Shown here: positions 1 through 64,000 of the stretch, one piece after another
Numbering within the stretch: the first letter of the stretch is position 1
Layout: every line of letters starts with the position of its first letter
Origin: a bacterium
GTDB taxonomy: Bacteria > UBA8248
Length of the DNA: 64,000 bases
NCBI GenBank assembly: GCA_965204535.1
Contig: CBDBEV010000001.1
Span: 288,001 to 352,000 of the forward strand
Direction of reading: 5' to 3'
Made by a program: the position numbers and the translations under genes
Notes under the pieces: model-generated
Databases searched by the model: none
Told to the model about the DNA's origin: nothing
The model's input: the letters and a program-made list of their open reading frames with translations, nothing else

Positions 1-425
1 GGATCTTCATACTCATTCCGCCCCAACTCGTCGCGGGGGGAGCCCATCATGAAAGAACCTGCGGGAACCACCACCATCTCGGGACATTCCGGGCAATCCC
101 GGAAGACGCGGCCCGGCTCGAGAAGCACCCGCTCGCGCCCGGCCTTTTCGTGAAGCGCTTCCTCACCCTGCGCGGCCGGCGAAGCGGCCGCTGCGACGCC
201 GAAACTCCCTGCCGCGAGGACGAGGTAAAAAACACTCCTCCATACGAGGCGCCGCTCGAGCGAAGGGGTTTTCATCCGCCATCCTCCCCGGATTTCCAGG
301 ATGCGTGAAACCGAACGAGTATATCGAAAGACGAGCCAAATCGACTCCATCACGCATCACGCCGCAGGGGACGAATCCCCTCATCGCTCCTGCGAAAGAC
401 GGTATCGATCCCGCAGAGCGCGGGC

Positions 426-1829
426 CTACGTTTTCTTGGGTGGGGCGTGGATCGCCTCGCCGTGCACGTCCAATGCCGCCTCCATCACGGCTTCCGAGAG
501 CGTGGGGTGGGAGTGCATGGTGCTGGCCATTTCCGAGGCGGTGACACGGTGCTGCATGGCGACGGCGGCCTCGTGCACGATGTCGGCGGCGTGCGCGCCG
601 ACGATGTGAACGCCCAGAATAGCGTCATCCCCCGCATCGGCGATGACCTTCACCTCCCCTTCCAGCGCGCGTTCGGCCTGCGCCTTGCCGAGAGCGCGGA
701 CCGAGAACTTGCCCACGCGCACCGTGTGCCCCGCCTTCTCCGCCTCGTGCTCCGCCATCCCGACGACGCCGATTTCAGGATGCGTGAAGATGCCGGCCGG
801 AATCGCCCGGTAATCCATCCGTATCTCCGCGCCCATGGCGTTTTCCGCAGCGGCGATCCCCTCGGCGGAGGCTACGTGCGCGAGCATGGGCTCGCCCACC
901 ACGTCGCCCGCCGCGTAGACACCGGGGGCGTTCGTCTCCATCATGTCGTTCACCTTGATCTCGCCGCGGGAGCCGAGTTCGACGCCGATTCGCTCGAGAC
1001 CCAGGCCGTCGGTGTTCATCGTCCTGCCCACGGAGACGAGCACGAGGTCCGCGCGCTCCTCATCATCCGAACCCTCGAAGCCGGCGACCAACTCCCTACT
1101 CTTGCGCGAGACGCTCGTTATCTTCTCATTCAGGCGGACCTTAATCTTCTGTTTTCTTAACTCGCGCGCCATGAGTTTGGAGACGTCCTCATCCCCCAAG
1201 GGCAGGACGCGGTCGAGCAATTCCACCATCGTCACCTCTGCCCCGAGCTCTTTATACAGACACGCGAACTCACAGCCGATGACGCCCGCGCCCACGATGA
1301 GCACCCTCTCGGGCAGATTTTTCAGGTGCACGGCCTGTTCGGATGAGATGATTTTTTCGCCGTCGATGGGAAAGGCGGGAATCTGTGCGGGCCGGGAACC
1401 CGTGGCGATGATGATCTTATCGGCCTCGACCACCTCGTGCTCGTCGTCTTTTCCGCGCACGGAAACCTTGCCCATCTCCAGAATCTCGGCCTCGCCCGCC
1501 ATGTGGTCCACCCCGTGGGCCTTGAACAGCCCGCCAATTCCCTTTACCAGGCCGGCGACTATCTTGTCCTTGCGCTCGACCATGGCGGCCAAGTCGGCGC
1601 GCACCTCGCCCGTGACCTCGATGCCGTAGGCGTCCGCGTTCTTGATGTTCCGATACACTTCCGCGGCGGCGATGAGGCTCTTGCTGGGGATGCAGCCCCA
1701 GTTCAGGCAGGTGCCGCCCAGCTCGTCGCGCTCGATGACCACGCAGCTTCCCCCGCTCTGGGCGACGCGCACGCCCGCCACGTAGCCCGCAGGGCCGCCG
1801 CCGATAACCGCCACGTCATACGCCGCCAT
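426..1829 (-). CDS. lpdA: Dihydrolipoyl dehydrogenase (E3)
   Basis: GGGPAG FAD motif, redox disulfide GGTCLNWGCIPSK, NAD motif GAGVIGCE, C-terminal HPTLSE; AAGGAGG RBS. Confidence 0.96.
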   Translation of the reverse strand: MAAYDVAVIGGGPAGYVAGVRVAQSGGSCVVIERDELGGTCLNWGCIPSKSLIAAAEVYRNIKNADAYGIEVTGEVRADLAAMVERKDKIVAGLVKGIGGLFKAHGVDHMAGEAEILEMGKVSVRGKDDEHEVVEADKIIIATGSRPAQIPAFPIDGEKIISSEQAVHLKNLPERVLIVGAGVIGCEFACLYKELGAEVTMVELLDRVLPLGDEDVSKLMARELRKQKIKVRLNEKITSVSRKSRELVAGFEGSDDEERADLVLVSVGRTMNTDGLGLERIGVELGSRGEIKVNDMMETNAPGVYAAGDVVGEPMLAHVASAEGIAAAENAMGAEIRMDYRAIPAGIFTHPEIGVVGMAEHEAEKAGHTVRVGKFSVRALGKAQAERALEGEVKVIADAGDDAILGVHIVGAHAADIVHEAAVAMQHRVTASEMASTMHSHPTLSEAVMEAALDVHGEAIHAPPKKT

Positions 1830-1945
1830 GTTTCCTCCTTCGGGTAAGGCGTTTTATGAACCAAATTCCGCGCCCATTAGACCAAGGTTCCGCGCCGATG
1901 CCAAACGGGGGTGGGGAATCAGACTGAAACCCCACGGAATCGGCC

Positions 1946-1988
1946 TTGACAAGTGGAAAGCGATATTGTAGCTACAATGAAGCTACAG
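1946..1988 (+). promoter_or_regulatory. Promoter/operator of the RelB/DinJ antitoxin gene
   Basis: TTGACA at 1946-1951, perfect palindrome ATTGTAGCTACAAT at 1965-1978 and a further AGCTACA half-site at 1981. Confidence 0.6.
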
Positions 1989-2004
1989 AAGAGGAGGAAC
2001 CCAC

Positions 2005-2262
2005 ATGCCGACAGATACGGTCGTTCGCGCCCGAATCGACAGCGAGACCAAGGCCCGCGCTACGGAGGCGCTGAACGCCATGGGCCTTTCGGTCTCGGAT
2101 GCGATTCGCCTGCTCATGATGCGCGTGGCGGAGGAGCGAAGGCTGCCCTTCGTCGTCCGCGCACCGAACCCCGCCACCCGCAAGGCGATGAAAGAACTCG
2201 ACGAAGGCAAGGGAAAGCGCTTCGATAGCACCGAGGAGTTGTTCGAGGATCTGGGTTTGTAG
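2005..2262 (+). CDS. RelB/DinJ-family type II antitoxin (no adjacent toxin seen)
   Basis: VVRARIDSETKARATEAL..MGLSVSDAIRL..LPF..PN..TRKAM..F.S.EELFEDL pattern; GAGGAGG RBS. Confidence 0.9.
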   Translation: MPTDTVVRARIDSETKARATEALNAMGLSVSDAIRLLMMRVAEERRLPFVVRAPNPATRKAMKELDEGKGKRFDSTEELFEDLGL

Positions 2263-2389
2263 TGTGCGCTAATTTCCACTCCATTCTATTGAAGAAATGA
2301 ATCCCCGGTGAGACCAATAACGCTTTACGATAGACTGCAAGATGCGTCATTCTTTGGGCGGTTTGAGTGACCCGGAGAGGAGAATCTGA

Positions 2390-3658
2390 ATGCCGTGCGC
2401 AGGCACAACAGTAAAATCGGGTAAAGCAGTAGTCATTATCCCGTGTCAGTTTTCATCCGACTTTCAAGAAGGGGATTTGATGGATGTGGATGGCAAGAAA
2501 TTGTGCCCCTTCCACGCGCCGCTTGAAGATGAAAACGGCAATCTAACGACAAAGGGGGGATGGACTCCTGACAAAATAGAGGAGTTTTATGCAGATATCT
2601 CAAGGCTCCGTGTAAGTAAGTTATGTAGTTTCCAGGGGGATACATTAGATTTAAGAGGCGTTATTTTCCCAAGCTATCCCGAATTTAGAGGAATAGAATT
2701 CCCATTCGTAGATTTCTCCTATGCTCAATTCCATAATACTGCGGACTTCCGTGATGCCAATTTCACAAGTAATGTCAAATTCACCCATGCACAATTTAAG
2801 GTAGATTCTTTGTTTAATCTTGCCCAATTCAGGGGCCCTCTTACTATCTTCGGTAATACTAAATTCAATGACCTCGTCGATTTTACAGATTCCAATTTTG
2901 AAGGGAAGATTGACTTTAGAAATGCCGAATTTGAATGGCACGTAGATTTTAAGAGTTCTGGAAAAAATCACGAGGCGGAAGCTTTTCAAGGAGAGGTTAA
3001 TTTTTCTGGTGCGAAATTTCTAGATGAAGTGAACTTCAACAACCGGAAATTTCGGCAAGAAACCAGCTTCAAGAATTGTACCTTTCACAAAGCGCCGCGT
3101 TTTCATAATTGCCAGCTTCATCAAGATACGAATTTCAAGGACGCCAAGTTTTTGGATACGAAAAGCGATGATGCAATTGGTGCATATCAAACGCTAAAGC
3201 TAGATATGGAAAATAAAAGAGCGCGGCAAGAACAGTTAATGTTTTACGCCCTTGAGATGAAGAGCAGGCGCAGTGAAGAAAAAAGGAAATTCTTGAAGTT
3301 GCTCTCCTGGCTTTATGAGAAGACATCCGATTATGGACAAAAGATTTTTTTGCCGCTGGTGTGGCTAGTGTGCTCTTATTTTATTTGCGCAACTATTTAT
3401 ACAATCTTTTTCAACGAACTTCTAAAAGAACATATGGTTCATACAGACAATTTGCATTTATTCTTTCGCTTTAGTCTGGAACAGATTGTTCGTCCATTCG
3501 GCGCGTTGGACTCTTCATCATTATCTGATTTACTCAACAAAATATCCCCGGCAAACCTTTTATCCCTTCGCTTCATTACTACACTCCAATCGTTCTCGAG
3601 CTTGGTGCTTCTGCTCCTGAGCGGCCTCGCTGCCCGCTGGCGATTCAAGATCGGGTGA
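2390..3658 (+). CDS. Pentapeptide-repeat protein with C-terminal membrane domain
   Basis: Repeated (V/A)DF..A.F units; C-terminal hydrophobic helices after YEKTSDYG; AT-rich relative to flanks; GGAGAGGAG RBS. Confidence 0.8.
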   Translation: MPCAGTTVKSGKAVVIIPCQFSSDFQEGDLMDVDGKKLCPFHAPLEDENGNLTTKGGWTPDKIEEFYADISRLRVSKLCSFQGDTLDLRGVIFPSYPEFRGIEFPFVDFSYAQFHNTADFRDANFTSNVKFTHAQFKVDSLFNLAQFRGPLTIFGNTKFNDLVDFTDSNFEGKIDFRNAEFEWHVDFKSSGKNHEAEAFQGEVNFSGAKFLDEVNFNNRKFRQETSFKNCTFHKAPRFHNCQLHQDTNFKDAKFLDTKSDDAIGAYQTLKLDMENKRARQEQLMFYALEMKSRRSEEKRKFLKLLSWLYEKTSDYGQKIFLPLVWLVCSYFICATIYTIFFNELLKEHMVHTDNLHLFFRFSLEQIVRPFGALDSSSLSDLLNKISPANLLSLRFITTLQSFSSLVLLLLSGLAARWRFKIG

Positions 3659-3715
3659 GGGGAATGGGACAACCGAAGCCGCCTACTGCATCGGAAAGAC
3701 ATCACAGAAACAAAA

Positions 3716-4339
3716 ATGCGCTGGCAAACCACACGGAGGAAGTTCAACTCAATGGATGATGAACCCTACATGTCTGATTTTACGAAGTTAAATAAGTATT
3801 GGCCAACACATCGTATGAGTCCTGAATTTTGGGAAGAACTCGGAAGGGCTATCGCAACCTTTGGATTTCTAGAAAGAACAATACTACCAAGAGCAATTTA
3901 CGCATTGTCCGCAACAAGAAGGCACGAACAGATAACGGATGAAATGGGTGAACGTTGGCTCAATAAACTTAAAAATTCATTGAAAGACCCTCTTGGTGAA
4001 CTCATAAAACTGTATGAGCAGGAATTGGAGCAAGAAATTGCAGAAGGGGCTGAACCATCCAAGCAAATGGATCTGCATGTGCTAATAGAAGATATGCGAA
4101 AAGCGAAAGTGCATAGAGATATATTTTGTCATGCCTCCTGGAGGCCAGGAAGCAGCAACGACAAGGCTAAACCTTTTTTCATAAACAGAAAAGACGAGAT
4201 TCTTGAGAGTGAATACGGTGTAAGCGAAATTCGACAAGTCCGAGTTTTCGTCACGCAAACCATCTGCCATTGTATAAACACAGTAACTCTGAAAGGAATC
4301 CAGTTTCCCGGCTCAAGTGGACCAGGCCAACCCATATGA
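3716..4339 (+). CDS. Hypothetical protein, possible HEPN-like domain
   Basis: Helical ~200 aa protein with N-terminal LE and an RxxxxH motif (RDIFCH); AT-rich; start uncertain. Confidence 0.6.
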   Translation: MRWQTTRRKFNSMDDEPYMSDFTKLNKYWPTHRMSPEFWEELGRAIATFGFLERTILPRAIYALSATRRHEQITDEMGERWLNKLKNSLKDPLGELIKLYEQELEQEIAEGAEPSKQMDLHVLIEDMRKAKVHRDIFCHASWRPGSSNDKAKPFFINRKDEILESEYGVSEIRQVRVFVTQTICHCINTVTLKGIQFPGSSGPGQPI

Positions 4340-4414
4340 ACATGGACATCACTTCGTCAACTACCTCCAACCTCCCAAACACGTCTCTTCGATTCGATAT
4401 TCGAAACAACGACA

Positions 4415-4606
4415 TCAGTAGCTCGTGTCCCGTCCCCTCTCCCAAAACGGCCTGCGCTTGAGGCGCTCTCGCAAGCGGTCGTCCGGTTCAGCGGGCGCAT
4501 CGAGGGCTGCGAGAAACATTTCGTAGGCCTCATCATCAAGCTCTATGACGGAGCGCTCGTCGGGCGACAAGCGTTCGTCTTTCACCCGCATATTCATTCG
4601 GCTCAT
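4415..4606 (-). pseudogene. DUF1778/TacA-like antitoxin, internally shortened
   Basis: RMNMRV start and C-terminal IELDDEAYEMFLAALDAPAEP..L..L.RRPFWE, but only 63 aa; no GNAT toxin next to it. Confidence 0.6.
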
Positions 4607-4735
4607 TTACAATCTCTCCAGTTTCGGCGGCATGGGTCCATTCCGACGCAGATGTATGGCGTTTGCATATACGCCTGTCAAGGACACCTTACCTCCTATC
4701 TCTTCCAAAATCCCGTTTCTTCTCGACAACGCCCT

Positions 4736-4762
4736 CTATAAGATATATATTATAGATATATA
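4736..4762 (+). promoter_or_regulatory. AT-rich palindromic operator/promoter of mazEF
   Basis: CTATAA-GATATATA-TTATAG inverted repeat ~25 nt upstream of the mazE start. Confidence 0.45.
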
Positions 4763-4784
4763 AATCCGAGAGGAGGATATTCAC

Positions 4785-5024
4785 ATGGGCGCGAAATCAC
4801 ATATCGCCAAATGGGGGGACAGCCTGGCCGTCCGCATCCCCAAGCCCATCGCCGAGCAATGGGGCGTGCGCGAGGGTTCGGCCATCGAGATGAACGCGCG
4901 CGGCGACCGGGTGGTGATGAGAAAGAGAGGCTACCGGTTGGCCGACATGCTCGCCGAAATAAACGCGGACAACCTGCACGCCGAACAAGACGCCGGTCCG
5001 GCGCAGGGCGCAGAGGCGTGGTAG
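4785..5024 (+). CDS. mazE: MazE/AbrB-family antitoxin
   Basis: KWGDSLAVRIPK motif; ends G.EAW overlapping the toxin start. Confidence 0.92.
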   Translation: MGAKSHIAKWGDSLAVRIPKPIAEQWGVREGSAIEMNARGDRVVMRKRGYRLADMLAEINADNLHAEQDAGPAQGAEAW

Positions 5025-5383
5025 CGAGACGGGAGGTTTCAGGCGCGGACTACGTTCCGGGCAGAGGCGACGTCGTCTGGCTTTCCTTCACTCCCCAGGC
5101 CGGGCACGAGCAGGCCGGCCGCCGCCCCGCGCTGGTCGTCAGCCCGCGAAGCTATAACGAAAAAAGCAGTCTGGCGCTGCTCTGCCCCATCACCTCGAGA
5201 GTCAAGGGCTATCCCTTCGAGGTGGCGCTGCCCGCCGAAGGCCCCGTTACGGGCGTGGTTCTCGCCGACCAGGTGAAGAGCCTCGACTGGCGCGCCAGAG
5301 GCACGCGCCTCGCGTCGCAGGCTCCGCCGCGCGTGGTGGGCGAGACGCTCGAAAAGCTGGCTGTACTCTTGGAGCAGGACTGA
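5018..5383 (+). CDS. mazF: MazF/PemK endoribonuclease toxin
   Basis: YVP.RGDVVWLSF.PQAGHEQAGRRPALVVSP..YN, LADQVKSLDW; GTG at 5018 overlaps the mazE stop (ORF track start 4811 is too long). Confidence 0.95.
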   Translation: MVARREVSGADYVPGRGDVVWLSFTPQAGHEQAGRRPALVVSPRSYNEKSSLALLCPITSRVKGYPFEVALPAEGPVTGVVLADQVKSLDWRARGTRLASQAPPRVVGETLEKLAVLLEQD

Positions 5384-5962
5384 GCGACCCTGTGTGTTAA
5401 TCCGTCGCCCAGCCCCTCCTGCCTCAGTCTCCCCTCCCCCGCGCCGAAAAAGCTCACTCACTGCATTGATCGGCAAACGCTCCCTCCTCACTCGCGCTTG
5501 ACCCCCATCCTCAGACGGGTTCGACCACGCATTTCCCCGCAGAAGCGCGTTCCGAAAGGGTGTACCATCCCCCTGCTCGACGCGCGGTCTTCGCTCTTGA
5601 AACCGCGGGTCGCCGCTTGGAGAAAAGCCCGTTGGAAAATCTCTCACAGCGCTATCCGGGTTTCAGGGAGAGGGAGTCATCGGGACGGGCGCCGGGCGGC
5701 GAAATCAAGCTTTACCATTCCTGAACAATTCTGAAAAATTCGATAAATTCACGGTGTTTTTCTGAAAATTTCCGAGGGGAAATGCGCGCAAATGCGGGGA
5801 GTTGCAGGGCGTTTTCGCGATACCAGCCTGGCGGATGACGGCTCTCTCCTTCAGATTCAGGCGCTCCGGAACGTCTATGAAGGGCGCGCCGCGGCCCCTC
5901 AAAACGAGGCGGTACGGGATAACGGCGCGGTATTCTGTCCCCAATTGCCCTTCTTGCACCGC

Positions 5963-6077
5963 TTATCCACAGGAAAACACAACATTTGGGGATAACGTGT
6001 GGGTAAGTTCATATATTTTGTGCATATCCGTTTTTAGGGTATTGACAGACGATAGCAAAACATACTACATTTAGTGT
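5963..6077 (+). promoter_or_regulatory. nrdJ promoter with two NrdR boxes and DnaA boxes
   Basis: NrdR-like ACACAACATTTGGGGA (5977-5992) and ATACTACATTTAGTGT (6062-6077); TTGACA at 6042-6047; TTATCCACA at 5963-5971 plus two 8/9 reverse boxes (5987-5995, 5998-6006). Confidence 0.75.
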
Positions 6078-6144
6078 TACGGCTTGATTTCGCCATACTA
6101 AATATGCCCCAGCATGGCGGGGCGCCCTGCGAAGGAGACGGGAA

Positions 6145-9100
6145 GTGGAGTTTACGAGGCGTTTTACACGGGACGGAGATGACGCGTATGGTGAGGTCGG
6201 TTTCGCGCCGCGCACCTCGCGCATCACCAACCCGGACGGTTCGGTCGTCTTCGAAGCGAAGGACATCATGGCGCCGGAGAACTGGTCTCAGGTGGCCGTC
6301 GACATCCTGGCGCAAAAATACTTCCGAAAAGCCGGCGTCCCCGCCCACTCGAAAAAGATTCCCGAAGACGGCGTGCCCGAGTGGCTGCAGCGCTCGGAGC
6401 CGGACACGGAAAAACTCGAATCCCTGCCCGAGGATGAGCAATACGGGAGCGAACAAGACGCACGGGACGTTTTCCACCGCCTGGCGGGATGCTGGACGTA
6501 TTGGGGCTGGAAACACGGTTATTTTCACACCGAAGAGGACGCCAAGGCGTTCTATGAGGAGCTTGTATACATACTCGCGAGCCAGATGGCGGCTCCCAAC
6601 TCGCCGCAGTGGTTCAATACGGGCCTCCACTGGGCCTACGGCATTACGCGCCCCGCACAGGGCCATTTCTATTGCGACCCCGAAACCGGGGAAATACTCC
6701 GCTCCACCAACGCCTATGAACGTCCCCAGCCGCACGCGTGCTTCATCCAATCGGTGAAAGATGATCTCGTCAACGAGGGCGGGATCATGGATTTATGGAC
6801 GCGAGAGGCGCGCATCTTCAAATACGGCTCGGGCACCGGCACGAATTTCACTAGCTTGAGAGCAGAAGGAGAATCTCTCTCGGGAGGCGGAAAAAGCTCC
6901 GGCCTGATGAGTTTCCTCAAGATTGGGGACCGCGCTGCGGGCGCCATCAAGTCGGGCGGCACGACACGCCGCGCGGCGAAAATGGTCACGCTCGATATCG
7001 ATCATCCCGACATCGAGGAATTCATCAACTGGAAGGTGCACGAAGAACAGAAAGTGGCTGCGCTCGTATCGGGCAGCAAGATGTGCAACCGGCACATGAA
7101 CGCCATTCTCGGAGCTTGCCGGGAAGAGAAGAACCTGACCTTGAATGGCAACCTCCATCAACCGGACAAGAACCCTTCACTCGCCAAAGCGATACGCGCC
7201 GCAAGGCTCGCCGGTGTTCCGGACAATTATATTCATCGAACCCTTCAACTCGCGCAGCAAGGCATCACCGAGATCGAGTTCGAGGAATTCGACACGAATT
7301 GGGAAGGCGAGGCCTACGCCTCGGCGTCCGGACAAAACTCGAACAATTCGGTACGTGTTTCAGATAAATTCATGAAAGCCATCGAGAAAAATACGAAGTG
7401 GAACTTGATTCGGCGGACCGATGGTGAAATCGCCGACTCCGTTAGTTCAAAAGAACTTTGGGATCAGATTGGGTATGCGGCGTGGTGTTGCGCAGACCCA
7501 GGCCTTCAATTCGATACGACTATCAACGACTGGCACACGTGCGCCACTGATGGGCGTATCAATGGTTCTAATCCCTGCTCGGAATATATGTTCCTGGATG
7601 ACACCGCATGCAATCTGGCATCCATGAATCTTATGAAATTCCTGGATACTGAAAAGAATCATTTCCAGATAGAAGACTATCGTCATGTCATTCGTCTATT
7701 GACGGTTGTCCTCGAAATTTCCGTGCTCATGGCGCAATTCCCCAGCCCGGAAATAGCCAAACGCTCATTCGAGTATCGTACCCTGGGGCTTGGGTATGCC
7801 AATCTCGGCACTGCGTTAATGGTTCTCGGCATCCCTTACGATTCTCCGGAAGCGGAAGCGTGGTGCGGCGCTCTCACCTCGATCATGACAGGCTGCTCGT
7901 ACGCCACCAGCGCCGAGATGGCCGGAGAACTGGGCGCCTTCGTCAGATATCAAGATAACCAAGAACATATGCTGCGCGTTCTGAGAAACCACCGCCGCGC
8001 AGCTTATTCCGTACCGGAAGCAGAATACGAAATGCTCTCTAAAGCGCCAAACGGAATTGCTGCGGGTATCTGTCCCGATTATCTTCTCCAAGCGGCGCGT
8101 GAAGCGTGGGACGATGCTTTAGCCATCGGCTATCGAAACGGCTACCGGAACGCACAAGCCACAGTTATCGCGCCGACAGGCACCATTGGTTTGGTGATGG
8201 ATTGTGACACAACGGGAATCGAACCGGATTTTGCCTTGGTGAAATTCAAAAAACTGGCCGGAGGCGGTTATTTCAAGATCATCAACCAATCCGTTCCCGT
8301 TGCCTTGCGGCATCTGGGCTATGACGATGAAGAGGTCCGCGAAATCGTCGCCTATTGCCGAGGGCGGGGCACCCTCACGAATGCGCCTCATATCAATCTA
8401 GAGTCTTTGCATGAGAAAGGGTTTACGAGCAAGGCTCTGGAAAAAGTGGAAGCCGCGCTCGAAGGGGCGTTTGAAATCCAGTTTGCCTTCAACAAGTACT
8501 CCCTCGGTGAAGACTTCTGTCGTGAGCAATTAGGACTCAGTGAATCGCAGATAAGCGACTGGAATCTGAATCTGCTCGAAGCCATTGGTTTCACTCACGA
8601 GCAAATCAGCGAAGCGAATGATTTCGTTTGCGGGAAAATGACGCTTGAGGGCGCGCCCCACCTGAAAGAAGAGCACTTGGCCGTTTTTGATTGCGCAAGC
8701 AAATGCGGGCGCGAAGGCAAACGCTTCATCAGCCCCATGGCGCACGTCCGGATGATGGCGGCGGCGCAGCCTTTCATATCAGGCGCCATCAGCAAAACCA
8801 TCAACATGCCCGCGGAATCAACGATCCAAGATATTTTGGACATCTACCACGAATCGTGGCAGCGGATGACAAAAGCCATTGCGATTTACCGCGATGGCTC
8901 GAAACTAAGCCAACCCCTTTCCGCGCAAAGCGAAGCGGAACTCTTCGCTGACATCAATGAGGAAGAACCAGCTGCCCAAAGCGCTCCCGTGCACGTAGCT
9001 CAGCAGATTGTGCGCCGGATCATTTACCAATCCAGAAGACGCAAGTTGCCTACCCGCCGTGGTGGATACACACAAAAAGCCGTCATCGGTGGACACAAGG

Positions 9101-9735
9101 TATATCTTAGAACCGGAGAATACGAGGATGGCTCTATCGGCGAAATTTTCATAGATATGCACAAAGAAGGCGCCGCCTTCAGAAGCCTCATGAACTGTTT
9201 CGCCATCGCAATTTCGCTGGGTCTCCAGCACGGCGTCCCTCTGGATGAATTCGTGGATGCCTTCGTCTTCACACGTTTCGAGCCCGGGGGAGCGGTTTCA
9301 GGAAACCCGCACATCAAGATGAGCACCTCCATCATCGATTACATCTTCCGTGAGTTGGCAGTTTCATATCTCGGTCGCCACGATCTTGCACAAGTCGTGT
9401 CGGAGGATTTGAGGAGCGACACGATTGGACGCCCTCAGGAAGAGATCCCGGAATTCGACACCGAAGAAGAAGAGGAGATTCAAACGGTATTCCCGGGACC
9501 GGATGCGAGTGCACCACGCAGTGACCGGATAAGTCTGAATTATGAGAAAGAATCCACCATCGCTTCGTTGGCGCCTATAGCAGAAGCAGGCTCCGCTCTA
9601 GATACCCGAATCGAAGAAGCCCGCGCCAAAGGGTATGAGGGTGAGGCATGTGGCGATTGTGGTTCATTCACCTTGGTGCGAAACGGCACGTGTCTGAAGT
9701 GTATGACTTGCGGCGCAACGAGTGGGTGTTCTTGA
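6145..9735 (+). CDS. nrdJ: Vitamin B12-dependent class II ribonucleotide reductase
   Basis: [41 protein letters not shown]-terminal TSCPD-like domain and CxxC..CxxC GATSGCS tail. Confidence 0.96.
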
Positions 9736-9744
9736 AATTATTTA

Positions 9745-9825
9745 CCCGTCGTGGGGGAAACGGGCGGACTCTGCGACGGGACGAGAGCCGGGGGAAAATC
9801 CTCGGAGGGTTATCCCCCGGCTCTC
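9745..9825 (+). ncRNA. Structured repeat unit 1 (two hairpins, loop GAAACGGGCGGA)
   Basis: 12-bp stem 9745-9756/9769-9780, then long hairpin 9783-9825; covaries with unit 2. Confidence 0.55.
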
Positions 9826-9906
9826 ACCAAAATCAGGATTGGGAGTAGAGGATAATGCACCTCAGGGGTTGAGTCCTCGGCTCCTGTTTCAAGTCAAAAG
9901 CAATTC

Positions 9907-9988
9907 CCTGCTGCGGGGGAAACGGGCGGACTCTGCGGCAGGTCGAGAGCCGGTGAAGTCTCCTAGGGGGAGTTCTTCATCGGCTCTC
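9907..9988 (+). ncRNA. Structured repeat unit 2 (two hairpins, loop GAAACGGGCGGA)
   Basis: 12-bp stem 9907-9918/9931-9942 with the identical 12-nt loop, then hairpin 9945-9988. Confidence 0.55.
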
Positions 9989-10041
9989 CCTATTTTACTT
10001 GACACCCGAAGCTCCTTCGCCTACCTTCAAGTTCCTTTTGT

Positions 10042-10117
10042 GGGGGTGTAGCTCAGATGGGAGAGCGCGTGGATCGCACCCACGAGGTCAGGGGTTCGAA
10101 TCCCCTCACCTCCACCA
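10042..10117 (+). tRNA. tRNA-Ala (anticodon CGC)
   Basis: 76-nt cloverleaf, acceptor GGGGGTG/CACCTCC with G3:U70, anticodon arm CGTGG-ATCGCAC-CCACG, GGTTCGAATCC, encoded CCA; TTGACA at 9999. Confidence 0.97.
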
Positions 10118-10126
10118 TTGAAACCC

Positions 10127-10975
10127 TCACGCATTGAGCATGGCGTGAGCCGCCTCCCGCGTCCGCATGCCTTCTCGCACCCCACGCTTTTCGGCTACTT
10201 CATTCATACATGAAATGATGCCGTCCTCCCATGTGCTCATCACCTCGCCAATGCGCGCGCTCATGGCGCCGACCGCCGCCACGGCTATCCCCTCTCGCGA
10301 CAGATAGGGAAAAGACGCGATACCAGAATCATCTTTCCCCCGGCCCGCATCATTCGCAATTACACCCTTCAGATTAAGCTCCATAACATGAGGGACGAGA
10401 GTAAGTCCGCAATGTGATGCCTGGATAAAGACATCATCTGGCCTTGGTTCTTTGATGGAACGCAGGACGGGAATACCCCATGAAGCGCGTATATTGCCAT
10501 TAGGCAAATGCTCTAGTTCATAAATTCTATCATCAAGACTTTCCTCCACAGTCACTTTCCGGCCCATCTCGGCATCGAGCAAATGATTCGAAGCTTCAGC
10601 AATCGACTGACCGATTTCAACACCAAGACTTCGAGCTGCCTGATTCGCATGGCCGACTTTGCCTTCATACACGGATTCTCCCGCGGCGAGACTCGCGGAC
10701 ATGGTCTCACACGCCAACGCAGGCACATGATATTCCTGAGCCAAAGACAAGCCGCTGATCCCCGCATCATCCTTCCCGACTCCCGCTGCATGGGCAACTA
10801 TTGCTCTCGCACCCAGCCGCATTGCCCAGGAAATCGTCATTCGTGCGGCGTAAGAACCTCCAATGAGAACGTCCCTTTCCCCAACCCTTTCGTCAAAATA
10901 CGTCATCGAATCCGCTGAGAGGATACGTCCCCGCATGTCTTCATGGTGAATCGTGTGTTCGTCCGTAGCCATCAC
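10127..10975 (-). CDS. Hypothetical protein with an internally duplicated domain
   Basis: Both halves carry (H/N)(A/D)AG.GKDD.GI..L and SA....S..EG/DG...N..A...GV..G motifs. Confidence 0.8.
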   Translation of the reverse strand: MMATDEHTIHHEDMRGRILSADSMTYFDERVGERDVLIGGSYAARMTISWAMRLGARAIVAHAAGVGKDDAGISGLSLAQEYHVPALACETMSASLAAGESVYEGKVGHANQAARSLGVEIGQSIAEASNHLLDAEMGRKVTVEESLDDRIYELEHLPNGNIRASWGIPVLRSIKEPRPDDVFIQASHCGLTLVPHVMELNLKGVIANDAGRGKDDSGIASFPYLSREGIAVAAVGAMSARIGEVMSTWEDGIISCMNEVAEKRGVREGMRTREAAHAMLNA

Positions 10976-11602
10976 ATTTTCTTTCCCGATTCATGAAGGA
11001 AAACACATATCCTGCAAAAATTTCAGGACAAAAGAAACGCCCGGCCGATACTTCAACCGGGCGTTGAATCCTTTCTTAAAAGAAACACTATTCTACAGCA
11101 GGAGCATTCCCCCCTTCGCCGTCACTCAAAATATAGAAATCATCAGCTACACCTTTGTCAGACACACCATAGTCCACATCGCTTGGCAGCACATCTCCAG
11201 ATTCTGCAAAAAACTCGTGATCCAAAACGACATCACTATCTCTTAACTCGATCATTTCATCCTCATCCTACGGGCGGCTTTATGCAAATTTACCCGGGCT
11301 TTGCCACAGGCAACATCACAAAGCGGGCGAGTATACAGAAATCGTTAAAAAAAGCAACCTTTTCTATATCTAAGCCCTTATTTTTCAACCAATAAAATAT
11401 GTTATTCAAAGCAAATTCTTGCATTGTTGCCGGGTGTGCGCGTGAACTGTCAACTTTTCGAGGAGGGCGAAGAACGGAAGCCGGAAAGATGAGTTTCAGA
11501 TGACCATGTCTGGGATATTATTTGTATGCGAGCGCGTACACCGAGCCTACACGAAACGACCGAAGGCTCGCCCGATAAATGTTTTAGGCAACAGGCCTGT
11601 GT

Positions 11603-12268
11603 CTAGGCCATGTCTTGCGCTTGAAATTCGATGCGTCCTCCGGGCGGTTCCACCACAAGGTGAAGCGCCTCGGCCAATCTCCCGGAAAGATGCCACATAC
11701 CACAAATAAAAGTGAGTTCCACGATTTGCCGATTGGAAAAATATTTCTTCATCTCATTGAATGCGAAATCGTTATTCTTCGCCTTGAATTTCGATACTTC
11801 ATCCGCCCATCGGATGACGGCTTTTTCCTTGTCGTCGAACAAATGGCTGTCTTTCCAGTCATCGCCTTCCAACAGATTGATTTGATCCTGGGTAAGACCC
11901 AGAGCTCGACCGAGCTCCACGTTGTGCCCGATTCAGTTGTTGCACTCCGTCAAGATGGCCGTTTTAACGATGACAAGCTCCATGAGGCGGATATAATCGG
12001 ACTCCGTCTTCAATCGATTCGTGCGCAGCTTTTGGTCGAGCAACATCCATCCCTCCACGGTGGGGGGCGAATTTCCCAAAAGCTGCAAAAAGCGTGGGAC
12101 TGTGCCCCACATCCGTTTCGACCAATCATAGAGCGGAGCGAGTTCCTCCTTGAGTTCTTCAGGAATGTTTTCAGGATCCACAAAGGGTAGCCTTGGCAAA
12201 GGACACGCCATCATCTCTTCGGTCACGCCCAAACTATCCGGCAAACTAGTTCCTTCGTCCACAGACAT
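11603..12268 (-). CDS. AhpD/carboxymuconolactone decarboxylase-like selenoprotein (CxxU), 221 aa
   Basis: ORFs 11933-12391 and 11603-11920 are in one frame joined by TGA in E-C-N-N-U-I-G-H; ATG at 12268 has a GAGGAG RBS; C-terminal half (EKAVIRWADEV..F..MKKYFS.RQIVEL) is CMD-like. Confidence 0.85.
11902..11932 (-). promoter_or_regulatory. Bacterial SECIS element
   Basis: GAGCUC-GGUC-GAGCUC hairpin whose G-starting loop begins 21 nt after the UGA. Confidence 0.75.
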
Positions 12269-12299
12269 TGGGTTCTCCTCGAAAAGTGGGATAGGTAAT

Positions 12300-14549
12300 T
12301 TATGCGCTGTTCGTAACCAAAACCTCTCGAATATGATGCGGGCCAACAGGCAATGAAAAAACAGGTACTCCCACAGCGTCTTGTATGGCATTCACAATCG
12401 CCGCCGCAGTCGCCACAATGGGAGGTTCACCCACACCCCGCATCCCGTAAGGTGTGCCCTCGGCCGGGTTGTCATACAAAACGGCTTTCAGTTCAGGCAT
12501 ATCCATGCTGGTAGGTATGAGATATTCGTGGAAGGTATCTCCGTGCAGGTTTCCATCTGGACGTCTGGGCTGCTCCTCCATGAGGGCCAATCCAAGTCCC
12601 TGGATCATGGCGCCTTCAATCTGTCCAATGACAGACAATGGATTGATGGCGAATCCAACGTCCTGCACACATGTGAGTCGCAAAACCCTGATTTCCCCAA
12701 GTTCGGGATTTACGGCCACATCCGCTATCTGGCCGGTATGTATCGGACATGGAGGCGGCTTCGCGCTTTCACCTTGTCCAATCAAAAATCCCTGAATTTC
12801 AGGCGCCGCCTTGGCTACCTGCGCAAGTGACAAGGCACGATCGGGAGCCGAAGACACTTTGACTTGCCCATCTTCCAATATCAGATCGTCCGCAGCGGCT
12901 TCGAGCTTTATACTCGCCACATTCAAAATCTTACTTCGCAAATCACGCGCAGCACTCAAGGTAGCCATTCCCACCGCACGCGTCGCCTTGCTTCCCGATG
13001 CTGCCGATGATTCAGGTACAGAATCCGTATCTCCGTTCGTATAACGCACCTCATCTAAACTTACGCCCAATTCCTCTGCGGCGAGTTGGCATATGGAAGT
13101 GCTCATGCCAGTAAGATTCACCGTTCCTGCTACCACTTGTACTGTGCCGTCTTGGTTTAGGCGAACCGTGCAACTAGACGCCTCTCCAGGCCCCGGCCAA
13201 TATCCGCAAGCAATTCCGCGACCAAGTTTCCATCCAGCTCCCTCGATTTCTCCGTTAGCCTCAATCTTCTTGCCCCATTTTCCTTCCACGGCCGTTGAGT
13301 CGAGCACGCTACGCATGGATGGATTTTGCTCCTTTCCAGCCAGTGTCTCATCTCCTGGCCGAAGGGAGTTAATTCGCCTAATTTCGAGTGGGTCAATCCC
13401 CATCTCGCGCGCGATGATGTCCATCTGCACTTCTGTGGCAAAGTGGTACTGAGGTCCGCTAGGAGCACGCACGGGACCGCAAACAGGGCCATTGGTATAC
13501 ACCGTACATGCACGAATTCTGACATTGGGAATACGATATGAGCATGAACCCATAAGCATCTTGCTACTGCACTGGAACGGCGCGCCACGGCCATAGGCTC
13601 CATGATCCATCGTGACATCAAGTTCGCGAGCGACAAACGTACCGTCATTCTTAACCGCTGTGCGTATCGTGATGAAATGAGGGTGCCTCGGATTCACACC
13701 GATGTGATCTTCCTCGCGGGTCATCTCCATGCGAACAGCTTGATCAGTCTTCAAAGCCAAAAGTGCGGCGATATGCTCATAAGTGCTCTTCAGCTTTGCG
13801 CCAAAACCTCCCCCGATTTCAGTAGGAATAACACGAACATGTGTTGCCGGAAGTCCAAGTGCCTCGGCTACATCTGCGCGAATTGCCCAAGCATCCTGCG
13901 TAGTTGTCCAGATTGTGACCTTCCCGTCGGTACCAGCCTCAGCAGTGCATGCATGGGGTTCAATATAACCGGCATGTACGAAGGGCGTGGAAAAGGTATG
14001 TTCAAAAATACGATCCGCCTCTTTGAGCCCATCGTCGACATCTCCAATTTCTTTTTCAAAACGGGCGATGATGTTTTTGTCCGCATTCGGGCCCAGTCCT
14101 AAATCTCGCCAATCTTCATGAACAGCAAGACCTTTGCCGGCACGGCTATCCAAGCCGTTCACTACCGGCTCAAGAACTTCATATTCCACGCGAATCAATT
14201 CGAGGGCTTCTTGGGCGGTATCCATATCTTCGGCGGCCACGGCAGCCACCGGTTCACCGCCATATCGAACAAAACCATCCTGCGCAAACCAACTCTGATC
14301 CTTGATATTGGCGCCGAACCGGATTCGGGGAGCTTCGTCTCGCGTCACGACTGCACGGACGCCAGGTATTTTGCGCGCCTCGTTCGCATCCACGTTTAAC
14401 ACTTTCGCATACGGATGCGGGCTGCCTAAAACGAGACCGATGAGTGAGCGACTCGACGGGATGTCAGCTGCATACTTGGCGCTTCCAGCCACTTTGTCCG
14501 GGGCATCGATTCGGGTGAGGCCCATACCTGCTACTTTATAGTCTGTCAT
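12300..14549 (-). CDS. Xanthine dehydrogenase-family molybdopterin-binding large subunit
   Basis: DKV.G.AKY..D, YIEPH, IGGGFGAK, DVGFAINP..V.GQIEG..QGLG.ALME, GVGEPP. Confidence 0.93.
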   Translation of the reverse strand: MTDYKVAGMGLTRIDAPDKVAGSAKYAADIPSSRSLIGLVLGSPHPYAKVLNVDANEARKIPGVRAVVTRDEAPRIRFGANIKDQSWFAQDGFVRYGGEPVAAVAAEDMDTAQEALELIRVEYEVLEPVVNGLDSRAGKGLAVHEDWRDLGLGPNADKNIIARFEKEIGDVDDGLKEADRIFEHTFSTPFVHAGYIEPHACTAEAGTDGKVTIWTTTQDAWAIRADVAEALGLPATHVRVIPTEIGGGFGAKLKSTYEHIAALLALKTDQAVRMEMTREEDHIGVNPRHPHFITIRTAVKNDGTFVARELDVTMDHGAYGRGAPFQCSSKMLMGSCSYRIPNVRIRACTVYTNGPVCGPVRAPSGPQYHFATEVQMDIIAREMGIDPLEIRRINSLRPGDETLAGKEQNPSMRSVLDSTAVEGKWGKKIEANGEIEGAGWKLGRGIACGYWPGPGEASSCTVRLNQDGTVQVVAGTVNLTGMSTSICQLAAEELGVSLDEVRYTNGDTDSVPESSAASGSKATRAVGMATLSAARDLRSKILNVASIKLEAAADDLILEDGQVKVSSAPDRALSLAQVAKAAPEIQGFLIGQGESAKPPPCPIHTGQIADVAVNPELGEIRVLRLTCVQDVGFAINPLSVIGQIEGAMIQGLGLALMEEQPRRPDGNLHGDTFHEYLIPTSMDMPELKAVLYDNPAEGTPYGMRGVGEPPIVATAAAIVNAIQDAVGVPVFSLPVGPHHIREVLVTNSA

Positions 14550-14654
14550 TTACACCTCATAGAAAAATATAATTTAACCCATTGGAAATTTCTGTGACTC
14601 ATGAATCATTTAATACCAAGTCCACCTAACGCACAAATTTACTCACAAGTTTGT

Positions 14655-15056
14655 TTATTCAGGCACATCGGATGGTCTCGTGCCAAAGGTGGCTCGAATT
14701 TTAGTTTTGATATTCCCCCGCACATTAAAATCGCCTTCAATCCAGACCCACTTCGGCTCACATACTTCAACCAAGTCATCAAGTATAGTGCTGACCACCT
14801 GCTCGTGAAAAATTTCTCGCTCTCTGAAATTATTGATGTAGAGTTTCAAGGATTTCAACTCTACTATCTTTTCTCCAGGAACATATTTAATACGAATGGT
14901 GGCGAAGTCGGGAAAATTGCTGATCGGGCAAAGGCAGGTGAATTCGGGAATAGTAAAATCGACTACGTAATCTCGTTGCCTTGAAGGATTCGGAACGGCT
15001 TCAAGGTTCGCCTCTGCAATCATCCTCGCGCCATACTTCATCTCGCCTCGAGGCAT
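14655..15056 (-). CDS. queF: NADPH-dependent preQ0 reductase (unimodular QueF)
   Basis: PEFTCLCP...PDFA, VELKSLKLY..FR....FHE, F.VRG.I. Confidence 0.95.
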   Translation of the reverse strand: MPRGEMKYGARMIAEANLEAVPNPSRQRDYVVDFTIPEFTCLCPISNFPDFATIRIKYVPGEKIVELKSLKLYINNFREREIFHEQVVSTILDDLVEVCEPKWVWIEGDFNVRGNIKTKIRATFGTRPSDVPE

Positions 15057-15061
15057 TTTCG

Positions 15062-16186
15062 TTATTCTCCAGGAGTCAGATTCACCAGCAGGGCGCCATC
15101 TTTTCGGGCTACAAACGTATCGTGCGCTTCCTGGTATTCTTTAAGGGGGAACCGATGGGTGATGTATGGATCCACCTTCATTCTGCCTGCACGAATGAGC
15201 GCCAAAACCTCATCTCCGCAATTGGGGTTCGCTCGAACGCCAAAAATATCCATCTCTTCGAGCACAACGCGTTTCCATGCCATATCAGGAATGTTTTCCG
15301 GTATGCCGGTAATGGCGACACGCGCGCCTTTGCCACCACAATCCACACTCCATCTAAAGCTATCCGTGGTCCCAGCCGTCTCCAACACCACGTTTGCTTT
15401 TCTCCCGCTCGTCATCTCGTCTATTCGTTCCGGCACACCACCATCCCGGTAACTGACTACTTCAGCGCCTTGTTCCTCTAATATCTCAAGTCTCCGGCCA
15501 CCACCCACGACAATCACGCGCCCTGCGCCCATTGCTTTGGCTGACTCATAAGCAAAAACACCGATGGGACCAGAACCCAATATCACGACAGTATCACCAG
15601 GGTTGACGCCTGCGCGTTTCGCCGTCCATAACCCGCAACCGGCCGGATCTACGGCTGAGCCATGCTCAAAAGACATCCCCTCCGGCATCTTGTGCAGCGC
15701 GCGTATATTGTTTGTCACATACTCCGCATATGAGCCTTGCGTAATATGACCATATTGTCTGTGCCCCGTAACCGTATTTCCATAATTGTAGCAGAGGTTG
15801 TAGCGGCCGATCAGACACATGCGACAGGCGCCGCACCCTGCATGGCTCGTACCCGCCACGGCATCACCCATCTCAAGACCGAATCCCTCGGTCATCGGAC
15901 CCATCGCCACGATTCTGCCGGCCCATTCGTGACCCAGGATAGCCGGGAGTTGAGGAGGCCAGTTGGGAAGGTGACCGCCTTTGATGATTTCAATATCCGT
16001 TCCACAAATCGTTGTGCATTCTACTTTTACCAGTACCTCTCCGATATCCGGTTCGGGAACGGGAACAGATTGAATTTCAAGATTCTCGGGAGCAGTCATC
16101 ACAACCGCTTCCATCTTCTCTCCTATCTCTTCGCCATAACGCACATCGACCCTTGAGGACATAAAATCAAATTTTCCTTCATCCAT
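15062..16186 (-). CDS. Zn-dependent medium-chain alcohol dehydrogenase
   Basis: ICGTD, GHE.AG, CGACRMC...YNLC, GSGPIG. Confidence 0.92.
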   Translation of the reverse strand: MDEGKFDFMSSRVDVRYGEEIGEKMEAVVMTAPENLEIQSVPVPEPDIGEVLVKVECTTICGTDIEIIKGGHLPNWPPQLPAILGHEWAGRIVAMGPMTEGFGLEMGDAVAGTSHAGCGACRMCLIGRYNLCYNYGNTVTGHRQYGHITQGSYAEYVTNNIRALHKMPEGMSFEHGSAVDPAGCGLWTAKRAGVNPGDTVVILGSGPIGVFAYESAKAMGAGRVIVVGGGRRLEILEEQGAEVVSYRDGGVPERIDEMTSGRKANVVLETAGTTDSFRWSVDCGGKGARVAITGIPENIPDMAWKRVVLEEMDIFGVRANPNCGDEVLALIRAGRMKVDPYITHRFPLKEYQEAHDTFVARKDGALLVNLTPGE

Positions 16187-16288
16187 TTGTCCGCGAGATT
16201 CAATTGATGGAATGAATGCAACATTTCCTGGAAATCAATTACAAACTTTCCGCAAACTGAACAAACGATTAAACTTAATGGCCCCAAA

Positions 16289-19200
16289 CTAGATGCTCAT
16301 TTCTCCTTTCTGTGGAGAATGCACATCTACTTCTTCTCTCGTCAACCATCTGCCCGTCCAGATCCGCCACCAAAACCGCCCTACGTCGTTTCCTATCAAT
16401 GAAATGACAGGAACCAGAACGAGAGTTATCACCGTGGCGAAAAGCAGTCCGAAGCATAAACTAATCGCCATGGGAATCAAGAATTGCGCCTGGAAGCTTT
16501 TCTCGAACAACATCGGCCCCAGGCCTGCGGCTGTTGTGAGTGTAGTCAGAACAATGGCTCTCCATCTTGCGACACCGGCACGCTGCAGCGCGTCTTCTAT
16601 AGGCATCCCGTCTCTGATACTTCGGTTCGCGAAATCCAAAAGAACCAAAGAGTCATTCACCACAACGCCTGTAAGAGCCAATATCCCCATCATGCTCAAG
16701 ATGGAGATATCGAAACCCATAACAATATGCCCCCATATTGCGCCTACGATCCCGAACGGAATGGCGCTCATAACGACGAAGGGCTGGAAATAGCTTCTGA
16801 ACAATGTAGCCAAAATCGCAAAAATAACGGCTATTGCAAGCGCAAAAGCGCGAAACAGGCTGGCGAATGATTCACTCGTCTCTTTGGCCTGACCCTCGAA
16901 TCGAATTCCTACACCGTGATAGCGGTTCAGGAGTTTTGGAATGAAATTCGCATTCAAGTCATTCAGAACCTCGGTGGGATTGGCGCGGTCCGGGTCGATT
17001 TCGGCCGTTACGTTAATTGCTCTAGTTCTGGCTACTCGTCTTATTGCATCAAGGCCTTGAATCATCTCGACTTCCGCCACCTCATGGAAAGGGATTTCCG
17101 CCCCCGATGACGTCCTGACCCTCATTTTCCTGATGTCTTCCAGAGAACGCCTCTCCTCGGACGGATAGCGAAGTTTGACCTTCACGTCATCCCGGCCACG
17201 TTGCAGGCGCAGGACTTGCAGCCCGAAAAAGCGCGCGCGCAACTGACGCCCCAGATCATCCAGATTCACTCCCAGCACGCGGGCCTGTGGCTTCAATGAT
17301 GTTCGGAACTCAAGCTTGCCGGACCGGAAATCATCTTGAATATCATATAGGCCGGGGTATTTGGTCAGCTCTCGCTTGAATTCCTGAGCTACTCTTCTCA
17401 AAGCCCCGATGTCATCACCATAGAACTGCACATCGATGGGTTTGCCACCGGGCGGACCGGCTCCTCCTGTACTGAAAGTAAGGCTCGTTACATCGGGAAT
17501 TTCTCCTGTATTCTCACGCCAGCGGTTGATGATTTCCTCCGAGCTGATTCCTCTGGCTTCTGAGGGCAGCATCTCGAGGATCACCTGCGCCATATGGCTC
17601 CCTCCCGCGACGCGCCCGCCGCCTGGGTCAATATTCTCACCCAGTATTGTAAATACATGTTTGACGACCGGCTCACCCGTTTTTGAGCGAACAACCTCGT
17701 CAAGGGCAACGGCTGCCTGCTCAATCCTTTGCGCCGCGTTTTGCGTTTGCCGAATCGGGGTTCCCAGCGGGAACAGAATTTTGACATGCACCCAATCGGA
17801 ATCGATTTTTGGAAAAAATAAAAATTTCACATGTCCGCCAACCGCCAAACCCACCGTCACCATAAAAACGACCAAAGCCAGGGAGAGGACCAGATACCTG
17901 GCGTTGAGGCAAAATCTCAGAATCGGCGCGTAAAATCGATGGATGAGCCAGTTTATGCCTCCATCAATGGCGTTTCTCATACGAGATGAGAGTCCACCTG
18001 CCCTGGGTGGCCGCACCCAATGTCCCAGATGAGCCGGCAGAATAAACAACGATTCGATCAGAGAAGCGATTAACGCGGCGATGATGGCCGCCGGGAGCAC
18101 CGCCATGAATTTCCCGACCGTTCCCTCCACCATCAGCAAGGGAGCGAAAGCCACAATGGATGTCACGACCGTGGCGGCAACCGGCAGGACGACTTCATAA
18201 CAGCCGTCAATAGCGGCCTGAACGCGATTTTTGCCTCTTTCCATATGCGAATAGATATTTTCAGCCACTACGATGGCGTCGTCCACCAGTATCCCCAAAA
18301 CCATGATGAAGGCGAACATCGAGAGCATGTTGAGCGTGCCGCCGGAGAAGTTCAAAAAACCCAAAGCCGTCAACAGGGAGACGGGAATTCCCATCGCCAC
18401 CCAAAAAGAAAGGCGAATGTTCAAAAACAGCCACATGGAGATGAAAACCAAAAAGAGTCCGACGCGACCGTTTCTCAGCAGAAGATCGAGCCGGTCCCGT
18501 ATCATGCGCGAGGTATCCGCCCAATGGGCCAAATCCAGTCCTTCGGGCAGTTCTTTCCGCTTTTTCTTTACATATTCAACTACCGTTTTAGAAATCGAAA
18601 GCGCATCTTCCTCATCGGTTCGATACACCAGGATGAGCGCAGCCGGTTTGCCGTTGAATCGACCCGATTTATCGTTGTCTTCAAAAGCGTCGACCACACG
18701 AGCAATATCACCGAGTCTCAAAATCGCGCCGTCTTTTTGGGTAAGTATTTCAAGCCGCTCGAACTCGGGTCCCGTGTAACGCTTTCCCAACGTCCTGATT
18801 CTGATTCTCCGCTCCGCAGAACGGATGTCTCCGCCTGAAAGTTCCAGCACATTCTTGCGAATGATATTCGCCACCCGGTCAAACGTCAGACCATAGCGGC
18901 GCAACATCTCCTCAGAGACTTCGATTGAAATTTCCCAATCTCTCAAGCCGCTCAGAACCACCTTTGAAATGTCGGGCAAATCCAGCAATTCATCTTTGAT
19001 CTCCGTGGCTTTTCGTTTCAGGGCTTCTTCGGACACATTGCCGAACAAGGAAAGACGAATTACTTGATTTATCCGCTTTACTTCCGAAACGATGGGTCTT
19101 TCTATGTTCTCGGGAAATGTCCTGATACGGTCGATTTCGCTTCGGATATCTTCCATCAAATCCCGGGAGTTCTTGATCCAGGCATGTAGTTCCACGGCAA

Positions 19201-19474
19201 TATCACAACGACCCTCATAAGCAACCGAAGTAATCTTTTTTACCCCTTCGACGCCGGTCAGGGCCTCTTCGATCTTGATGCAAATACCCTCTTCCACCTC
19301 CGCAGGACTCGCGCCCTCCCACACCACGTTGACGCTCACCCGATCGAGGGCGAATTGAGGGAGCAACTCGCTGCGGATTTGAAAAACGGCGACAACACCG
19401 ATAATCAGCATTATCCCCATGAGAAGGTTGGCGAAAACGGTATGCCGTGCAGACCAATTCAGAATTTGCTTCAT
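16289..19474 (-). CDS. RND efflux permease (AcrB/AcrD/AcrF family)
   Basis: 1061 aa, two-fold RND topology, GILVDDAIVV.EN, GVVVNDSLVL. Confidence 0.95.
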   Translation of the reverse strand: MKQILNWSARHTVFANLLMGIMLIIGVVAVFQIRSELLPQFALDRVSVNVVWEGASPAEVEEGICIKIEEALTGVEGVKKITSVAYEGRCDIAVELHAWIKNSRDLMEDIRSEIDRIRTFPENIERPIVSEVKRINQVIRLSLFGNVSEEALKRKATEIKDELLDLPDISKVVLSGLRDWEISIEVSEEMLRRYGLTFDRVANIIRKNVLELSGGDIRSAERRIRIRTLGKRYTGPEFERLEILTQKDGAILRLGDIARVVDAFEDNDKSGRFNGKPAALILVYRTDEEDALSISKTVVEYVKKKRKELPEGLDLAHWADTSRMIRDRLDLLLRNGRVGLFLVFISMWLFLNIRLSFWVAMGIPVSLLTALGFLNFSGGTLNMLSMFAFIMVLGILVDDAIVVAENIYSHMERGKNRVQAAIDGCYEVVLPVAATVVTSIVAFAPLLMVEGTVGKFMAVLPAAIIAALIASLIESLFILPAHLGHWVRPPRAGGLSSRMRNAIDGGINWLIHRFYAPILRFCLNARYLVLSLALVVFMVTVGLAVGGHVKFLFFPKIDSDWVHVKILFPLGTPIRQTQNAAQRIEQAAVALDEVVRSKTGEPVVKHVFTILGENIDPGGGRVAGGSHMAQVILEMLPSEARGISSEEIINRWRENTGEIPDVTSLTFSTGGAGPPGGKPIDVQFYGDDIGALRRVAQEFKRELTKYPGLYDIQDDFRSGKLEFRTSLKPQARVLGVNLDDLGRQLRARFFGLQVLRLQRGRDDVKVKLRYPSEERRSLEDIRKMRVRTSSGAEIPFHEVAEVEMIQGLDAIRRVARTRAINVTAEIDPDRANPTEVLNDLNANFIPKLLNRYHGVGIRFEGQAKETSESFASLFRAFALAIAVIFAILATLFRSYFQPFVVMSAIPFGIVGAIWGHIVMGFDISILSMMGILALTGVVVNDSLVLLDFANRSIRDGMPIEDALQRAGVARWRAIVLTTLTTAAGLGPMLFEKSFQAQFLIPMAISLCFGLLFATVITLVLVPVISLIGNDVGRFWWRIWTGRWLTREEVDVHSPQKGEMSI

Positions 19475-20796
19475 TGAGCGGAAGCCCCTCCGGCAATCCC
19501 GTTTTGATCGTTGAGTCTCATGCCGGAAACGGGGTCGGGGATCGCGGAAATAATGATGCGGGCGTTTTCGTTCACTCCGTTTCTGATGACGACGCCATCC
19601 TGACCTTTTCGAATGACTTCCACCTTCTGGATTCTGAGTTTCCCCTCATTCAACAAATAAACATGATCCCGTTCTCGCAATGCGGCACGCGGAATAACGA
19701 ACACGTCAGGCATCGTGACGCCTTTTATATTCACTTCAACGAACATTCCCACGAAAAGGGGAGGACGCTCCCCGGGCATCCAATTCTTCATTGGCTCAGG
19801 AATTTCGACCACGAGCGTCAGCGCGCGCGTGGACTCATCCAGACCCGAGTCCACCAGCGAGACCCGCCCGCGCCATTCGACCTTCTCTCCAAACTGACCC
19901 CACGATACCCTCGCCGTGGGCAAAAACGGCTTCACCTCCTCCTGGCTGCGCGGAAACGCCGCCCCCTGATTGCGGCGAAACACCCAGCGCGCATCCTCGA
20001 CAGGCAGGGAAACCGGGACTTCCAGCACGGAAACATCATAAATTTTACCAACGGATCTACCCGCACTGGCGAAATCCCCCACGTCCAGACTCGTTTCCCG
20101 CACCCGTGCATCGAATGGAGACACGAGCTTCGTGCGCGATAACTGCAAAGCTGCCCTCTTGAGCTCCGAGCGGCTCGCATTGAGCGCCGCACGTTTCTGC
20201 CTCAACTGAACGGGCAGTAGGGCCAGAACGTTTTTTATGGACTGAACCGTCCTTTCTTGCCTGAGAAAATTTTGTTGTGATTGATCATATTGCCCGGAAG
20301 AAATAACGCCTTGTCTTCGCAATCTGTTATTGCGTTCCCTTTCCTGGGAAACCAATTCCAGATGGCGCTCGGCGATTTCCAGATCGGCCTGGTGGTTCTT
20401 CTCCTCCTGCCTCAATCGAGCGATGTCGGCTCTGAGTTGCGCGATTTCCGCCTTGCGCCGTTCGATGGCGAGTTCGTAATCCGCCGGGTCGATTTGAAAC
20501 AGCAAATCCCCTTTTTTGATGAAGCCGCCCGTTCTGAATCCGCTTGATCGCTCGACCACCTTCCCCGACACTTCGGGCACGATGGAAAGCTCCTTCTTGG
20601 GCCGCACGGTTCCGAATCCCTTCACCCAGAAGGTTTTGTCCTGTTTTTTCAAGAGCATCGTTCTGACGAATCTGCGCGGCTCCGGGGCAATTACAACCTC
20701 GGGTTTCGGCCGATTTTGAATCACCAGTCTTGTAATCACCGCCCCGGCCGCCAGAACCACGACGGCCAGAACGATAAAGACCTTTTGACGGGACAT
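19471..20796 (-). CDS. RND periplasmic adaptor subunit
   Basis: N-terminal TM, PEVSGKV..GDLLFQID lipoyl half, coiled coil, SPFDARV; overlaps the permease start. Confidence 0.92.
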   Translation of the reverse strand: MSRQKVFIVLAVVVLAAGAVITRLVIQNRPKPEVVIAPEPRRFVRTMLLKKQDKTFWVKGFGTVRPKKELSIVPEVSGKVVERSSGFRTGGFIKKGDLLFQIDPADYELAIERRKAEIAQLRADIARLRQEEKNHQADLEIAERHLELVSQERERNNRLRRQGVISSGQYDQSQQNFLRQERTVQSIKNVLALLPVQLRQKRAALNASRSELKRAALQLSRTKLVSPFDARVRETSLDVGDFASAGRSVGKIYDVSVLEVPVSLPVEDARWVFRRNQGAAFPRSQEEVKPFLPTARVSWGQFGEKVEWRGRVSLVDSGLDESTRALTLVVEIPEPMKNWMPGERPPLFVGMFVEVNIKGVTMPDVFVIPRAALRERDHVYLLNEGKLRIQKVEVIRKGQDGVVIRNGVNENARIIISAIPDPVSGMRLNDQNGIAGGASAQ

Positions 20797-20944
20797 TATA
20801 TTTTCAGCCTCTCCTCTCTAAGCGGCGATACGACGAGCCATGCGGTAAAACCCTTGAGCGGTCTGCCGGGGGACTTGCATTTCTCGGAAACTTCAAGAGA
20901 ATCCATGTATAGCACGCCTCCTTACCCCTATCAGCAGTGGCCCT

Positions 20945-21895
20945 TTGTGTCAAAAACCCGGTATCCTGCAAACAACTATGGCACACATCAAAAAGGAAGT
21001 GGAAATGCACGAAAACATCACTTATTTCAGCGACGGCCTCAAAATCGCCGCGCATCTCTACCGTCCTCCCGACTGGCGGCCCGGCGACCCGCCTCGGCCG
21101 GGAATCGTCTGCGTCACGGGATACAGCGGTCGAAAGAATCTGGCCACGATCGACATGCCCATCCACCTGAGCAAAGCAGGGTTTTTCACTCTCGCGCCCG
21201 ATTATCGCGGCTATGGCGTCAGCGAGGGTGCTCGCGGGCGTCACCGTCCGTTGGAACAAGCCCAGGACACCCACGACGGGATCACCTATCTGCAAACAAT
21301 AGATGGCGTGGATCCTGAGCGAATCGGCCTCTACGGCACCAGTTTTGGCGGTGCGCACGCCATCTGGGTGGCGGCATTCGACGAGCGGGTGAAGGCGACC
21401 GTCTCCGCCGTGGGAGTGCACGACGGCGAACGCTGGCTGAGAGCATTGAGGAGGCCTTATGAGTGGCTCGCCTTCAAGTCCCGAATCCAGGAAGCCGCCC
21501 GGAAGCGCGTGACCACCAATGAGCGGGAAACGATTATCCGCCACGACATTTACAGCGACGACCCGGACAACCCCAAACCACCGATGACGCTGGAGGAGCA
21601 CGGCTCCGAGGAAGTGCTCGAACTCGACCTCGAAAGCGTGGAGGCGTGTTTTCGATATCGCCCCGAATGGGTGGCCGGGAAAATCTCGCCCAGGCCCGTC
21701 TTGTTCATCTACGGGGAAGAAGACGTCATGGTTTCCCCCTCCGAGGCGCACGCCTGCTACGCGGCCTGTGGAGAACCCAAGAAAATCGTCATGCTTCCCA
21801 GGGGACGCCACAACGACATCTATCAAGTGAACAACCCCGAACTCTTCGAGACGGCCTTGAAGGAAACGACGGCCTGGTTCCGGGGGCATTTATAG
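20945..21895 (+). CDS. Alpha/beta hydrolase
   Basis: DYRGYGVSEG, nucleophile elbow GTSFGG, G.ED.MV, GRHND; start may be ATG near 21006. Confidence 0.88.
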   Translation: MCQKPGILQTTMAHIKKEVEMHENITYFSDGLKIAAHLYRPPDWRPGDPPRPGIVCVTGYSGRKNLATIDMPIHLSKAGFFTLAPDYRGYGVSEGARGRHRPLEQAQDTHDGITYLQTIDGVDPERIGLYGTSFGGAHAIWVAAFDERVKATVSAVGVHDGERWLRALRRPYEWLAFKSRIQEAARKRVTTNERETIIRHDIYSDDPDNPKPPMTLEEHGSEEVLELDLESVEACFRYRPEWVAGKISPRPVLFIYGEEDVMVSPSEAHACYAACGEPKKIVMLPRGRHNDIYQVNNPELFETALKETTAWFRGHL

Positions 21896-21936
21896 GATTC
21901 GCAGGTAAATCAAGCACATAGGAGGTGATACGAAAC

Positions 21937-22644
21937 ATGGGCGCCACGCTGATATTTCATGGACAATCGACGTTTCTGGTCAAAACCGACGGGGGCAAGA
22001 CCATCTACATCGACCCCTGGCTGGAGAAAAACCCCGTCTGCCCGCCTGAACTCAAAACACCCCAGAAGGCGGACCTCATCTGCCTCACGCACGGCCATTT
22101 CGACCATACGGGCGACGTGATTCCCGTTTTCGAGGCGAATCCATGCCCCGTGGCGGGCCACATGGACCTCATCCGCACCATCGGCGCCGAATACGACCTG
22201 GGCACCCACGCCACCCCCATGGGAAAGGACGGCACGGTCGATTTCGGCGGCGTCCAGCTCACGCTCACCCACGCCTTTCACGGGGGCGCCTACGGGCCGG
22301 AACTGAAATACACCGGCGAGCCCTGCGGTCTGATTCTCACCTTCGAGGACGGCAAACGCCTCTATCATGCGGGGGATACGGCCGTTTTCGGCGACATGCG
22401 CATCATCGCCGAACTCTACACGCCCGATCTGTGCTGCCTGCCCATAGGCGACAGGGCCACCATGGGCGCGCGGCAGGCGGCGCTGGCCTGTGAACTGCTC
22501 GAAGCCAAGCGCGTCGTGCCCATCCACCACTCGAGCCTGCCCCACCTGACGGGAACGCCCGAGGCGTTCATCGAGGAGGTTAGGAAGAGGGGCCTCGATA
22601 CGGAAATCATCGTCCTGAAGCCGGGGGAGAGCGTAACGCTCTGA
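21937..22644 (+). CDS. Metallo-beta-lactamase-fold hydrolase (UPF0173/YtkL-like)
   Basis: IDPW, THGHFDH, YHAGDT..FGDM, LPIGD..TMG, PIH. Confidence 0.92.
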   Translation: MGATLIFHGQSTFLVKTDGGKTIYIDPWLEKNPVCPPELKTPQKADLICLTHGHFDHTGDVIPVFEANPCPVAGHMDLIRTIGAEYDLGTHATPMGKDGTVDFGGVQLTLTHAFHGGAYGPELKYTGEPCGLILTFEDGKRLYHAGDTAVFGDMRIIAELYTPDLCCLPIGDRATMGARQAALACELLEAKRVVPIHHSSLPHLTGTPEAFIEEVRKRGLDTEIIVLKPGESVTL

Positions 22645-22655
22645 TTTAGCTTGAC

Positions 22656-23099
22656 TTAATCGCTCGGCCGCTCGATGAGTTCGAGCGTGTTGCCGTCGGG
22701 ATCCTCGAGATAGACGACGAAGCCGCCCTTGTTGGGTCCCTGCGTGACGGGCACGGGCGGCGAGACGAACCGCACCCCCCTGGGCTTGAGCGCCTCGTAC
22801 ATCCCGTTGAGATCATTCACGTTATAGGCGATGTGCGCGCTGCCCACGTTGTTCGTGGCCGTGTCTATCTTAACGCCCGGCGCGCCCACGTATTCGACCA
22901 GTTCGATGTTGTATTCGCCGCCCCGGATGTAGATGATGCGAAGGTCGGCGCCTGCGATGCCGGTCACCTTCTCGCTGTAGTCCCGGGGCCGGGTTTCATC
23001 GGAAAGTATCGTAAAATCAAGGGTTTCGCAGTACCATTGGGCAATCGCCCGAGCGTCGGACACCGTGAAACTCGTATGGTTGATGCTCACAAGACCCAT
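22656..23099 (-). CDS. VOC/glyoxalase-family protein
   Basis: NHTSFTVSD, IELVEY, HIAYNV.D, YLEDPDGNTLELIE. Confidence 0.9.
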   Translation of the reverse strand: MGLVSINHTSFTVSDARAIAQWYCETLDFTILSDETRPRDYSEKVTGIAGADLRIIYIRGGEYNIELVEYVGAPGVKIDTATNNVGSAHIAYNVNDLNGMYEALKPRGVRFVSPPVPVTQGPNKGGFVVYLEDPDGNTLELIERPSD

Positions 23100-23356
23100 C
23101 TCGCGCCTCCTTTTGCGCCATCGGTTCGGAAACGTACGCCCCCTCGCTTCGCCAATTTTCCAGGCGCAATTATGGCATATCGCCGTATTTAATTTTTAGA
23201 AATTTATCAGACACGTTCATAATTTAGCTCTATAGACAATGATACTATCTGATACTCTCAGGTATGATAAATTGCTGTATTAAAAGCGGTAATTATCATA
23301 CTTTCTTTTTCGCCTCCTCTTGTATTTACGTCATATTTACGCCATAGCGGACGCAT

Positions 23357-23390
23357 GTTTGATGCCGGACGTATGCGATTTGATTACGGA
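23357..23390 (+). promoter_or_regulatory. Conserved motif upstream of integrase (copy 1)
   Basis: GTTTGATGCCGGACGTATGCGATTTGATTACGGA, 30/34 identical to 57864-57897. Confidence 0.55.
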
Positions 23391-23435
23391 TCGTTCATAT
23401 CCTCCGGCCCGAGGCACGATTTCCGGGGAGTACCC

Positions 23436-24605
23436 ATGCCGAAAAGAAGGGAACGCAAGCTTACCAAACGTGTCGTCGACGCGCTATCCGCCGAGAAGGA
23501 CGACGCCGTCTTCTGGGACCGGGAGCTCACGGGCTTCGGGGTGCGGGTCTACCCCACCGGCTCAAAAGTCTACGTCGCCCAGGCGCGGGGGCCTAAGGGA
23601 CCCAAACGGGTGGCGGTGGGCCGCCACGGGGTGATCCATGCGGAGGAGGCCAAGAAGCGCGCGGCGCTCGTCATCGCGCGAATCAAGGCGGGCGAGGAGG
23701 CGGTTCCCGAACCGATCAAGCCCGCCTGTGGCCCCACCGTGGCCGAACTCGCGAAACGCTATCTCGCCGAATACGTTTCGGTGCGGTGCAAGCCGCGCAC
23801 CGTGAAGACGCTCCGCTCCGTGGTCGGCAGGAACATCGTCCCGGCGCTGGGAAAGCTGCCTCTCGCATCGGTCGAGCGCGCCCACGTCGCGCAAATACAC
23901 CAGAGACTGAGCGCCACGCCCGCGGCGGCGAACCATGCCGTCCGGGCGCTGTCCGCGATGTACCGCTTGGCAGAGGAGTGGGGCATGGTTCCAGAGAGGA
24001 CGAACCCGTGCCGCGCCATCGCCGAATACCCGGTCGGCCGCCGGGAACGCTTCCTCACCGAGGCGGAATTCATGCGCCTGGGAAAGGCGCTCGACCAGGT
24101 CGAGACGGAGGGCGGCGCGTCGGCGAGCGCGGTGGCCGCCATCCGTCTCCTGATGGTGACCGGGTGCCGGAAGTCCGAGATCCTCACGCTGCGCTGGGAG
24201 GAGGTGGCGCTCGATCAAGCGGAACTACGGCTCTCAGACTCCAAGACAGGCGCGCGGGTCGTTTCGCTCTCGGAGCCCGCGGTGAAACTCCTCGCCGCTC
24301 TGCCGCGCACCCCCGGGGTCCCCTGGGTGCTCCCCGGCAGGAAGCCGGGCACGCACCTCCGGAAGCTCGACGACGCCTGGCAGGTCGTCCGCTCGCGCGC
24401 GGGGCTCGCCGACGTGCGTCTCCATGACCTGCGCCATTCGTTCGCCTCGCGCGCCCTGGCGCTGGGCGAGGGACTCACCGTGATAGGCAAACTCCTGGGC
24501 CACGCGAGGATCGAGACCACCTCGCGCTACGCGCACCTCGCGCGCGACTCGGCGCAGGAGGCGGCCGGGCGGGTCGCCGCGAGCATCGCCGAAGACATGC
24601 TTTAG
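23436..24605 (+). CDS. Tyrosine recombinase/integrase with arm-binding (DUF4102-like) domain
   Basis: FWD.EL.GFGVRV N-terminus; catalytic TGCR, DSKTG, HDLRH, LLGH, TSRY. Confidence 0.95.
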   Translation: MPKRRERKLTKRVVDALSAEKDDAVFWDRELTGFGVRVYPTGSKVYVAQARGPKGPKRVAVGRHGVIHAEEAKKRAALVIARIKAGEEAVPEPIKPACGPTVAELAKRYLAEYVSVRCKPRTVKTLRSVVGRNIVPALGKLPLASVERAHVAQIHQRLSATPAAANHAVRALSAMYRLAEEWGMVPERTNPCRAIAEYPVGRRERFLTEAEFMRLGKALDQVETEGGASASAVAAIRLLMVTGCRKSEILTLRWEEVALDQAELRLSDSKTGARVVSLSEPAVKLLAALPRTPGVPWVLPGRKPGTHLRKLDDAWQVVRSRAGLADVRLHDLRHSFASRALALGEGLTVIGKLLGHARIETTSRYAHLARDSAQEAAGRVAASIAEDML

Positions 24606-24851
24606 GAAAACCCTCCGGAACACATCGCGCCTGTAGCGGCCGGACACCGGCCTGCGAAAGCTTTCCCTCCCCGGTGCGGGACGACCTCGAAGAGTGGTCG
24701 TCACTTGACTCCTTCTTCAGTCGGGAAAGCGCTGCACAAATGAGGATCTCGAATATTTCCGGCGGGAGACCGGCGCCGCCATGGCGCGATCGGGTGGCAC
24801 GGCCCGATCCGCGCATTGAGCGGTTATACGCAGGCCGATGACGGCGAGGCG

Positions 24852-25253
24852 CTATTCGTCGAAGTGGTAGTCGACCTGGTCGAAGCGGTCACGTGCGAAC
24901 GAGAATACCAGGATGAGCGGTTCCGCGCCGGTGCAGTGCAACGTGTGCCTGGCATTGGGCGGAATATAGGCGGCCCATCCGGGCCCGACGTCGGCCGCAC
25001 GGTCATCGATTTCCATGCGCCCGCGCCCCTGCACGATGTAATAGGTCTCTTCCGGCCCGTGGTGATGCAGCAAGAGCCGCTCGCCCGGCGGGATCTCCGC
25101 GATGCCGGTGACGAGCCCGGCGCTCCCCGTGCGTTCGCCCGCGGTCAGGAGTTTCCAGCGGATGGCGCTGCGCGTGGCGACATCGGCATCCTCCCACCCT
25201 TCCCAGGGCAAATCCGCCTGATCGATGATGACGGGCCGCGTGTGAATTCTCAT
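24852..25253 (-). CDS. Cupin protein, DddK/DddW-like DMSP lyase candidate
   Basis: IRWKLL, GL..GIAEIPPG..L.LHHH.PEETYY, YIPPNARH, FARDRFDQVDYHF. Confidence 0.75.
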   Translation of the reverse strand: MRIHTRPVIIDQADLPWEGWEDADVATRSAIRWKLLTAGERTGSAGLVTGIAEIPPGERLLLHHHGPEETYYIVQGRGRMEIDDRAADVGPGWAAYIPPNARHTLHCTGAEPLILVFSFARDRFDQVDYHFDE

Positions 25254-26354
25254 CGTGATTCGCCCTTTCTTCGGCGCCGGGCACAACGGCGGCGGGAAGT
25301 CTTGCTGAACCCGAAGCGGCCGCTGCAAAGACTTCCTTCGCGCATTTGCCGTCCCGCCGGCAGCAGCACCGGTCCCGCCGAAGCGGCGCAGGCGGACGAA
25401 ACAAATGTGAGTCGGGATGACAAGGATTGCAACTGATTTCCGGGAAATTTCCTGATTTTCCAGGCAATTTATGATTATTTTTTCTCGAGAGGCTCGCGTT
25501 CCGCCCCCGCCGCGAGCAGGCGGCGCACCCGTGCGCTCAGGCTGTTCCCGTCGTTTCGGTTCATATGCGTCTCTCCTTCGCGTTCGAACCTTCGCCCCGA
25601 TCGATCCTCCGGCGTCATGCGAGCAGGGGCGCCCATCGCCCGCTTTCAGGAGAAAAATAAGGCAAAAAAGCTCGTTTGCAAGCGTTTTTTATATCCAGTT
25701 CCCTGCGCTCGCGCGCCATACGCGGACTCGCATACGACCGGCTACGCGGGGGTGGGATAAAAAATTTTTCCGCAGCGCGCCTCGCCCAAGCCCCGCGCCG
25801 GCGAGAGGCAGAGCCGGGCCGGGAGGGGGCGGCGGAAGAACGTCCGGGAGAGGACGTTCTCCGCCTTCCCGACCACCCACAGCAAGGAGGCGCGCAATGC
25901 GGTCCGTGCGCCGCGCTCGAAGAAGGACGCGCTCCAAAGAAGAACGCCGCGAGCCGGGCGCGCTACGCAAAAAGGCGTGCGCAGAGGCTCTGCGTGGACT
26001 GTGGCCGGCCGGCTGGCCTTGCGAGCGTATTGCCCCCGTTTTTCGGCTGCCGGAGAGGAAGGGGAGGAACACGAATGAGAAATCGCGTAGAGAGAGCCCG
26101 CAGGCTCTTGCAGCCTGTGGGCGGAATCCGCTACAGTCCGTCATCCGAAGAGGCTGGCAAGAGCGCGCAGCGCCGTCCGGCGCACCAGGCGGAGCCCGCC
26201 CCGGGTTTATCGCAATTCGGCGTTATCCTTTCCAGGTTTTTCTACAGAATTCTGCTATTATGGAAAGTCTACCAAAACGATGACCGGAGGAATGGTTGAG
26301 CCTTCCAGAAGGCGGCATGGCAATGGCAGGACGTAAAAAGTTTTTGGCGAATTC

Positions 26355-28865
26355 GTGATGTGCGACCGATCCGGGAGCGCAAACGGCTCCAAAGCCGCGT
26401 TCACGTCGAACCGGGCCCTGATTTGCGCGATTGTCGTTTGCATGACGTTCGTCCTCACGAACTGCGGCGGCGGGGGCGGAAGGGCCAGAATGCAGCCGCT
26501 GGCCTGTCCGCTCGGGCAGGTCGGGACGCCCCCGAACTGCAGCGTACCGCCGCCACAGCCGCCGGCCTGCCCGCCGGGTCAAGTCGGGACGCCTCCGAAC
26601 TGCACCGCACCGCCGCCTCAGCCGCCGCCACAGCCTAAGCAGGGATGCATCCCGCTTCACGACGGGACTTGCGCCTCAATCGGGGATTTCGATATCGAGG
26701 CGCAGCGGCTCGCCGGGGAATACCGCCTGGAGGGTCCCTTCAGGAACCAGTGGGGTCTGGGGACCATCGGCGCGGATTCGGCCTACGCCCACGTGAACCT
26801 GCTCAAGGGTGAAAACGTCGAGCCCGGCGCCGGGGTGACCATCGGCTTCATTGACTCGGGCATCGATCAGGACCACCCGATGTTCCGGGGCAAGACGGTT
26901 ACCGAAGTGTTCCTGAGCGACGCGGCGGACGAGACGGGTGCTGCAGGGTATTCCCACGGCACGGCCGTCGCGAGCGTCGCCGCCGGCGTTCACGCGCCCT
27001 CCGACTCCACCTCCCCGCAGGGCGTTGCGCCGGGCGCCGACATCGCCATGTTCGCCATTACTCTTGGAAGCGCAGGCGATACGTACGCCCCCATCTCGCT
27101 GACTGACCTGGCGGACGAGGACGCCACGTTCGCGTCGGAAATCAATCAGGCCCTGGCGTGGCGAAACGGCCAAAAGCGCGTCGACATCCTGAACCTGAGC
27201 ATCGGATACGAGGGTCTCATCGACTTCTACAGCGAAGCCGAACTCCGCGCCAACTACGGGCAGGCGATCGCCGCCATGGCGCAGGCGGGAGCCTCCGAGA
27301 AGGCGATACTCGTCTGGGCGGCCGGCAACGCCCACGGATACCCGTGCGACCCGGCCGTCGTGACGAGCAACTGTGTCGCAGTGGAGCCCCCTCCTCAGGA
27401 CGCCTTCACCGGAGGCTCGGTGGATCCCCCTCCTCAAGGTTCTCAAGGCACCATCGACGCCGTATCGGTCGAGCTTCTGGCGGGTCTCGCCGCGCGGGTC
27501 GAGGAACTCAGGGGACATACCGTCGCCGTCGTGGCGCTGGGACCCGGCGATGAGAGGGTCGCCGACTTCTCCAACCGCTGCGGCATCGCGGCGGATTACT
27601 GCCTCGCGGCGCCGGGGCAAAGAGTCAATGCCGCCTATTTCGGGCCCGACCCCGACGACGACACCAGGGCGGCTCGGGGCATCGCCCCGAACCTGAGCGG
27701 CACGTCCTTCGCCGCGCCGTTCGTGGCCGGCGGGCTCGCGATCATGAAACAACTCTTCCGGGATCAGCTCTCGAACACGGAACTGGTCACCCGCCTCTTC
27801 GAGACCGCCGACGATACCGGCGTCTACTCGGACAGAGCCGTCTACGGCCGCGGCAAGCTCGACCTCGCCGCCGCCACGCACCCGGTGGGCGTCCTGGACG
27901 TTCCCCTCGGCACGAACGCGAACCGGGCCGGGAACAGCCTGCACACGACGCGCCTGCGCCTCGGAGCCCCGCTCGGGAACGGACTCGCGCGCGCTGTCGC
28001 GAACCGTGAAATCATGGCCCTGGACGATCTGGGCGCGCCGTTCTGGTACAGGCTGGGCGATTTCGTGGCGACGGCGCAGGGTCCGCCGGTGGACGCGAGA
28101 GTGAGGGGCTTCCTGGCGGATACAGCGGGCGGCTCCTCACGCAGATCGGGGGTAAGGGTTCAGGGTATTTCGACAGAAAACGGCGGCGGCCACCTCTCTC
28201 TGATGGAGGGGGGGATGATGACGACGCTCGAAGGCCGGGCGGGGTTTTCCGCTTCCGTGTTCGGGACGAATCAGGAGCATGACGCGGTGGGCGGGGCGCT
28301 CGGCTGGCGGCCGGAAGGTTCTCCTCTCGGACTTCGCCTCGGCTGGATTGGAGAGGATGAGACCATTCTGGGGGGCGAAGGCCGAGGCGCTTTCGGAGCC
28401 CTGGCGGCGGACACCGCCTTCGTGCGCGTCGAGGGAGACGTGAGGCTCGGCGCGTGGCGTCTCGGGGCGGGCGCGGAATGGGGGCGCGTACGGCCCAGGG
28501 CGCGGGGCGGAATCATCGAGGAGGTCTCGCCGATGACGACCAGCGCGTTCGCCCTGCACGCGCGCGCCGCCGTTACCGATAAGGACACCGTGCGCTTCTC
28601 CCTGGCGCAGCCCCTGCGCGTCGAGGACGGCCGGGCGTCGCTGACGCTTCCGGTGGCGCGAACCAAGCTCGGCAGGGTGCTGCACGCATCGCTCGCCTCG
28701 CCCCTCGCGCCCGATGAGCGCCAGATCGACCTGGCCGCCACCTGGGAGAGGCCGCTGGCGGACGGGCGGCTGCGCCTCGGCGTCGTCTGGAGCCGGAACC
28801 CCGGCCACAGCGGCGCCGCCGGACCGAGGCTCACCTTCCTCGCCGGCTGGCGGCGGGCGTTCTGA
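26355..28865 (+). CDS. S8 subtilase-family protease, probably lipid-anchored, with C-terminal beta-barrel
   Basis: LTNCGGGGG lipobox-like, Pro/Cys repeats, IDSG, SHGTAVA, AAGN, GTSFAAP; barrel-like C-terminus ending W..AF. Confidence 0.88.
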   Translation: MMCDRSGSANGSKAAFTSNRALICAIVVCMTFVLTNCGGGGGRARMQPLACPLGQVGTPPNCSVPPPQPPACPPGQVGTPPNCTAPPPQPPPQPKQGCIPLHDGTCASIGDFDIEAQRLAGEYRLEGPFRNQWGLGTIGADSAYAHVNLLKGENVEPGAGVTIGFIDSGIDQDHPMFRGKTVTEVFLSDAADETGAAGYSHGTAVASVAAGVHAPSDSTSPQGVAPGADIAMFAITLGSAGDTYAPISLTDLADEDATFASEINQALAWRNGQKRVDILNLSIGYEGLIDFYSEAELRANYGQAIAAMAQAGASEKAILVWAAGNAHGYPCDPAVVTSNCVAVEPPPQDAFTGGSVDPPPQGSQGTIDAVSVELLAGLAARVEELRGHTVAVVALGPGDERVADFSNRCGIAADYCLAAPGQRVNAAYFGPDPDDDTRAARGIAPNLSGTSFAAPFVAGGLAIMKQLFRDQLSNTELVTRLFETADDTGVYSDRAVYGRGKLDLAAATHPVGVLDVPLGTNANRAGNSLHTTRLRLGAPLGNGLARAVANREIMALDDLGAPFWYRLGDFVATAQGPPVDARVRGFLADTAGGSSRRSGVRVQGISTENGGGHLSLMEGGMMTTLEGRAGFSASVFGTNQEHDAVGGALGWRPEGSPLGLRLGWIGEDETILGGEGRGAFGALAADTAFVRVEGDVRLGAWRLGAGAEWGRVRPRARGGIIEEVSPMTTSAFALHARAAVTDKDTVRFSLAQPLRVEDGRASLTLPVARTKLGRVLHASLASPLAPDERQIDLAATWERPLADGRLRLGVVWSRNPGHSGAAGPRLTFLAGWRRAF

Positions 28866-28984
28866 GCGGTCGACGCGCCGCGCAATGCCCGGTTCCTTGC
28901 AGCCATCTTTGAAAAACCGGACCAGGAAAGGTCGAATGCCCGGCGGCCCGGTACCCCAGGGATCCAGGGAAGGAGACGCGCACC

Positions 28985-29085
28985 ATGAAGTACAAGATCG
29001 TTCTTCACCGTTCCTGGGAAGGTTGCAGCGTGCGGGCGCCGGGTCTGCCGGGTTACCGCTCGCAGGGAGAAACGGAACCCGGGGC
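28985..29085 (+). pseudogene. HicB-family antitoxin N-terminal remnant
   Basis: MKYKIVLHRSWEGCSVRAPGLPGYRSQGETE resembles HicB (V.VP.LPGC.SQG.T.EEA) with a good RBS, then breaks off. Confidence 0.6.
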
Positions 29086-29094
29086 GTCCTTCGC

Positions 29095-29165
29095 CACCAT
29101 CCGTCTTCGCCGTTCGCAGCCGGATCGGGGCGAAGGTCGACTCGATGGGGTTCGTCGTATAAAGG
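29095..29165 (-). mobile_element. IS256-family transposase scrap
   Basis: LYTTNPIESTFAPIRLRTAKT matches the IS256 TTN.IES..R.RT catalytic-E region. Confidence 0.6.
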
Positions 29166-29175
29166 AATCCTTTCC

Positions 29176-29758
29176 ATGCTTCGTCATCTTCGTCTGATTG
29201 GCGTCTTTCTTCTCGTACTGGGACTCGCCGGGAGCGCATGGGCGCAGAGTTTCAGCAATGTCGTCGTGTTCGGCGACAGCCTGGACGATTCGGGCAACGC
29301 GGCCGCAGGACCAGGGCTTCCGCTTCCCCCCGGCACCGGCTTCACCACGAACCCGAACCCCGTCTGGGCTGAGATCGTCGCAGAGGCTTATGGCGCATCG
29401 GGCGCGTACTCGCTCGCGGGCGGGACGAACTACGCCTTCGCCGGGGCGTGCATGAACCCGGCCACGTCCTGCGACCAGGATGCCGCACCGACGTTGACGG
29501 AGCAGATCGAAATGCACCTCGCCGCACGCGGCGGCAGCTTCGACCCGAACGCGCTCTATACCATCCGGGGTGGTTTGAACGATATCGTCGATACCGCTCC
29601 GAGTAATCCGTCCACTGCGCTCGGCCACGTTATCGCGGCCGCGGACGTGAACGCCGCGCGAATCAGGCGGCTCCGCGATGCCGGCGCCCGTCACGACGTG
29701 GAGTTCAACATACCAGACACCTCTATGGCGCTTTTCGCCGTCGCCGTCGCCACTGTCG
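29176..29758 (+). pseudogene. Truncated GDSL/SGNH esterase (EstA-like N-terminus) interrupted by IS1182
   Basis: Signal peptide, VVFGDSLDDSGN, FTTNP.PVW, GTNYAFAGA, GGLND; no block V DxxH. Confidence 0.8.
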
Positions 29759-31540
29759 GAGACTGTGAAAGTATTCCCACGATTCTGGTGGGTGACGCTG
29801 GCGAGCGATGCCCGGGTTGTCTGTACATGCTATCTTTACCGGTGAGTGAGATAACCACATAAAGGGTCACCACCATGTCCGAGAGACGTTATCAGGAGGT
29901 GCAGTCCCGAAGCCAGATGATGCTGCTTCCGCCGTGTCTGGACGACTACGTGTCCGAGCACAATGCGGTGCGCGCGATCGATGCGTTCGTCGGCACGCTG
30001 GACCTGGAGGCGCTGGGGTTCGCGCATGCCGAAGCGAACTGCGGCGCCGGTCAGCCGGCTTTCGACCCGGCGCTGCTGCTGAAGCTGTATCTGTACGGCT
30101 ACCAGCACCGGGTACGGAGTTCGCGCCGTCTCGAAGCGGAGACGCGGCGCAATCTGGAAGTGATCTGGCTGTGCCAGGGTGCGACGCCGAGCTACAAGAC
30201 GATTGCGGATTTTCGCAAGAACAATGTGGCTGCGCTGCAGGAGGCCAACCGGGAGTTCGTGCTGCTGTGCCGCGAACTCTCGCTGCTGGGCGGCAGCCGG
30301 GTGGCGGTCGACGGGACTTTTTTGAAGGCCGATGCGAACCTGGACAGCTTCCAAACCAAGCGGTCCCTGGCAAGGGACCTGAGGCGTTTGGAGAAGAGGA
30401 TTGCGGCGTATCACCGGCAGTTGGACGAGGCGGATGCGCGCGGGGAGGAGTGTGGGGACGGTTCGGAGGATCCGGACCTGCCGGTGAAGCTCAAGGCCTT
30501 GATCGAGAGGCAACAAAAGAAGAAGGCACTGCAAGAGCATTTGCAGGAAAGCGGAGAGCGTCAGGTATCGGGGGTCGATGCAGATGCTCGACTTCTGAGG
30601 AACGGCGATATAATGGTGGGCGGATACAACTGCCAGATCGCGGTGGACGACAAGCACAAGCTGATTGTCGCGGAGGATGTGGTGCAGGACGGCAATGACT
30701 CCGCTCAGTTGGAGCCGATGATGACGAAAGCCGGCGAAGCCATGGGCAGCGAACGCCTGGTCGGCCTGGCGGATTCGGGCTACTTCAACGGCGCACAGTT
30801 GAAGAGTTGCGAAGACAAGGGAATGGAGGTGTATGTTCCGATACCGAACCAGACGGCCCGCAAGGGCAAGGACGGACGATTCGGCAGCGATGAATTCCGT
30901 TACGATGCGCAGGATGACACGTATGTCTGTCCGGCCGGAGAGCGTCTGGTTCGAGGCGGCACGACCACCGTCAGGGGCAGGCTGTATTACTTTTATCGCG
31001 GGACGGCGGCGGTTTGCCGGGACTGTTCGTTGTCGGGCCGATGCCTGACAAAGTCGAGATCGACGCGCAGGATACAACGCTGGGAGCATGAGGACGTGGT
31101 GGACCGGCATCGCAAGAAGATGAACGCCCGTGTGCCATTGATGCGCGGGCGAAGCACACTCGTCGAACATCCATTCGGTACGATCAAGCGCTGGGCGGGG
31201 ATGGATCATTTTGTGATGCGCGGACTCGGCAAATGCCGCGGCGAATTCAGCCTGATGACGCTGGGTTACAACTTCAAGCGGGTCATGCGTGTGCTGGGCG
31301 GAGCTGCATTTGTGGAGCATTGTCTGCAAAAACAGCGGTTGGGGACGAATGGCGTGTGAACTTGAAGCCGATTCTTCGAGGACTTGACCGCGACCCCGAG
31401 CTGACCGGCCGCCGAGACGTTTCTCTCCCGGCTCTGCGGTGTTGTTGCTCCCGAAGTTGAAGACAGTGTCCGGCCATCGGGCTGCAAGCGTAAGCGAGCC
31501 CTGTTCCGGAGACTGTGAAATCCAATACTCTCACAGTCTC
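29759..31540 (+). mobile_element. IS1182-family insertion sequence
   Basis: Terminal IRs GAGACTGTGAAAGTATT / AATACTCTCACAGTCTC (16/17); CACTGTCG duplicated at 29751-29758 and 31541-31548. Confidence 0.92.
29875..31359 (+). CDS. IS1182-family DDE transposase
   Basis: LYLYGY..VRSSRRLE, PSYKTIADFR, VDGT..KA, GYN.Q.AVD, ADSGY, Y.CPAG, VEHPFGTIK. Confidence 0.95.
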   Translation: MSERRYQEVQSRSQMMLLPPCLDDYVSEHNAVRAIDAFVGTLDLEALGFAHAEANCGAGQPAFDPALLLKLYLYGYQHRVRSSRRLEAETRRNLEVIWLCQGATPSYKTIADFRKNNVAALQEANREFVLLCRELSLLGGSRVAVDGTFLKADANLDSFQTKRSLARDLRRLEKRIAAYHRQLDEADARGEECGDGSEDPDLPVKLKALIERQQKKKALQEHLQESGERQVSGVDADARLLRNGDIMVGGYNCQIAVDDKHKLIVAEDVVQDGNDSAQLEPMMTKAGEAMGSERLVGLADSGYFNGAQLKSCEDKGMEVYVPIPNQTARKGKDGRFGSDEFRYDAQDDTYVCPAGERLVRGGTTTVRGRLYYFYRGTAAVCRDCSLSGRCLTKSRSTRRIQRWEHEDVVDRHRKKMNARVPLMRGRSTLVEHPFGTIKRWAGMDHFVMRGLGKCRGEFSLMTLGYNFKRVMRVLGGAAFVEHCLQKQRLGTNGV

Positions 31541-31541
31541 C

Positions 31542-33290
31542 ACTGTCGGCGAAGCGGCCCGGGCGACGGACGGGGGAAAACGGTCGTATTACGAGATCGC
31601 GGCCGACGGCGAAACGCGGGAGCGCGGCGGCGCCGGCCGAATCGAGTTCGACGCGGCGATACCGGTCCAGCCCGGGAGCCGGCGCGGCAGCGCACTGTTC
31701 CTCCAGCCCGGTGCGGTGCTCTCGCAAGGGCCGGACGGGCGCGCCCTCCACGGCGCCTCGCTCGGGATCGTATTCCGGTTCGAGGCCGGCGACGGCATCG
31801 TCGGGCTGAACGCGTTCCACGACCTGAACCGGATCTCCGGCTCCGGCCGCGACAGGACGCACCGGCAGGCGAGTCTCGGCGCGGACTACCAGATCGGAAG
31901 AAGCCGGATCGGGGCCAACTACTACATTCCCCTTACCGGACGGCGCGGGTGGGAGTCCGGCCAGGCGCGGCTGACCGAATACGCCGTGGGCGGCCCCGAA
32001 CTGCGCTACCGCCTGGCCCTCGACGACCGCTGGACGCTGAGTGGAAGGGCATTCCGCGAGACCGGCCGCGGCGGTTGGCGAGGCGAGGGCTCCGGCGCCG
32101 GGAACGGCTGGCGGTTGGCGGTCGGCGCAGGCTACCGGCTCGGCTGCACGCGGCTCGGGCTCGACATCGACCATGACACCCGCCGCGGCGAGACCGCGGC
32201 GCGTCTCGGCCTGACCTTCCGCCTCGGGGCGACGGCCGGGCGTTGCGCCGGGGAGGGGAAGCCCGACCTCCTCGCCCTCGTCGAGCGCGAGAAGATCGTC
32301 GCGGTACGGCAGGCCGCCGTCCCGAGGCTCGTTCCGCTCACCTCGCTTCCCGAGGACGTGACGCGGCTCTACGAGACGGTGACGGGCGGCGACCCCGACG
32401 CGGACACCGTCTGGCTGTTCTCGCAGGGAGGCCCCGTCACCGAGCTGGACGCCGGATCGGACCTGACGGAGTTCCCCGGCCACGAGAAGCGGATCCTCGT
32501 CAACGTGCACCAGGTGCAGACCCTGAACCCCGGGCTGATCGACGACGCGAGGCTCGACAGCGTCGCGCGGGTCCAGGCGGAGATGGACGTGAGCGTCGAG
32601 ATCCTCGACCGGGTGATCCGCCACTTCAAGGCCCGGGGCAAGCGGGTGGTGCTGTTCAGCCACTCCTTCGGCTCGTTCATCGTGCCGCGCTACCTGGCGC
32701 TCAAGGGGCCGGGCGGGGCGGACCGCTACGTGATCATGGCGGGCCGGCTCGACATCGAGCGGAAGATGTACGAGAACCGGCTGAGCAAGCTCCGCGACGC
32801 AAGCACCGTGGCCTACTTCTACGAGGGCGGCACCACGCTCACCCGGTTCGACCAGGCCGCCGGTCTGATCGATCCGGACCCGGCCGCGCCGCCCGCGGAC
32901 AGTGTGCTGCCGCGGGCGGTCCGGATGCAGGCGGCGTTCCAGGGGGCGCTCGGGAAACACCGCTACACCCGCCTCCTCGCGGGAACGGACCTCTCGAAGG
33001 TGATCTACGCCTACGGCACGATGGATCAGGCGGTCGGCCGGCTGACCGGCGAGGAGGTCGCTTTCCTCGAATCCAGAGGCGCGGAGGTCCTCGCCGTGGA
33101 GGGCGGACACGGATCCATGTTCGCCGAGCCCGCCGCCGCCCGGATCGTGGAGTTACTGGAGGATTCGGGGCGAGGGCCGGCCCTGTTCGAAGGGCGCGGA
33201 GAAGCGTGCTCCCGCCCATGCCGGCGTGCCGCCCCGGAGCGGACCGCGGTCCGTGCCCGGGTTCCCCAAAAGACCCCGAGTGTTCGATGA
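31542..33290 (+). pseudogene. Inverse autotransporter (intimin/invasin-like) beta-barrel plus alpha/beta hydrolase; 5' end separated by IS1182
   Basis: G.NAF.D, HRQASLG.DY, ANYYIPLTG, LVER...V barrel motifs; then QGGP, SHSFG, YG..D, GGH. Confidence 0.72.
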
Positions 33291-33920
33291 ATCGAAAGCA
33301 GGCATGCTCGCCCGGCCAGTTGCGCGGCAGCACCCCGGTCCCCCGGCTGGTCGCGAAGCGTCCCGAGCCCGACCGTATCGGCCGGCTTGTTGGTCGTCAC
33401 CGCGCGCAGATACGCCAGAACCTCATCGGCGGGCGCGCCGCCGCGCACCGTCCCCGTCGACAGGCTCACGCCTTTGCGCGCGCCCGCACTTGCGAATCCG
33501 CCGGCCGGAGGCGGAGGCTGGGCGCCCATGTTCGTGCGGCCGCCGCCTTCGCATCGGCCAGACGCGTGTCGTTGCGGGCCGGACTTTGGAGACGTATAAA
33601 ATAAATCGGACACGGGTAAACGTTGTCATCTCGCCATAGTGTGATGTTCCCGGAAGGGCGCGCCTCCACCACTGACCGCTGCGTCCATCTCGACGACGCG
33701 ATGCAGAGAGACGCAGCGGAGCGGGCGACAGGGGCCGTCAAACGCAAGCTGTCCGGTGCTGATTCCGAGGGATGCGCGAAGCAATCGCGAGTGCCCGCAT
33801 ACCACGACAGGGGTTCCCGATACCGCCGGATGTTTCCTTGCAGCGTTCGCGGCGGGATAGTAAGTTGGCGGCAAGACCTCAGGCGGCTTCTTCACGGCAA
33901 GTGCGAGGAGGGTTTCGGAA

Positions 33921-34931
33921 TTGCATTCCCGGCGGCCAGGCGTTTCTTCGCTCGCTATGGTGGCGGCGCTTGCGTTGGCGCTCTCCGGATGCGGCGGTGG
34001 CGGCACGGTCTCCATGGGCGGCCCCAACGGCGATGACAGCAAGATGTCGCTATCGGGCAAGTGGAAACGCTTCGCAGACGGCAACCCGACGCTTCGCATG
34101 ACAAGCGCACAAGTGTCCACGGCCTGGAGGGCGGCCGCGTGGAAGTCTACCCACAGAGTGATCCTGGGGCCTGTCAGTGTCGGCGCAAACCCCGCATCGG
34201 CCGTCCAGATAGAGACTGACCCATGCTCGCCCGGCGAGTGCGACCTGGAGCCGCCTCCGGACAACACTCGGCAATTCGCTCCAGTGCTGGGCCACAACGA
34301 TGTTCCTGTCGCTGAATACAAGGCCCGCACTACCCGAACCCTGCCGGTGCTCGAAGCCGGGGAGACAGCCCGGACAACCCTCTTGGATTTTCTAACCTAC
34401 GGCGGTTGGCTCGATCACACGGAATTCCGCGTTTCCGTCTCCCGCTGGTGTTCGGTCGGCGCGGCAGGGTGTTCGGGAACGGATCCGGACTACGAAAACG
34501 GAATTGCCTTCGGCTTCATGGCGGGCAGTTACTCCGGAACGACGCCCGCGGGCGTGGGGTCGGCCACATGGACGGGCGTCATGGTCGGGATGGAATCCCC
34601 GGAAGCCGGCTCCGACAGGGCCCTGGCTTTGTTACGGAACGGGCCGGATGTGTTTCTCGGCGACGCGCGGATCACGATAGACGATCTCGCGGCTCCCGAT
34701 GTCGATGTTTCATTCACCAATATCCATAACGTCACCGAGGGAGTCCCTCATGATGACATGAGTTGGGAGAACCTTCGCATACAGGACGACGGCTTGTTCG
34801 GCGGACTTGCTGGAGAGAGAGACGGGAACGAGTACATCGCCGGGATGTTCACCGGCCCCAGGCATCAGGAAGTGGGTGGCGAATTCCGGAGGAACGGTAT
34901 CGTGGGGGCCTTCGGCGCGAAACGCCAGTAG
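33921..34931 (+). CDS. Lipoprotein with TbpB-like C-terminal beta-barrel
   Basis: Lipobox LSGC + GGGG; GSATWTG.M.G; GMFTGP.HQEVGG.F...GAFGAKRQ. Confidence 0.75.
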   Translation: MHSRRPGVSSLAMVAALALALSGCGGGGTVSMGGPNGDDSKMSLSGKWKRFADGNPTLRMTSAQVSTAWRAAAWKSTHRVILGPVSVGANPASAVQIETDPCSPGECDLEPPPDNTRQFAPVLGHNDVPVAEYKARTTRTLPVLEAGETARTTLLDFLTYGGWLDHTEFRVSVSRWCSVGAAGCSGTDPDYENGIAFGFMAGSYSGTTPAGVGSATWTGVMVGMESPEAGSDRALALLRNGPDVFLGDARITIDDLAAPDVDVSFTNIHNVTEGVPHDDMSWENLRIQDDGLFGGLAGERDGNEYIAGMFTGPRHQEVGGEFRRNGIVGAFGAKRQ

Positions 34932-35023
34932 CCCGGGCACCGAACGCTTCGGAAAAGGGAATTATACTTAGGGAATTATATACCAAAGTTGCGGAATAAT
35001 TAGTGGTGCGGAGTATTTGAAAA

Positions 35024-35052
35024 TGGTACCCAAGGCGGGACTCGAACCCGCG
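35024..35052 (-). mobile_element. att site: isolated tRNA 3' end (Leu-like)
   Basis: Reverse strand CGCGGGTTCGAGTCCCGCCTTGGGTACCA = T-arm, acceptor 3' strand and ACCA, with no 5' half. Confidence 0.8.
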
Positions 35053-35372
35053 TCGCCCAACCTGTCCGCGCCCCATGACGGCGTCCGGCTCACGCCCTTG
35101 CGCAGCCTACCACGGCAATGACACTCTTCCGAACGGGGCGCAGCCTCATCGCTGCGCTTTCGTCTTGCGCCGTCGCCGCTGGCTGCGCCGGGACCACCAG
35201 TGCCGCCGTCACCGCGCTCTTCCCGTCGAACGCGTCGTCAGCGGCGGACCTCTGGTCCAGTATTCCAGGCGGACATCGATGAAGTATAATCGGAAGAGGA
35301 AGCTGGGGCGAACGTACAAAACGCATCAAGTCGCTGTTTCGGTGCCGCAGCCCGCAAGAGGAACCGGGCGGT

Positions 35373-35669
35373 ATGAAGAGCCGAATTTTTTGGATTTGGT
35401 TTGCTGTCGGCGCTATTCTTTTCTGGATTGCGTTTCCGGTAGGCGCAATTCTCGCCGCGCTGAATGCGCGTTTCCTTTTGGGTTTCGTTCAGTTTGCGCT
35501 GGAAATCTTTTCCACTCCCGGCGTCATCGTTTCCCTTCCGATTCTGAACCTCGTCGCAAGTCCGTGGTGGGCGGTCGGCGTCATCGGCATACTGAACGGC
35601 GCCGCCTACGGGTTTTCCGCGTGGCTGATTACGCGCCGGATGCGCAAACGTCGTTCCGCCCACAGGTAG
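35373..35669 (+). CDS. Small membrane protein
   Basis: 98 aa, about three hydrophobic segments, basic C-terminal tail. Confidence 0.6.
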   Translation: MKSRIFWIWFAVGAILFWIAFPVGAILAALNARFLLGFVQFALEIFSTPGVIVSLPILNLVASPWWAVGVIGILNGAAYGFSAWLITRRMRKRRSAHR

Positions 35670-35887
35670 CCCACCTCCGGGTCGGCACTGCGATGCGGGC
35701 GGTGGCTGCAAATGGCCCCCGTAAACAGGAACAACCAAATGAAGACAATGATTTCTTGACCCTCACGCCGCGCCGGGTTTCCCGATCAACGGCGCGTGCG
35801 TGTCTTTCCCGTACACCATCTTCTCTACGACGATGAACAGGCCGCCGGTTTTCTTCTCCTGCAGCGCGCCGTGCGTATGTGGACGAC

Positions 35888-35990
35888 CCAGCGTCCGCAG
35901 CGATGTTCTTGTGGGGATTGACGAATGGCTTAACGCGGGCCGGCGGCACGAGTTTCACCTCATGGCCGAACCTGCGCATTGCGCCCCGGC
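35888..35990 (-). mobile_element. IS110-family transposase remnant
   Basis: FGHEVKLVPPARVKPFVNPHKNIAADA resembles IS110 GH.V.LIPP..VKPF....KND..DA. Confidence 0.65.
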
Positions 35991-36235
35991 ATGACCGGCG
36001 GTCGCTGGCGGCCTGCGACCTGCATCCCGGCCAGGGAAGCCCCGGCGCTCGCCAGACTCCATGCGCTGCCAAGCCCAGATAGGCTCCACAACCGGTTTCC
36101 CCGGGAACTGCACCACGCCCCTGCCCTCCTGATCCGTCTTGCCGTAGCGGATTCACATCCTGTGCGTCACAGGCTGCGACTTCGGACACCCGGAACAGAG
36201 CGGGGCTGCCCGCCCTGGCCCGAAGCGCAGGGCTC

Positions 36236-38695
36236 TTAGGGGTTTTCGGGTGCGGCCATGCGGTAGCCGACCCCGCGCTCGGTCAGGATCCAGGTGGGCC
36301 GGGCCGCGTCATCGCCGAGCTTCCGGCGGAGCTGCTTCACGAATGTGCGCACCAGCTTTGGGTCGTCCGGGTCGTGTATGCCCCATATCTGGCGCAGCAA
36401 CGAATCGTAGGTCAACACCCGCCCCGCGCGGAGTGAGAGCAGGCGCAACAGTTCGTATTCGGTCGCCGTCAGTTCCAACCGGCGCCCAGCCATGGTCACC
36501 CGGCGCAGATCGTAGTGGATGGCCAGCTCCCCCATGAGGAAGGGTTCGGGCTCGACCCTGTGGCGCAGGGCTGCCCCGACCCTCGCCGTCAGCTCGGTCC
36601 CCGAGAAGGGCTTGACGATATAGTCGGCGGCTCCGCTCTTCAGGGCCTTGGCGATGGTCTCGTCCCGTCCGTAGCCCGAGATGAAGATCACCGGCAGGTC
36701 GGCGAGTTCCGGGACGCTTTCCATCAGTTCGATCCCGTCGACCCCTGGCAGCACCAGGTCCAGCAGTACCAGTTGGGGATTCTCGGCCCGGATGAGCCGG
36801 GAGAGCTCCCCCGCCTCGCCCGTGACGAGCGGGGCGTAACCCGCCTCCGTAAGCGTGTTGCGAACGAAACGCAGCGTCTGCGGGTCGTCGTCCACCACGA
36901 GAATGCGCGTCGGCTCACGCGCTTCCTGGGGCGGCCGCTCGTCAGCGCCCTCGCCCGCCTCCCCTGCCGTCGCGATGGTGAAGGTGAAGCAGGTTCCCTG
37001 GCCCGGACCGCCGCTCTCCGCCCGGATGCGGCCCCCGTGGGCCTCGACCAGACCCTTGCAGATGGCAAGGCCCAAGCCGCTCCGGCCAAACCCGCCTGCC
37101 TCGTCTGCGTTGGCGATGCCGGTGTGCTTCTCGAACAGGCGGGGCAGCAGTTCGGGCGCCACGCCCCGGCCTTCGTCGGAGACCGAGACCGCGACGTACT
37201 CTTCCTTGTGTTCCGCGGCGATCCGAATCGGGGAGGATTCCGTAGAATGCCTCGCCGCGTTGGACAAGAGGTTGTTCAGAACCTGGACTATGCGCTGGCG
37301 GTCCGCCATCACCCGGGGCAAATCCGGCGGAAGGTCGATGAGGAGGGGGTGCCGGCCGCCGCTGCTCAGGAACGTGTTTCTTGCCTGGTCCACCAGCGCC
37401 GCCACCTCCGAGGACTCGGGCGCGACCGACAACGTGCCCGCGTCGATGCGCCCCGCGTCCAGCAGGTTGCTGATCAGGTCCCGCATGTGGTCGGCCTGCT
37501 CGTTGATGATGCGGAAGAACTGGAGCATTTCTGCCGAATTCGGGAGCGGCGACGCATCCAGCACCGTAGTGGCGGAGCCCTTGATGGAAGTCAGCGGCGC
37601 GCGGAGCTCGTGGCTCACCATGCCCAGGAACTCCGCCCGCAGCCGCTCCAGTTCCTCGATCGGCGTCAGGTCCTGCATGGTTACCACAACCGAGTCGACC
37701 TCGCCGTCGACTGAGCGGATCGGCGTCGCGTTGATCAGCGTCCTCACCCTGCGCCCGTCGGGGACCGAGAGCACGATCTCCTCGGCGCGCACCCTCTCAG
37801 CCTTGCCGAGATGCTCGGCCAGAGGGAACTCGCTCAGCGAAATCTCGTGCCCGTCGGCGCGTCGGCAGGTTATCACCTTGCTCAGCTGCTCCAACGGGTG
37901 GCCCGGAATCCGCAGGTTATCGATCAGGGCTGTCGCCTCGTGGTTGAGCGACCGCGGATTGCCGCTCTTCGCATCGAAGACCACAACGCCCACGGGCGAG
38001 GTCTCGACCAGCGCCTCGAGGTCGGCATGCGCGCGCTGCTCATCGCGGTGCGCACGCGCGTTGACGAGCACGCTCGCCGCCTGCGCCGCGAACAGCAACA
38101 GGACCTCCTCGTCTTCGCCCGTGAACCCGCCCTCCCCCTCCTTGTCACCGAGGAAGAAGTTGCCGACGTTGACGCTCCCGTGGCGGACCGACACGGCCTG
38201 GAACGTATTCGAGGGTATCGGTTCCGCGGAGAATCCCAGCGAGCGGACGTAGGCCGGAAGGTCGTCCAGCCGGATCGCCCCCTTGAGGTTGTGCAAGTGC
38301 TCGAAGAACCTGAAACGATCCGGCCACTCCAGCATCCGGAGTTCCTCTTCCGGCGTGAAGCCGGAGGTGACGAAGTCCTCGGGGCTCCCCGCCTCATCGA
38401 CGACCGTGATCACCCCGTTGCGCGCGCCGGTGAGCGCGCGGGCGTTTTCCAGCACCTCGCGCAGGACGGTGTCCATATCGAGGCTCGCGCTGATGCGCAG
38501 GATCGCCGCGATCAGCCGCGAGGTGCGTTCGCGCAGCACCTCGATCTCCTCCCTCAGCCGTTCGGTTTCTTGCAACCCCTCATCCTCCCCGGAGAGCGGC
38601 GGCGAAATCCGGCTCGATCCCACCTGTCGATGGTCACACCCGGACTGGACCGGGCGGAGCGGGTCTCTGGACTGGGAAAACGCATCCAGCCGCAT
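36236..38695 (-). CDS. Soluble hybrid sensor-regulator: GAF-PAS-HisKA-HATPase-REC-winged helix
   Basis: SHELRAPL H-box, NLLSNAARH, GLGLAIC, ILVVDDD..LLDL..P..DG..DYIVKPF, OmpR-type LTATEYELL..TERGVGY; no TM segment. Confidence 0.9.
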   Translation of the reverse strand: MRLDAFSQSRDPLRPVQSGCDHRQVGSSRISPPLSGEDEGLQETERLREEIEVLRERTSRLIAAILRISASLDMDTVLREVLENARALTGARNGVITVVDEAGSPEDFVTSGFTPEEELRMLEWPDRFRFFEHLHNLKGAIRLDDLPAYVRSLGFSAEPIPSNTFQAVSVRHGSVNVGNFFLGDKEGEGGFTGEDEEVLLLFAAQAASVLVNARAHRDEQRAHADLEALVETSPVGVVVFDAKSGNPRSLNHEATALIDNLRIPGHPLEQLSKVITCRRADGHEISLSEFPLAEHLGKAERVRAEEIVLSVPDGRRVRTLINATPIRSVDGEVDSVVVTMQDLTPIEELERLRAEFLGMVSHELRAPLTSIKGSATTVLDASPLPNSAEMLQFFRIINEQADHMRDLISNLLDAGRIDAGTLSVAPESSEVAALVDQARNTFLSSGGRHPLLIDLPPDLPRVMADRQRIVQVLNNLLSNAARHSTESSPIRIAAEHKEEYVAVSVSDEGRGVAPELLPRLFEKHTGIANADEAGGFGRSGLGLAICKGLVEAHGGRIRAESGGPGQGTCFTFTIATAGEAGEGADERPPQEAREPTRILVVDDDPQTLRFVRNTLTEAGYAPLVTGEAGELSRLIRAENPQLVLLDLVLPGVDGIELMESVPELADLPVIFISGYGRDETIAKALKSGAADYIVKPFSGTELTARVGAALRHRVEPEPFLMGELAIHYDLRRVTMAGRRLELTATEYELLRLLSLRAGRVLTYDSLLRQIWGIHDPDDPKLVRTFVKQLRRKLGDDAARPTWILTERGVGYRMAAPENP

Positions 38696-38899
38696 TTTCT
38701 CATGAAAATAACACGACTGAAGCCCAAAACCTCACATTAAATACATATCATACTTATATAATTCTATGCAAGTGTAGGCAGATATATCGGGTGGTTATGG
38801 TGTCTGGGGGATGCTTTCCTTCCGAATTAAAGAAGTAAAAGCCGTAACTACGAAAGAAATTTCGTTCACCTGAACGCCTAATAATGAAGGGGTTATCAC

Positions 38900-39229
38900 A
38901 TGAAAAGTCTAATCATGACAGTGGTTCTGGCAACGGCGCTGGCAGGGTCTTTTGCCGTGGCGAATGCCGGGGGAGACAAACCGCCGGAGTCTAACAGATG
39001 TGAGTTCTACTTTAATGAGAACATTCCGCCCGCCCCCGCCCGGAAGAGTTGCCACGGTCTCATTTTCACCGAGCCTGGAAACAACCAGTATCGTGTGAGC
39101 GGTAACTGTAATCTTGATGCAGGTCCCGGGTCCAAGCTCACGACCATCACGGTCACTGACGCGCGCAACTGCGCCGTCCTGGCGAACTGCAATGGGGAGT
39201 TGGTCGTGGGGAGATGCGGCAATCAATGA
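38900..39229 (+). CDS. Small secreted Cys-rich protein, paralog 1
   Basis: Signal peptide ending AVANA-GGDKP; 6 Cys; LANCNGELVVGRC. Confidence 0.85.
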   Translation: MKSLIMTVVLATALAGSFAVANAGGDKPPESNRCEFYFNENIPPAPARKSCHGLIFTEPGNNQYRVSGNCNLDAGPGSKLTTITVTDARNCAVLANCNGELVVGRCGNQ

Positions 39230-39326
39230 CCGTGAACCCCGAGAATCGCTCCGACAACGGCGATTCAACTTGCTCGGTAGTCGCTCAAGTCCGACAGGCT
39301 ACCAACCTAAAAGAAGGAGATGTCAC

Positions 39327-39692
39327 ATGAAAAGTCTAATCATGATAGCGGTTTTGGTAATGACGATTGCAGGGTCTTTTGCCGTGGCGAATGCCGGGTC
39401 AGAAAAACCGGTTGATACCGACCCTACGTTCTTTTGTAGGAACACCTTTCAGAACAGCTCCGCAGCGAGACATACCTGCAAAAGCGTCTCAATCACCAAG
39501 ATCGGAGCCGACTCGTATAGGGTGAGCGGTCGATGTGAAATGGCGCATCGGCCAAACGAGTACAGGGATACGACCATCAATGTTGTTGACTCCCGCCGTT
39601 GCGGCGACCTGACGAACTGCGACGGGACGTTGGTCGTGGGTGCTTGCCTGGACTGTGTCGATAAAAGAACCATGCGAAAGATAGCGTGCTAG
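39327..39692 (+). CDS. Small secreted Cys-rich protein, paralog 2
   Basis: AAGGAG RBS; signal ending AVANA-GSEKP; 8 Cys; LTNCDGTLVVGAC. Confidence 0.87.
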   Translation: MKSLIMIAVLVMTIAGSFAVANAGSEKPVDTDPTFFCRNTFQNSSAARHTCKSVSITKIGADSYRVSGRCEMAHRPNEYRDTTINVVDSRRCGDLTNCDGTLVVGACLDCVDKRTMRKIAC

Positions 39693-39918
39693 ATAAATTG
39701 AGCCGCTCCATGCGAGGTGGGTCCACCATCAACGTCAAGGTCAAGCGTTCAGTTCTTGCCGGATTCGCCGGCGCACCGCGCTCATCCTGCCCGTGAGCGC
39801 GGATGACTTTGAGTAAGCCGAAGGATGCCTCGAGGCTGAAAAACTGCGGCGGCGACCTTGGACTCGGTGCTTGCCGATGGCAAGGCTTCCGCACGCCCCA
39901 GACGAAAGGAGACCAGCA

Positions 39919-40233
39919 ATGTTCTTGACCCTTGCCACGATGGGACTCGCCGTCGCCCTCGTATCGCTCCCCGGTGCAGCGTACGCCCTGGAGGAGAAAC
40001 CCGTCGACGCCCCCCCGCCCGTGGCCGAGAATTGCCGCAACCACTGGGAGAAGAGTTCCGCAAGCCAGACCTGCTCCAACGAGAAAATCGTGAAAGTGAT
40101 GAATTACAGATGCCGCATCACGGCGACGTGCCGGGTGGGCGGCGGTACGAAACGCTCCTGGAAAGTGATGGACCCGGAGGATGCCGCGCGGCTGCTCAAC
40201 TGCAGCGGCTGGCTGAAGGTCGGTAGTTGCTGA
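39919..40233 (+). CDS. Small secreted Cys-rich protein, paralog 3
   Basis: AAGGAG RBS; signal ending AAYA-LEEKP; 6 Cys; LLNCSGWLKVGSC. Confidence 0.85.
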   Translation: MFLTLATMGLAVALVSLPGAAYALEEKPVDAPPPVAENCRNHWEKSSASQTCSNEKIVKVMNYRCRITATCRVGGGTKRSWKVMDPEDAARLLNCSGWLKVGSC

Positions 40234-40413
40234 ACCGCGGGCCGGCGATCATATGGGCGGGGATGGCGGGCCGGGCGCGAAATCCCTGCGGGGCCGGGCA
40301 ACGAACCATGAGAGCCGTCCGGTGCAGGAAGGCGTTAGTTGGGGGTCCGCGAATCCTGCGTACAACTCCTGCGCATCCCGGCGAGTTGCTGTCGAATCCG
40401 GAGAAACACGGTC

Positions 40414-41913
40414 GTGACGACTTTCTCGGCAAAGGCGGCTTCCTGCATCGCCGCGGCCAGCCTGTTCTGCTGTGCGGCCCCGGGGTTCGGAAAAGAGCCC
40501 GAAGGCGATATGACGGAGCATCTCCACCTTTCCCTCGGGGAGGCCGTTTCCCTGGCCATGCGCAACAACCGCGAACTGATCAACGCGCGGCTCGATCGCG
40601 TCGCGGAACGCTTCTCTCTCCGGGTGGCGGAGAACAAGTTCCGTCCGCACGTGACCATCGGCCCCTATATCGAAAAAAGCCGCACCGCGCCGTCCACGGA
40701 CACCGGCGCGGCGGGCGTGTCGTCGAGGGCCACGGTGCGCCTGCCCGCCGGCGGGACATTCAGGGTCACCTGGAGCGGCGGCCGCAGGAGCGGAGGCGCT
40801 TCATCGCAGCCGCGGTATTCGAGCGCGCTGGAGTTCACGTTCACGCAGCCCCTGCTGCGCGGAGCGGGCGCCGGGGTCAACACGGCCTCGGTCAAAACCG
40901 CCCGGCTTGCGGAGGAGATCAATATTCTGGCCCTCAGGCAGACGATCATCGAAGTCGTTTCCTCGGTCGTCGAGAGCTATCGCGATTACATGCAGGCCGA
41001 GCGACGCGTGGAAATCCGGGCCAAGTCCCTCGAGCGCGCCCGTGATCTCCTGAGGGTGAACGAGCTGCTCGTGCAGACCGGCCGGATGGCCGAGCGCGAC
41101 ATCGTGGAGACGCAAGCCGATATCGCCAGCCGCGAGTTGCGTCTGCTCTCGGCGCGGAACAGCCTCGACGCCGCCCGCCTGGCGCTGGCGGACATCCTCG
41201 ACATCGACAGCCGGACCCGGCTCCGGCTTACGGACGCCCTCGCCGGCGCCCTTGAGGAGGAGCCGCCGCGAACCGACGCGGCGGACGGCATCGAGACGGC
41301 CCGTCTGCATCGCCCGGATTACCTGCGGGCGCTTGTGCTCGTCAGGATCGCCGAAATCCGGGCGAAGGTGGCCGCCAACGAACGCCTGTGGGATCTCTCG
41401 GTGGAGTTGTCGACGAAATTCTCCGGTACGGGCAGGACCCCGGGCGCCGCCGCGGGCCGTCTCGACGACACCGACTACGGCGCCCGGCTGTATCTCGGCG
41501 TCCCGATAGGCCGGGCGGCGACGGATCCCGGGAAATACGAACACGTGAAGGCGGCCGTCGCACTCGAGAAGTCCCGCAACGTCCTTGCGAACCTGCGCCA
41601 GCGAATCGACATCGAGGTGAGCAACGCCATCCGGGAAGTGGAACTGTCGGGCCGGCAGGTGGAACTGGCGCGCTCCGCCCGCGAACTCGTGGAGCAGAAG
41701 ACGGAGATCGAAAAGGAAAAGCTGCGCCTGGGGTTGTCGTCGAACTTCCGCCTGGTCGCCTTCGAGGACGATCTGGTGTCGGCCCAGAACAGCGAGCTGG
41801 ACTCGATCATAGCCCATCGGGCCGCCCTGACGGCGCTGGACCGCACCCTGGGCACCACGCTCAAGCGCTGGAACATCGAGGTCGGCGAGGTGGACCGGGA
41901 GGGCGCCCGGTGA
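40414..41913 (+). CDS. TolC-family outer membrane factor
   Basis: LSLGEAVSLAMRNNREL, FTQPLLRG, two coiled-coil repeats, EKEKLRLGLSSNF; start uncertain (GTG 40414 with GGAG). Confidence 0.9.
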   Translation: MTTFSAKAASCIAAASLFCCAAPGFGKEPEGDMTEHLHLSLGEAVSLAMRNNRELINARLDRVAERFSLRVAENKFRPHVTIGPYIEKSRTAPSTDTGAAGVSSRATVRLPAGGTFRVTWSGGRRSGGASSQPRYSSALEFTFTQPLLRGAGAGVNTASVKTARLAEEINILALRQTIIEVVSSVVESYRDYMQAERRVEIRAKSLERARDLLRVNELLVQTGRMAERDIVETQADIASRELRLLSARNSLDAARLALADILDIDSRTRLRLTDALAGALEEEPPRTDAADGIETARLHRPDYLRALVLVRIAEIRAKVAANERLWDLSVELSTKFSGTGRTPGAAAGRLDDTDYGARLYLGVPIGRAATDPGKYEHVKAAVALEKSRNVLANLRQRIDIEVSNAIREVELSGRQVELARSARELVEQKTEIEKEKLRLGLSSNFRLVAFEDDLVSAQNSELDSIIAHRAALTALDRTLGTTLKRWNIEVGEVDREGAR

Positions 41914-43754
41914 GCGGCGAGGAGGACAGGAGGCGAGCGCCCGGGAGCGGCGACCGGTCGTCGTCCGCCGGTCTCATCTACAAGAATGTCCTGGACAACG
42001 TGGCGAGCGGGGTCATATCGCTCGGCGCCGACGGAGTCATCACGAGTTTCAACGCGGCGGCCGCTGAGATCTGCAACATGACGGGCGAGGCGGTGATCGG
42101 CCGCAAGTTCTTCGAGGTCTTCTCCCAGGAAGAAGGCCTGGACGAATTCACCGACGTGATCTTCGACGCCGTCTACGACTCGTCCATGGTCCATCAGCGC
42201 CTGGTGGAGGCGACCCTCGGCGGCAGGACACGCTCCCTGTCCATGGCGACGACGTATCTGAAGCAGGAGCGCGACGGCGAGACCGCCAGGATTGGCGTGG
42301 TCGTGTTGTTCAGCGACATCACCGAGATCAGGGAGTTGCGGGAAACCGAACTTCGTCTGGCCAGGGAGATGGAGGCGAAGCACGCCGAACTCCGGGAAGC
42401 ATATCTGAAACTGGAGGAAACGAGCCGGAAACTGGGCGCGGCCTCGAAGAATATCCGTGTCGTCAGGGCGGGCGCGGTGCTGGCGTTGGTGATGCTGTTC
42501 GCCGCGGTCGGCCTGTACTTCTGGGACGCCGGCATGGACGCCGGCCCGCCGGCCGGAAGCGGAGCCGCCGTCCCGGCTCCGCCCGCCCCGGAAGATCTCC
42601 GGCTTCTGGTGGTCGAGCCGCGGCGCATTTCCTCGACCGTCACCATTCTCGGGCGGCTCGCGCCGAGACGGGAGGTCGAGGTCGTCAGCCCGATGCAGGG
42701 CAAGGTGGGTGCGGTGCACGTCCGGCCGGGCCAACGAGTGGCCAAGGGCCAGCGACTGCTGGACATGGACGTTGCCGAGGTTCGGATCAGCCATCGCGAG
42801 GCGCAGGTCGCCCATATCAAGGCGCGCGACCGGGTCGAGGAGCTGAAGGACTGGTCCAATCACGCCGAAGTATCACGCGCCCGGAGGGCCGTGAGCAAGA
42901 GGAGGATCGCGCTGGAGTCTCTGAAGAGCCGGCTCTCGGAAACCGCCTTCCTGCTGAAGCGGGGCATCATCCCGGCGTCGGAGCACGAGGCGGCCGAGCG
43001 GGAGCACCGCAACCAGTTGCTGGACCTCCAGGCGGCGGAGATGGACCTCGAGGCGGTCCTGGCAAGGGGCGCCGCCGAACTCGACGTGGCGCGGCTGGAA
43101 CTGGACAACGCGCGCGCCCGGCTGAAGCGCCTGGAGGAAATCCTGGGCAAGGCGAGGGTGACCGCACCGGCGACCGGGGTAATCCTGCATTCGAAGGGAG
43201 GAAAAGCCGGGGATGGGGGCGAGGAGAACGACAAGCTGGCGAGAGGCGCGTTCGTCGAGCGGGGAGACCTGGTGCTGACGATCGGCGACCTCGAGGGCCT
43301 GACGGTCATCGGCCATGTGGACGAGGTGGACGTAACGCGCATCCGCCCGGGCCAACCGGCCAGGGTCGTGGGCGACGCCTTTCCCGGCGTCGTGCTGCGC
43401 GGCGAGGTCAACCGCGTTTCTTCGCAAGCCATCCTCCCCGCCGCCGGCCGCAGGGGACTGCCGACTTTCGAGGTCGCCGCCGTCGTGGAGTCCCTGACGG
43501 AGGAGGTGCGCCGGCTGCTGCGCCTGGGCATGTCCGCCAGGGCCGAGGTGGTCGTCTACGAAAAGGAGAACGCATTGCTGATTCCCGTCGGGGCGGTGGA
43601 GTTGCAGGACGGCCGGCCCTGGCTGTGGGTCAGGGACCGCGGCTCCGGCGAGGCCAGGGCGGTCGAGGTGGTCACCGGCATGACCACCGTGGACTCGGTC
43701 GAGATCATCGACGGGATATCTCCCGGCGATGAAATCCTGATCGGAGGTCGATAA
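41910..43754 (+). CDS. MacA-like periplasmic adaptor with N-terminal PAS domain
   Basis: GTGA overlap with tolC stop; PAS (VLDNVASGVI..DGVITSFN.AA..I); coiled coil; TM; SPMQGKV..V.PGQRV.KG, APATGVI, VDEVDV.RI.PGQ, LRLGMSA. Confidence 0.88.
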   Translation: MSGEEDRRRAPGSGDRSSSAGLIYKNVLDNVASGVISLGADGVITSFNAAAAEICNMTGEAVIGRKFFEVFSQEEGLDEFTDVIFDAVYDSSMVHQRLVEATLGGRTRSLSMATTYLKQERDGETARIGVVVLFSDITEIRELRETELRLAREMEAKHAELREAYLKLEETSRKLGAASKNIRVVRAGAVLALVMLFAAVGLYFWDAGMDAGPPAGSGAAVPAPPAPEDLRLLVVEPRRISSTVTILGRLAPRREVEVVSPMQGKVGAVHVRPGQRVAKGQRLLDMDVAEVRISHREAQVAHIKARDRVEELKDWSNHAEVSRARRAVSKRRIALESLKSRLSETAFLLKRGIIPASEHEAAEREHRNQLLDLQAAEMDLEAVLARGAAELDVARLELDNARARLKRLEEILGKARVTAPATGVILHSKGGKAGDGGEENDKLARGAFVERGDLVLTIGDLEGLTVIGHVDEVDVTRIRPGQPARVVGDAFPGVVLRGEVNRVSSQAILPAAGRRGLPTFEVAAVVESLTEEVRRLLRLGMSARAEVVVYEKENALLIPVGAVELQDGRPWLWVRDRGSGEARAVEVVTGMTTVDSVEIIDGISPGDEILIGGR

Positions 43755-43757
43755 GCG

Positions 43758-44501
43758 ATGAACGAAGGAAACGGCGAAGCGCACCCGGAGATCATGCTGA
43801 GCCTGGTCGATATCCGCAAGAGCTATGCCACGGGGCCAATCGAGACGGAGATACTCCGGGAAATCAGGCTTGACGTGTACAAGGGCGATCTTTTGTCGAT
43901 CATGGGGCCGTCGGGCTGCGGCAAATCAACGCTGATGAACATCATCGGCCTTCTCGACCGGCCGACCTCCGGCTCCTACTTCCTCAAGGGGCGCGAGATC
44001 GGCGCGATGAGCGACGCCGAACTGTCCGCCCTGCGCAACGCCAGCATCGGCTTCGTTTTCCAGTCGTTCCATCTGCTTCCGCGCCTGACGGCCTGGGAGA
44101 ACGTCGCCGTTCCGCTGGTGTATCGGGGCGCAGGCGCGGCAATCATGCGGCGCCGGGCCCGCGAAATGCTCGAGAAGGTGGGCATGGGGGACCGCGCAGG
44201 CCATCGGCCCGCCGAGCTTTCCGGAGGCCAGCGGCAGCGCGTCGCCATCGCGCGGGCGCTGGTGGGCGAACCGGATATCCTGTTGGCCGACGAACCCACC
44301 GGCGCCCTGGACGCGGATACAGGCGGCGAGATCATGGGGCTGTTCGCCGGATTGAACGCCGATGAGGGGCTCACCGCCATTATCATCACCCATGACCGGG
44401 ATGTTGCCCGCCGGTGCGCGAGGCGCACCCGGATTCTCGACGGCGTACTGAGCGAAGCGGCGCTTCCGGCGGAGCGGGCCTCCGCCCCCGGCGCGCCGTG
44501 A
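43758..44501 (+). CDS. ABC ATPase (MacB/LolD type)
   Basis: GPSGCGKST, LSGGQRQRVAIARAL, LADEPTGALD, ITHD. Confidence 0.96.
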   Translation: MNEGNGEAHPEIMLSLVDIRKSYATGPIETEILREIRLDVYKGDLLSIMGPSGCGKSTLMNIIGLLDRPTSGSYFLKGREIGAMSDAELSALRNASIGFVFQSFHLLPRLTAWENVAVPLVYRGAGAAIMRRRAREMLEKVGMGDRAGHRPAELSGGQRQRVAIARALVGEPDILLADEPTGALDADTGGEIMGLFAGLNADEGLTAIIITHDRDVARRCARRTRILDGVLSEAALPAERASAPGAP

Positions 44502-44504
44502 TCG

Positions 44505-45701
44505 GTGAGCTGGATGATTGTTCTCCTCAAGGCCAATCTGAAAGAAGCGGCGAGCAGCCTGGCCACCGCCCGCCAGCGCAGCCTGCTCGCACTGCTCGGC
44601 ATCGTGATCGGCGTCGGTTCGGTGATCGCGATGGTTTCGGTGGGGGTAATCGTCAGGGGCGAGGCTCTCAAGCAGTTCCAGGAACTGGGCACGGACATTC
44701 TGACCATCCGCCTCCGGCGCGGGAGCCCCGGGACAGGCCCTCTCCGCCTTGCCCCGCGCGACGCCCTCGGGGTTGCGGCGCTTCCCGCCATCGCAGCGGC
44801 GGCGCCCTACGCGCTCTCGTACGGACAGGCCTCCCTCGCCGGCAAGTCGGTGAAGGATGTAATGCTCATCGGCGCCACCGCCGCCCTCGCCGACCTCAAC
44901 AAGCTTCGGGTCGAGGCGGGCAGGTACATTTCCGATCTCGACCACCACCGGTATTTCTGCGTGGTCGGGGCGCAGGTCGCCTCGGACATGCGCGAAGCCG
45001 GCTTCAAACGCATCGTCGGCGAGACCATCAAGGTGGACGGCGCCGTTTATACCGTCGTGGGCATGCTGCGGCGAGCCTCGCGGGGTATGCGTCGCTTCGA
45101 TGCGAACCGCTCGATCATCATCCCCGTCTCGACGGCGCAGCGGGTGTTTCGCCAGCCCGAAATCAGCAACGTCACGGCGCGCATGAGTCCCGGAGCGCAC
45201 CATGTGGCGGCGACGAGGGAGGTCGAAGGATATTTCCGGCGCAAAGCGCCCGGTTTCGAGGTCCACGTGCGAAGCGCCGAGCAATTGATCGAGCAGATGC
45301 ACAAGCAGATGCGGCTGTTCGCGCTGCTGCTGGGATCTGTGGGGGGCATCTCGCTTCTCACCGGCGGGATAGGGGTCATGAACGTCATGCTCGTGTCGGT
45401 GAGCGAGCGGCGTCTGGAGATCGGCATCCGGCGCGCTCTCGGTGCGCGCCGCACGGACATCCAGAGCCAGTTCCTGATCGAATCGCTCATGCTGTCACTG
45501 GCCGGCGGCATGGTCGGTACCGCCGCGGGGATCGGGGCGACCTGGGCGATCTGCCAGTTCACGGGCTGGACGTTCCTGATCTCGGCGGCGGCCATGGGCC
45601 TCGGGGTGGGCGTGGCCGGCGCCGCCGGCGTGTTCTTCGGGTTCTATCCCGCATTGCAGGCGGCCAGGCTCGATCCTGTAGCGGCGTTGCGCGGGACATA
45701 G
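44505..45701 (+). CDS. MacB/FtsX-family ABC permease
   Basis: RSLL.LLGIVIGVGSVIAM, GGIGVMNVMLVSV.ER..EIGIR.ALGA, PA..AARLDPV.ALR. Confidence 0.95.
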   Translation: MSWMIVLLKANLKEAASSLATARQRSLLALLGIVIGVGSVIAMVSVGVIVRGEALKQFQELGTDILTIRLRRGSPGTGPLRLAPRDALGVAALPAIAAAAPYALSYGQASLAGKSVKDVMLIGATAALADLNKLRVEAGRYISDLDHHRYFCVVGAQVASDMREAGFKRIVGETIKVDGAVYTVVGMLRRASRGMRRFDANRSIIIPVSTAQRVFRQPEISNVTARMSPGAHHVAATREVEGYFRRKAPGFEVHVRSAEQLIEQMHKQMRLFALLLGSVGGISLLTGGIGVMNVMLVSVSERRLEIGIRRALGARRTDIQSQFLIESLMLSLAGGMVGTAAGIGATWAICQFTGWTFLISAAAMGLGVGVAGAAGVFFGFYPALQAARLDPVAALRGT

Positions 45702-45915
45702 CCGGACGGGACACCGGGCGACGGGCTTCGCCCTATCCGGCGGACGCGGTTGGCCACGTTCCGGGAAACTTCCCCGAGTGGCGCTTTGCGTTACGGCGGT
45801 GTTGCCGTCGCATAAATTTGTTGACCACCCAGGACCTGACGCCTGGTTTTTATAGCCGAAGGCCCATACTGCTCACGTACATTCAGTACAAGTCCCATGG
45901 AGAAGGGGAAATCAC

Positions 45916-46251
45916 ATGTCTTTTACCAACCCTGGCGTAAAAACCTTTTTGCTTTGCATTTGCGTTGTATCGTTCATCGTCGTTGCCTATGCGGTTCCCG
46001 TCTCTGCCGGGAGCGAAAAGCCCAAACCTTCCGTAGTCGACAGATGCCGCGAAAACTATTCCAAAAGTCCGGCATCGAAGGTTTGCGTCAGAGAAAAATT
46101 CGAGAAGGTGAACGAACGGTGTCGGGTGACTGCCCATTGTCCGACTCGCCTGGGCGATTGGTGGCCGTTCAATACGCGGATAGTGGTAGTTCCGGAAGAT
46201 GCTTCCAACCTGCGCAATTGCAACACCAAGCTCAAGGCGACGGCTTGCTGA
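45916..46251 (+). CDS. Small secreted Cys-rich protein, paralog 4
   Basis: Signal ending VSA-GSEKP; 6 Cys in the mature part; LRNCNTKLKATAC; AAGGGG..TCACATG start context shared with paralog 1. Confidence 0.85.
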   Translation: MSFTNPGVKTFLLCICVVSFIVVAYAVPVSAGSEKPKPSVVDRCRENYSKSPASKVCVREKFEKVNERCRVTAHCPTRLGDWWPFNTRIVVVPEDASNLRNCNTKLKATAC

Positions 46252-46320
46252 TGCCAGGTTATGGTGAAAGCAAAATGCTCCAGATGAAACTGCACCCTAT
46301 CGTAACGCGCGGAACGGGGG

Positions 46321-47925
46321 TTGGGGAGCGGCGCGGCCGGGGCCCTCACTCTTGTCCATCTCGCCGACAGGGTGGCAGGGGCGGACGTGCCGATTCGCTT
46401 TGACGAGCCGGCGCGTGGTTCACGTGCGCTCGCCGCCGCCCTCGGCGCCCTGGCTGCGGCGGCGTTGCCGCCGGTCCATGCCGTGCCGTTGCTGCTTGTC
46501 TCCTTCACCGGCCTCGTCCGGCTGATCCACACGAGCCCCTCGCCGTGGCGCGCCGCAGCCGTGGCCTGGTGGTTCGGCCTCGCCCATTTCATCGCGGGCC
46601 TCTACTGGATCGGCCCGGCCCTGCTCACCGGCCCCGCGCGCTTCGGCTGGCTGTCCGCACCCGCGGCGATCGGCCTCGCGGTGGTCCTCGCCGTATATCC
46701 GGCGCTCGCCGCTTTCACGGCGCGGTTGCTTCCGCTGGCCATCGCCGGCCGCGTGCTCGCTTTCGCCATCGCCTGGACGGCTGCGGAGTGGCTGCGCGGC
46801 AACGTCCTGACGGGCTTCCCGATGAACCTCATGGGCACGGTCTGGGCGCCCTCGATCGCCATGCTCCAGTTCACCGCGCTTGCCGGGGCCTATGGCTTGG
46901 GGTTCGTGACCGTTCTCGCCGCAGCCGCCCCCGCGGCGCTGTCCCTCCCTCCCCGGAGCGGACGTTCCTGGGCGCTGCCTGCGGCGGCGTTCGGACTGCT
47001 GGCTGCGGTCTGGGCGGGCGGAGAGCTCCGCCTCGCGCTCGCCCCCGATTCGCCGCCCACCGGCACAAGCCTGCGCCTCGTATCGGTCAATATCGATCAG
47101 AGGATCAAATGGCGGGACGACATGCGCATGGCGGCGCTGACGCGCTACGTCGAACTCTCGCGCCGGCCGGGGTTCGAGGCAACCGACCTGGTGATCTGGC
47201 CGGAGACGACGGTGACCTTCTACCTGGCCGAGCGAGCGCCGCTTCGCGCCCGCCTCTCCCGTGCCGCACCGCCGGGCGGCCACCTCGTGACCGGGTCGCT
47301 GCGGCGCATCCGCTCAAAGGAGCTCCCTACCGTCTTCTGGAACAGCCTCCACGCACTGACGCCTGCGGGCGACATCGCTGCGACGTATGACAAGCACCAT
47401 CTGGTGCCTTTCGCGGAGTACAACCCGCTGAGCGCGATCCTCCCCCTGCCAATCCTCGTCGGCGGGGCGAACGACTACTCCGCCGGGCCGGGGCCGCGCA
47501 CCCTGCGCCTGCCCGGCCTGCCGCCCTTCAGCCCGCTGATCTGCTACGAGGCGATCTTCCCCGGCGCGGCGGTGGCCGCCGGTGGGCCGGCGCAGGAGCG
47601 GCCGAGATGGCTGCTCAACATCACCAACGATGCCTGGTTCAGGCGCACGTCCGGGATCTGGCAGCACTTCGAGGCGGTCCGCCTGCGGGCGGTCGAGGAG
47701 GGCTTGCCGATGGTGCGTGTGGCGAACGCCGGCATCTCCGCCGTCGTCGACGCCTACGGCCGCGTGAGGGGCCGGCTCGGGCCGGACGAGGCCGGCGTGT
47801 TCGACTCCCCCTTGCCGCCGGCGCTCGCAGCGCCGCCGCCGCAGGCCAGGCTCGGCGGCTGGTCTCTCGTAATCCTTCTGCTTCTCGCCACGGCGGCCCT
47901 GCCCGCGCTCGGCCCGCAGCGATGA
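46321..47925 (+). CDS. lnt: Apolipoprotein N-acyltransferase (Lnt family)
   Basis: Multiple TMs, EWLRG...GFPM, triad WPE / YDKHHLVPF.EY / ICYE, NITNDAWF; start uncertain. Confidence 0.92.
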   Translation: MGSGAAGALTLVHLADRVAGADVPIRFDEPARGSRALAAALGALAAAALPPVHAVPLLLVSFTGLVRLIHTSPSPWRAAAVAWWFGLAHFIAGLYWIGPALLTGPARFGWLSAPAAIGLAVVLAVYPALAAFTARLLPLAIAGRVLAFAIAWTAAEWLRGNVLTGFPMNLMGTVWAPSIAMLQFTALAGAYGLGFVTVLAAAAPAALSLPPRSGRSWALPAAAFGLLAAVWAGGELRLALAPDSPPTGTSLRLVSVNIDQRIKWRDDMRMAALTRYVELSRRPGFEATDLVIWPETTVTFYLAERAPLRARLSRAAPPGGHLVTGSLRRIRSKELPTVFWNSLHALTPAGDIAATYDKHHLVPFAEYNPLSAILPLPILVGGANDYSAGPGPRTLRLPGLPPFSPLICYEAIFPGAAVAAGGPAQERPRWLLNITNDAWFRRTSGIWQHFEAVRLRAVEEGLPMVRVANAGISAVVDAYGRVRGRLGPDEAGVFDSPLPPALAAPPPQARLGGWSLVILLLLATAALPALGPQR

Positions 47926-48264
47926 CCGCCGCCCTGGGCGTGCAATACGACCTGGCCGGGTTCCGCCCCGCTCCTTCCCGGCGCCGGCGGACCGGCTTCA
48001 AGGAAGCCGGACGCTGAATGGATGCCCGGATTTGCCTGTCCGTCTGGCCTGAGAGTTTCATCGGGAGATGAAGGGTGGCATTGCCGGCCATGACGGCTGC
48101 CGCCCCGGTCAATAGAAAAAATCGTCTGTATGCGCAGGCGGATTGCGGAGCTTGAGCCCTCCGGCGAACCGGAATATCATCGCCATGCTCACCCGGGCGC
48201 AGACATGCAATGCCGTGCTCGCGATCGAGTCGTCGCGTTGCGATAGTGTCGACAACCACTCTTC

Positions 48265-48326
48265 ATTGAATTCTTGAATAGAATAAATATACTCCGTAGT
48301 TTATATGGTTATTGAATTCTTGAATA
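48265..48326 (+). promoter_or_regulatory. Direct-repeat operator candidate upstream of the MipA-like gene
   Basis: ATTGAATTCTTGAATA exactly repeated at 48265-48280 and 48311-48326. Confidence 0.55.
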
Positions 48327-48395
48327 CATATTATCGAAACAACCGGCGCCCATGTTTATCGGCGCCGGATACCTGTAGCTTTTTGGAGTCGAAAC

Positions 48396-49220
48396 TTGAG
48401 AAGAAATGACACGGCGAAGAAATTTTCGCCAATCCTGTGCCTGATCTTCTTGTTCGCCTGGTTTATTTGCGCCGAAACCGGAGAAGGAAGCGATTGGGAT
48501 ATCCGCATCGGTCTGGGCGCAATATACGATGCGAAGTATGAAGGTTCCGATGAGATGAAAGCGCGGGCTCTTCCCCTGATAGATGTTACCTGGAAAGACC
48601 TGGTTTTTCTCAACTCGCGCGAGGGTTTGGGCGTGCGCGTTTTCGACGACCACAACCTCACGGTCAGCGTCGGGGTGGGGTATGTGTTCGGCAGGGATGA
48701 ATCGGACAGCAACGACCTGAGAGGCATGGGTGATATCGATGACGCCGCTGCCGCCAACCTCAAAATAAAATATGTCATCGGACCGGTTGCGCCCTACATC
48801 GGCGCTTCCAGACATTTGGGAGATGTCGACGGGACTTTGGTGGAGGCAGGCGTCGGGGGCATCGTGCCGCTGGCTCTGATAACCGGAGGGATGGATTCGC
48901 CGGGCATGGGTGCCGGCGGGCTGAAAGGACCGGCGCTGCAACTCGGCGTATCCGCAACCTGGGCGGACGGCGACTATATGGAAGGCTACTTTGGCGTGAA
49001 TCCGGTTCAGTCTTCGCGTTCGGGTTATGCCCGATATCACCCCGAGTCCGGATTCAAATCGGTGGACTTCAGGTTCGGCGTCATCTATCTGTTTGCGGAA
49101 AACTGGGCGGTGAACGCCCGGGGCGGGTACTCACGATTGCTCGGCGATGCCGCCGACAGTCCAATCGTCAAAGACGATGACCGGTTTTCCGGCGGTTTGT
49201 TTCTGTCTTACCGTTTCTGA
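48396..49220 (+). CDS. MipA/OmpV-family outer membrane protein
   Basis: YEGSD....P, LRGMGDID, WAD.DYM..YFGV...QS..SG..Y, RL.GDAADSPIV, terminal YRF. Confidence 0.92.
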   Translation: MRRNDTAKKFSPILCLIFLFAWFICAETGEGSDWDIRIGLGAIYDAKYEGSDEMKARALPLIDVTWKDLVFLNSREGLGVRVFDDHNLTVSVGVGYVFGRDESDSNDLRGMGDIDDAAAANLKIKYVIGPVAPYIGASRHLGDVDGTLVEAGVGGIVPLALITGGMDSPGMGAGGLKGPALQLGVSATWADGDYMEGYFGVNPVQSSRSGYARYHPESGFKSVDFRFGVIYLFAENWAVNARGGYSRLLGDAADSPIVKDDDRFSGGLFLSYRF

Positions 49221-49344
49221 CGCTTCGGGGATTTTTCCTGCAGAACCTTCATTTCATCGCGCCGGGCGCTCGTCCTTTCCTTATGTTCGCGCGCCTCCAT
49301 ACGTTATCGAGTCGCGGACGGATTACCCCCGTTTCGGCCTCCGT

Positions 49345-50238
49345 TCAAGTTTTTGCCGTGGCGCCGCTACCCGCAGGGACAGGTCGCGGCCTGTCCCTGC
49401 AGGTGCGATTCGGCTTTGTTCGTCATTCCGGCGGCGGTCAATGTCAACCGGGAAGAGGTATCCGTAGGGACAGGCCCCCGTGCCTGTCCTGATGCGGGGC
49501 GGCCACGGGCGCAGACATCTTCGATACGGGCGGCCACGGGGTCAGACATATATGTCTGACCCCTACGGGAGCCTTGTCGTTCGGGAATCACTCCCCCCTT
49601 GAGGGGGCCGTTGAAAAAGCCCGTTTTCTCAGGAGATAAAGGCAACCCCCCCTACCCCCCCTTGTCAGGGGGGTCTTTTTATTGTTCCCCCCTGTCGGGG
49701 GGAGGCCTTCTTTTTTTATACCCTCCTACTTGCCGGGGCATTGCTTTTTTATACCCCCCTGACAAGGGGGGGTAGGGGGGGTTACTCCCTCCACCGAGGA
49801 GAATTTGATATTCACTCCCCCCTTGAGGGGGCTGTTGAAGAACCCTCCAGTGTCAGGATTGCCGTCATTCCGGCTACCGACCCTGTAGGGACAGGCCCCT
49901 GTGCCTGTCCAAGGCCCCCATGCTTGTCCCTGCGAAGCACAGCCACGGAGATGGACATATCCGATACGGGCGGCCACGGGGGGTCAGGGCGGCCTCTGGG
50001 GACCGCCCTGCTACGGGTGAATGCGGTTTTGTTCGTCATTCCGGCAATCAATGCCGACCGAGGAGGGAGGGATTGCCGGAATGACGAAGGATAACCATGC
50101 ACGTCCGTAGTCCGCAGGGACAGGTCGCGACCTGTCCCTGCAGGATCGGCGGACAGGCGCCGGGGGCCACGGACAGGCACGGGGGCCTGTCCCTACGGCG
50201 AACAATCTCGAAGGTCGGATAGGGTTTTCCAACAACCC
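49345..50238 (+). repeat. Mosaic cluster of REP-like palindromes (left)
   Basis: GTAGGGACAGGCCCC.GTGCCTGTCC, GGGTCAGACATATATGTCTGACCCCTAC, CCCCCCTACCCCCCCTTGTCAGGGGG in both orientations, GTCATTCCGGC..GCCGGAATGAC. Confidence 0.85.
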
Positions 50239-50457
50239 GCCTCGTCGCTTCCCTTCATCGCCCGCGCCTCCCGGGAACGGCGGCAGGGAAAACGTGAAAA
50301 TACACGAAAAAAGCATGAAACCCCAAAAAAAGGATATAAAATTACGGTCGGCCATGATATAATTGATCGATCAAATAATAAATAGACGTTCCACCTGAAG
50401 GGGAGGCGGACGGCCCGTCGCGAAAAATCGCAATACCGGGAAGGGGGGATCAGGAAA

Positions 50458-53400
50458 ATGAGACATCGCTCGAGAGAAGACCGACGGGGCTTGCAGGCGG
50501 AGGCGGCTGCGGTCCGTCATCCGTCATCCGAAGAAGAGGGCGGCATGAGCGCCGGACGGCTGTCCGGGCGCCGCAAGCCGGCTTCCCGGACCCCGGCGGA
50601 GCCCGTCCCGGGTTTATCGGGGGGCTCCCTCCCGCCTGAGCCGGCCGCCGCCCCCCGCGGGCGCGCACGCAAGCTCCTCTCCCCTTCATCCGGACTGACC
50701 GGCGGCCACGGCGCCGCTCCGGCAGGCTCGCGCCGGGCCGCGTCCGCGTGGCGCCGCCTCGCGCTGCTGCCCGTCCTCGCGCTGGTGCTCGGCGCGCTGT
50801 GCCTGCTCGACGCCGCCCCGGTCGGGGCCACTCATGAGACCGCACCTACCGGCGTCTCCGTGTCAGCATCGCAGTCGGGACAGTTGGCGGTCACCTGGAC
50901 CAAGCCCGCCAGCACCCTCGGCTCAAGGGTACGATGGCGTGTGAAGTCCCCGCAAGGCAGCTGGCAAGGAGGCGGTGAGGGCGAAAGAGTATTCAATCAA
51001 AGCTGCGCCGCTACTACATGCTCATTCACGATAACGGGCTTGACCAACGGGACCACATATGAGGTCCAGGTAGGTATAAGGAATTTTCACGATCATTGGT
51101 CCGCCAGCGCGGACGGCACCCCCCAGGGCGCCGCGCTGTCCACCAACGCGAACCTGAGCGGTCTGACGGCGAAGAGCGCGGCGAGCGCGACGGGCACGTT
51201 CTCGGCGCTCGCGTTGACCCCGGCGACCTTCTCGGCGGCGACGACCGCCTACACCGCCTCGGTGGCGAACGGCGTCACGCACGTGAAGCTGACGCCGACG
51301 AAGGCGCACACCGGCGCCTCGATCAAGGTCGGCAAGGGGACGAGCCTCTCGGCGGTGACCAGCGGCTCGGAGAGTTCGGCCATCGCGCTCTCGGTGGGTT
51401 CGAACGCCATCAAGGTCGAGGTCACGGCCCAGGACGGCACGACGAAGCGGACCTACACCGTCACCGTGACGCGGGCGGCCGCCACCCTGTCCACCAACGC
51501 GAACCTGAGCGGTCTGACGGCGGCGGGCGCGACGAGCGCGACGGGCGCGTACTCTTCGCTTTCGCTGACGCCTGCGTTCTCGGCGACCCGGACCTCGGCC
51601 ACCTACGAGGTCTCGGTGCCCGTCAACATCACGCATGTGAAGCTGACGCCGACGAAGGCGCACACCGGCGCTTCCATCAAGGTCGGCAAGTTTGCCACGG
51701 TCCTGAGCCCGGTGAACAGCGGCTCGGAGAGTTCGGCCATCGCGCTCTCGGCGGGCTCGACCCTGCTCGTGGTCGAGGTGACGGCCCAGGACGGCACGAC
51801 GAAGAAGACCTACAACCTCACCATGCGGTGGGACGCCTCGACCCCATCCCCCCTCTGGTCGGCGACGCTGACGGCGAAGGCCACAACCGGCACTGGCAGA
51901 GGGTGCGACAACTCGGTAACGGGCAGCAAGTGCAGTTCGACCTCGGTGCTGACGGACGACGACTTCACGCACGCAAGCCACACCTACGAGATTTCAGCAG
52001 TGGAGGGCGTCGATGGCGGCGACCGCCTGACGGTCGAATTCAACCGCGATGCGACCGTCACGCTGGACGGCTACAAGCTGTGCGTCGGCGCGACGGCGTT
52101 GGCGTTCTCATCCGCCACTCATACCGCGGGCAATCGTTTCGCCGCGTGGACCCCCTCTCCGGCCCTGCCGATTCGCACCGGCGACACGGTCTCGCTGAGC
52201 ATCGTGCCCTCCGGCTCGTCCTGCCCGACCGCGGCCCCGACCGCCCGGACGCCGACCGCGGCCGGCCCGAGCGCGGGCCTGGCGCTGTCGGTGGCGCCGG
52301 GCGACGGGTCGCTGGCGCTGACGTGGAACAAGCCGTGGGGGCCGAACTATATCTATGAGGTGCAGTGGAAGGCGTCCTCGGCGCCGGACGCGGACGCGAG
52401 CACGCCGGGCGACCCGTCGACCGGCTGGGTGGCGCCCGGGCGCGCGCGGATTGTCAATGGCGTGCCCCAGACCCGCTACACCTCCCGCACGGAGTACACG
52501 ATTCGGGGGCTGGCCAACGGCACGGCCTACGACGTGCGGGTGCGCCCGTACGCCTATCCCGGTGAGGCCGAATGGCCCTGGTCCGCCGGCACGGGCACGC
52601 CGGCGGCGCCGGCCCCGCCCGCGTCGCTGACGCTGAGCGTGGACGCCGAGGCCATCGAGCACGAAGGCTCGGTGACGGTGACGGCGCGGCTGGACGCGCC
52701 GGCGATGAAGGCGATGGAGGTGTGGTTCGACACCGCGGGCGACGGCGGCGCGGCGCGCTGGGGCCCGGACTGCGCCTGGGAGCACGGCGCGAGCGACATG
52801 TTTGCCGCCGGCCAGCGGGAGGCGACGGTGAAGCTGTGCGCGACCGCGGCGGGCGCGGGGCGGACGATGACGGTCACGGCGGGGACCCACGATCCGGCGC
52901 TGACGGCGGCGGCCGTCAGGGTGCGGGTGCAGGGGCCGAACCCGCCGACGGCGCTGTCGGTGCACGCGGACCCGCAGGCCGTGGCGGCGGGCGGCACGGT
53001 GACGGTGACCGTGCGCCTCGACCGGCCGAGCGCGCCGGGCATGACGGTGCACCTCCACCTTAATGGCGTCGGGGCGGCGTCGTGGGGCGCGTGCGGCGGG
53101 ACCGCCGCCGCCCGGACCCTGCCCTCGCCCCTCTCCGGGTACCGGAGGGTGGAGATACCGCCCGGCGGGCGGGAGGCGGCGGCGGAGCTGTGCGTACTGT
53201 GGGAGGCCGGGCCGCGCCTGGAGCTCGGCGCGTATTCCTACGCGCCGCGGCTGGACGCGCCGGACCTGGCGCTGCCGGGGCCGGGGGGCCTGGGCCTGCG
53301 CGCGCTGACGGTGACCTCGCCGGACCCGTCGCAGCGGGTGGCGCAGGGCGAGGTGGCGCTTGAGGCGCAGAGCAGCAGCTACGAGGTGCGGGTGCCGCTC

Positions 53401-56361
53401 GCGGTGGACCGGGTGACGGTGAAGCCGGCGGCGAAGTACGCGTCGGCGGCGGTGAAGGTGAACGGCCAGGCGGTGGACGCCGGCGCGCCGGCGGTCGACG
53501 TGCCGCTCGAGGAGGGCGAGAACCCGGTCGTCATCGAGGTGTCCGTGCCGAAGGTGCCGGCGGTGCGGAAGTACACCCTGACGGTGGTGCGGGGCGGCGA
53601 GGCGGAGGGCGGGGAGCGGCAGGGCGACCTGCTGACGGCCTCGTTCGAGGCGGCGCCGGAGACGCACGACGGCGGGACGTTCACGTTCCTGGTGCGCCTG
53701 AGCGAGGTGCTGGGGACGAGCTACAGCCGCACGCTGCGGGCGGCGGCGTTCGCGGTCGCGCATGGCCGGGTGGAGAGCGTGGAGCAGGTCGAGGCCGGGC
53801 TGTGGCGCGTGCGGGTCGCGCCGTCTTCGGCGGCGAAGGCGGTGACGGTGACGCTTGCGGGCGGGCGCGGCTGCGACGCGGACGGGGCGGTGTGCACGCC
53901 CGACGGGCGGGCGCTGTCGAACACGTCGGTCGCGGCGGTGGCGGCGGCGCCGGCGTGCGAGGCCGGGGCGGGACCGCTGTGCGGGCTCGCGCTCACGGCC
54001 GGTTCGGGGGCGGTGGCGCTGAGCCCGGCGTTCGCGCCGGGGGTGACGTTCTACCGGGCGTCGGTGCCGGCGGGGACGGCGGGCGTGACGCTGGCGCCGC
54101 ACTGGGGCGGCGAGGCGAGCGTGTTCGCGGGCTCGCGCTGGGGCGCGACGACCTTCACGCGCCCGGCGCGGGTGCGGCCCTCGGGCACGGCGGTCGCGCT
54201 GGCCCTCGCGCCGGACGGCGGCGCGACCGAGCTGTGGGTGATGGCGAGCGGTCCGGGCGGCCGGAAGACCTACCGCATCGACGTGACCGAGGCGCAGGCG
54301 CGCGCGGAGCCGCTGACGGCGGCGTTCGAGGCGGTGCCCCCGGAGCACGACGGCCGTGAGGCGTTCTGGCTGAAGGTGCGCTTCAGCGAGGCGCTGGGCG
54401 CGGGCGGCGGCGTTCCGAGCCCGGCGTCGTTCCGGGTGCGCGCCGGCAAGGCGAGGAAGGTGGAGCGGGTCGAGGCGGGGCTGTGGCGGGTGAAGGTGAG
54501 GCCCGATGCGTGGCGCGACGTGACGGTGACGCTGGCGGACGGCCGCGGCTGCGCGGAGGAGGGCGCGGTGTGCGCGTCCGGCGGGCGGGCGCTCGCGAAC
54601 GCGCCGGTCGCGACGGTCGGCGGCCCGGTGCGGATCCGGATCGAGGGCGGCAAGGCGCGCGAGGGCAAGGACGCATCGCTCGACTTCGCGGTGACGCTGA
54701 ACCGCGCGGCGGCGCACGAGGTGTCGGTGGACTACGCGACGGCGGACGGCGCGGCGAAGGCGGGGGCGGACTACACGGCCGCGTCCGGCACGCTCGTCTT
54801 CGCGCCGGGCGAGACGGCGAAGACGGTGAGCGTGGCGATCCTCGACGACGCGGTGGACGAGGGCAAGGAGACGTTCGTGCTCCGGCTGTCGAACCCGCGG
54901 GGGGCGTATCTGCGGGGCATCCACCGCGAGGCGAAGGGGGTGATCCGGAACGAGGACCCGATGCCGGGGGTGTGGCTCGCGCGCTTCGGGCGCACGGCGG
55001 CGGAGAACGTGGTGGAGGCGGTGGGCGCGCGCATCGAGGGTGACGCCGGGGCGGCGAGGATGGTGCTGGGCGGGCAGGAACTGGGCCTGGACGGCTCCGC
55101 CGGCCGCGAGGCGCTCCTCGCGCGCCTGGCGGAACGCTACCGGCGCGAGGCCGGCGCCCGGCGCGAGCGCGGGGAAGACGCGCCGCCCCCGGTGCGCGAG
55201 GTCTCGATGAGCGAACTCCTGCTCGCGAGCTCGTTTCACATGGCCTCGGCGGGTGACGCGGGCGCCTCCCCGGGGCGCTGGTCGGTGTGGGGCCGCGGGG
55301 CGCGCTCCTCGTTCAGCGGCAAGGAGGGCGTCCTCACGCTCGAGGGCGACGTGACGACGGCGGCGCTGGGCGCGGACTACGAGCGCGCGCGCTGGCTGGT
55401 GGGCGTGGCGCTCGCGCGGAGTTCGGGCGACGGTTCCTACAGGGCGGACGGCGCGGGCGGCGCGGGCGAGGTGGAGAGCGCGCTGACGGGCGTCTACCCC
55501 TACGCGCGCTACCGGGTGAGCGGGTCGTTCTCGCTCTGGGGCGTGGTGGGCCTGGGCTCGGGCGGGATGACGCTCACGCCCGGGGGCGCGCCGCCGGTGG
55601 ACGCCGACGTCGATATGGGAATGGCGGCGGGGGGCGCGCGCGGCGTCCTCCTGCCCGCGCGGGCGCCGGGCGGGTTCGAGCTCGCCCTTCGCGCGGACGT
55701 CCTCGTGACGGACACGCGCTCGGACGCCGCGGCGGATCTCGCGGAGACCGAAGCGGGGACGAGCCGGGTGCGGCTCTTGCTGGAGGGTTCGCGCTCGCTC
55801 CGGTTCGGCGATGCGGTGCTGACGCCCTCGGTGGAGATAGGGTTCCGGAACGATTCGGGCGACGCGGAAACAGGCGGGGGCGTCGAGGCGGGCGGCGGCC
55901 TCCGCTGGTCCTCGGGCGCCCTGACGGCGGAGGTGCGCGCGCGCGGCCTCATCTCCCACAATGAGGGCGGTTATGAGGAATGGGGCGTGAGCGCCTCGGT
56001 GGGGTACGCGCCGGGCCCGGACGGGCGCGGTCTCTCGCTCCGCGCGGGTTCGTCCTGGGGCGCGGCCGCGGGCGGCGCCGAGCGGCTCTGGTCGCAGGCG
56101 GCGGGCCTCTCGCCGGGCGGTGCGTTCGAGCCGGGCGCCGCGGGCTTCGACGCCGAGGCGGGCTGGGGCCTCGACGCCTGGGGCGGACTCCTGACGCCCT
56201 ACACCGGCTTCACGCTCACCGGGAGCGGGGAGACGTACCGCGCGGGCGGGCGCTTCCGGCTCGCCGAATCCCTCACCATGAGCCTCGAGGGCGACCTGCG
56301 CGAGAGGGACGGGGGCGCTTCCGTCCACGGCGTGGCGCTCAAGGGCTCGATGCGGTGGTAG
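50458..56361 (+). CDS. Large autotransporter adhesin (FN3, cadherin-like beta-sandwich repeats, Calx-beta, C-terminal barrel)
   Basis: TITGLTNGTTYEVQV FN3; tandem STNANLSGL..TAQDGTT.KTY repeats (51136, 51487); VDYATADG.A.AG.DYTA.SGTL.F Calx-beta; WLARFGRT linker and barrel ending SMRW; start uncertain. Confidence 0.92.
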   Translation: MRHRSREDRRGLQAEAAAVRHPSSEEEGGMSAGRLSGRRKPASRTPAEPVPGLSGGSLPPEPAAAPRGRARKLLSPSSGLTGGHGAAPAGSRRAASAWRRLALLPVLALVLGALCLLDAAPVGATHETAPTGVSVSASQSGQLAVTWTKPASTLGSRVRWRVKSPQGSWQGGGEGERVFNQSCAATTCSFTITGLTNGTTYEVQVGIRNFHDHWSASADGTPQGAALSTNANLSGLTAKSAASATGTFSALALTPATFSAATTAYTASVANGVTHVKLTPTKAHTGASIKVGKGTSLSAVTSGSESSAIALSVGSNAIKVEVTAQDGTTKRTYTVTVTRAAATLSTNANLSGLTAAGATSATGAYSSLSLTPAFSATRTSATYEVSVPVNITHVKLTPTKAHTGASIKVGKFATVLSPVNSGSESSAIALSAGSTLLVVEVTAQDGTTKKTYNLTMRWDASTPSPLWSATLTAKATTGTGRGCDNSVTGSKCSSTSVLTDDDFTHASHTYEISAVEGVDGGDRLTVEFNRDATVTLDGYKLCVGATALAFSSATHTAGNRFAAWTPSPALPIRTGDTVSLSIVPSGSSCPTAAPTARTPTAAGPSAGLALSVAPGDGSLALTWNKPWGPNYIYEVQWKASSAPDADASTPGDPSTGWVAPGRARIVNGVPQTRYTSRTEYTIRGLANGTAYDVRVRPYAYPGEAEWPWSAGTGTPAAPAPPASLTLSVDAEAIEHEGSVTVTARLDAPAMKAMEVWFDTAGDGGAARWGPDCAWEHGASDMFAAGQREATVKLCATAAGAGRTMTVTAGTHDPALTAAAVRVRVQGPNPPTALSVHADPQAVAAGGTVTVTVRLDRPSAPGMTVHLHLNGVGAASWGACGGTAAARTLPSPLSGYRRVEIPPGGREAAAELCVLWEAGPRLELGAYSYAPRLDAPDLALPGPGGLGLRALTVTSPDPSQRVAQGEVALEAQSSSYEVRVPLAVDRVTVKPAAKYASAAVKVNGQAVDAGAPAVDVPLEEGENPVVIEVSVPKVPAVRKYTLTVVRGGEAEGGERQGDLLTASFEAAPETHDGGTFTFLVRLSEVLGTSYSRTLRAAAFAVAHGRVESVEQVEAGLWRVRVAPSSAAKAVTVTLAGGRGCDADGAVCTPDGRALSNTSVAAVAAAPACEAGAGPLCGLALTAGSGAVALSPAFAPGVTFYRASVPAGTAGVTLAPHWGGEASVFAGSRWGATTFTRPARVRPSGTAVALALAPDGGATELWVMASGPGGRKTYRIDVTEAQARAEPLTAAFEAVPPEHDGREAFWLKVRFSEALGAGGGVPSPASFRVRAGKARKVERVEAGLWRVKVRPDAWRDVTVTLADGRGCAEEGAVCASGGRALANAPVATVGGPVRIRIEGGKAREGKDASLDFAVTLNRAAAHEVSVDYATADGAAKAGADYTAASGTLVFAPGETAKTVSVAILDDAVDEGKETFVLRLSNPRGAYLRGIHREAKGVIRNEDPMPGVWLARFGRTAAENVVEAVGARIEGDAGAARMVLGGQELGLDGSAGREALLARLAERYRREAGARRERGEDAPPPVREVSMSELLLASSFHMASAGDAGASPGRWSVWGRGARSSFSGKEGVLTLEGDVTTAALGADYERARWLVGVALARSSGDGSYRADGAGGAGEVESALTGVYPYARYRVSGSFSLWGVVGLGSGGMTLTPGGAPPVDADVDMGMAAGGARGVLLPARAPGGFELALRADVLVTDTRSDAAADLAETEAGTSRVRLLLEGSRSLRFGDAVLTPSVEIGFRNDSGDAETGGGVEAGGGLRWSSGALTAEVRARGLISHNEGGYEEWGVSASVGYAPGPDGRGLSLRAGSSWGAAAGGAERLWSQAAGLSPGGAFEPGAAGFDAEAGWGLDAWGGLLTPYTGFTLTGSGETYRAGGRFRLAESLTMSLEGDLRERDGGASVHGVALKGSMRW

Positions 56362-56439
56362 GGGCGGACCCGGGGGAAGCGCAGGCCGTTCCTCCCTGCC
56401 CGGATGAACGACCCGTTTTTCCATACGGACGATGCGAAC

Positions 56440-57490
56440 CGATGCGGGCGGACGGGACATGCCCGTCGGAACGTCCTCACCGGCCGGGTCGCATATATGC
56501 GACCCCTACGAAAGAACATCCCCCCGTGGTTGTCCTTCACCCGTAGGGACAGGCCCCCGTGCCTGTCCTGATGTGGGACGGCCACGGGCGTAGACATCTT
56601 CGATACGGGCGGCCACAGGGGGCCGCCCCTACGGGAGCCATTCGAGGGGGCGCACAGGGCTCTTTCATACCCCCCTGACAAGGGGGGGTAGGGGGGGTTG
56701 GTTTCAAACCGGGGGAAGGGCGGACACATCGGTCCGCCCTGCGGATTCGTTACGTTCGGTTTTGTAGGGGCCGCATACATGCGGCCCGTCGCCGGGAGGC
56801 GAAAAAACCAGGGTCGCATGTATGTCGGACATATATGTCCGACATACACGAGAATCCTCCGTTCACAGAGGAGGCCTTTGGTCGTCATTCTGGCCACCGA
56901 CCCCGTAGGGACAGGTCGCGACCTCGGACAGGCACAGGGGCCCGTCCGCTACAGGTGCGATTCGGCTTTGTTCGTCATTCTGGCGGCGGTCAATGTCAAC
57001 CGGGAAGAGGTATCCGTAGGGACAGGCCCCCGTGCCTGTCCTGATGTGGGGCGGCCACAGGGTCAGACATATATGTCTGACCCCTACGGGAGCCTTGTCG
57101 TTCGGGAATCACTCCCCCCTTGACAGCGAACAAAGGCAACCCCCCCTACCCCCCCTTGTCAGGGGGGTATGAAAAAGCAAGACCCCAAAAAAGGATCAAC
57201 TCCCCCCTTGAGGGTCATCCCTTCACGCGCGAGATATGCAATCAACTCCCCCCTTGTCGGGGTTGTTGAAAAGGCCCCTGCGCACCCCTCGAACGGCGAC
57301 TGTAGGGGTCAGACATATATGTCTGACCCCGTGGCCGCCCGTCGGTCGTATTCACCCGGATACAGCAAGGGCGCGAGGGCCACGGACAGGCACGGGGGCC
57401 TGTCCTTGCTACGGTGAACAATTCGATGATCGGGATTCCTTCCCCACCGGAGGGTTTTTCAACAACCCCACAAGGGAGGCAGGGGGGGTG
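56440..57490 (+). repeat. Mosaic cluster of REP-like palindromes (right)
   Basis: Same units as 49345-50238; block 56952-57123 nearly identical to 49400-49602 apart from a ~30-nt indel. Confidence 0.85.
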
Positions 57491-57863
57491 GTTTTCGGGC
57501 CGGGGCGCATTTGCCCGCATTTGCCGTCATCCCCAAAACCGCAGACTGCGCTATCGTGCGCGCGACGCGGGGAAGGTGTTTTTCCCCGGCGGATTGAGGC
57601 GCAGGCGGAGGAGGCTTTCTCATGGGATGGGGTGATGGAGCGGGGAAGCGTGACGGGAATGGGTTCAGGGACGGCATGAAAATAAAAATAATGATATTTC
57701 CCGTAAAATGCGATTAATCATTGTCATGAACCCGGTGTCGGCGCGATAGTATGATTGACTACGTATGTCTACGATAACTGATTGTTTATAATACCATATT
57801 TCTGTTATTTCGTACCCAGCTACCCCTTGCATTTTCGCCATACATATGCTTAGATAGCCTCCA

Positions 57864-57897
57864 GTTTGATGTCGCACGTATGCGTTTTGATTACAGA
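57864..57897 (+). promoter_or_regulatory. Conserved motif upstream of integrase (copy 2)
   Basis: GTTTGATGTCGCACGTATGCGTTTTGATTACAGA, 30/34 identical to 23357-23390. Confidence 0.55.
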
Positions 57898-57910
57898 TTC
57901 AGGAGGGAAG

Positions 57911-59086
57911 ATGCCGAAGCGAAGCGAACTGAAACTCACGAAGCGCACCGTCGACGCGCTCGAGGCCGACGGGAAGGACGCTCTCTTCTGGGACCGGGAG
58001 CTGGCGGGCTTCGGGGTGCGCGTCCACGCCACGGGCAGGAAGACCTGGGTGGTGCAGTCCCGGGGACCCGGGGGTCCCAAGCGCGTGACGCTCGGCCGTC
58101 ACGGGGAGCTGGCCGTCGATGAGGCCAGGAAACAGGCCGCCCTCATTATCGACCGCATCAAGCGCGGCGAGGATTTCAGCGCCGCGGCGCCCGAGGCGGA
58201 GACCACCGTGGCCGGACTCGCCGAACGCTTCATGCGCACCCACGTGGAGAAACACCTGAAGCCCGCCAGCGTTGCCGCATACCGCACCACGCTCGACAAA
58301 CACATCCTGCCGGCCCTGGGCGGGATGGGCATGGAGGAGATCGGCGGGGCGGAAGTCACGGCGCTCCATCACGGCCTTCGCGATACGCCGGTCCTGGCGA
58401 ACCAGGCGGTCCATCTGCTTTCGCGCATGTTCGTACTTGCCGAAGCGTGGGAGCTGGTACCGCCCGGGCGGAACCCCTGCCTCGCCGTGCGCCGCTACAG
58501 GACGCAGGCGCGCGAGCGGTTCCTGGCGCCTGAGGAATACCGGAGGCTGGGCCTTGCGCTCAGGCAAACCGAGGCGGAGGGCGGGATATGGCCGCCCGCT
58601 ATAGCGGCCATCCGGCTGCTCGTACTTACCGGATGCCGCAGGGGCGAGATACTGAACTTGCGCTGGGACGACGTGGACCGCACGGCGGGGGACCTGAGAC
58701 TCAGGGACGCCAAGGCGGGTCCCCGGATGGTGCCCCTGACGAAGCCCGTGCTCAGGGTGCTGGACGGGGTTCCCCATCAGCCGGAGGTTCCCTGGGTGAT
58801 CGCGGGCCAAAGGCCGGGGAGGCGCCTCACGGGCCTGCAATACTACTGGCGGTCCGTCCGGGCGCGGGCGGGGCTTCATGATGTCCGCATCCATGACCTC
58901 AGACATTCGTACGCCAGCCGGGCGCTGGCGCTGGGCGAGAGCCTCTACACGATCGGGAAACTCCTCGGGCACACGAGCGTGGCGACGAGCGCGCGCTACG
59001 CGCACCTGATGCACGAGGCCGAGAGGGAGGCGGCGGTGCGGGTGGGCGGGAGCATCGGCGCGCACGTCACGAGCCGAGGGAGGTAG
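57911..59086 (+). CDS. Tyrosine recombinase/integrase (first of a tandem pair)
   Basis: AGGAGG RBS; TGCR, DAKAG, HDLRH, LLGH, SARY. Confidence 0.95.
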   Translation: MPKRSELKLTKRTVDALEADGKDALFWDRELAGFGVRVHATGRKTWVVQSRGPGGPKRVTLGRHGELAVDEARKQAALIIDRIKRGEDFSAAAPEAETTVAGLAERFMRTHVEKHLKPASVAAYRTTLDKHILPALGGMGMEEIGGAEVTALHHGLRDTPVLANQAVHLLSRMFVLAEAWELVPPGRNPCLAVRRYRTQARERFLAPEEYRRLGLALRQTEAEGGIWPPAIAAIRLLVLTGCRRGEILNLRWDDVDRTAGDLRLRDAKAGPRMVPLTKPVLRVLDGVPHQPEVPWVIAGQRPGRRLTGLQYYWRSVRARAGLHDVRIHDLRHSYASRALALGESLYTIGKLLGHTSVATSARYAHLMHEAEREAAVRVGGSIGAHVTSRGR

Positions 59087-59087
59087 A

Positions 59088-60263
59088 GTGAAGATGACGC
59101 AGCCCAAAATCAAAACGCTGTCGAACCGCGCGGTCGGGAAGCTCGCGGTGGAGAAGGACACCGTCTTCTGGGACCGGGAGCTCACGGGTTTCGGCGTGAG
59201 GGTCTATCCCACCGGGAGCAAGGTCTACGTCGCCCAGGCGCGGGGGCCGGAAGGGCCCAAACGCGTGGCCGTGGGCCGCCACGGCGTGATCAACGCCGAT
59301 GAGGCCAGGAAGCGCGCCGCCCACATCATCGCGAGGGTCAAGGCGGGCGAGGAGGCGGTGCCCGAACCGATGAAGCCGGCGGGAGGCCCCACGGTGGCCG
59401 AACTTTGCGCGCGCTACCTCTCCGAATACGTCTCGGTGCGGTGCAAGCCGGGCACCGCCGCGCTCTATCGCTCGGTGATCGACCGCCACGTCCTGCCCGC
59501 CCTGGGCAAGCTGCCGATCGCTGCGCTCTCGCGCGCGCAGGTGGCGGAATTCCACGAGAGCCTCTACGAGACGCCCGCGGTGGCGAACACGGCGCTCCGC
59601 ATCCTCTCCTCGATGTACCGCCTGGCCGCGGGCTGGGGAATGGTCCCCGAGGGATTATCAAACCCCTGCAAGGCCCTGGTGAAATACCCCGAGCGCAGGC
59701 GCGAGCGGTTCCTGACGGATTCGGAGTTCACCCGCCTGGGAGAAGCGCTCGAGGAGGCGGAGGCCCGGAGCGGCGCCTCCGCGTCCACTGTGGCGGCGAT
59801 ACGCCTTCTCGCGCTTACCGGGTGCCGCAGGAGCGAGGTGCTCGGGCTGCGCCGCGAGGACGTGGCGCTCGAAGCGGCCGAGCTCAGGCTGCCCGATTCC
59901 AAGACGGGCGCGCGGGCGGTCCCGCTCCCGCCCCAGGCGGTCGAACTCCTCTCGGGTCTCCTCGGCGCCCACGACGGCCCCTGGGTCATACCGGGCAGGA
60001 AGCCCGGGACGCCCTTGAGGAACATCGACGAGGCCTGGCGAACGATAAGGGAGCGCGCGGGTCTCGAAGGCGTGCGCCTCCATGACCTGCGCCACTCCTG
60101 GGCCTCGCGGGCGCTTGCGCTCGGCGAGGCGCTCCCCGTGATCGGGAAGCTCCTGGGCCACAGCAAGATGGAGACGACGGCACGCTACGCGCACCTCGCG
60201 CGCGACTCGGCGCAGGAGGCGGCCGAGCGGGTCGCCGAGAGCATCGCCGAAGACATGCTGTAG
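59088..60263 (+). CDS. Tyrosine recombinase/integrase (second of a tandem pair)
   Basis: TGCR, DSKTG, HDLRH, LLGH, TARY; body closely similar to 23436-24605. Confidence 0.95.
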   Translation: MKMTQPKIKTLSNRAVGKLAVEKDTVFWDRELTGFGVRVYPTGSKVYVAQARGPEGPKRVAVGRHGVINADEARKRAAHIIARVKAGEEAVPEPMKPAGGPTVAELCARYLSEYVSVRCKPGTAALYRSVIDRHVLPALGKLPIAALSRAQVAEFHESLYETPAVANTALRILSSMYRLAAGWGMVPEGLSNPCKALVKYPERRRERFLTDSEFTRLGEALEEAEARSGASASTVAAIRLLALTGCRRSEVLGLRREDVALEAAELRLPDSKTGARAVPLPPQAVELLSGLLGAHDGPWVIPGRKPGTPLRNIDEAWRTIRERAGLEGVRLHDLRHSWASRALALGEALPVIGKLLGHSKMETTARYAHLARDSAQEAAERVAESIAEDML

Positions 60264-60489
60264 GGTCACAGCAGGCGCGCGCCGGCCAAGTGTTTGCCCG
60301 CGCCCGGAGCCGGTGATAAATTTGGGAGTGCCTGAAACTATTTCGTTTCCATAATATTTGACAAATATTTCAAAAAATATTTATTCTCATCCTGCGAAAC
60401 CTTCCTGGAAAAAATCAAGCAACAGACTACCCAGGCCACAACCGCCCATGTGTCCAAAAATCTTTTTGGGGTTTAATAAGGAATTGGCA

Positions 60490-60939
60490 ATGAAAAAAGT
60501 AATGAGCTTGATCCTTTCTGCATTCCTGACATTCGGTTGTGTTCCTTCCCCCGATGGTATTTCGGCTGCTTATGTATCTCCCTTGCAATACCGGTCCTTA
60601 AAATGTTCTCAACTACTTGAAGAATATAGAAGAGTAAACTACAGGGCCATTGAGGTAACAAAATTCCAAAGGGCCGAATCAGAACAAAGTACTGGTGCAA
60701 TGGCAGTCGGCTTGATTCTGTTTTGGCCGGCGCTTTTCTTTGTTAGTGGAACGGACAGGTCTCCGGAATTGGCGAGGTTACGGGGAGAGGTTGAAGCAAT
60801 AGAAAAAACCGCTATCAGGAAAGAGTGTTACGAACTTACCGAAACGATTAGAGAAGAACGTTCACGCGCAAAAGTGGAAGCGGAACAAGCCGCAAAGAAA
60901 CAAAAACAACAGGAAGAAAAAGAGAAGGAATTGCCATAG
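60490..60939 (+). CDS. Hypothetical lipoprotein
   Basis: MKK + hydrophobic + TFGC lipobox-like; YVSP..Y..L.C.QL, GLILFWP; AT-rich. Confidence 0.75.
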   Translation: MKKVMSLILSAFLTFGCVPSPDGISAAYVSPLQYRSLKCSQLLEEYRRVNYRAIEVTKFQRAESEQSTGAMAVGLILFWPALFFVSGTDRSPELARLRGEVEAIEKTAIRKECYELTETIREERSRAKVEAEQAAKKQKQQEEKEKELP

Positions 60940-61089
60940 TAAAATCGATTGATTTAATTATATAGAAAAACCTTGAAATAAAGTTTCGGCACTATTGTAT
61001 ATAATTCCCATAAATTTCATTCTATTCAACAGGTTATCCGAATCGTTCATCTCAGGTTTTTCACCCGGACGGGGTGCGGGAGGAGTCCT

Positions 61090-61383
61090 TTGCGGAAGAT
61101 CGACATCATCAGCCTCGTGTCCGACGATACGGGCCTCGGCAAGATCAAGGCCGAAGAGGCCGTCGATGCCATCATCGACGCCGTCAGGGAATCCCTCGCG
61201 AGGGGCGAGTCCGTCACCTTGAGGCGCTTCGGCTCCTTCAGTGTGAGGGAGAAGAACGCCCGGATGGGGCGCAACCCGAAGACGGGCCTGGAAGCGCCCA
61301 TCAGCGCCCGCAGGGTCGTGAGGTTCAAGGCGGGACAAAACTTCAAGGATGCGGTGAACGGGGCCGGGGTGAATTTCCATTGA
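61090..61383 (+). CDS. HU/IHF-family DNA-binding protein
   Basis: GESV.L..FGSF.V..K.AR.GRNPKTG...I.ARRVV.FK.G; TTG start with AGGAG RBS. Confidence 0.93.
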   Translation: MRKIDIISLVSDDTGLGKIKAEEAVDAIIDAVRESLARGESVTLRRFGSFSVREKNARMGRNPKTGLEAPISARRVVRFKAGQNFKDAVNGAGVNFH

Positions 61384-61592
61384 TTGGCCGGTTCCGGGGT
61401 CGAGAAGGACCGGGCCGGCAACGTCCGCATCGGCGCAAGGCCCCGCGCCGCAAGACGGCGGGAAAAACCAGGACACGGCCTTCGTGACGACCGGTGGATT
61501 CGCGGGCGGAACCCGGAGAGGACCGTTCCGCCTGAGCCCGAGCAGCGGCGAAGCCGCGTATCGAAGGAGCCTGTCCCGGGCCCCATCCTTCG

Positions 61593-62225
61593 TTACGGCG
61601 CTGACGGGTTTGTTGAAGAACGCTTTTCCGAATCCCGGGCAGGCGAAGGCAAAAGAGCTTCGGCCTGCCCCACGACGGATTCCGGAAAGCTCTCATCGGG
61701 AGAAACGCACGCCAGCACCCTGAGGCCGAGAAGCAGACCGAGCAGAGACTTCGCCGTCTGCTCCGGATCGACTTCGGGGGAAATCTCCCCGCAAGCCTGG
61801 CCCCGCTCGATGGAAGCGCAAAAGAACTCCGCCACGCCGGCGAAGGCGTCGGCAACCAGGGAAGCCACCTCCTCATCGTGCGCCCCGAGCTCTAGGGCGG
61901 CATTGACTTCGAGACAGCCCTCTCGCGAACCACCTCCCGGCGCGGCGGAGGCGGCAGCGCCGAAAACGGCCAGCACCGCCCCGCGCGGCGAGTCGCCCTT
62001 TTCGAGTTCCGCGATCGGCTCCGCGCGATGAATGCGGCCATAATGGCGGAGCGCCCGGAAGAACATCTCACGCTTGTCGCCGAACGCGTGGTACAAACTG
62101 CCTCGAAAGAGACCCGTCGCCTCCTCGAGATCCCGAATCGTCGTCGCCGAATAGCCGTGACGCCGGAACTGGCTCATGATTTTCGTCAGAACCTCGTCCA
62201 TCCCGTACTTCGGCATTTTCCCCAC
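61593..62225 (-). CDS. TetR/AcrR-family transcriptional regulator
   Basis: F...GYSATTIRDL..ATGL.RGSLYHAFGDK..F; GCL.VN.ALE. Confidence 0.9.
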   Translation of the reverse strand: MGKMPKYGMDEVLTKIMSQFRRHGYSATTIRDLEEATGLFRGSLYHAFGDKREMFFRALRHYGRIHRAEPIAELEKGDSPRGAVLAVFGAAASAAPGGGSREGCLEVNAALELGAHDEEVASLVADAFAGVAEFFCASIERGQACGEISPEVDPEQTAKSLLGLLLGLRVLACVSPDESFPESVVGQAEALLPSPARDSEKRSSTNPSAP

Positions 62226-62441
62226 GGGTCCTCTCCTCGTCCGCCCGGTGAAGCATGGAATTCATCATGGCGGTCAGGCGGTTCCAGTCATCACCACGAG
62301 TCGAAACTTATCACACGGAAATTCCGCTTTCACGAAGAATTGCACCCCATCGGCGCTGTTGCCCCCCTGTCCCCCCCTTTTTCAGGGGGGGATGCTTTTC
62401 CAGTCGGGAAGGGCGCCGAGCGCCACTCCCGGGGAATCGGC

Positions 62442-64000
62442 CTATAGCTCCAACCCCCGATCCGATCGGGTCTTCTCCATCGCCGGCGCCCGCCTCTCCA
62501 TTGCCTGGGTCGCCTCGTTCGACTTCTCCGCCCCGATGCTCTCCGCCTTGCCCGCTCCTATCGCCTCGAGCGCCGCGACCCGCTCCCCCGTCGCGGCTTC
62601 GAGCCGCTCGCGCAGCGCTCTTGCGTCGTCGGTCACGAGTTCCGCCCGGTCCCGGGCGCGGCTGATCTCGACGTATAGCGTCTTCTGGTTGGTGAGCTCG
62701 GGGTGGTTCGCCTCCATCGCGGCGATGACGGTGTCGACCGTCCGGCCCTGGAAGGCGTGGACGGTCGAGGCCCATGCGCGGTCGATATGGCGCAGCTGCG
62801 GAACGCCGGCGGTCATGCCGATCGTGCGCCCGTCCTCGACCCGGAAGGTGACGCGGCCGTTCCTGACGCTCGTCACCTCGGCGGCCTGGCTGTTGACCAG
62901 GCCGAGTTCCTTGTCGTTCCGGGTCCAGCGGACCTTGTCGCCGATGCGCAGTTCCATCCGCTCGACGCGGTATACCTCTACACCGCCGCTTCGCGCCGCG
63001 AGGCGGCGGGGCTCCCAGCGGACTTGCCCTCCGTCCTTCCCTTGCAGGATGACCGCACGGCCTTCATGGTCGACGCCCGTCACGCGAAGCTCGTCCCCCT
63101 TCTCGACGCCGAGGCGCTTGTAGGGGCGGTGGAAGGCGACGACGTCGCCGGGTGAATAGTTCGCGGCGAGCGATTTCTCGGGGTTCGTGTAGCCGCGCGA
63201 GACGAGGCGATTCGTGAGGAAGGCCGGGCCGCAGACGACCCCCTCCCTGACCAGGCGCTCTCTGACGATGGCGTTGATCTTCTCGCGAATCTTATGGCTC
63301 GGCGCCATGAGGCCCGCGTTTGCGCGCGCCTCGGGCGATAACGCCAGCCAGCGCGCGGCGGCGGCGCCCGCGAGATTGTCCGGTTTGACCTCGGCCACGT
63401 TCGAGCCCAGCTTCTCGAAGGCGCTTTTCACGTCGCCCGCGAGCGTGGACTCGACGGCGGCCTTCAGGTCCTGGTCGCGCTGGCGCATGATCTCTTCCAT
63501 CACGGCCGTCTTCATGCCCGCGGCCTGCAGCTGCGCGAAGGGTTTCCCGGCGTCGACGGCGTCCAGCTGTTTCGCGTCGCCCACGAGAACGACCCGCGGC
63601 AGGCGCAGGACCTCCGAGATGCGGAGCAGTTCGCGCATCTCGCGCGTGGAAGCCAGGGAACCCTCGTCCACGACGAGGGCGGTCTTCGCGTAGCCCGCGC
63701 GCAAGTGTTTTTGGGCGCTTCTCTTGAGGCGGCCCTGTGCGACGTCCGCGTATCGCGTGAGGAAGCGCTGGAGCGTCTCGCTCTCGATCCCGGCCTCCGC
63801 TTCCAGGGTCCGCGCGGCCGAGGCCGAGGGCGCCAGGCCCCGGACCTCGTAGCCGCGTTTCTCGAAGAGCGCGCGGGCGCGCTTCAGCATCTTCGTCTTG
63901 CCTGTCCCGGCATAGCCCTGCACCCCCACCACGCGGTCCTTTTCCGAGAGGATCAGCTTGACCGCCTCCCTTTGGCCATGCGTCAGCGGTCCCTTGCGCA
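62442..64000 (-). CDS. TraI/TrwC-like conjugative relaxase-helicase, C-terminal part (5' end outside window)
   Basis: VGVQGYAGTGKT, VDEGSL, LVGD.KQL.AV.AG.PF, I.RQ, GD.VRWTRND, WASTVH.FQG.T, YV.ISRAR. Confidence 0.9.
   Translation of the reverse strand, partial: RKGPLTHGQREAVKLILSEKDRVVGVQGYAGTGKTKMLKRARALFEKRGYEVRGLAPSASAARTLEAEAGIESETLQRFLTRYADVAQGRLKRSAQKHLRAGYAKTALVVDEGSLASTREMRELLRISEVLRLPRVVLVGDAKQLDAVDAGKPFAQLQAAGMKTAVMEEIMRQRDQDLKAAVESTLAGDVKSAFEKLGSNVAEVKPDNLAGAAAARWLALSPEARANAGLMAPSHKIREKINAIVRERLVREGVVCGPAFLTNRLVSRGYTNPEKSLAANYSPGDVVAFHRPYKRLGVEKGDELRVTGVDHEGRAVILQGKDGGQVRWEPRRLAARSGGVEVYRVERMELRIGDKVRWTRNDKELGLVNSQAAEVTSVRNGRVTFRVEDGRTIGMTAGVPQLRHIDRAWASTVHAFQGRTVDTVIAAMEANHPELTNQKTLYVEISRARDRAELVTDDARALRERLEAATGERVAALEAIGAGKAESIGAEKSNEATQAMERRAPAMEKTRSDRGLEL

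What the first reader, a model, noticed from the sequence alone, without database searches (positions are those of the whole stretch)
38900..47925. Candidate Aat-like secretion and N-acylation system for a family of small Cys-rich proteins
Seen: one co-directional locus encodes three small secreted paralogs, TolC, an adaptor, an ABC ATPase, a MacB permease, a fourth paralog and an Lnt-family acyltransferase with an intact E-K-C triad. The small proteins have AxA-type SPI signals and no lipobox Cys at the cleavage site. Their predicted mature N-termini are GGDKP, GSEKP, LEEKP and GSEKP (3 of 4 start with Gly; all have x-x-[DE]-K-P). Established: the enterobacterial Aat system (AatPABC plus the Lnt homolog AatD) acylates the N-terminal Gly exposed by SPI on CexE/dispersin and exports it from the periplasm, and MacAB-TolC can export disulfide-bonded peptides. 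Inference: this locus is an analogous Sec, Gly-acylation, MacAB-TolC pathway for a different substrate family. Caveat: this Lnt looks fairly canonical and could simply serve ordinary lipoproteins.
Basis: partly seen in the sequence, partly recalled or inferred. Interest (0 to 1): 0.9.

Follow-up and report, generated by a model that had tools for sequence, protein, structure and literature searches.

The report
Exporter of half-size cyanovirin-like proteins
A bacterium found in sponge metagenomes carries two copies of a gene cluster for small cysteine-rich proteins predicted to fold like one half of the sugar-binding protein cyanovirin, a pump that likely exports them, and an extra, likely borrowed lipid-attaching enzyme that may anchor some of them to the cell surface.

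Summary
All nine genes are real and in the order stated. (1) The small proteins are a large unannotated family (654 clusters). Their 70-residue, six-cysteine domain is predicted to fold as a single cyanovirin-N repeat (best four structural matches all CVN/CVNH, Z 6.1-6.6; no Pfam hit). (2) The adaptor carries an N-terminal PAS domain. (3) The genome holds a second copy of the locus, 13 matches to the family in all, and a separate housekeeping lnt. The domain sits beside this exporter in 7 of 23 other exporter loci; other loci carry unrelated small signal-peptide proteins, so two-step export is likely. The Aat analogy holds only in part. Gly at +1 is not invariant (6 of 11 here, 22 of 132 family-wide), and six genomes with the exporter have only one lnt. 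Yet this Lnt belongs to a fast-evolving subclade, nested among Rhodospirillales Lnts, that travels with the exporter (10 of 18 versus 1 of 102), and Gly is enriched in the linked cargo clade (8 of 12 versus 12 of 82). Verdict: a MacB-TolC-type secretion system for likely lectins, with an optional and possibly convergent AatD-like acylase (about 40%).

The parts
38900..39229 (+). S1: 109-aa secreted protein, single cyanovirin-like repeat (divergent member), predicted +1 Gly
39327..39692 (+). S2: 121-aa paralog with an extra two-Cys tail, predicted +1 Gly; 89% identical copy in the second locus
39919..40233 (+). S3: 104-aa paralog, predicted +1 Leu; mature domain modelled at pLDDT 96.9, matches CVN/CVNH
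40339..41913 (+). TolC-family outer-membrane factor (true start may lie a little downstream)
41910..43754 (+). Periplasmic adaptor with N-terminal PAS domain (24-141), linker, one membrane segment (184-202) and MacA-like core
43758..44501 (+). Stand-alone ABC ATPase, LolD/MacB-type
44505..45701 (+). MacB-type permease (MacB_PCD + FtsX), not fused to the ATPase
45916..46251 (+). S4: 111-aa paralog, predicted +1 Gly
46321..47925 (+). Extra Lnt-family N-acyltransferase, Rhodospirillales-type, exporter-linked subclade; catalytic E295/K358/C408 and E366 intact; likely start GTG 46387
36236..38695 (-). Divergent hybrid sensor kinase/response regulator (GAF-PAS-HisKA-HATPase-REC-DNA-binding); a truncated relative lies divergent from a cargo gene in the second locus; possible regulator, untested

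Best explanation
The locus encodes four small signal-peptide proteins predicted to fold as single cyanovirin-like repeats, a TolC/PAS-adaptor/ABC/MacB-type pump that likely exports them from the periplasm, and an extra Lnt that may lipidate some of them. Steps: (1) Sec export and signal peptidase I cleavage (inferred from signals, about 0.9). (2) Disulfide folding in the periplasm into a closed one-repeat CVN-like domain with an added N-terminal helix (predicted, about 0.8). (3) Export across the outer membrane by the MacB-type pump, as for STII and CexE (inferred from recurrent gene linkage, about 0.8); the cytoplasmic PAS domain would tune the pump (speculative). (4) Binding of glycans of the host or of neighbouring cells by a diversified set of paralogs (inferred from fold, about 0.5). 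[quoted passage not shown]
For: Cargo-exporter linkage: both copies in this genome; 7 of 23 other adaptor loci carry the domain; 4 of 6 other genomes found by the domain have the pump beside it. Several loci without it carry other small signal-peptide proteins (six tandem paralogs in L022; L031/L033/L035; three in a Ralstonia locus). The domain also occurs in a long ORF with Calx-beta-like and autotransporter-like parts (L099, read by eye), which fits work outside the cell. Fold: model pLDDT 96.9; VIA top four all CVN/CVNH, Z 6.1-6.6, rmsd 1.9-3.0 A over 49-54 residues, next unrelated Z 4.0; Foldseek top five CVN/CVNH; Atlas first hit a CVNH cluster at 0.86; a Photorhabdus member is labelled 'CVNH domain protein' by its source. 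Lnt: only this genome of 51 in its phylum has three full lnt matches; subclade of 18 (support 0.98) nested among Rhodospirillales-type Lnts, branches 0.59 vs 0.32, 10 of 18 share a contig length with an adaptor hit vs 1 of 102 outside; dN/dS about 0.5; Gly at +1 in 8 of 12 vs 12 of 82 representatives.
Against: No experiment. 16 of 23 adaptor loci lack the domain (several are short contigs). Z under 8 can be a common arrangement, Foldseek E-values are 0.04-0.08 with TM 0.34-0.41, the PDB sequence profile gives cyanovirin only E 4.4, and none of 156 proteins scanned hit Pfam CVNH. Gly is not invariant: 5 of 11 paralogs here start L, A, M, T or S; both cargos at L024 start F. Six genomes with the pump (G013, G018, G020, G058, G466, G480) show one lnt only. 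At L024 the lnt follows eno and an ftsB-like gene, 5 kb from tolC, and could be that host's ordinary lnt. Contig-length matching is indirect (one of 11 flags is impossible; four are this genome or close kin), and the Gly enrichment is not independent of shared ancestry. All Lnt-flagged adaptors fall in one clade of 38, so co-inheritance as a block is not excluded.
Confidence: 0.55

Rival explanations
1. Same secretion system, but the Lnt is an ordinary Cys-lipoprotein N-acyltransferase that was moved with the island and serves lipoproteins, such as the Cys-Gly-Gly-Gly surface lipoproteins nearby; the small proteins are released unmodified.
For: Passes the Lnt equivalog cut-off; 48-56% identical to named alphaproteobacterial Lnts and nested in their tree; pump and cargo occur without it in six genomes; Gly not invariant; a CGG lipoprotein lies within 5 kb of both loci here and between lnt and tolC in L024.
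Against: The host already has a housekeeping lnt, as do 50 of 51 genomes of the phylum; two diverged copies (74%) are kept, each flanked by cargo genes; the subclade has long branches and changed motifs; about 25 such lipoproteins are spread over the genome with no lnt beside the others.
Confidence: 0.4
2. One reading: an Aat-like pathway in which Gly-acylation by this Lnt is the entry ticket to the pump.
For: Same five-part anatomy as AatPABCD, with split ATPase and permease; 3 of 4 window cargos and 6 of 11 in the genome start with Gly; Gly enriched in the linked clade.
Against: In Aat the Gly is invariant, and G20E abolishes acylation and secretion (PMC7943197); here near-identical pumps are flanked by Leu-, Ala-, Met-, Thr-, Ser- and Phe-starting cargos, and related pumps occur without an extra lnt.
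Confidence: 0.12
3. The small proteins are not lectins: the CVN-like fold is reused as an enzyme inhibitor, antimicrobial or immunity-type protein, and the paralog array reflects an arms race.
For: Very fast divergence (22-48% among paralogs), N-terminal helix and disulfide pattern absent from CVN, no Pfam CVNH hit, single repeat.
Against: The residues kept across 116 domains are those matching CVN's S-Q-T-C segment and an N-x-[ND]-G-x-L hairpin; tandem forms of 2-6 repeats suit multivalent binding.
Confidence: 0.3
4. The pump exports a small molecule or relieves envelope stress, and the small genes gather beside it for another reason.
For: MacB pumps have many small-molecule cargos (PMC8277102, passages); 16 of 23 loci lack the domain; L021, L028-L030 and L038-L040 showed no obvious small secreted neighbour.
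Against: Recurrent flanking by several unrelated families of small signal-peptide proteins, in changed order and orientation.
Confidence: 0.12

Closest known systems
Aat/Cex lipoprotein secretion system (AatPABCD with CexE/dispersin; PMC7943197 parts 1 and 3 and first part of the discussion read; PMC13622617 passages)
   Same: Sec/SPI cargo of about 10 kDa without lipobox; TolC, adaptor, split ATPase and MacB/LolC-like permease; an Lnt-family enzyme with the E-K-C triad and fourth Glu.
   Different: Cargo unrelated by the searches run and disulfide-rich; Gly not invariant; the enzyme is a recent offshoot of alphaproteobacterial Lnt, whereas AatD shares about 10% identity with Lnt (PMC8689077, passage); enzyme absent from many related systems; adaptor carries PAS; many cargo paralogs per locus.
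MacAB-TolC export of heat-stable enterotoxin II (PMC8277102, passages)
   Same: Two-step route for a Sec-exported, disulfide-bonded polypeptide taken from the periplasm.
   Different: ATPase and permease are separate genes; dedicated TolC; PAS-fused adaptor; cargo genes encoded in the locus.
Cyanovirin-N / CVNH lectins (PDB 1n02, 5c8o, 2l2f, 2jzj, microvirin 2yhh)
   Same: Three-stranded sheet, short helix and beta-hairpin in the same order; model residues 12-71 overlay 49-54 residues at 1.9-3.0 A.
   Different: One repeat instead of two intertwined ones; extra N-terminal helix and six Cys; not detected by Pfam PF08881; sugar binding untested.
Housekeeping apolipoprotein N-acyltransferase Lnt (TIGR00546)
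   Same: Full-length, above cut-off, catalytic residues intact.
   Different: Extra copies beside an exporter; GFPW motif reads GFPM/GFPI/GYPI (shared with its parent clade), PFGE reads PFAE in the window copy; long branches.

Membership tests
Aat/Cex lipoprotein secretion system | Cargo with Sec/SPI signal and no lipobox | tested here: met
   (by eye and own heuristic; no SignalP)
Aat/Cex lipoprotein secretion system | Invariant Gly at +1 of the cargo | tested here: not met
   6 of 11 in this genome; 22 of 132 with a called signal among 150 examined; Phe at L024
Aat/Cex lipoprotein secretion system | TolC + adaptor + ATPase + MacB/LolC-like permease in one operon | tested here: met
Aat/Cex lipoprotein secretion system | Lnt-family enzyme with E-K-C triad and stabilising Glu | tested here: met
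   E295, K358, C408, E366 invariant; E. coli numbering from PMC7943197
Aat/Cex lipoprotein secretion system | Enzyme is an AatD ortholog, remote from Lnt | tested here: not met
   nested among alphaproteobacterial Lnts at 48-74% identity; no AatD sequence was placed in the tree
Aat/Cex lipoprotein secretion system | Acyltransferase accompanies every system | tested here: not met
   one lnt only in G013, G018, G020, G058, G466, G480
Aat/Cex lipoprotein secretion system | Cargo homologous to CexE/dispersin | tested here: inconclusive
   not listed in fold or sequence searches; CVN/CVNH lead instead
Aat/Cex lipoprotein secretion system | Acylation occurs and is needed for secretion | not testable with these tools
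   needs mass spectrometry and mutants
CVNH lectins | CVN fold | tested here: met
   predicted model; VIA Z 6.1-6.6 for four CVN/CVNH chains, next unrelated 4.0; Foldseek ranks 1-5
CVNH lectins | Pfam PF08881 match | tested here: not met
   0 of 14, 0 of 36 and 0 of 106 proteins
CVNH lectins | Two repeats in one chain forming domains A and B | tested here: not met
   one repeat in each window protein; two-domain layout of CV-N from PMC9725752 (passage); homodimer not modelled
CVNH lectins | Sugar-site residues conserved | tested here: inconclusive
   profile aligns S-A-x-x-[TS]-C with CVN S-Q-T-C; Asn 93%, Asn/Asp 77%, Gly 96% in the hairpin; mapping of that hairpin to CV-N N42/D44/G45 is recalled
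CVNH lectins | Binds high-mannose glycans | not testable with these tools
   needs a glycan array
MacAB-TolC-type tripartite ABC pumps | MacB periplasmic core + FtsX domain, MacA-like adaptor, TolC | tested here: met
MacAB-TolC-type tripartite ABC pumps | ATPase fused to permease as in E. coli MacB (orthologue level) | tested here: not met
   two genes, far below the MacB equivalog cut-off
Housekeeping Lnt | Sole, vertically inherited lnt of the host | tested here: not met
   a separate lnt at G000:C1:401927-403411, 32% identical, in a uvrC-lnt-prfB-lysS-lolC/E-like context read by eye

The most novel reading that the evidence does not exclude
A second, independent origin of AatD-like chemistry caught early: a housekeeping Rhodospirillales-type Lnt was captured by a PAS-controlled MacB-TolC secretion system and relaxed to acylate non-Cys amino ends (Gly by preference, perhaps also Ser, Leu, Phe), tethering a hypervariable array of single-repeat 'proto-cyanovirin' lectins to the surface of sponge symbionts for host-glycan recognition.
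Probability: 0.27. Interest if true: 0.87.

Novelty: new variant of a known kind. Interest (0 to 1): 0.7.

Why it matters
Glycine-acylated lipoproteins are described from the enterobacterial Aat/Cex system only (my searches returned those papers and reviews). An Lnt still 50-70% identical to housekeeping Lnts, with candidate substrates beside it, would show how Lnt switches from diacyl-Cys to free amino ends. Independently of acylation, the cargo is a family of 654 clusters with no Pfam model that looks like the one-repeat unit from which cyanovirin's two-repeat fold could be built, a source of small disulfide-stabilised binders and a candidate for symbiont-host glycan recognition. The pump looks like a general route for small folded periplasmic proteins, with a PAS-fused adaptor that I did not find described.

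Tried and rejected
Pfam and NCBIfam name none of the four small proteins; weak hits (DUF1505 in 3 proteins, SPARK in 1) were not pursued. The first fold search, with the signal peptide left on, gave only noise. PDB sequence searches: nothing for the full-length profile, cyanovirin at E 4.4 and a MAC/perforin chain at E 0.13 for the domain profile (the latter set aside as weak), nothing useful for a Photorhabdus member. The small-protein alignment was too divergent for a locus scan, so loci were found through the adaptor; only 23 of 64 parts of the metagenome collection were scanned. L041 and L058 were dropped from the locus count (PAS-only or weak matches); L042-L057 and L059-L095 were not examined. 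I found no held genome, other than this one, with the exporter-linked Lnt, so most of that linkage rests on contig lengths. No plasmid match to the Photorhabdus member; Azospirillum, Rahnella and Ralstonia loci have PAS-less adaptors and no hit to the domain. Assembly artefact rejected: the two copies differ (TolC 99.6%, permease 85%, Lnt 74%) and outside contigs support both arrangements. No RNA holder listed. Promoter and terminator scan near chance. No earlier scan notes matched.
Full report
Observation. All nine genes are present and co-directional: three small ORFs, tolC, adaptor, ATPase, permease, a fourth small ORF and lnt. Profile searches confirm the labels. The four small proteins are paralogs with hydrophobic signals ending A-x-A and no lipobox; cleavage sites were judged by eye and by my own heuristic. 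The Lnt keeps E295, K358, C408 and E366, the four positions named for Lnt and AatD in PMC7943197 (passages). Contigs of three studies, one labelled sponge metagenome, bridge macB-S4-lnt.

The genome. A second, inverted copy lies at C2:468-485 kb: tolC to macB 96.6% identical in DNA, an lnt 74% identical, and nine more matches to the small family, 13 in all. Eleven have a signal; predicted +1 residues are G, G, L, G in the window and G, A, G, M, T, G, S in the second locus, so Gly in 6 of 11. A third lnt, 32% identical, sits among uvrC-, prfB-, lysS- and lolC/E-like genes (read by eye). Of 51 genomes in the phylum, only this one has three full lnt matches; 48 have one, one has two fragments, one has none. 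The adaptor occurs in 4 of 51 and the small domain in 2 of 23 of the genus, so the locus is patchy and likely mobile.

The cargo. A profile of 22 mature domains finds 654 clusters at E up to 0.001, single or in tandems of up to six, with members in Photorhabdus. None of 156 proteins scanned hits Pfam CVNH. The mature S3 model (pLDDT 96.9) has a helix, a short helix, three strands, a helix and a hairpin. VIA-align ranks four CVN/CVNH chains first (Z 6.1-6.6, rmsd 1.9-3.0 A, 49-54 residues; next unrelated 4.0). Foldseek ranks five CVN/CVNH chains first but weakly (E 0.04-0.08). The Atlas gives a CVNH cluster at 0.86, a lead only. The full-chain ranges of the VIA matches suggest that one repeat closes on itself to mimic one domain of cyanovirin, whose domain A is built from both chain ends (PMC9725752, passage). 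The best-kept non-Cys positions are S, A and T/S before the second Cys, aligned to CVN's S-Q-T-C, and N-x-[ND]-G-x-L; that the latter matches CV-N's N42 hairpin is recalled. Lectin activity is inferred, about 0.5. Searches for such single-repeat proteins in print found nothing relevant in the listings.

Cargo and pump. Among 23 adaptor loci outside this genome (L019-L040 and L101), 7 carry the domain next to the pump, in varied order and orientation; 16 do not, several being short or near-duplicate contigs. Of 6 other genomes found by the domain, 4 have the pump beside it; in one other it lies in an autotransporter-like ORF. Loci without the domain often carry other small signal-peptide proteins: six tandem paralogs in L022, two small Cys-rich proteins in L031/L033/L035, three in a PAS-less Ralstonia locus. 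This fits a two-step exporter of folded periplasmic proteins, as described for STII and dispersin (PMC8277102, passages; only the first 300,000 characters are held).

The Lnt. Against an Aat-like rule: in Aat the Gly is invariant and needed (PMC7943197), but here Gly is called in 22 of 132 family members with a signal (150 examined); six genomes with the pump have one lnt only; just 1 of the 23 loci holds an lnt, and there it follows eno and an ftsB-like gene, 5 kb from tolC, with two Phe-starting cargos. For a dedicated role: among the 120 best homologues (of 5886), the window Lnt falls in a subclade of 18 (support 0.98) nested in a clade with members named Rhodospirillales, with longer branches (0.59 vs 0.32). 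Eleven of the 18 share an exact contig length with an adaptor hit or L024, one of them impossibly short, against 1 of 102 outside; three are contigs of 11, 14 and 118 kb. This is indirect, and four flags are this genome or close kin. dN/dS is about 0.5, against 0.29-0.38 for pump genes over the same pair. In a tree of 116 domains, the clade with seven cargos of this genome and those of L024 and L025 (support 0.84) has Gly at +1 in 8 of 12 representatives against 12 of 82 outside; kin share traits, so this is a hint. A rival substrate class exists: Cys-Gly-Gly lipoproteins lie near all three Lnt-bearing loci, but about 25 occur across this genome (28 pattern hits, a few spurious).

Mechanism and verdict. 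Most likely the small proteins go through Sec, fold with disulfides, and leave through the PAS-adaptor/MacB/TolC pump (about 0.8) to bind glycans (about 0.5); a co-opted Lnt may lipidate a subset for surface display (about 0.4). It works like Aat in anatomy but fails Aat membership on invariant Gly, AatD orthology and obligate presence of the acylase. It works like CVNH in predicted fold but fails the Pfam and two-repeat tests. I rate it a new variant of a known kind, interest 0.7. Supplements of the cited papers were not read; the Aat paper's homologue lists could bear on how far AatD-like systems were already traced.

Noticed in passing
L005:11392-11708 (G000:C2:471392-471708): A cargo paralog is frameshifted in a run of C just after its signal; run X1 agrees with the assembly, run X3 has another run length. 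Could be slipped-strand on/off variation.
   Followed up: partly
L006:3517-3972 and 4531-4914: A second family of two small Cys/Trp-rich secreted proteins (33% identical over 60 aa); one shares its first 16 residues almost exactly with S3's signal, suggesting signal-cassette shuffling. Atlas best score 0.78, unnamed.
   Followed up: partly
L005:17329-18100: Two cargo gene fragments and pieces duplicated from other paralogs just upstream of the second tolC: signs of recombination in the array.
   Followed up: partly
L022:13900-17747: Six tandem 160-aa secreted two-Cys paralogs of another family beside a rearranged copy of the same pump in G020.
   Followed up: no
L099:7633-10455: The cyanovirin-like domain inside a 941-codon frame with Calx-beta-like and autotransporter-like parts, after another Cys-rich domain also seen at the start of several family members.
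   Followed up: no
window 33921-34931: Lipoprotein with Cys-Gly4 start and a weak TbpB barrel match; about 25 similar lipoproteins are spread over the genome.
   Followed up: partly
window 48396-49220: MipA/OmpV-family outer-membrane protein right after lnt, same strand.
   Followed up: no
window 50458-56361: 1967-aa surface protein that looks by eye like repeated beta-sandwich, fibronectin-like and Calx-beta domains with an autotransporter-like end.
   Followed up: no
window 36236-38695: The last 441 residues of the hybrid kinase-regulator recur at 98% identity at two other places in the genome.
   Followed up: no
G013:C4:22406-26869 and 4118489-4122952: Identical cargo matches at both ends of the contig, probably terminal overlap of the assembly.
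   Followed up: no
P0008, P0381, P0452, P0453: Single-repeat members in several Photorhabdus species; their gene neighbourhood could not be read here.
   Followed up: no
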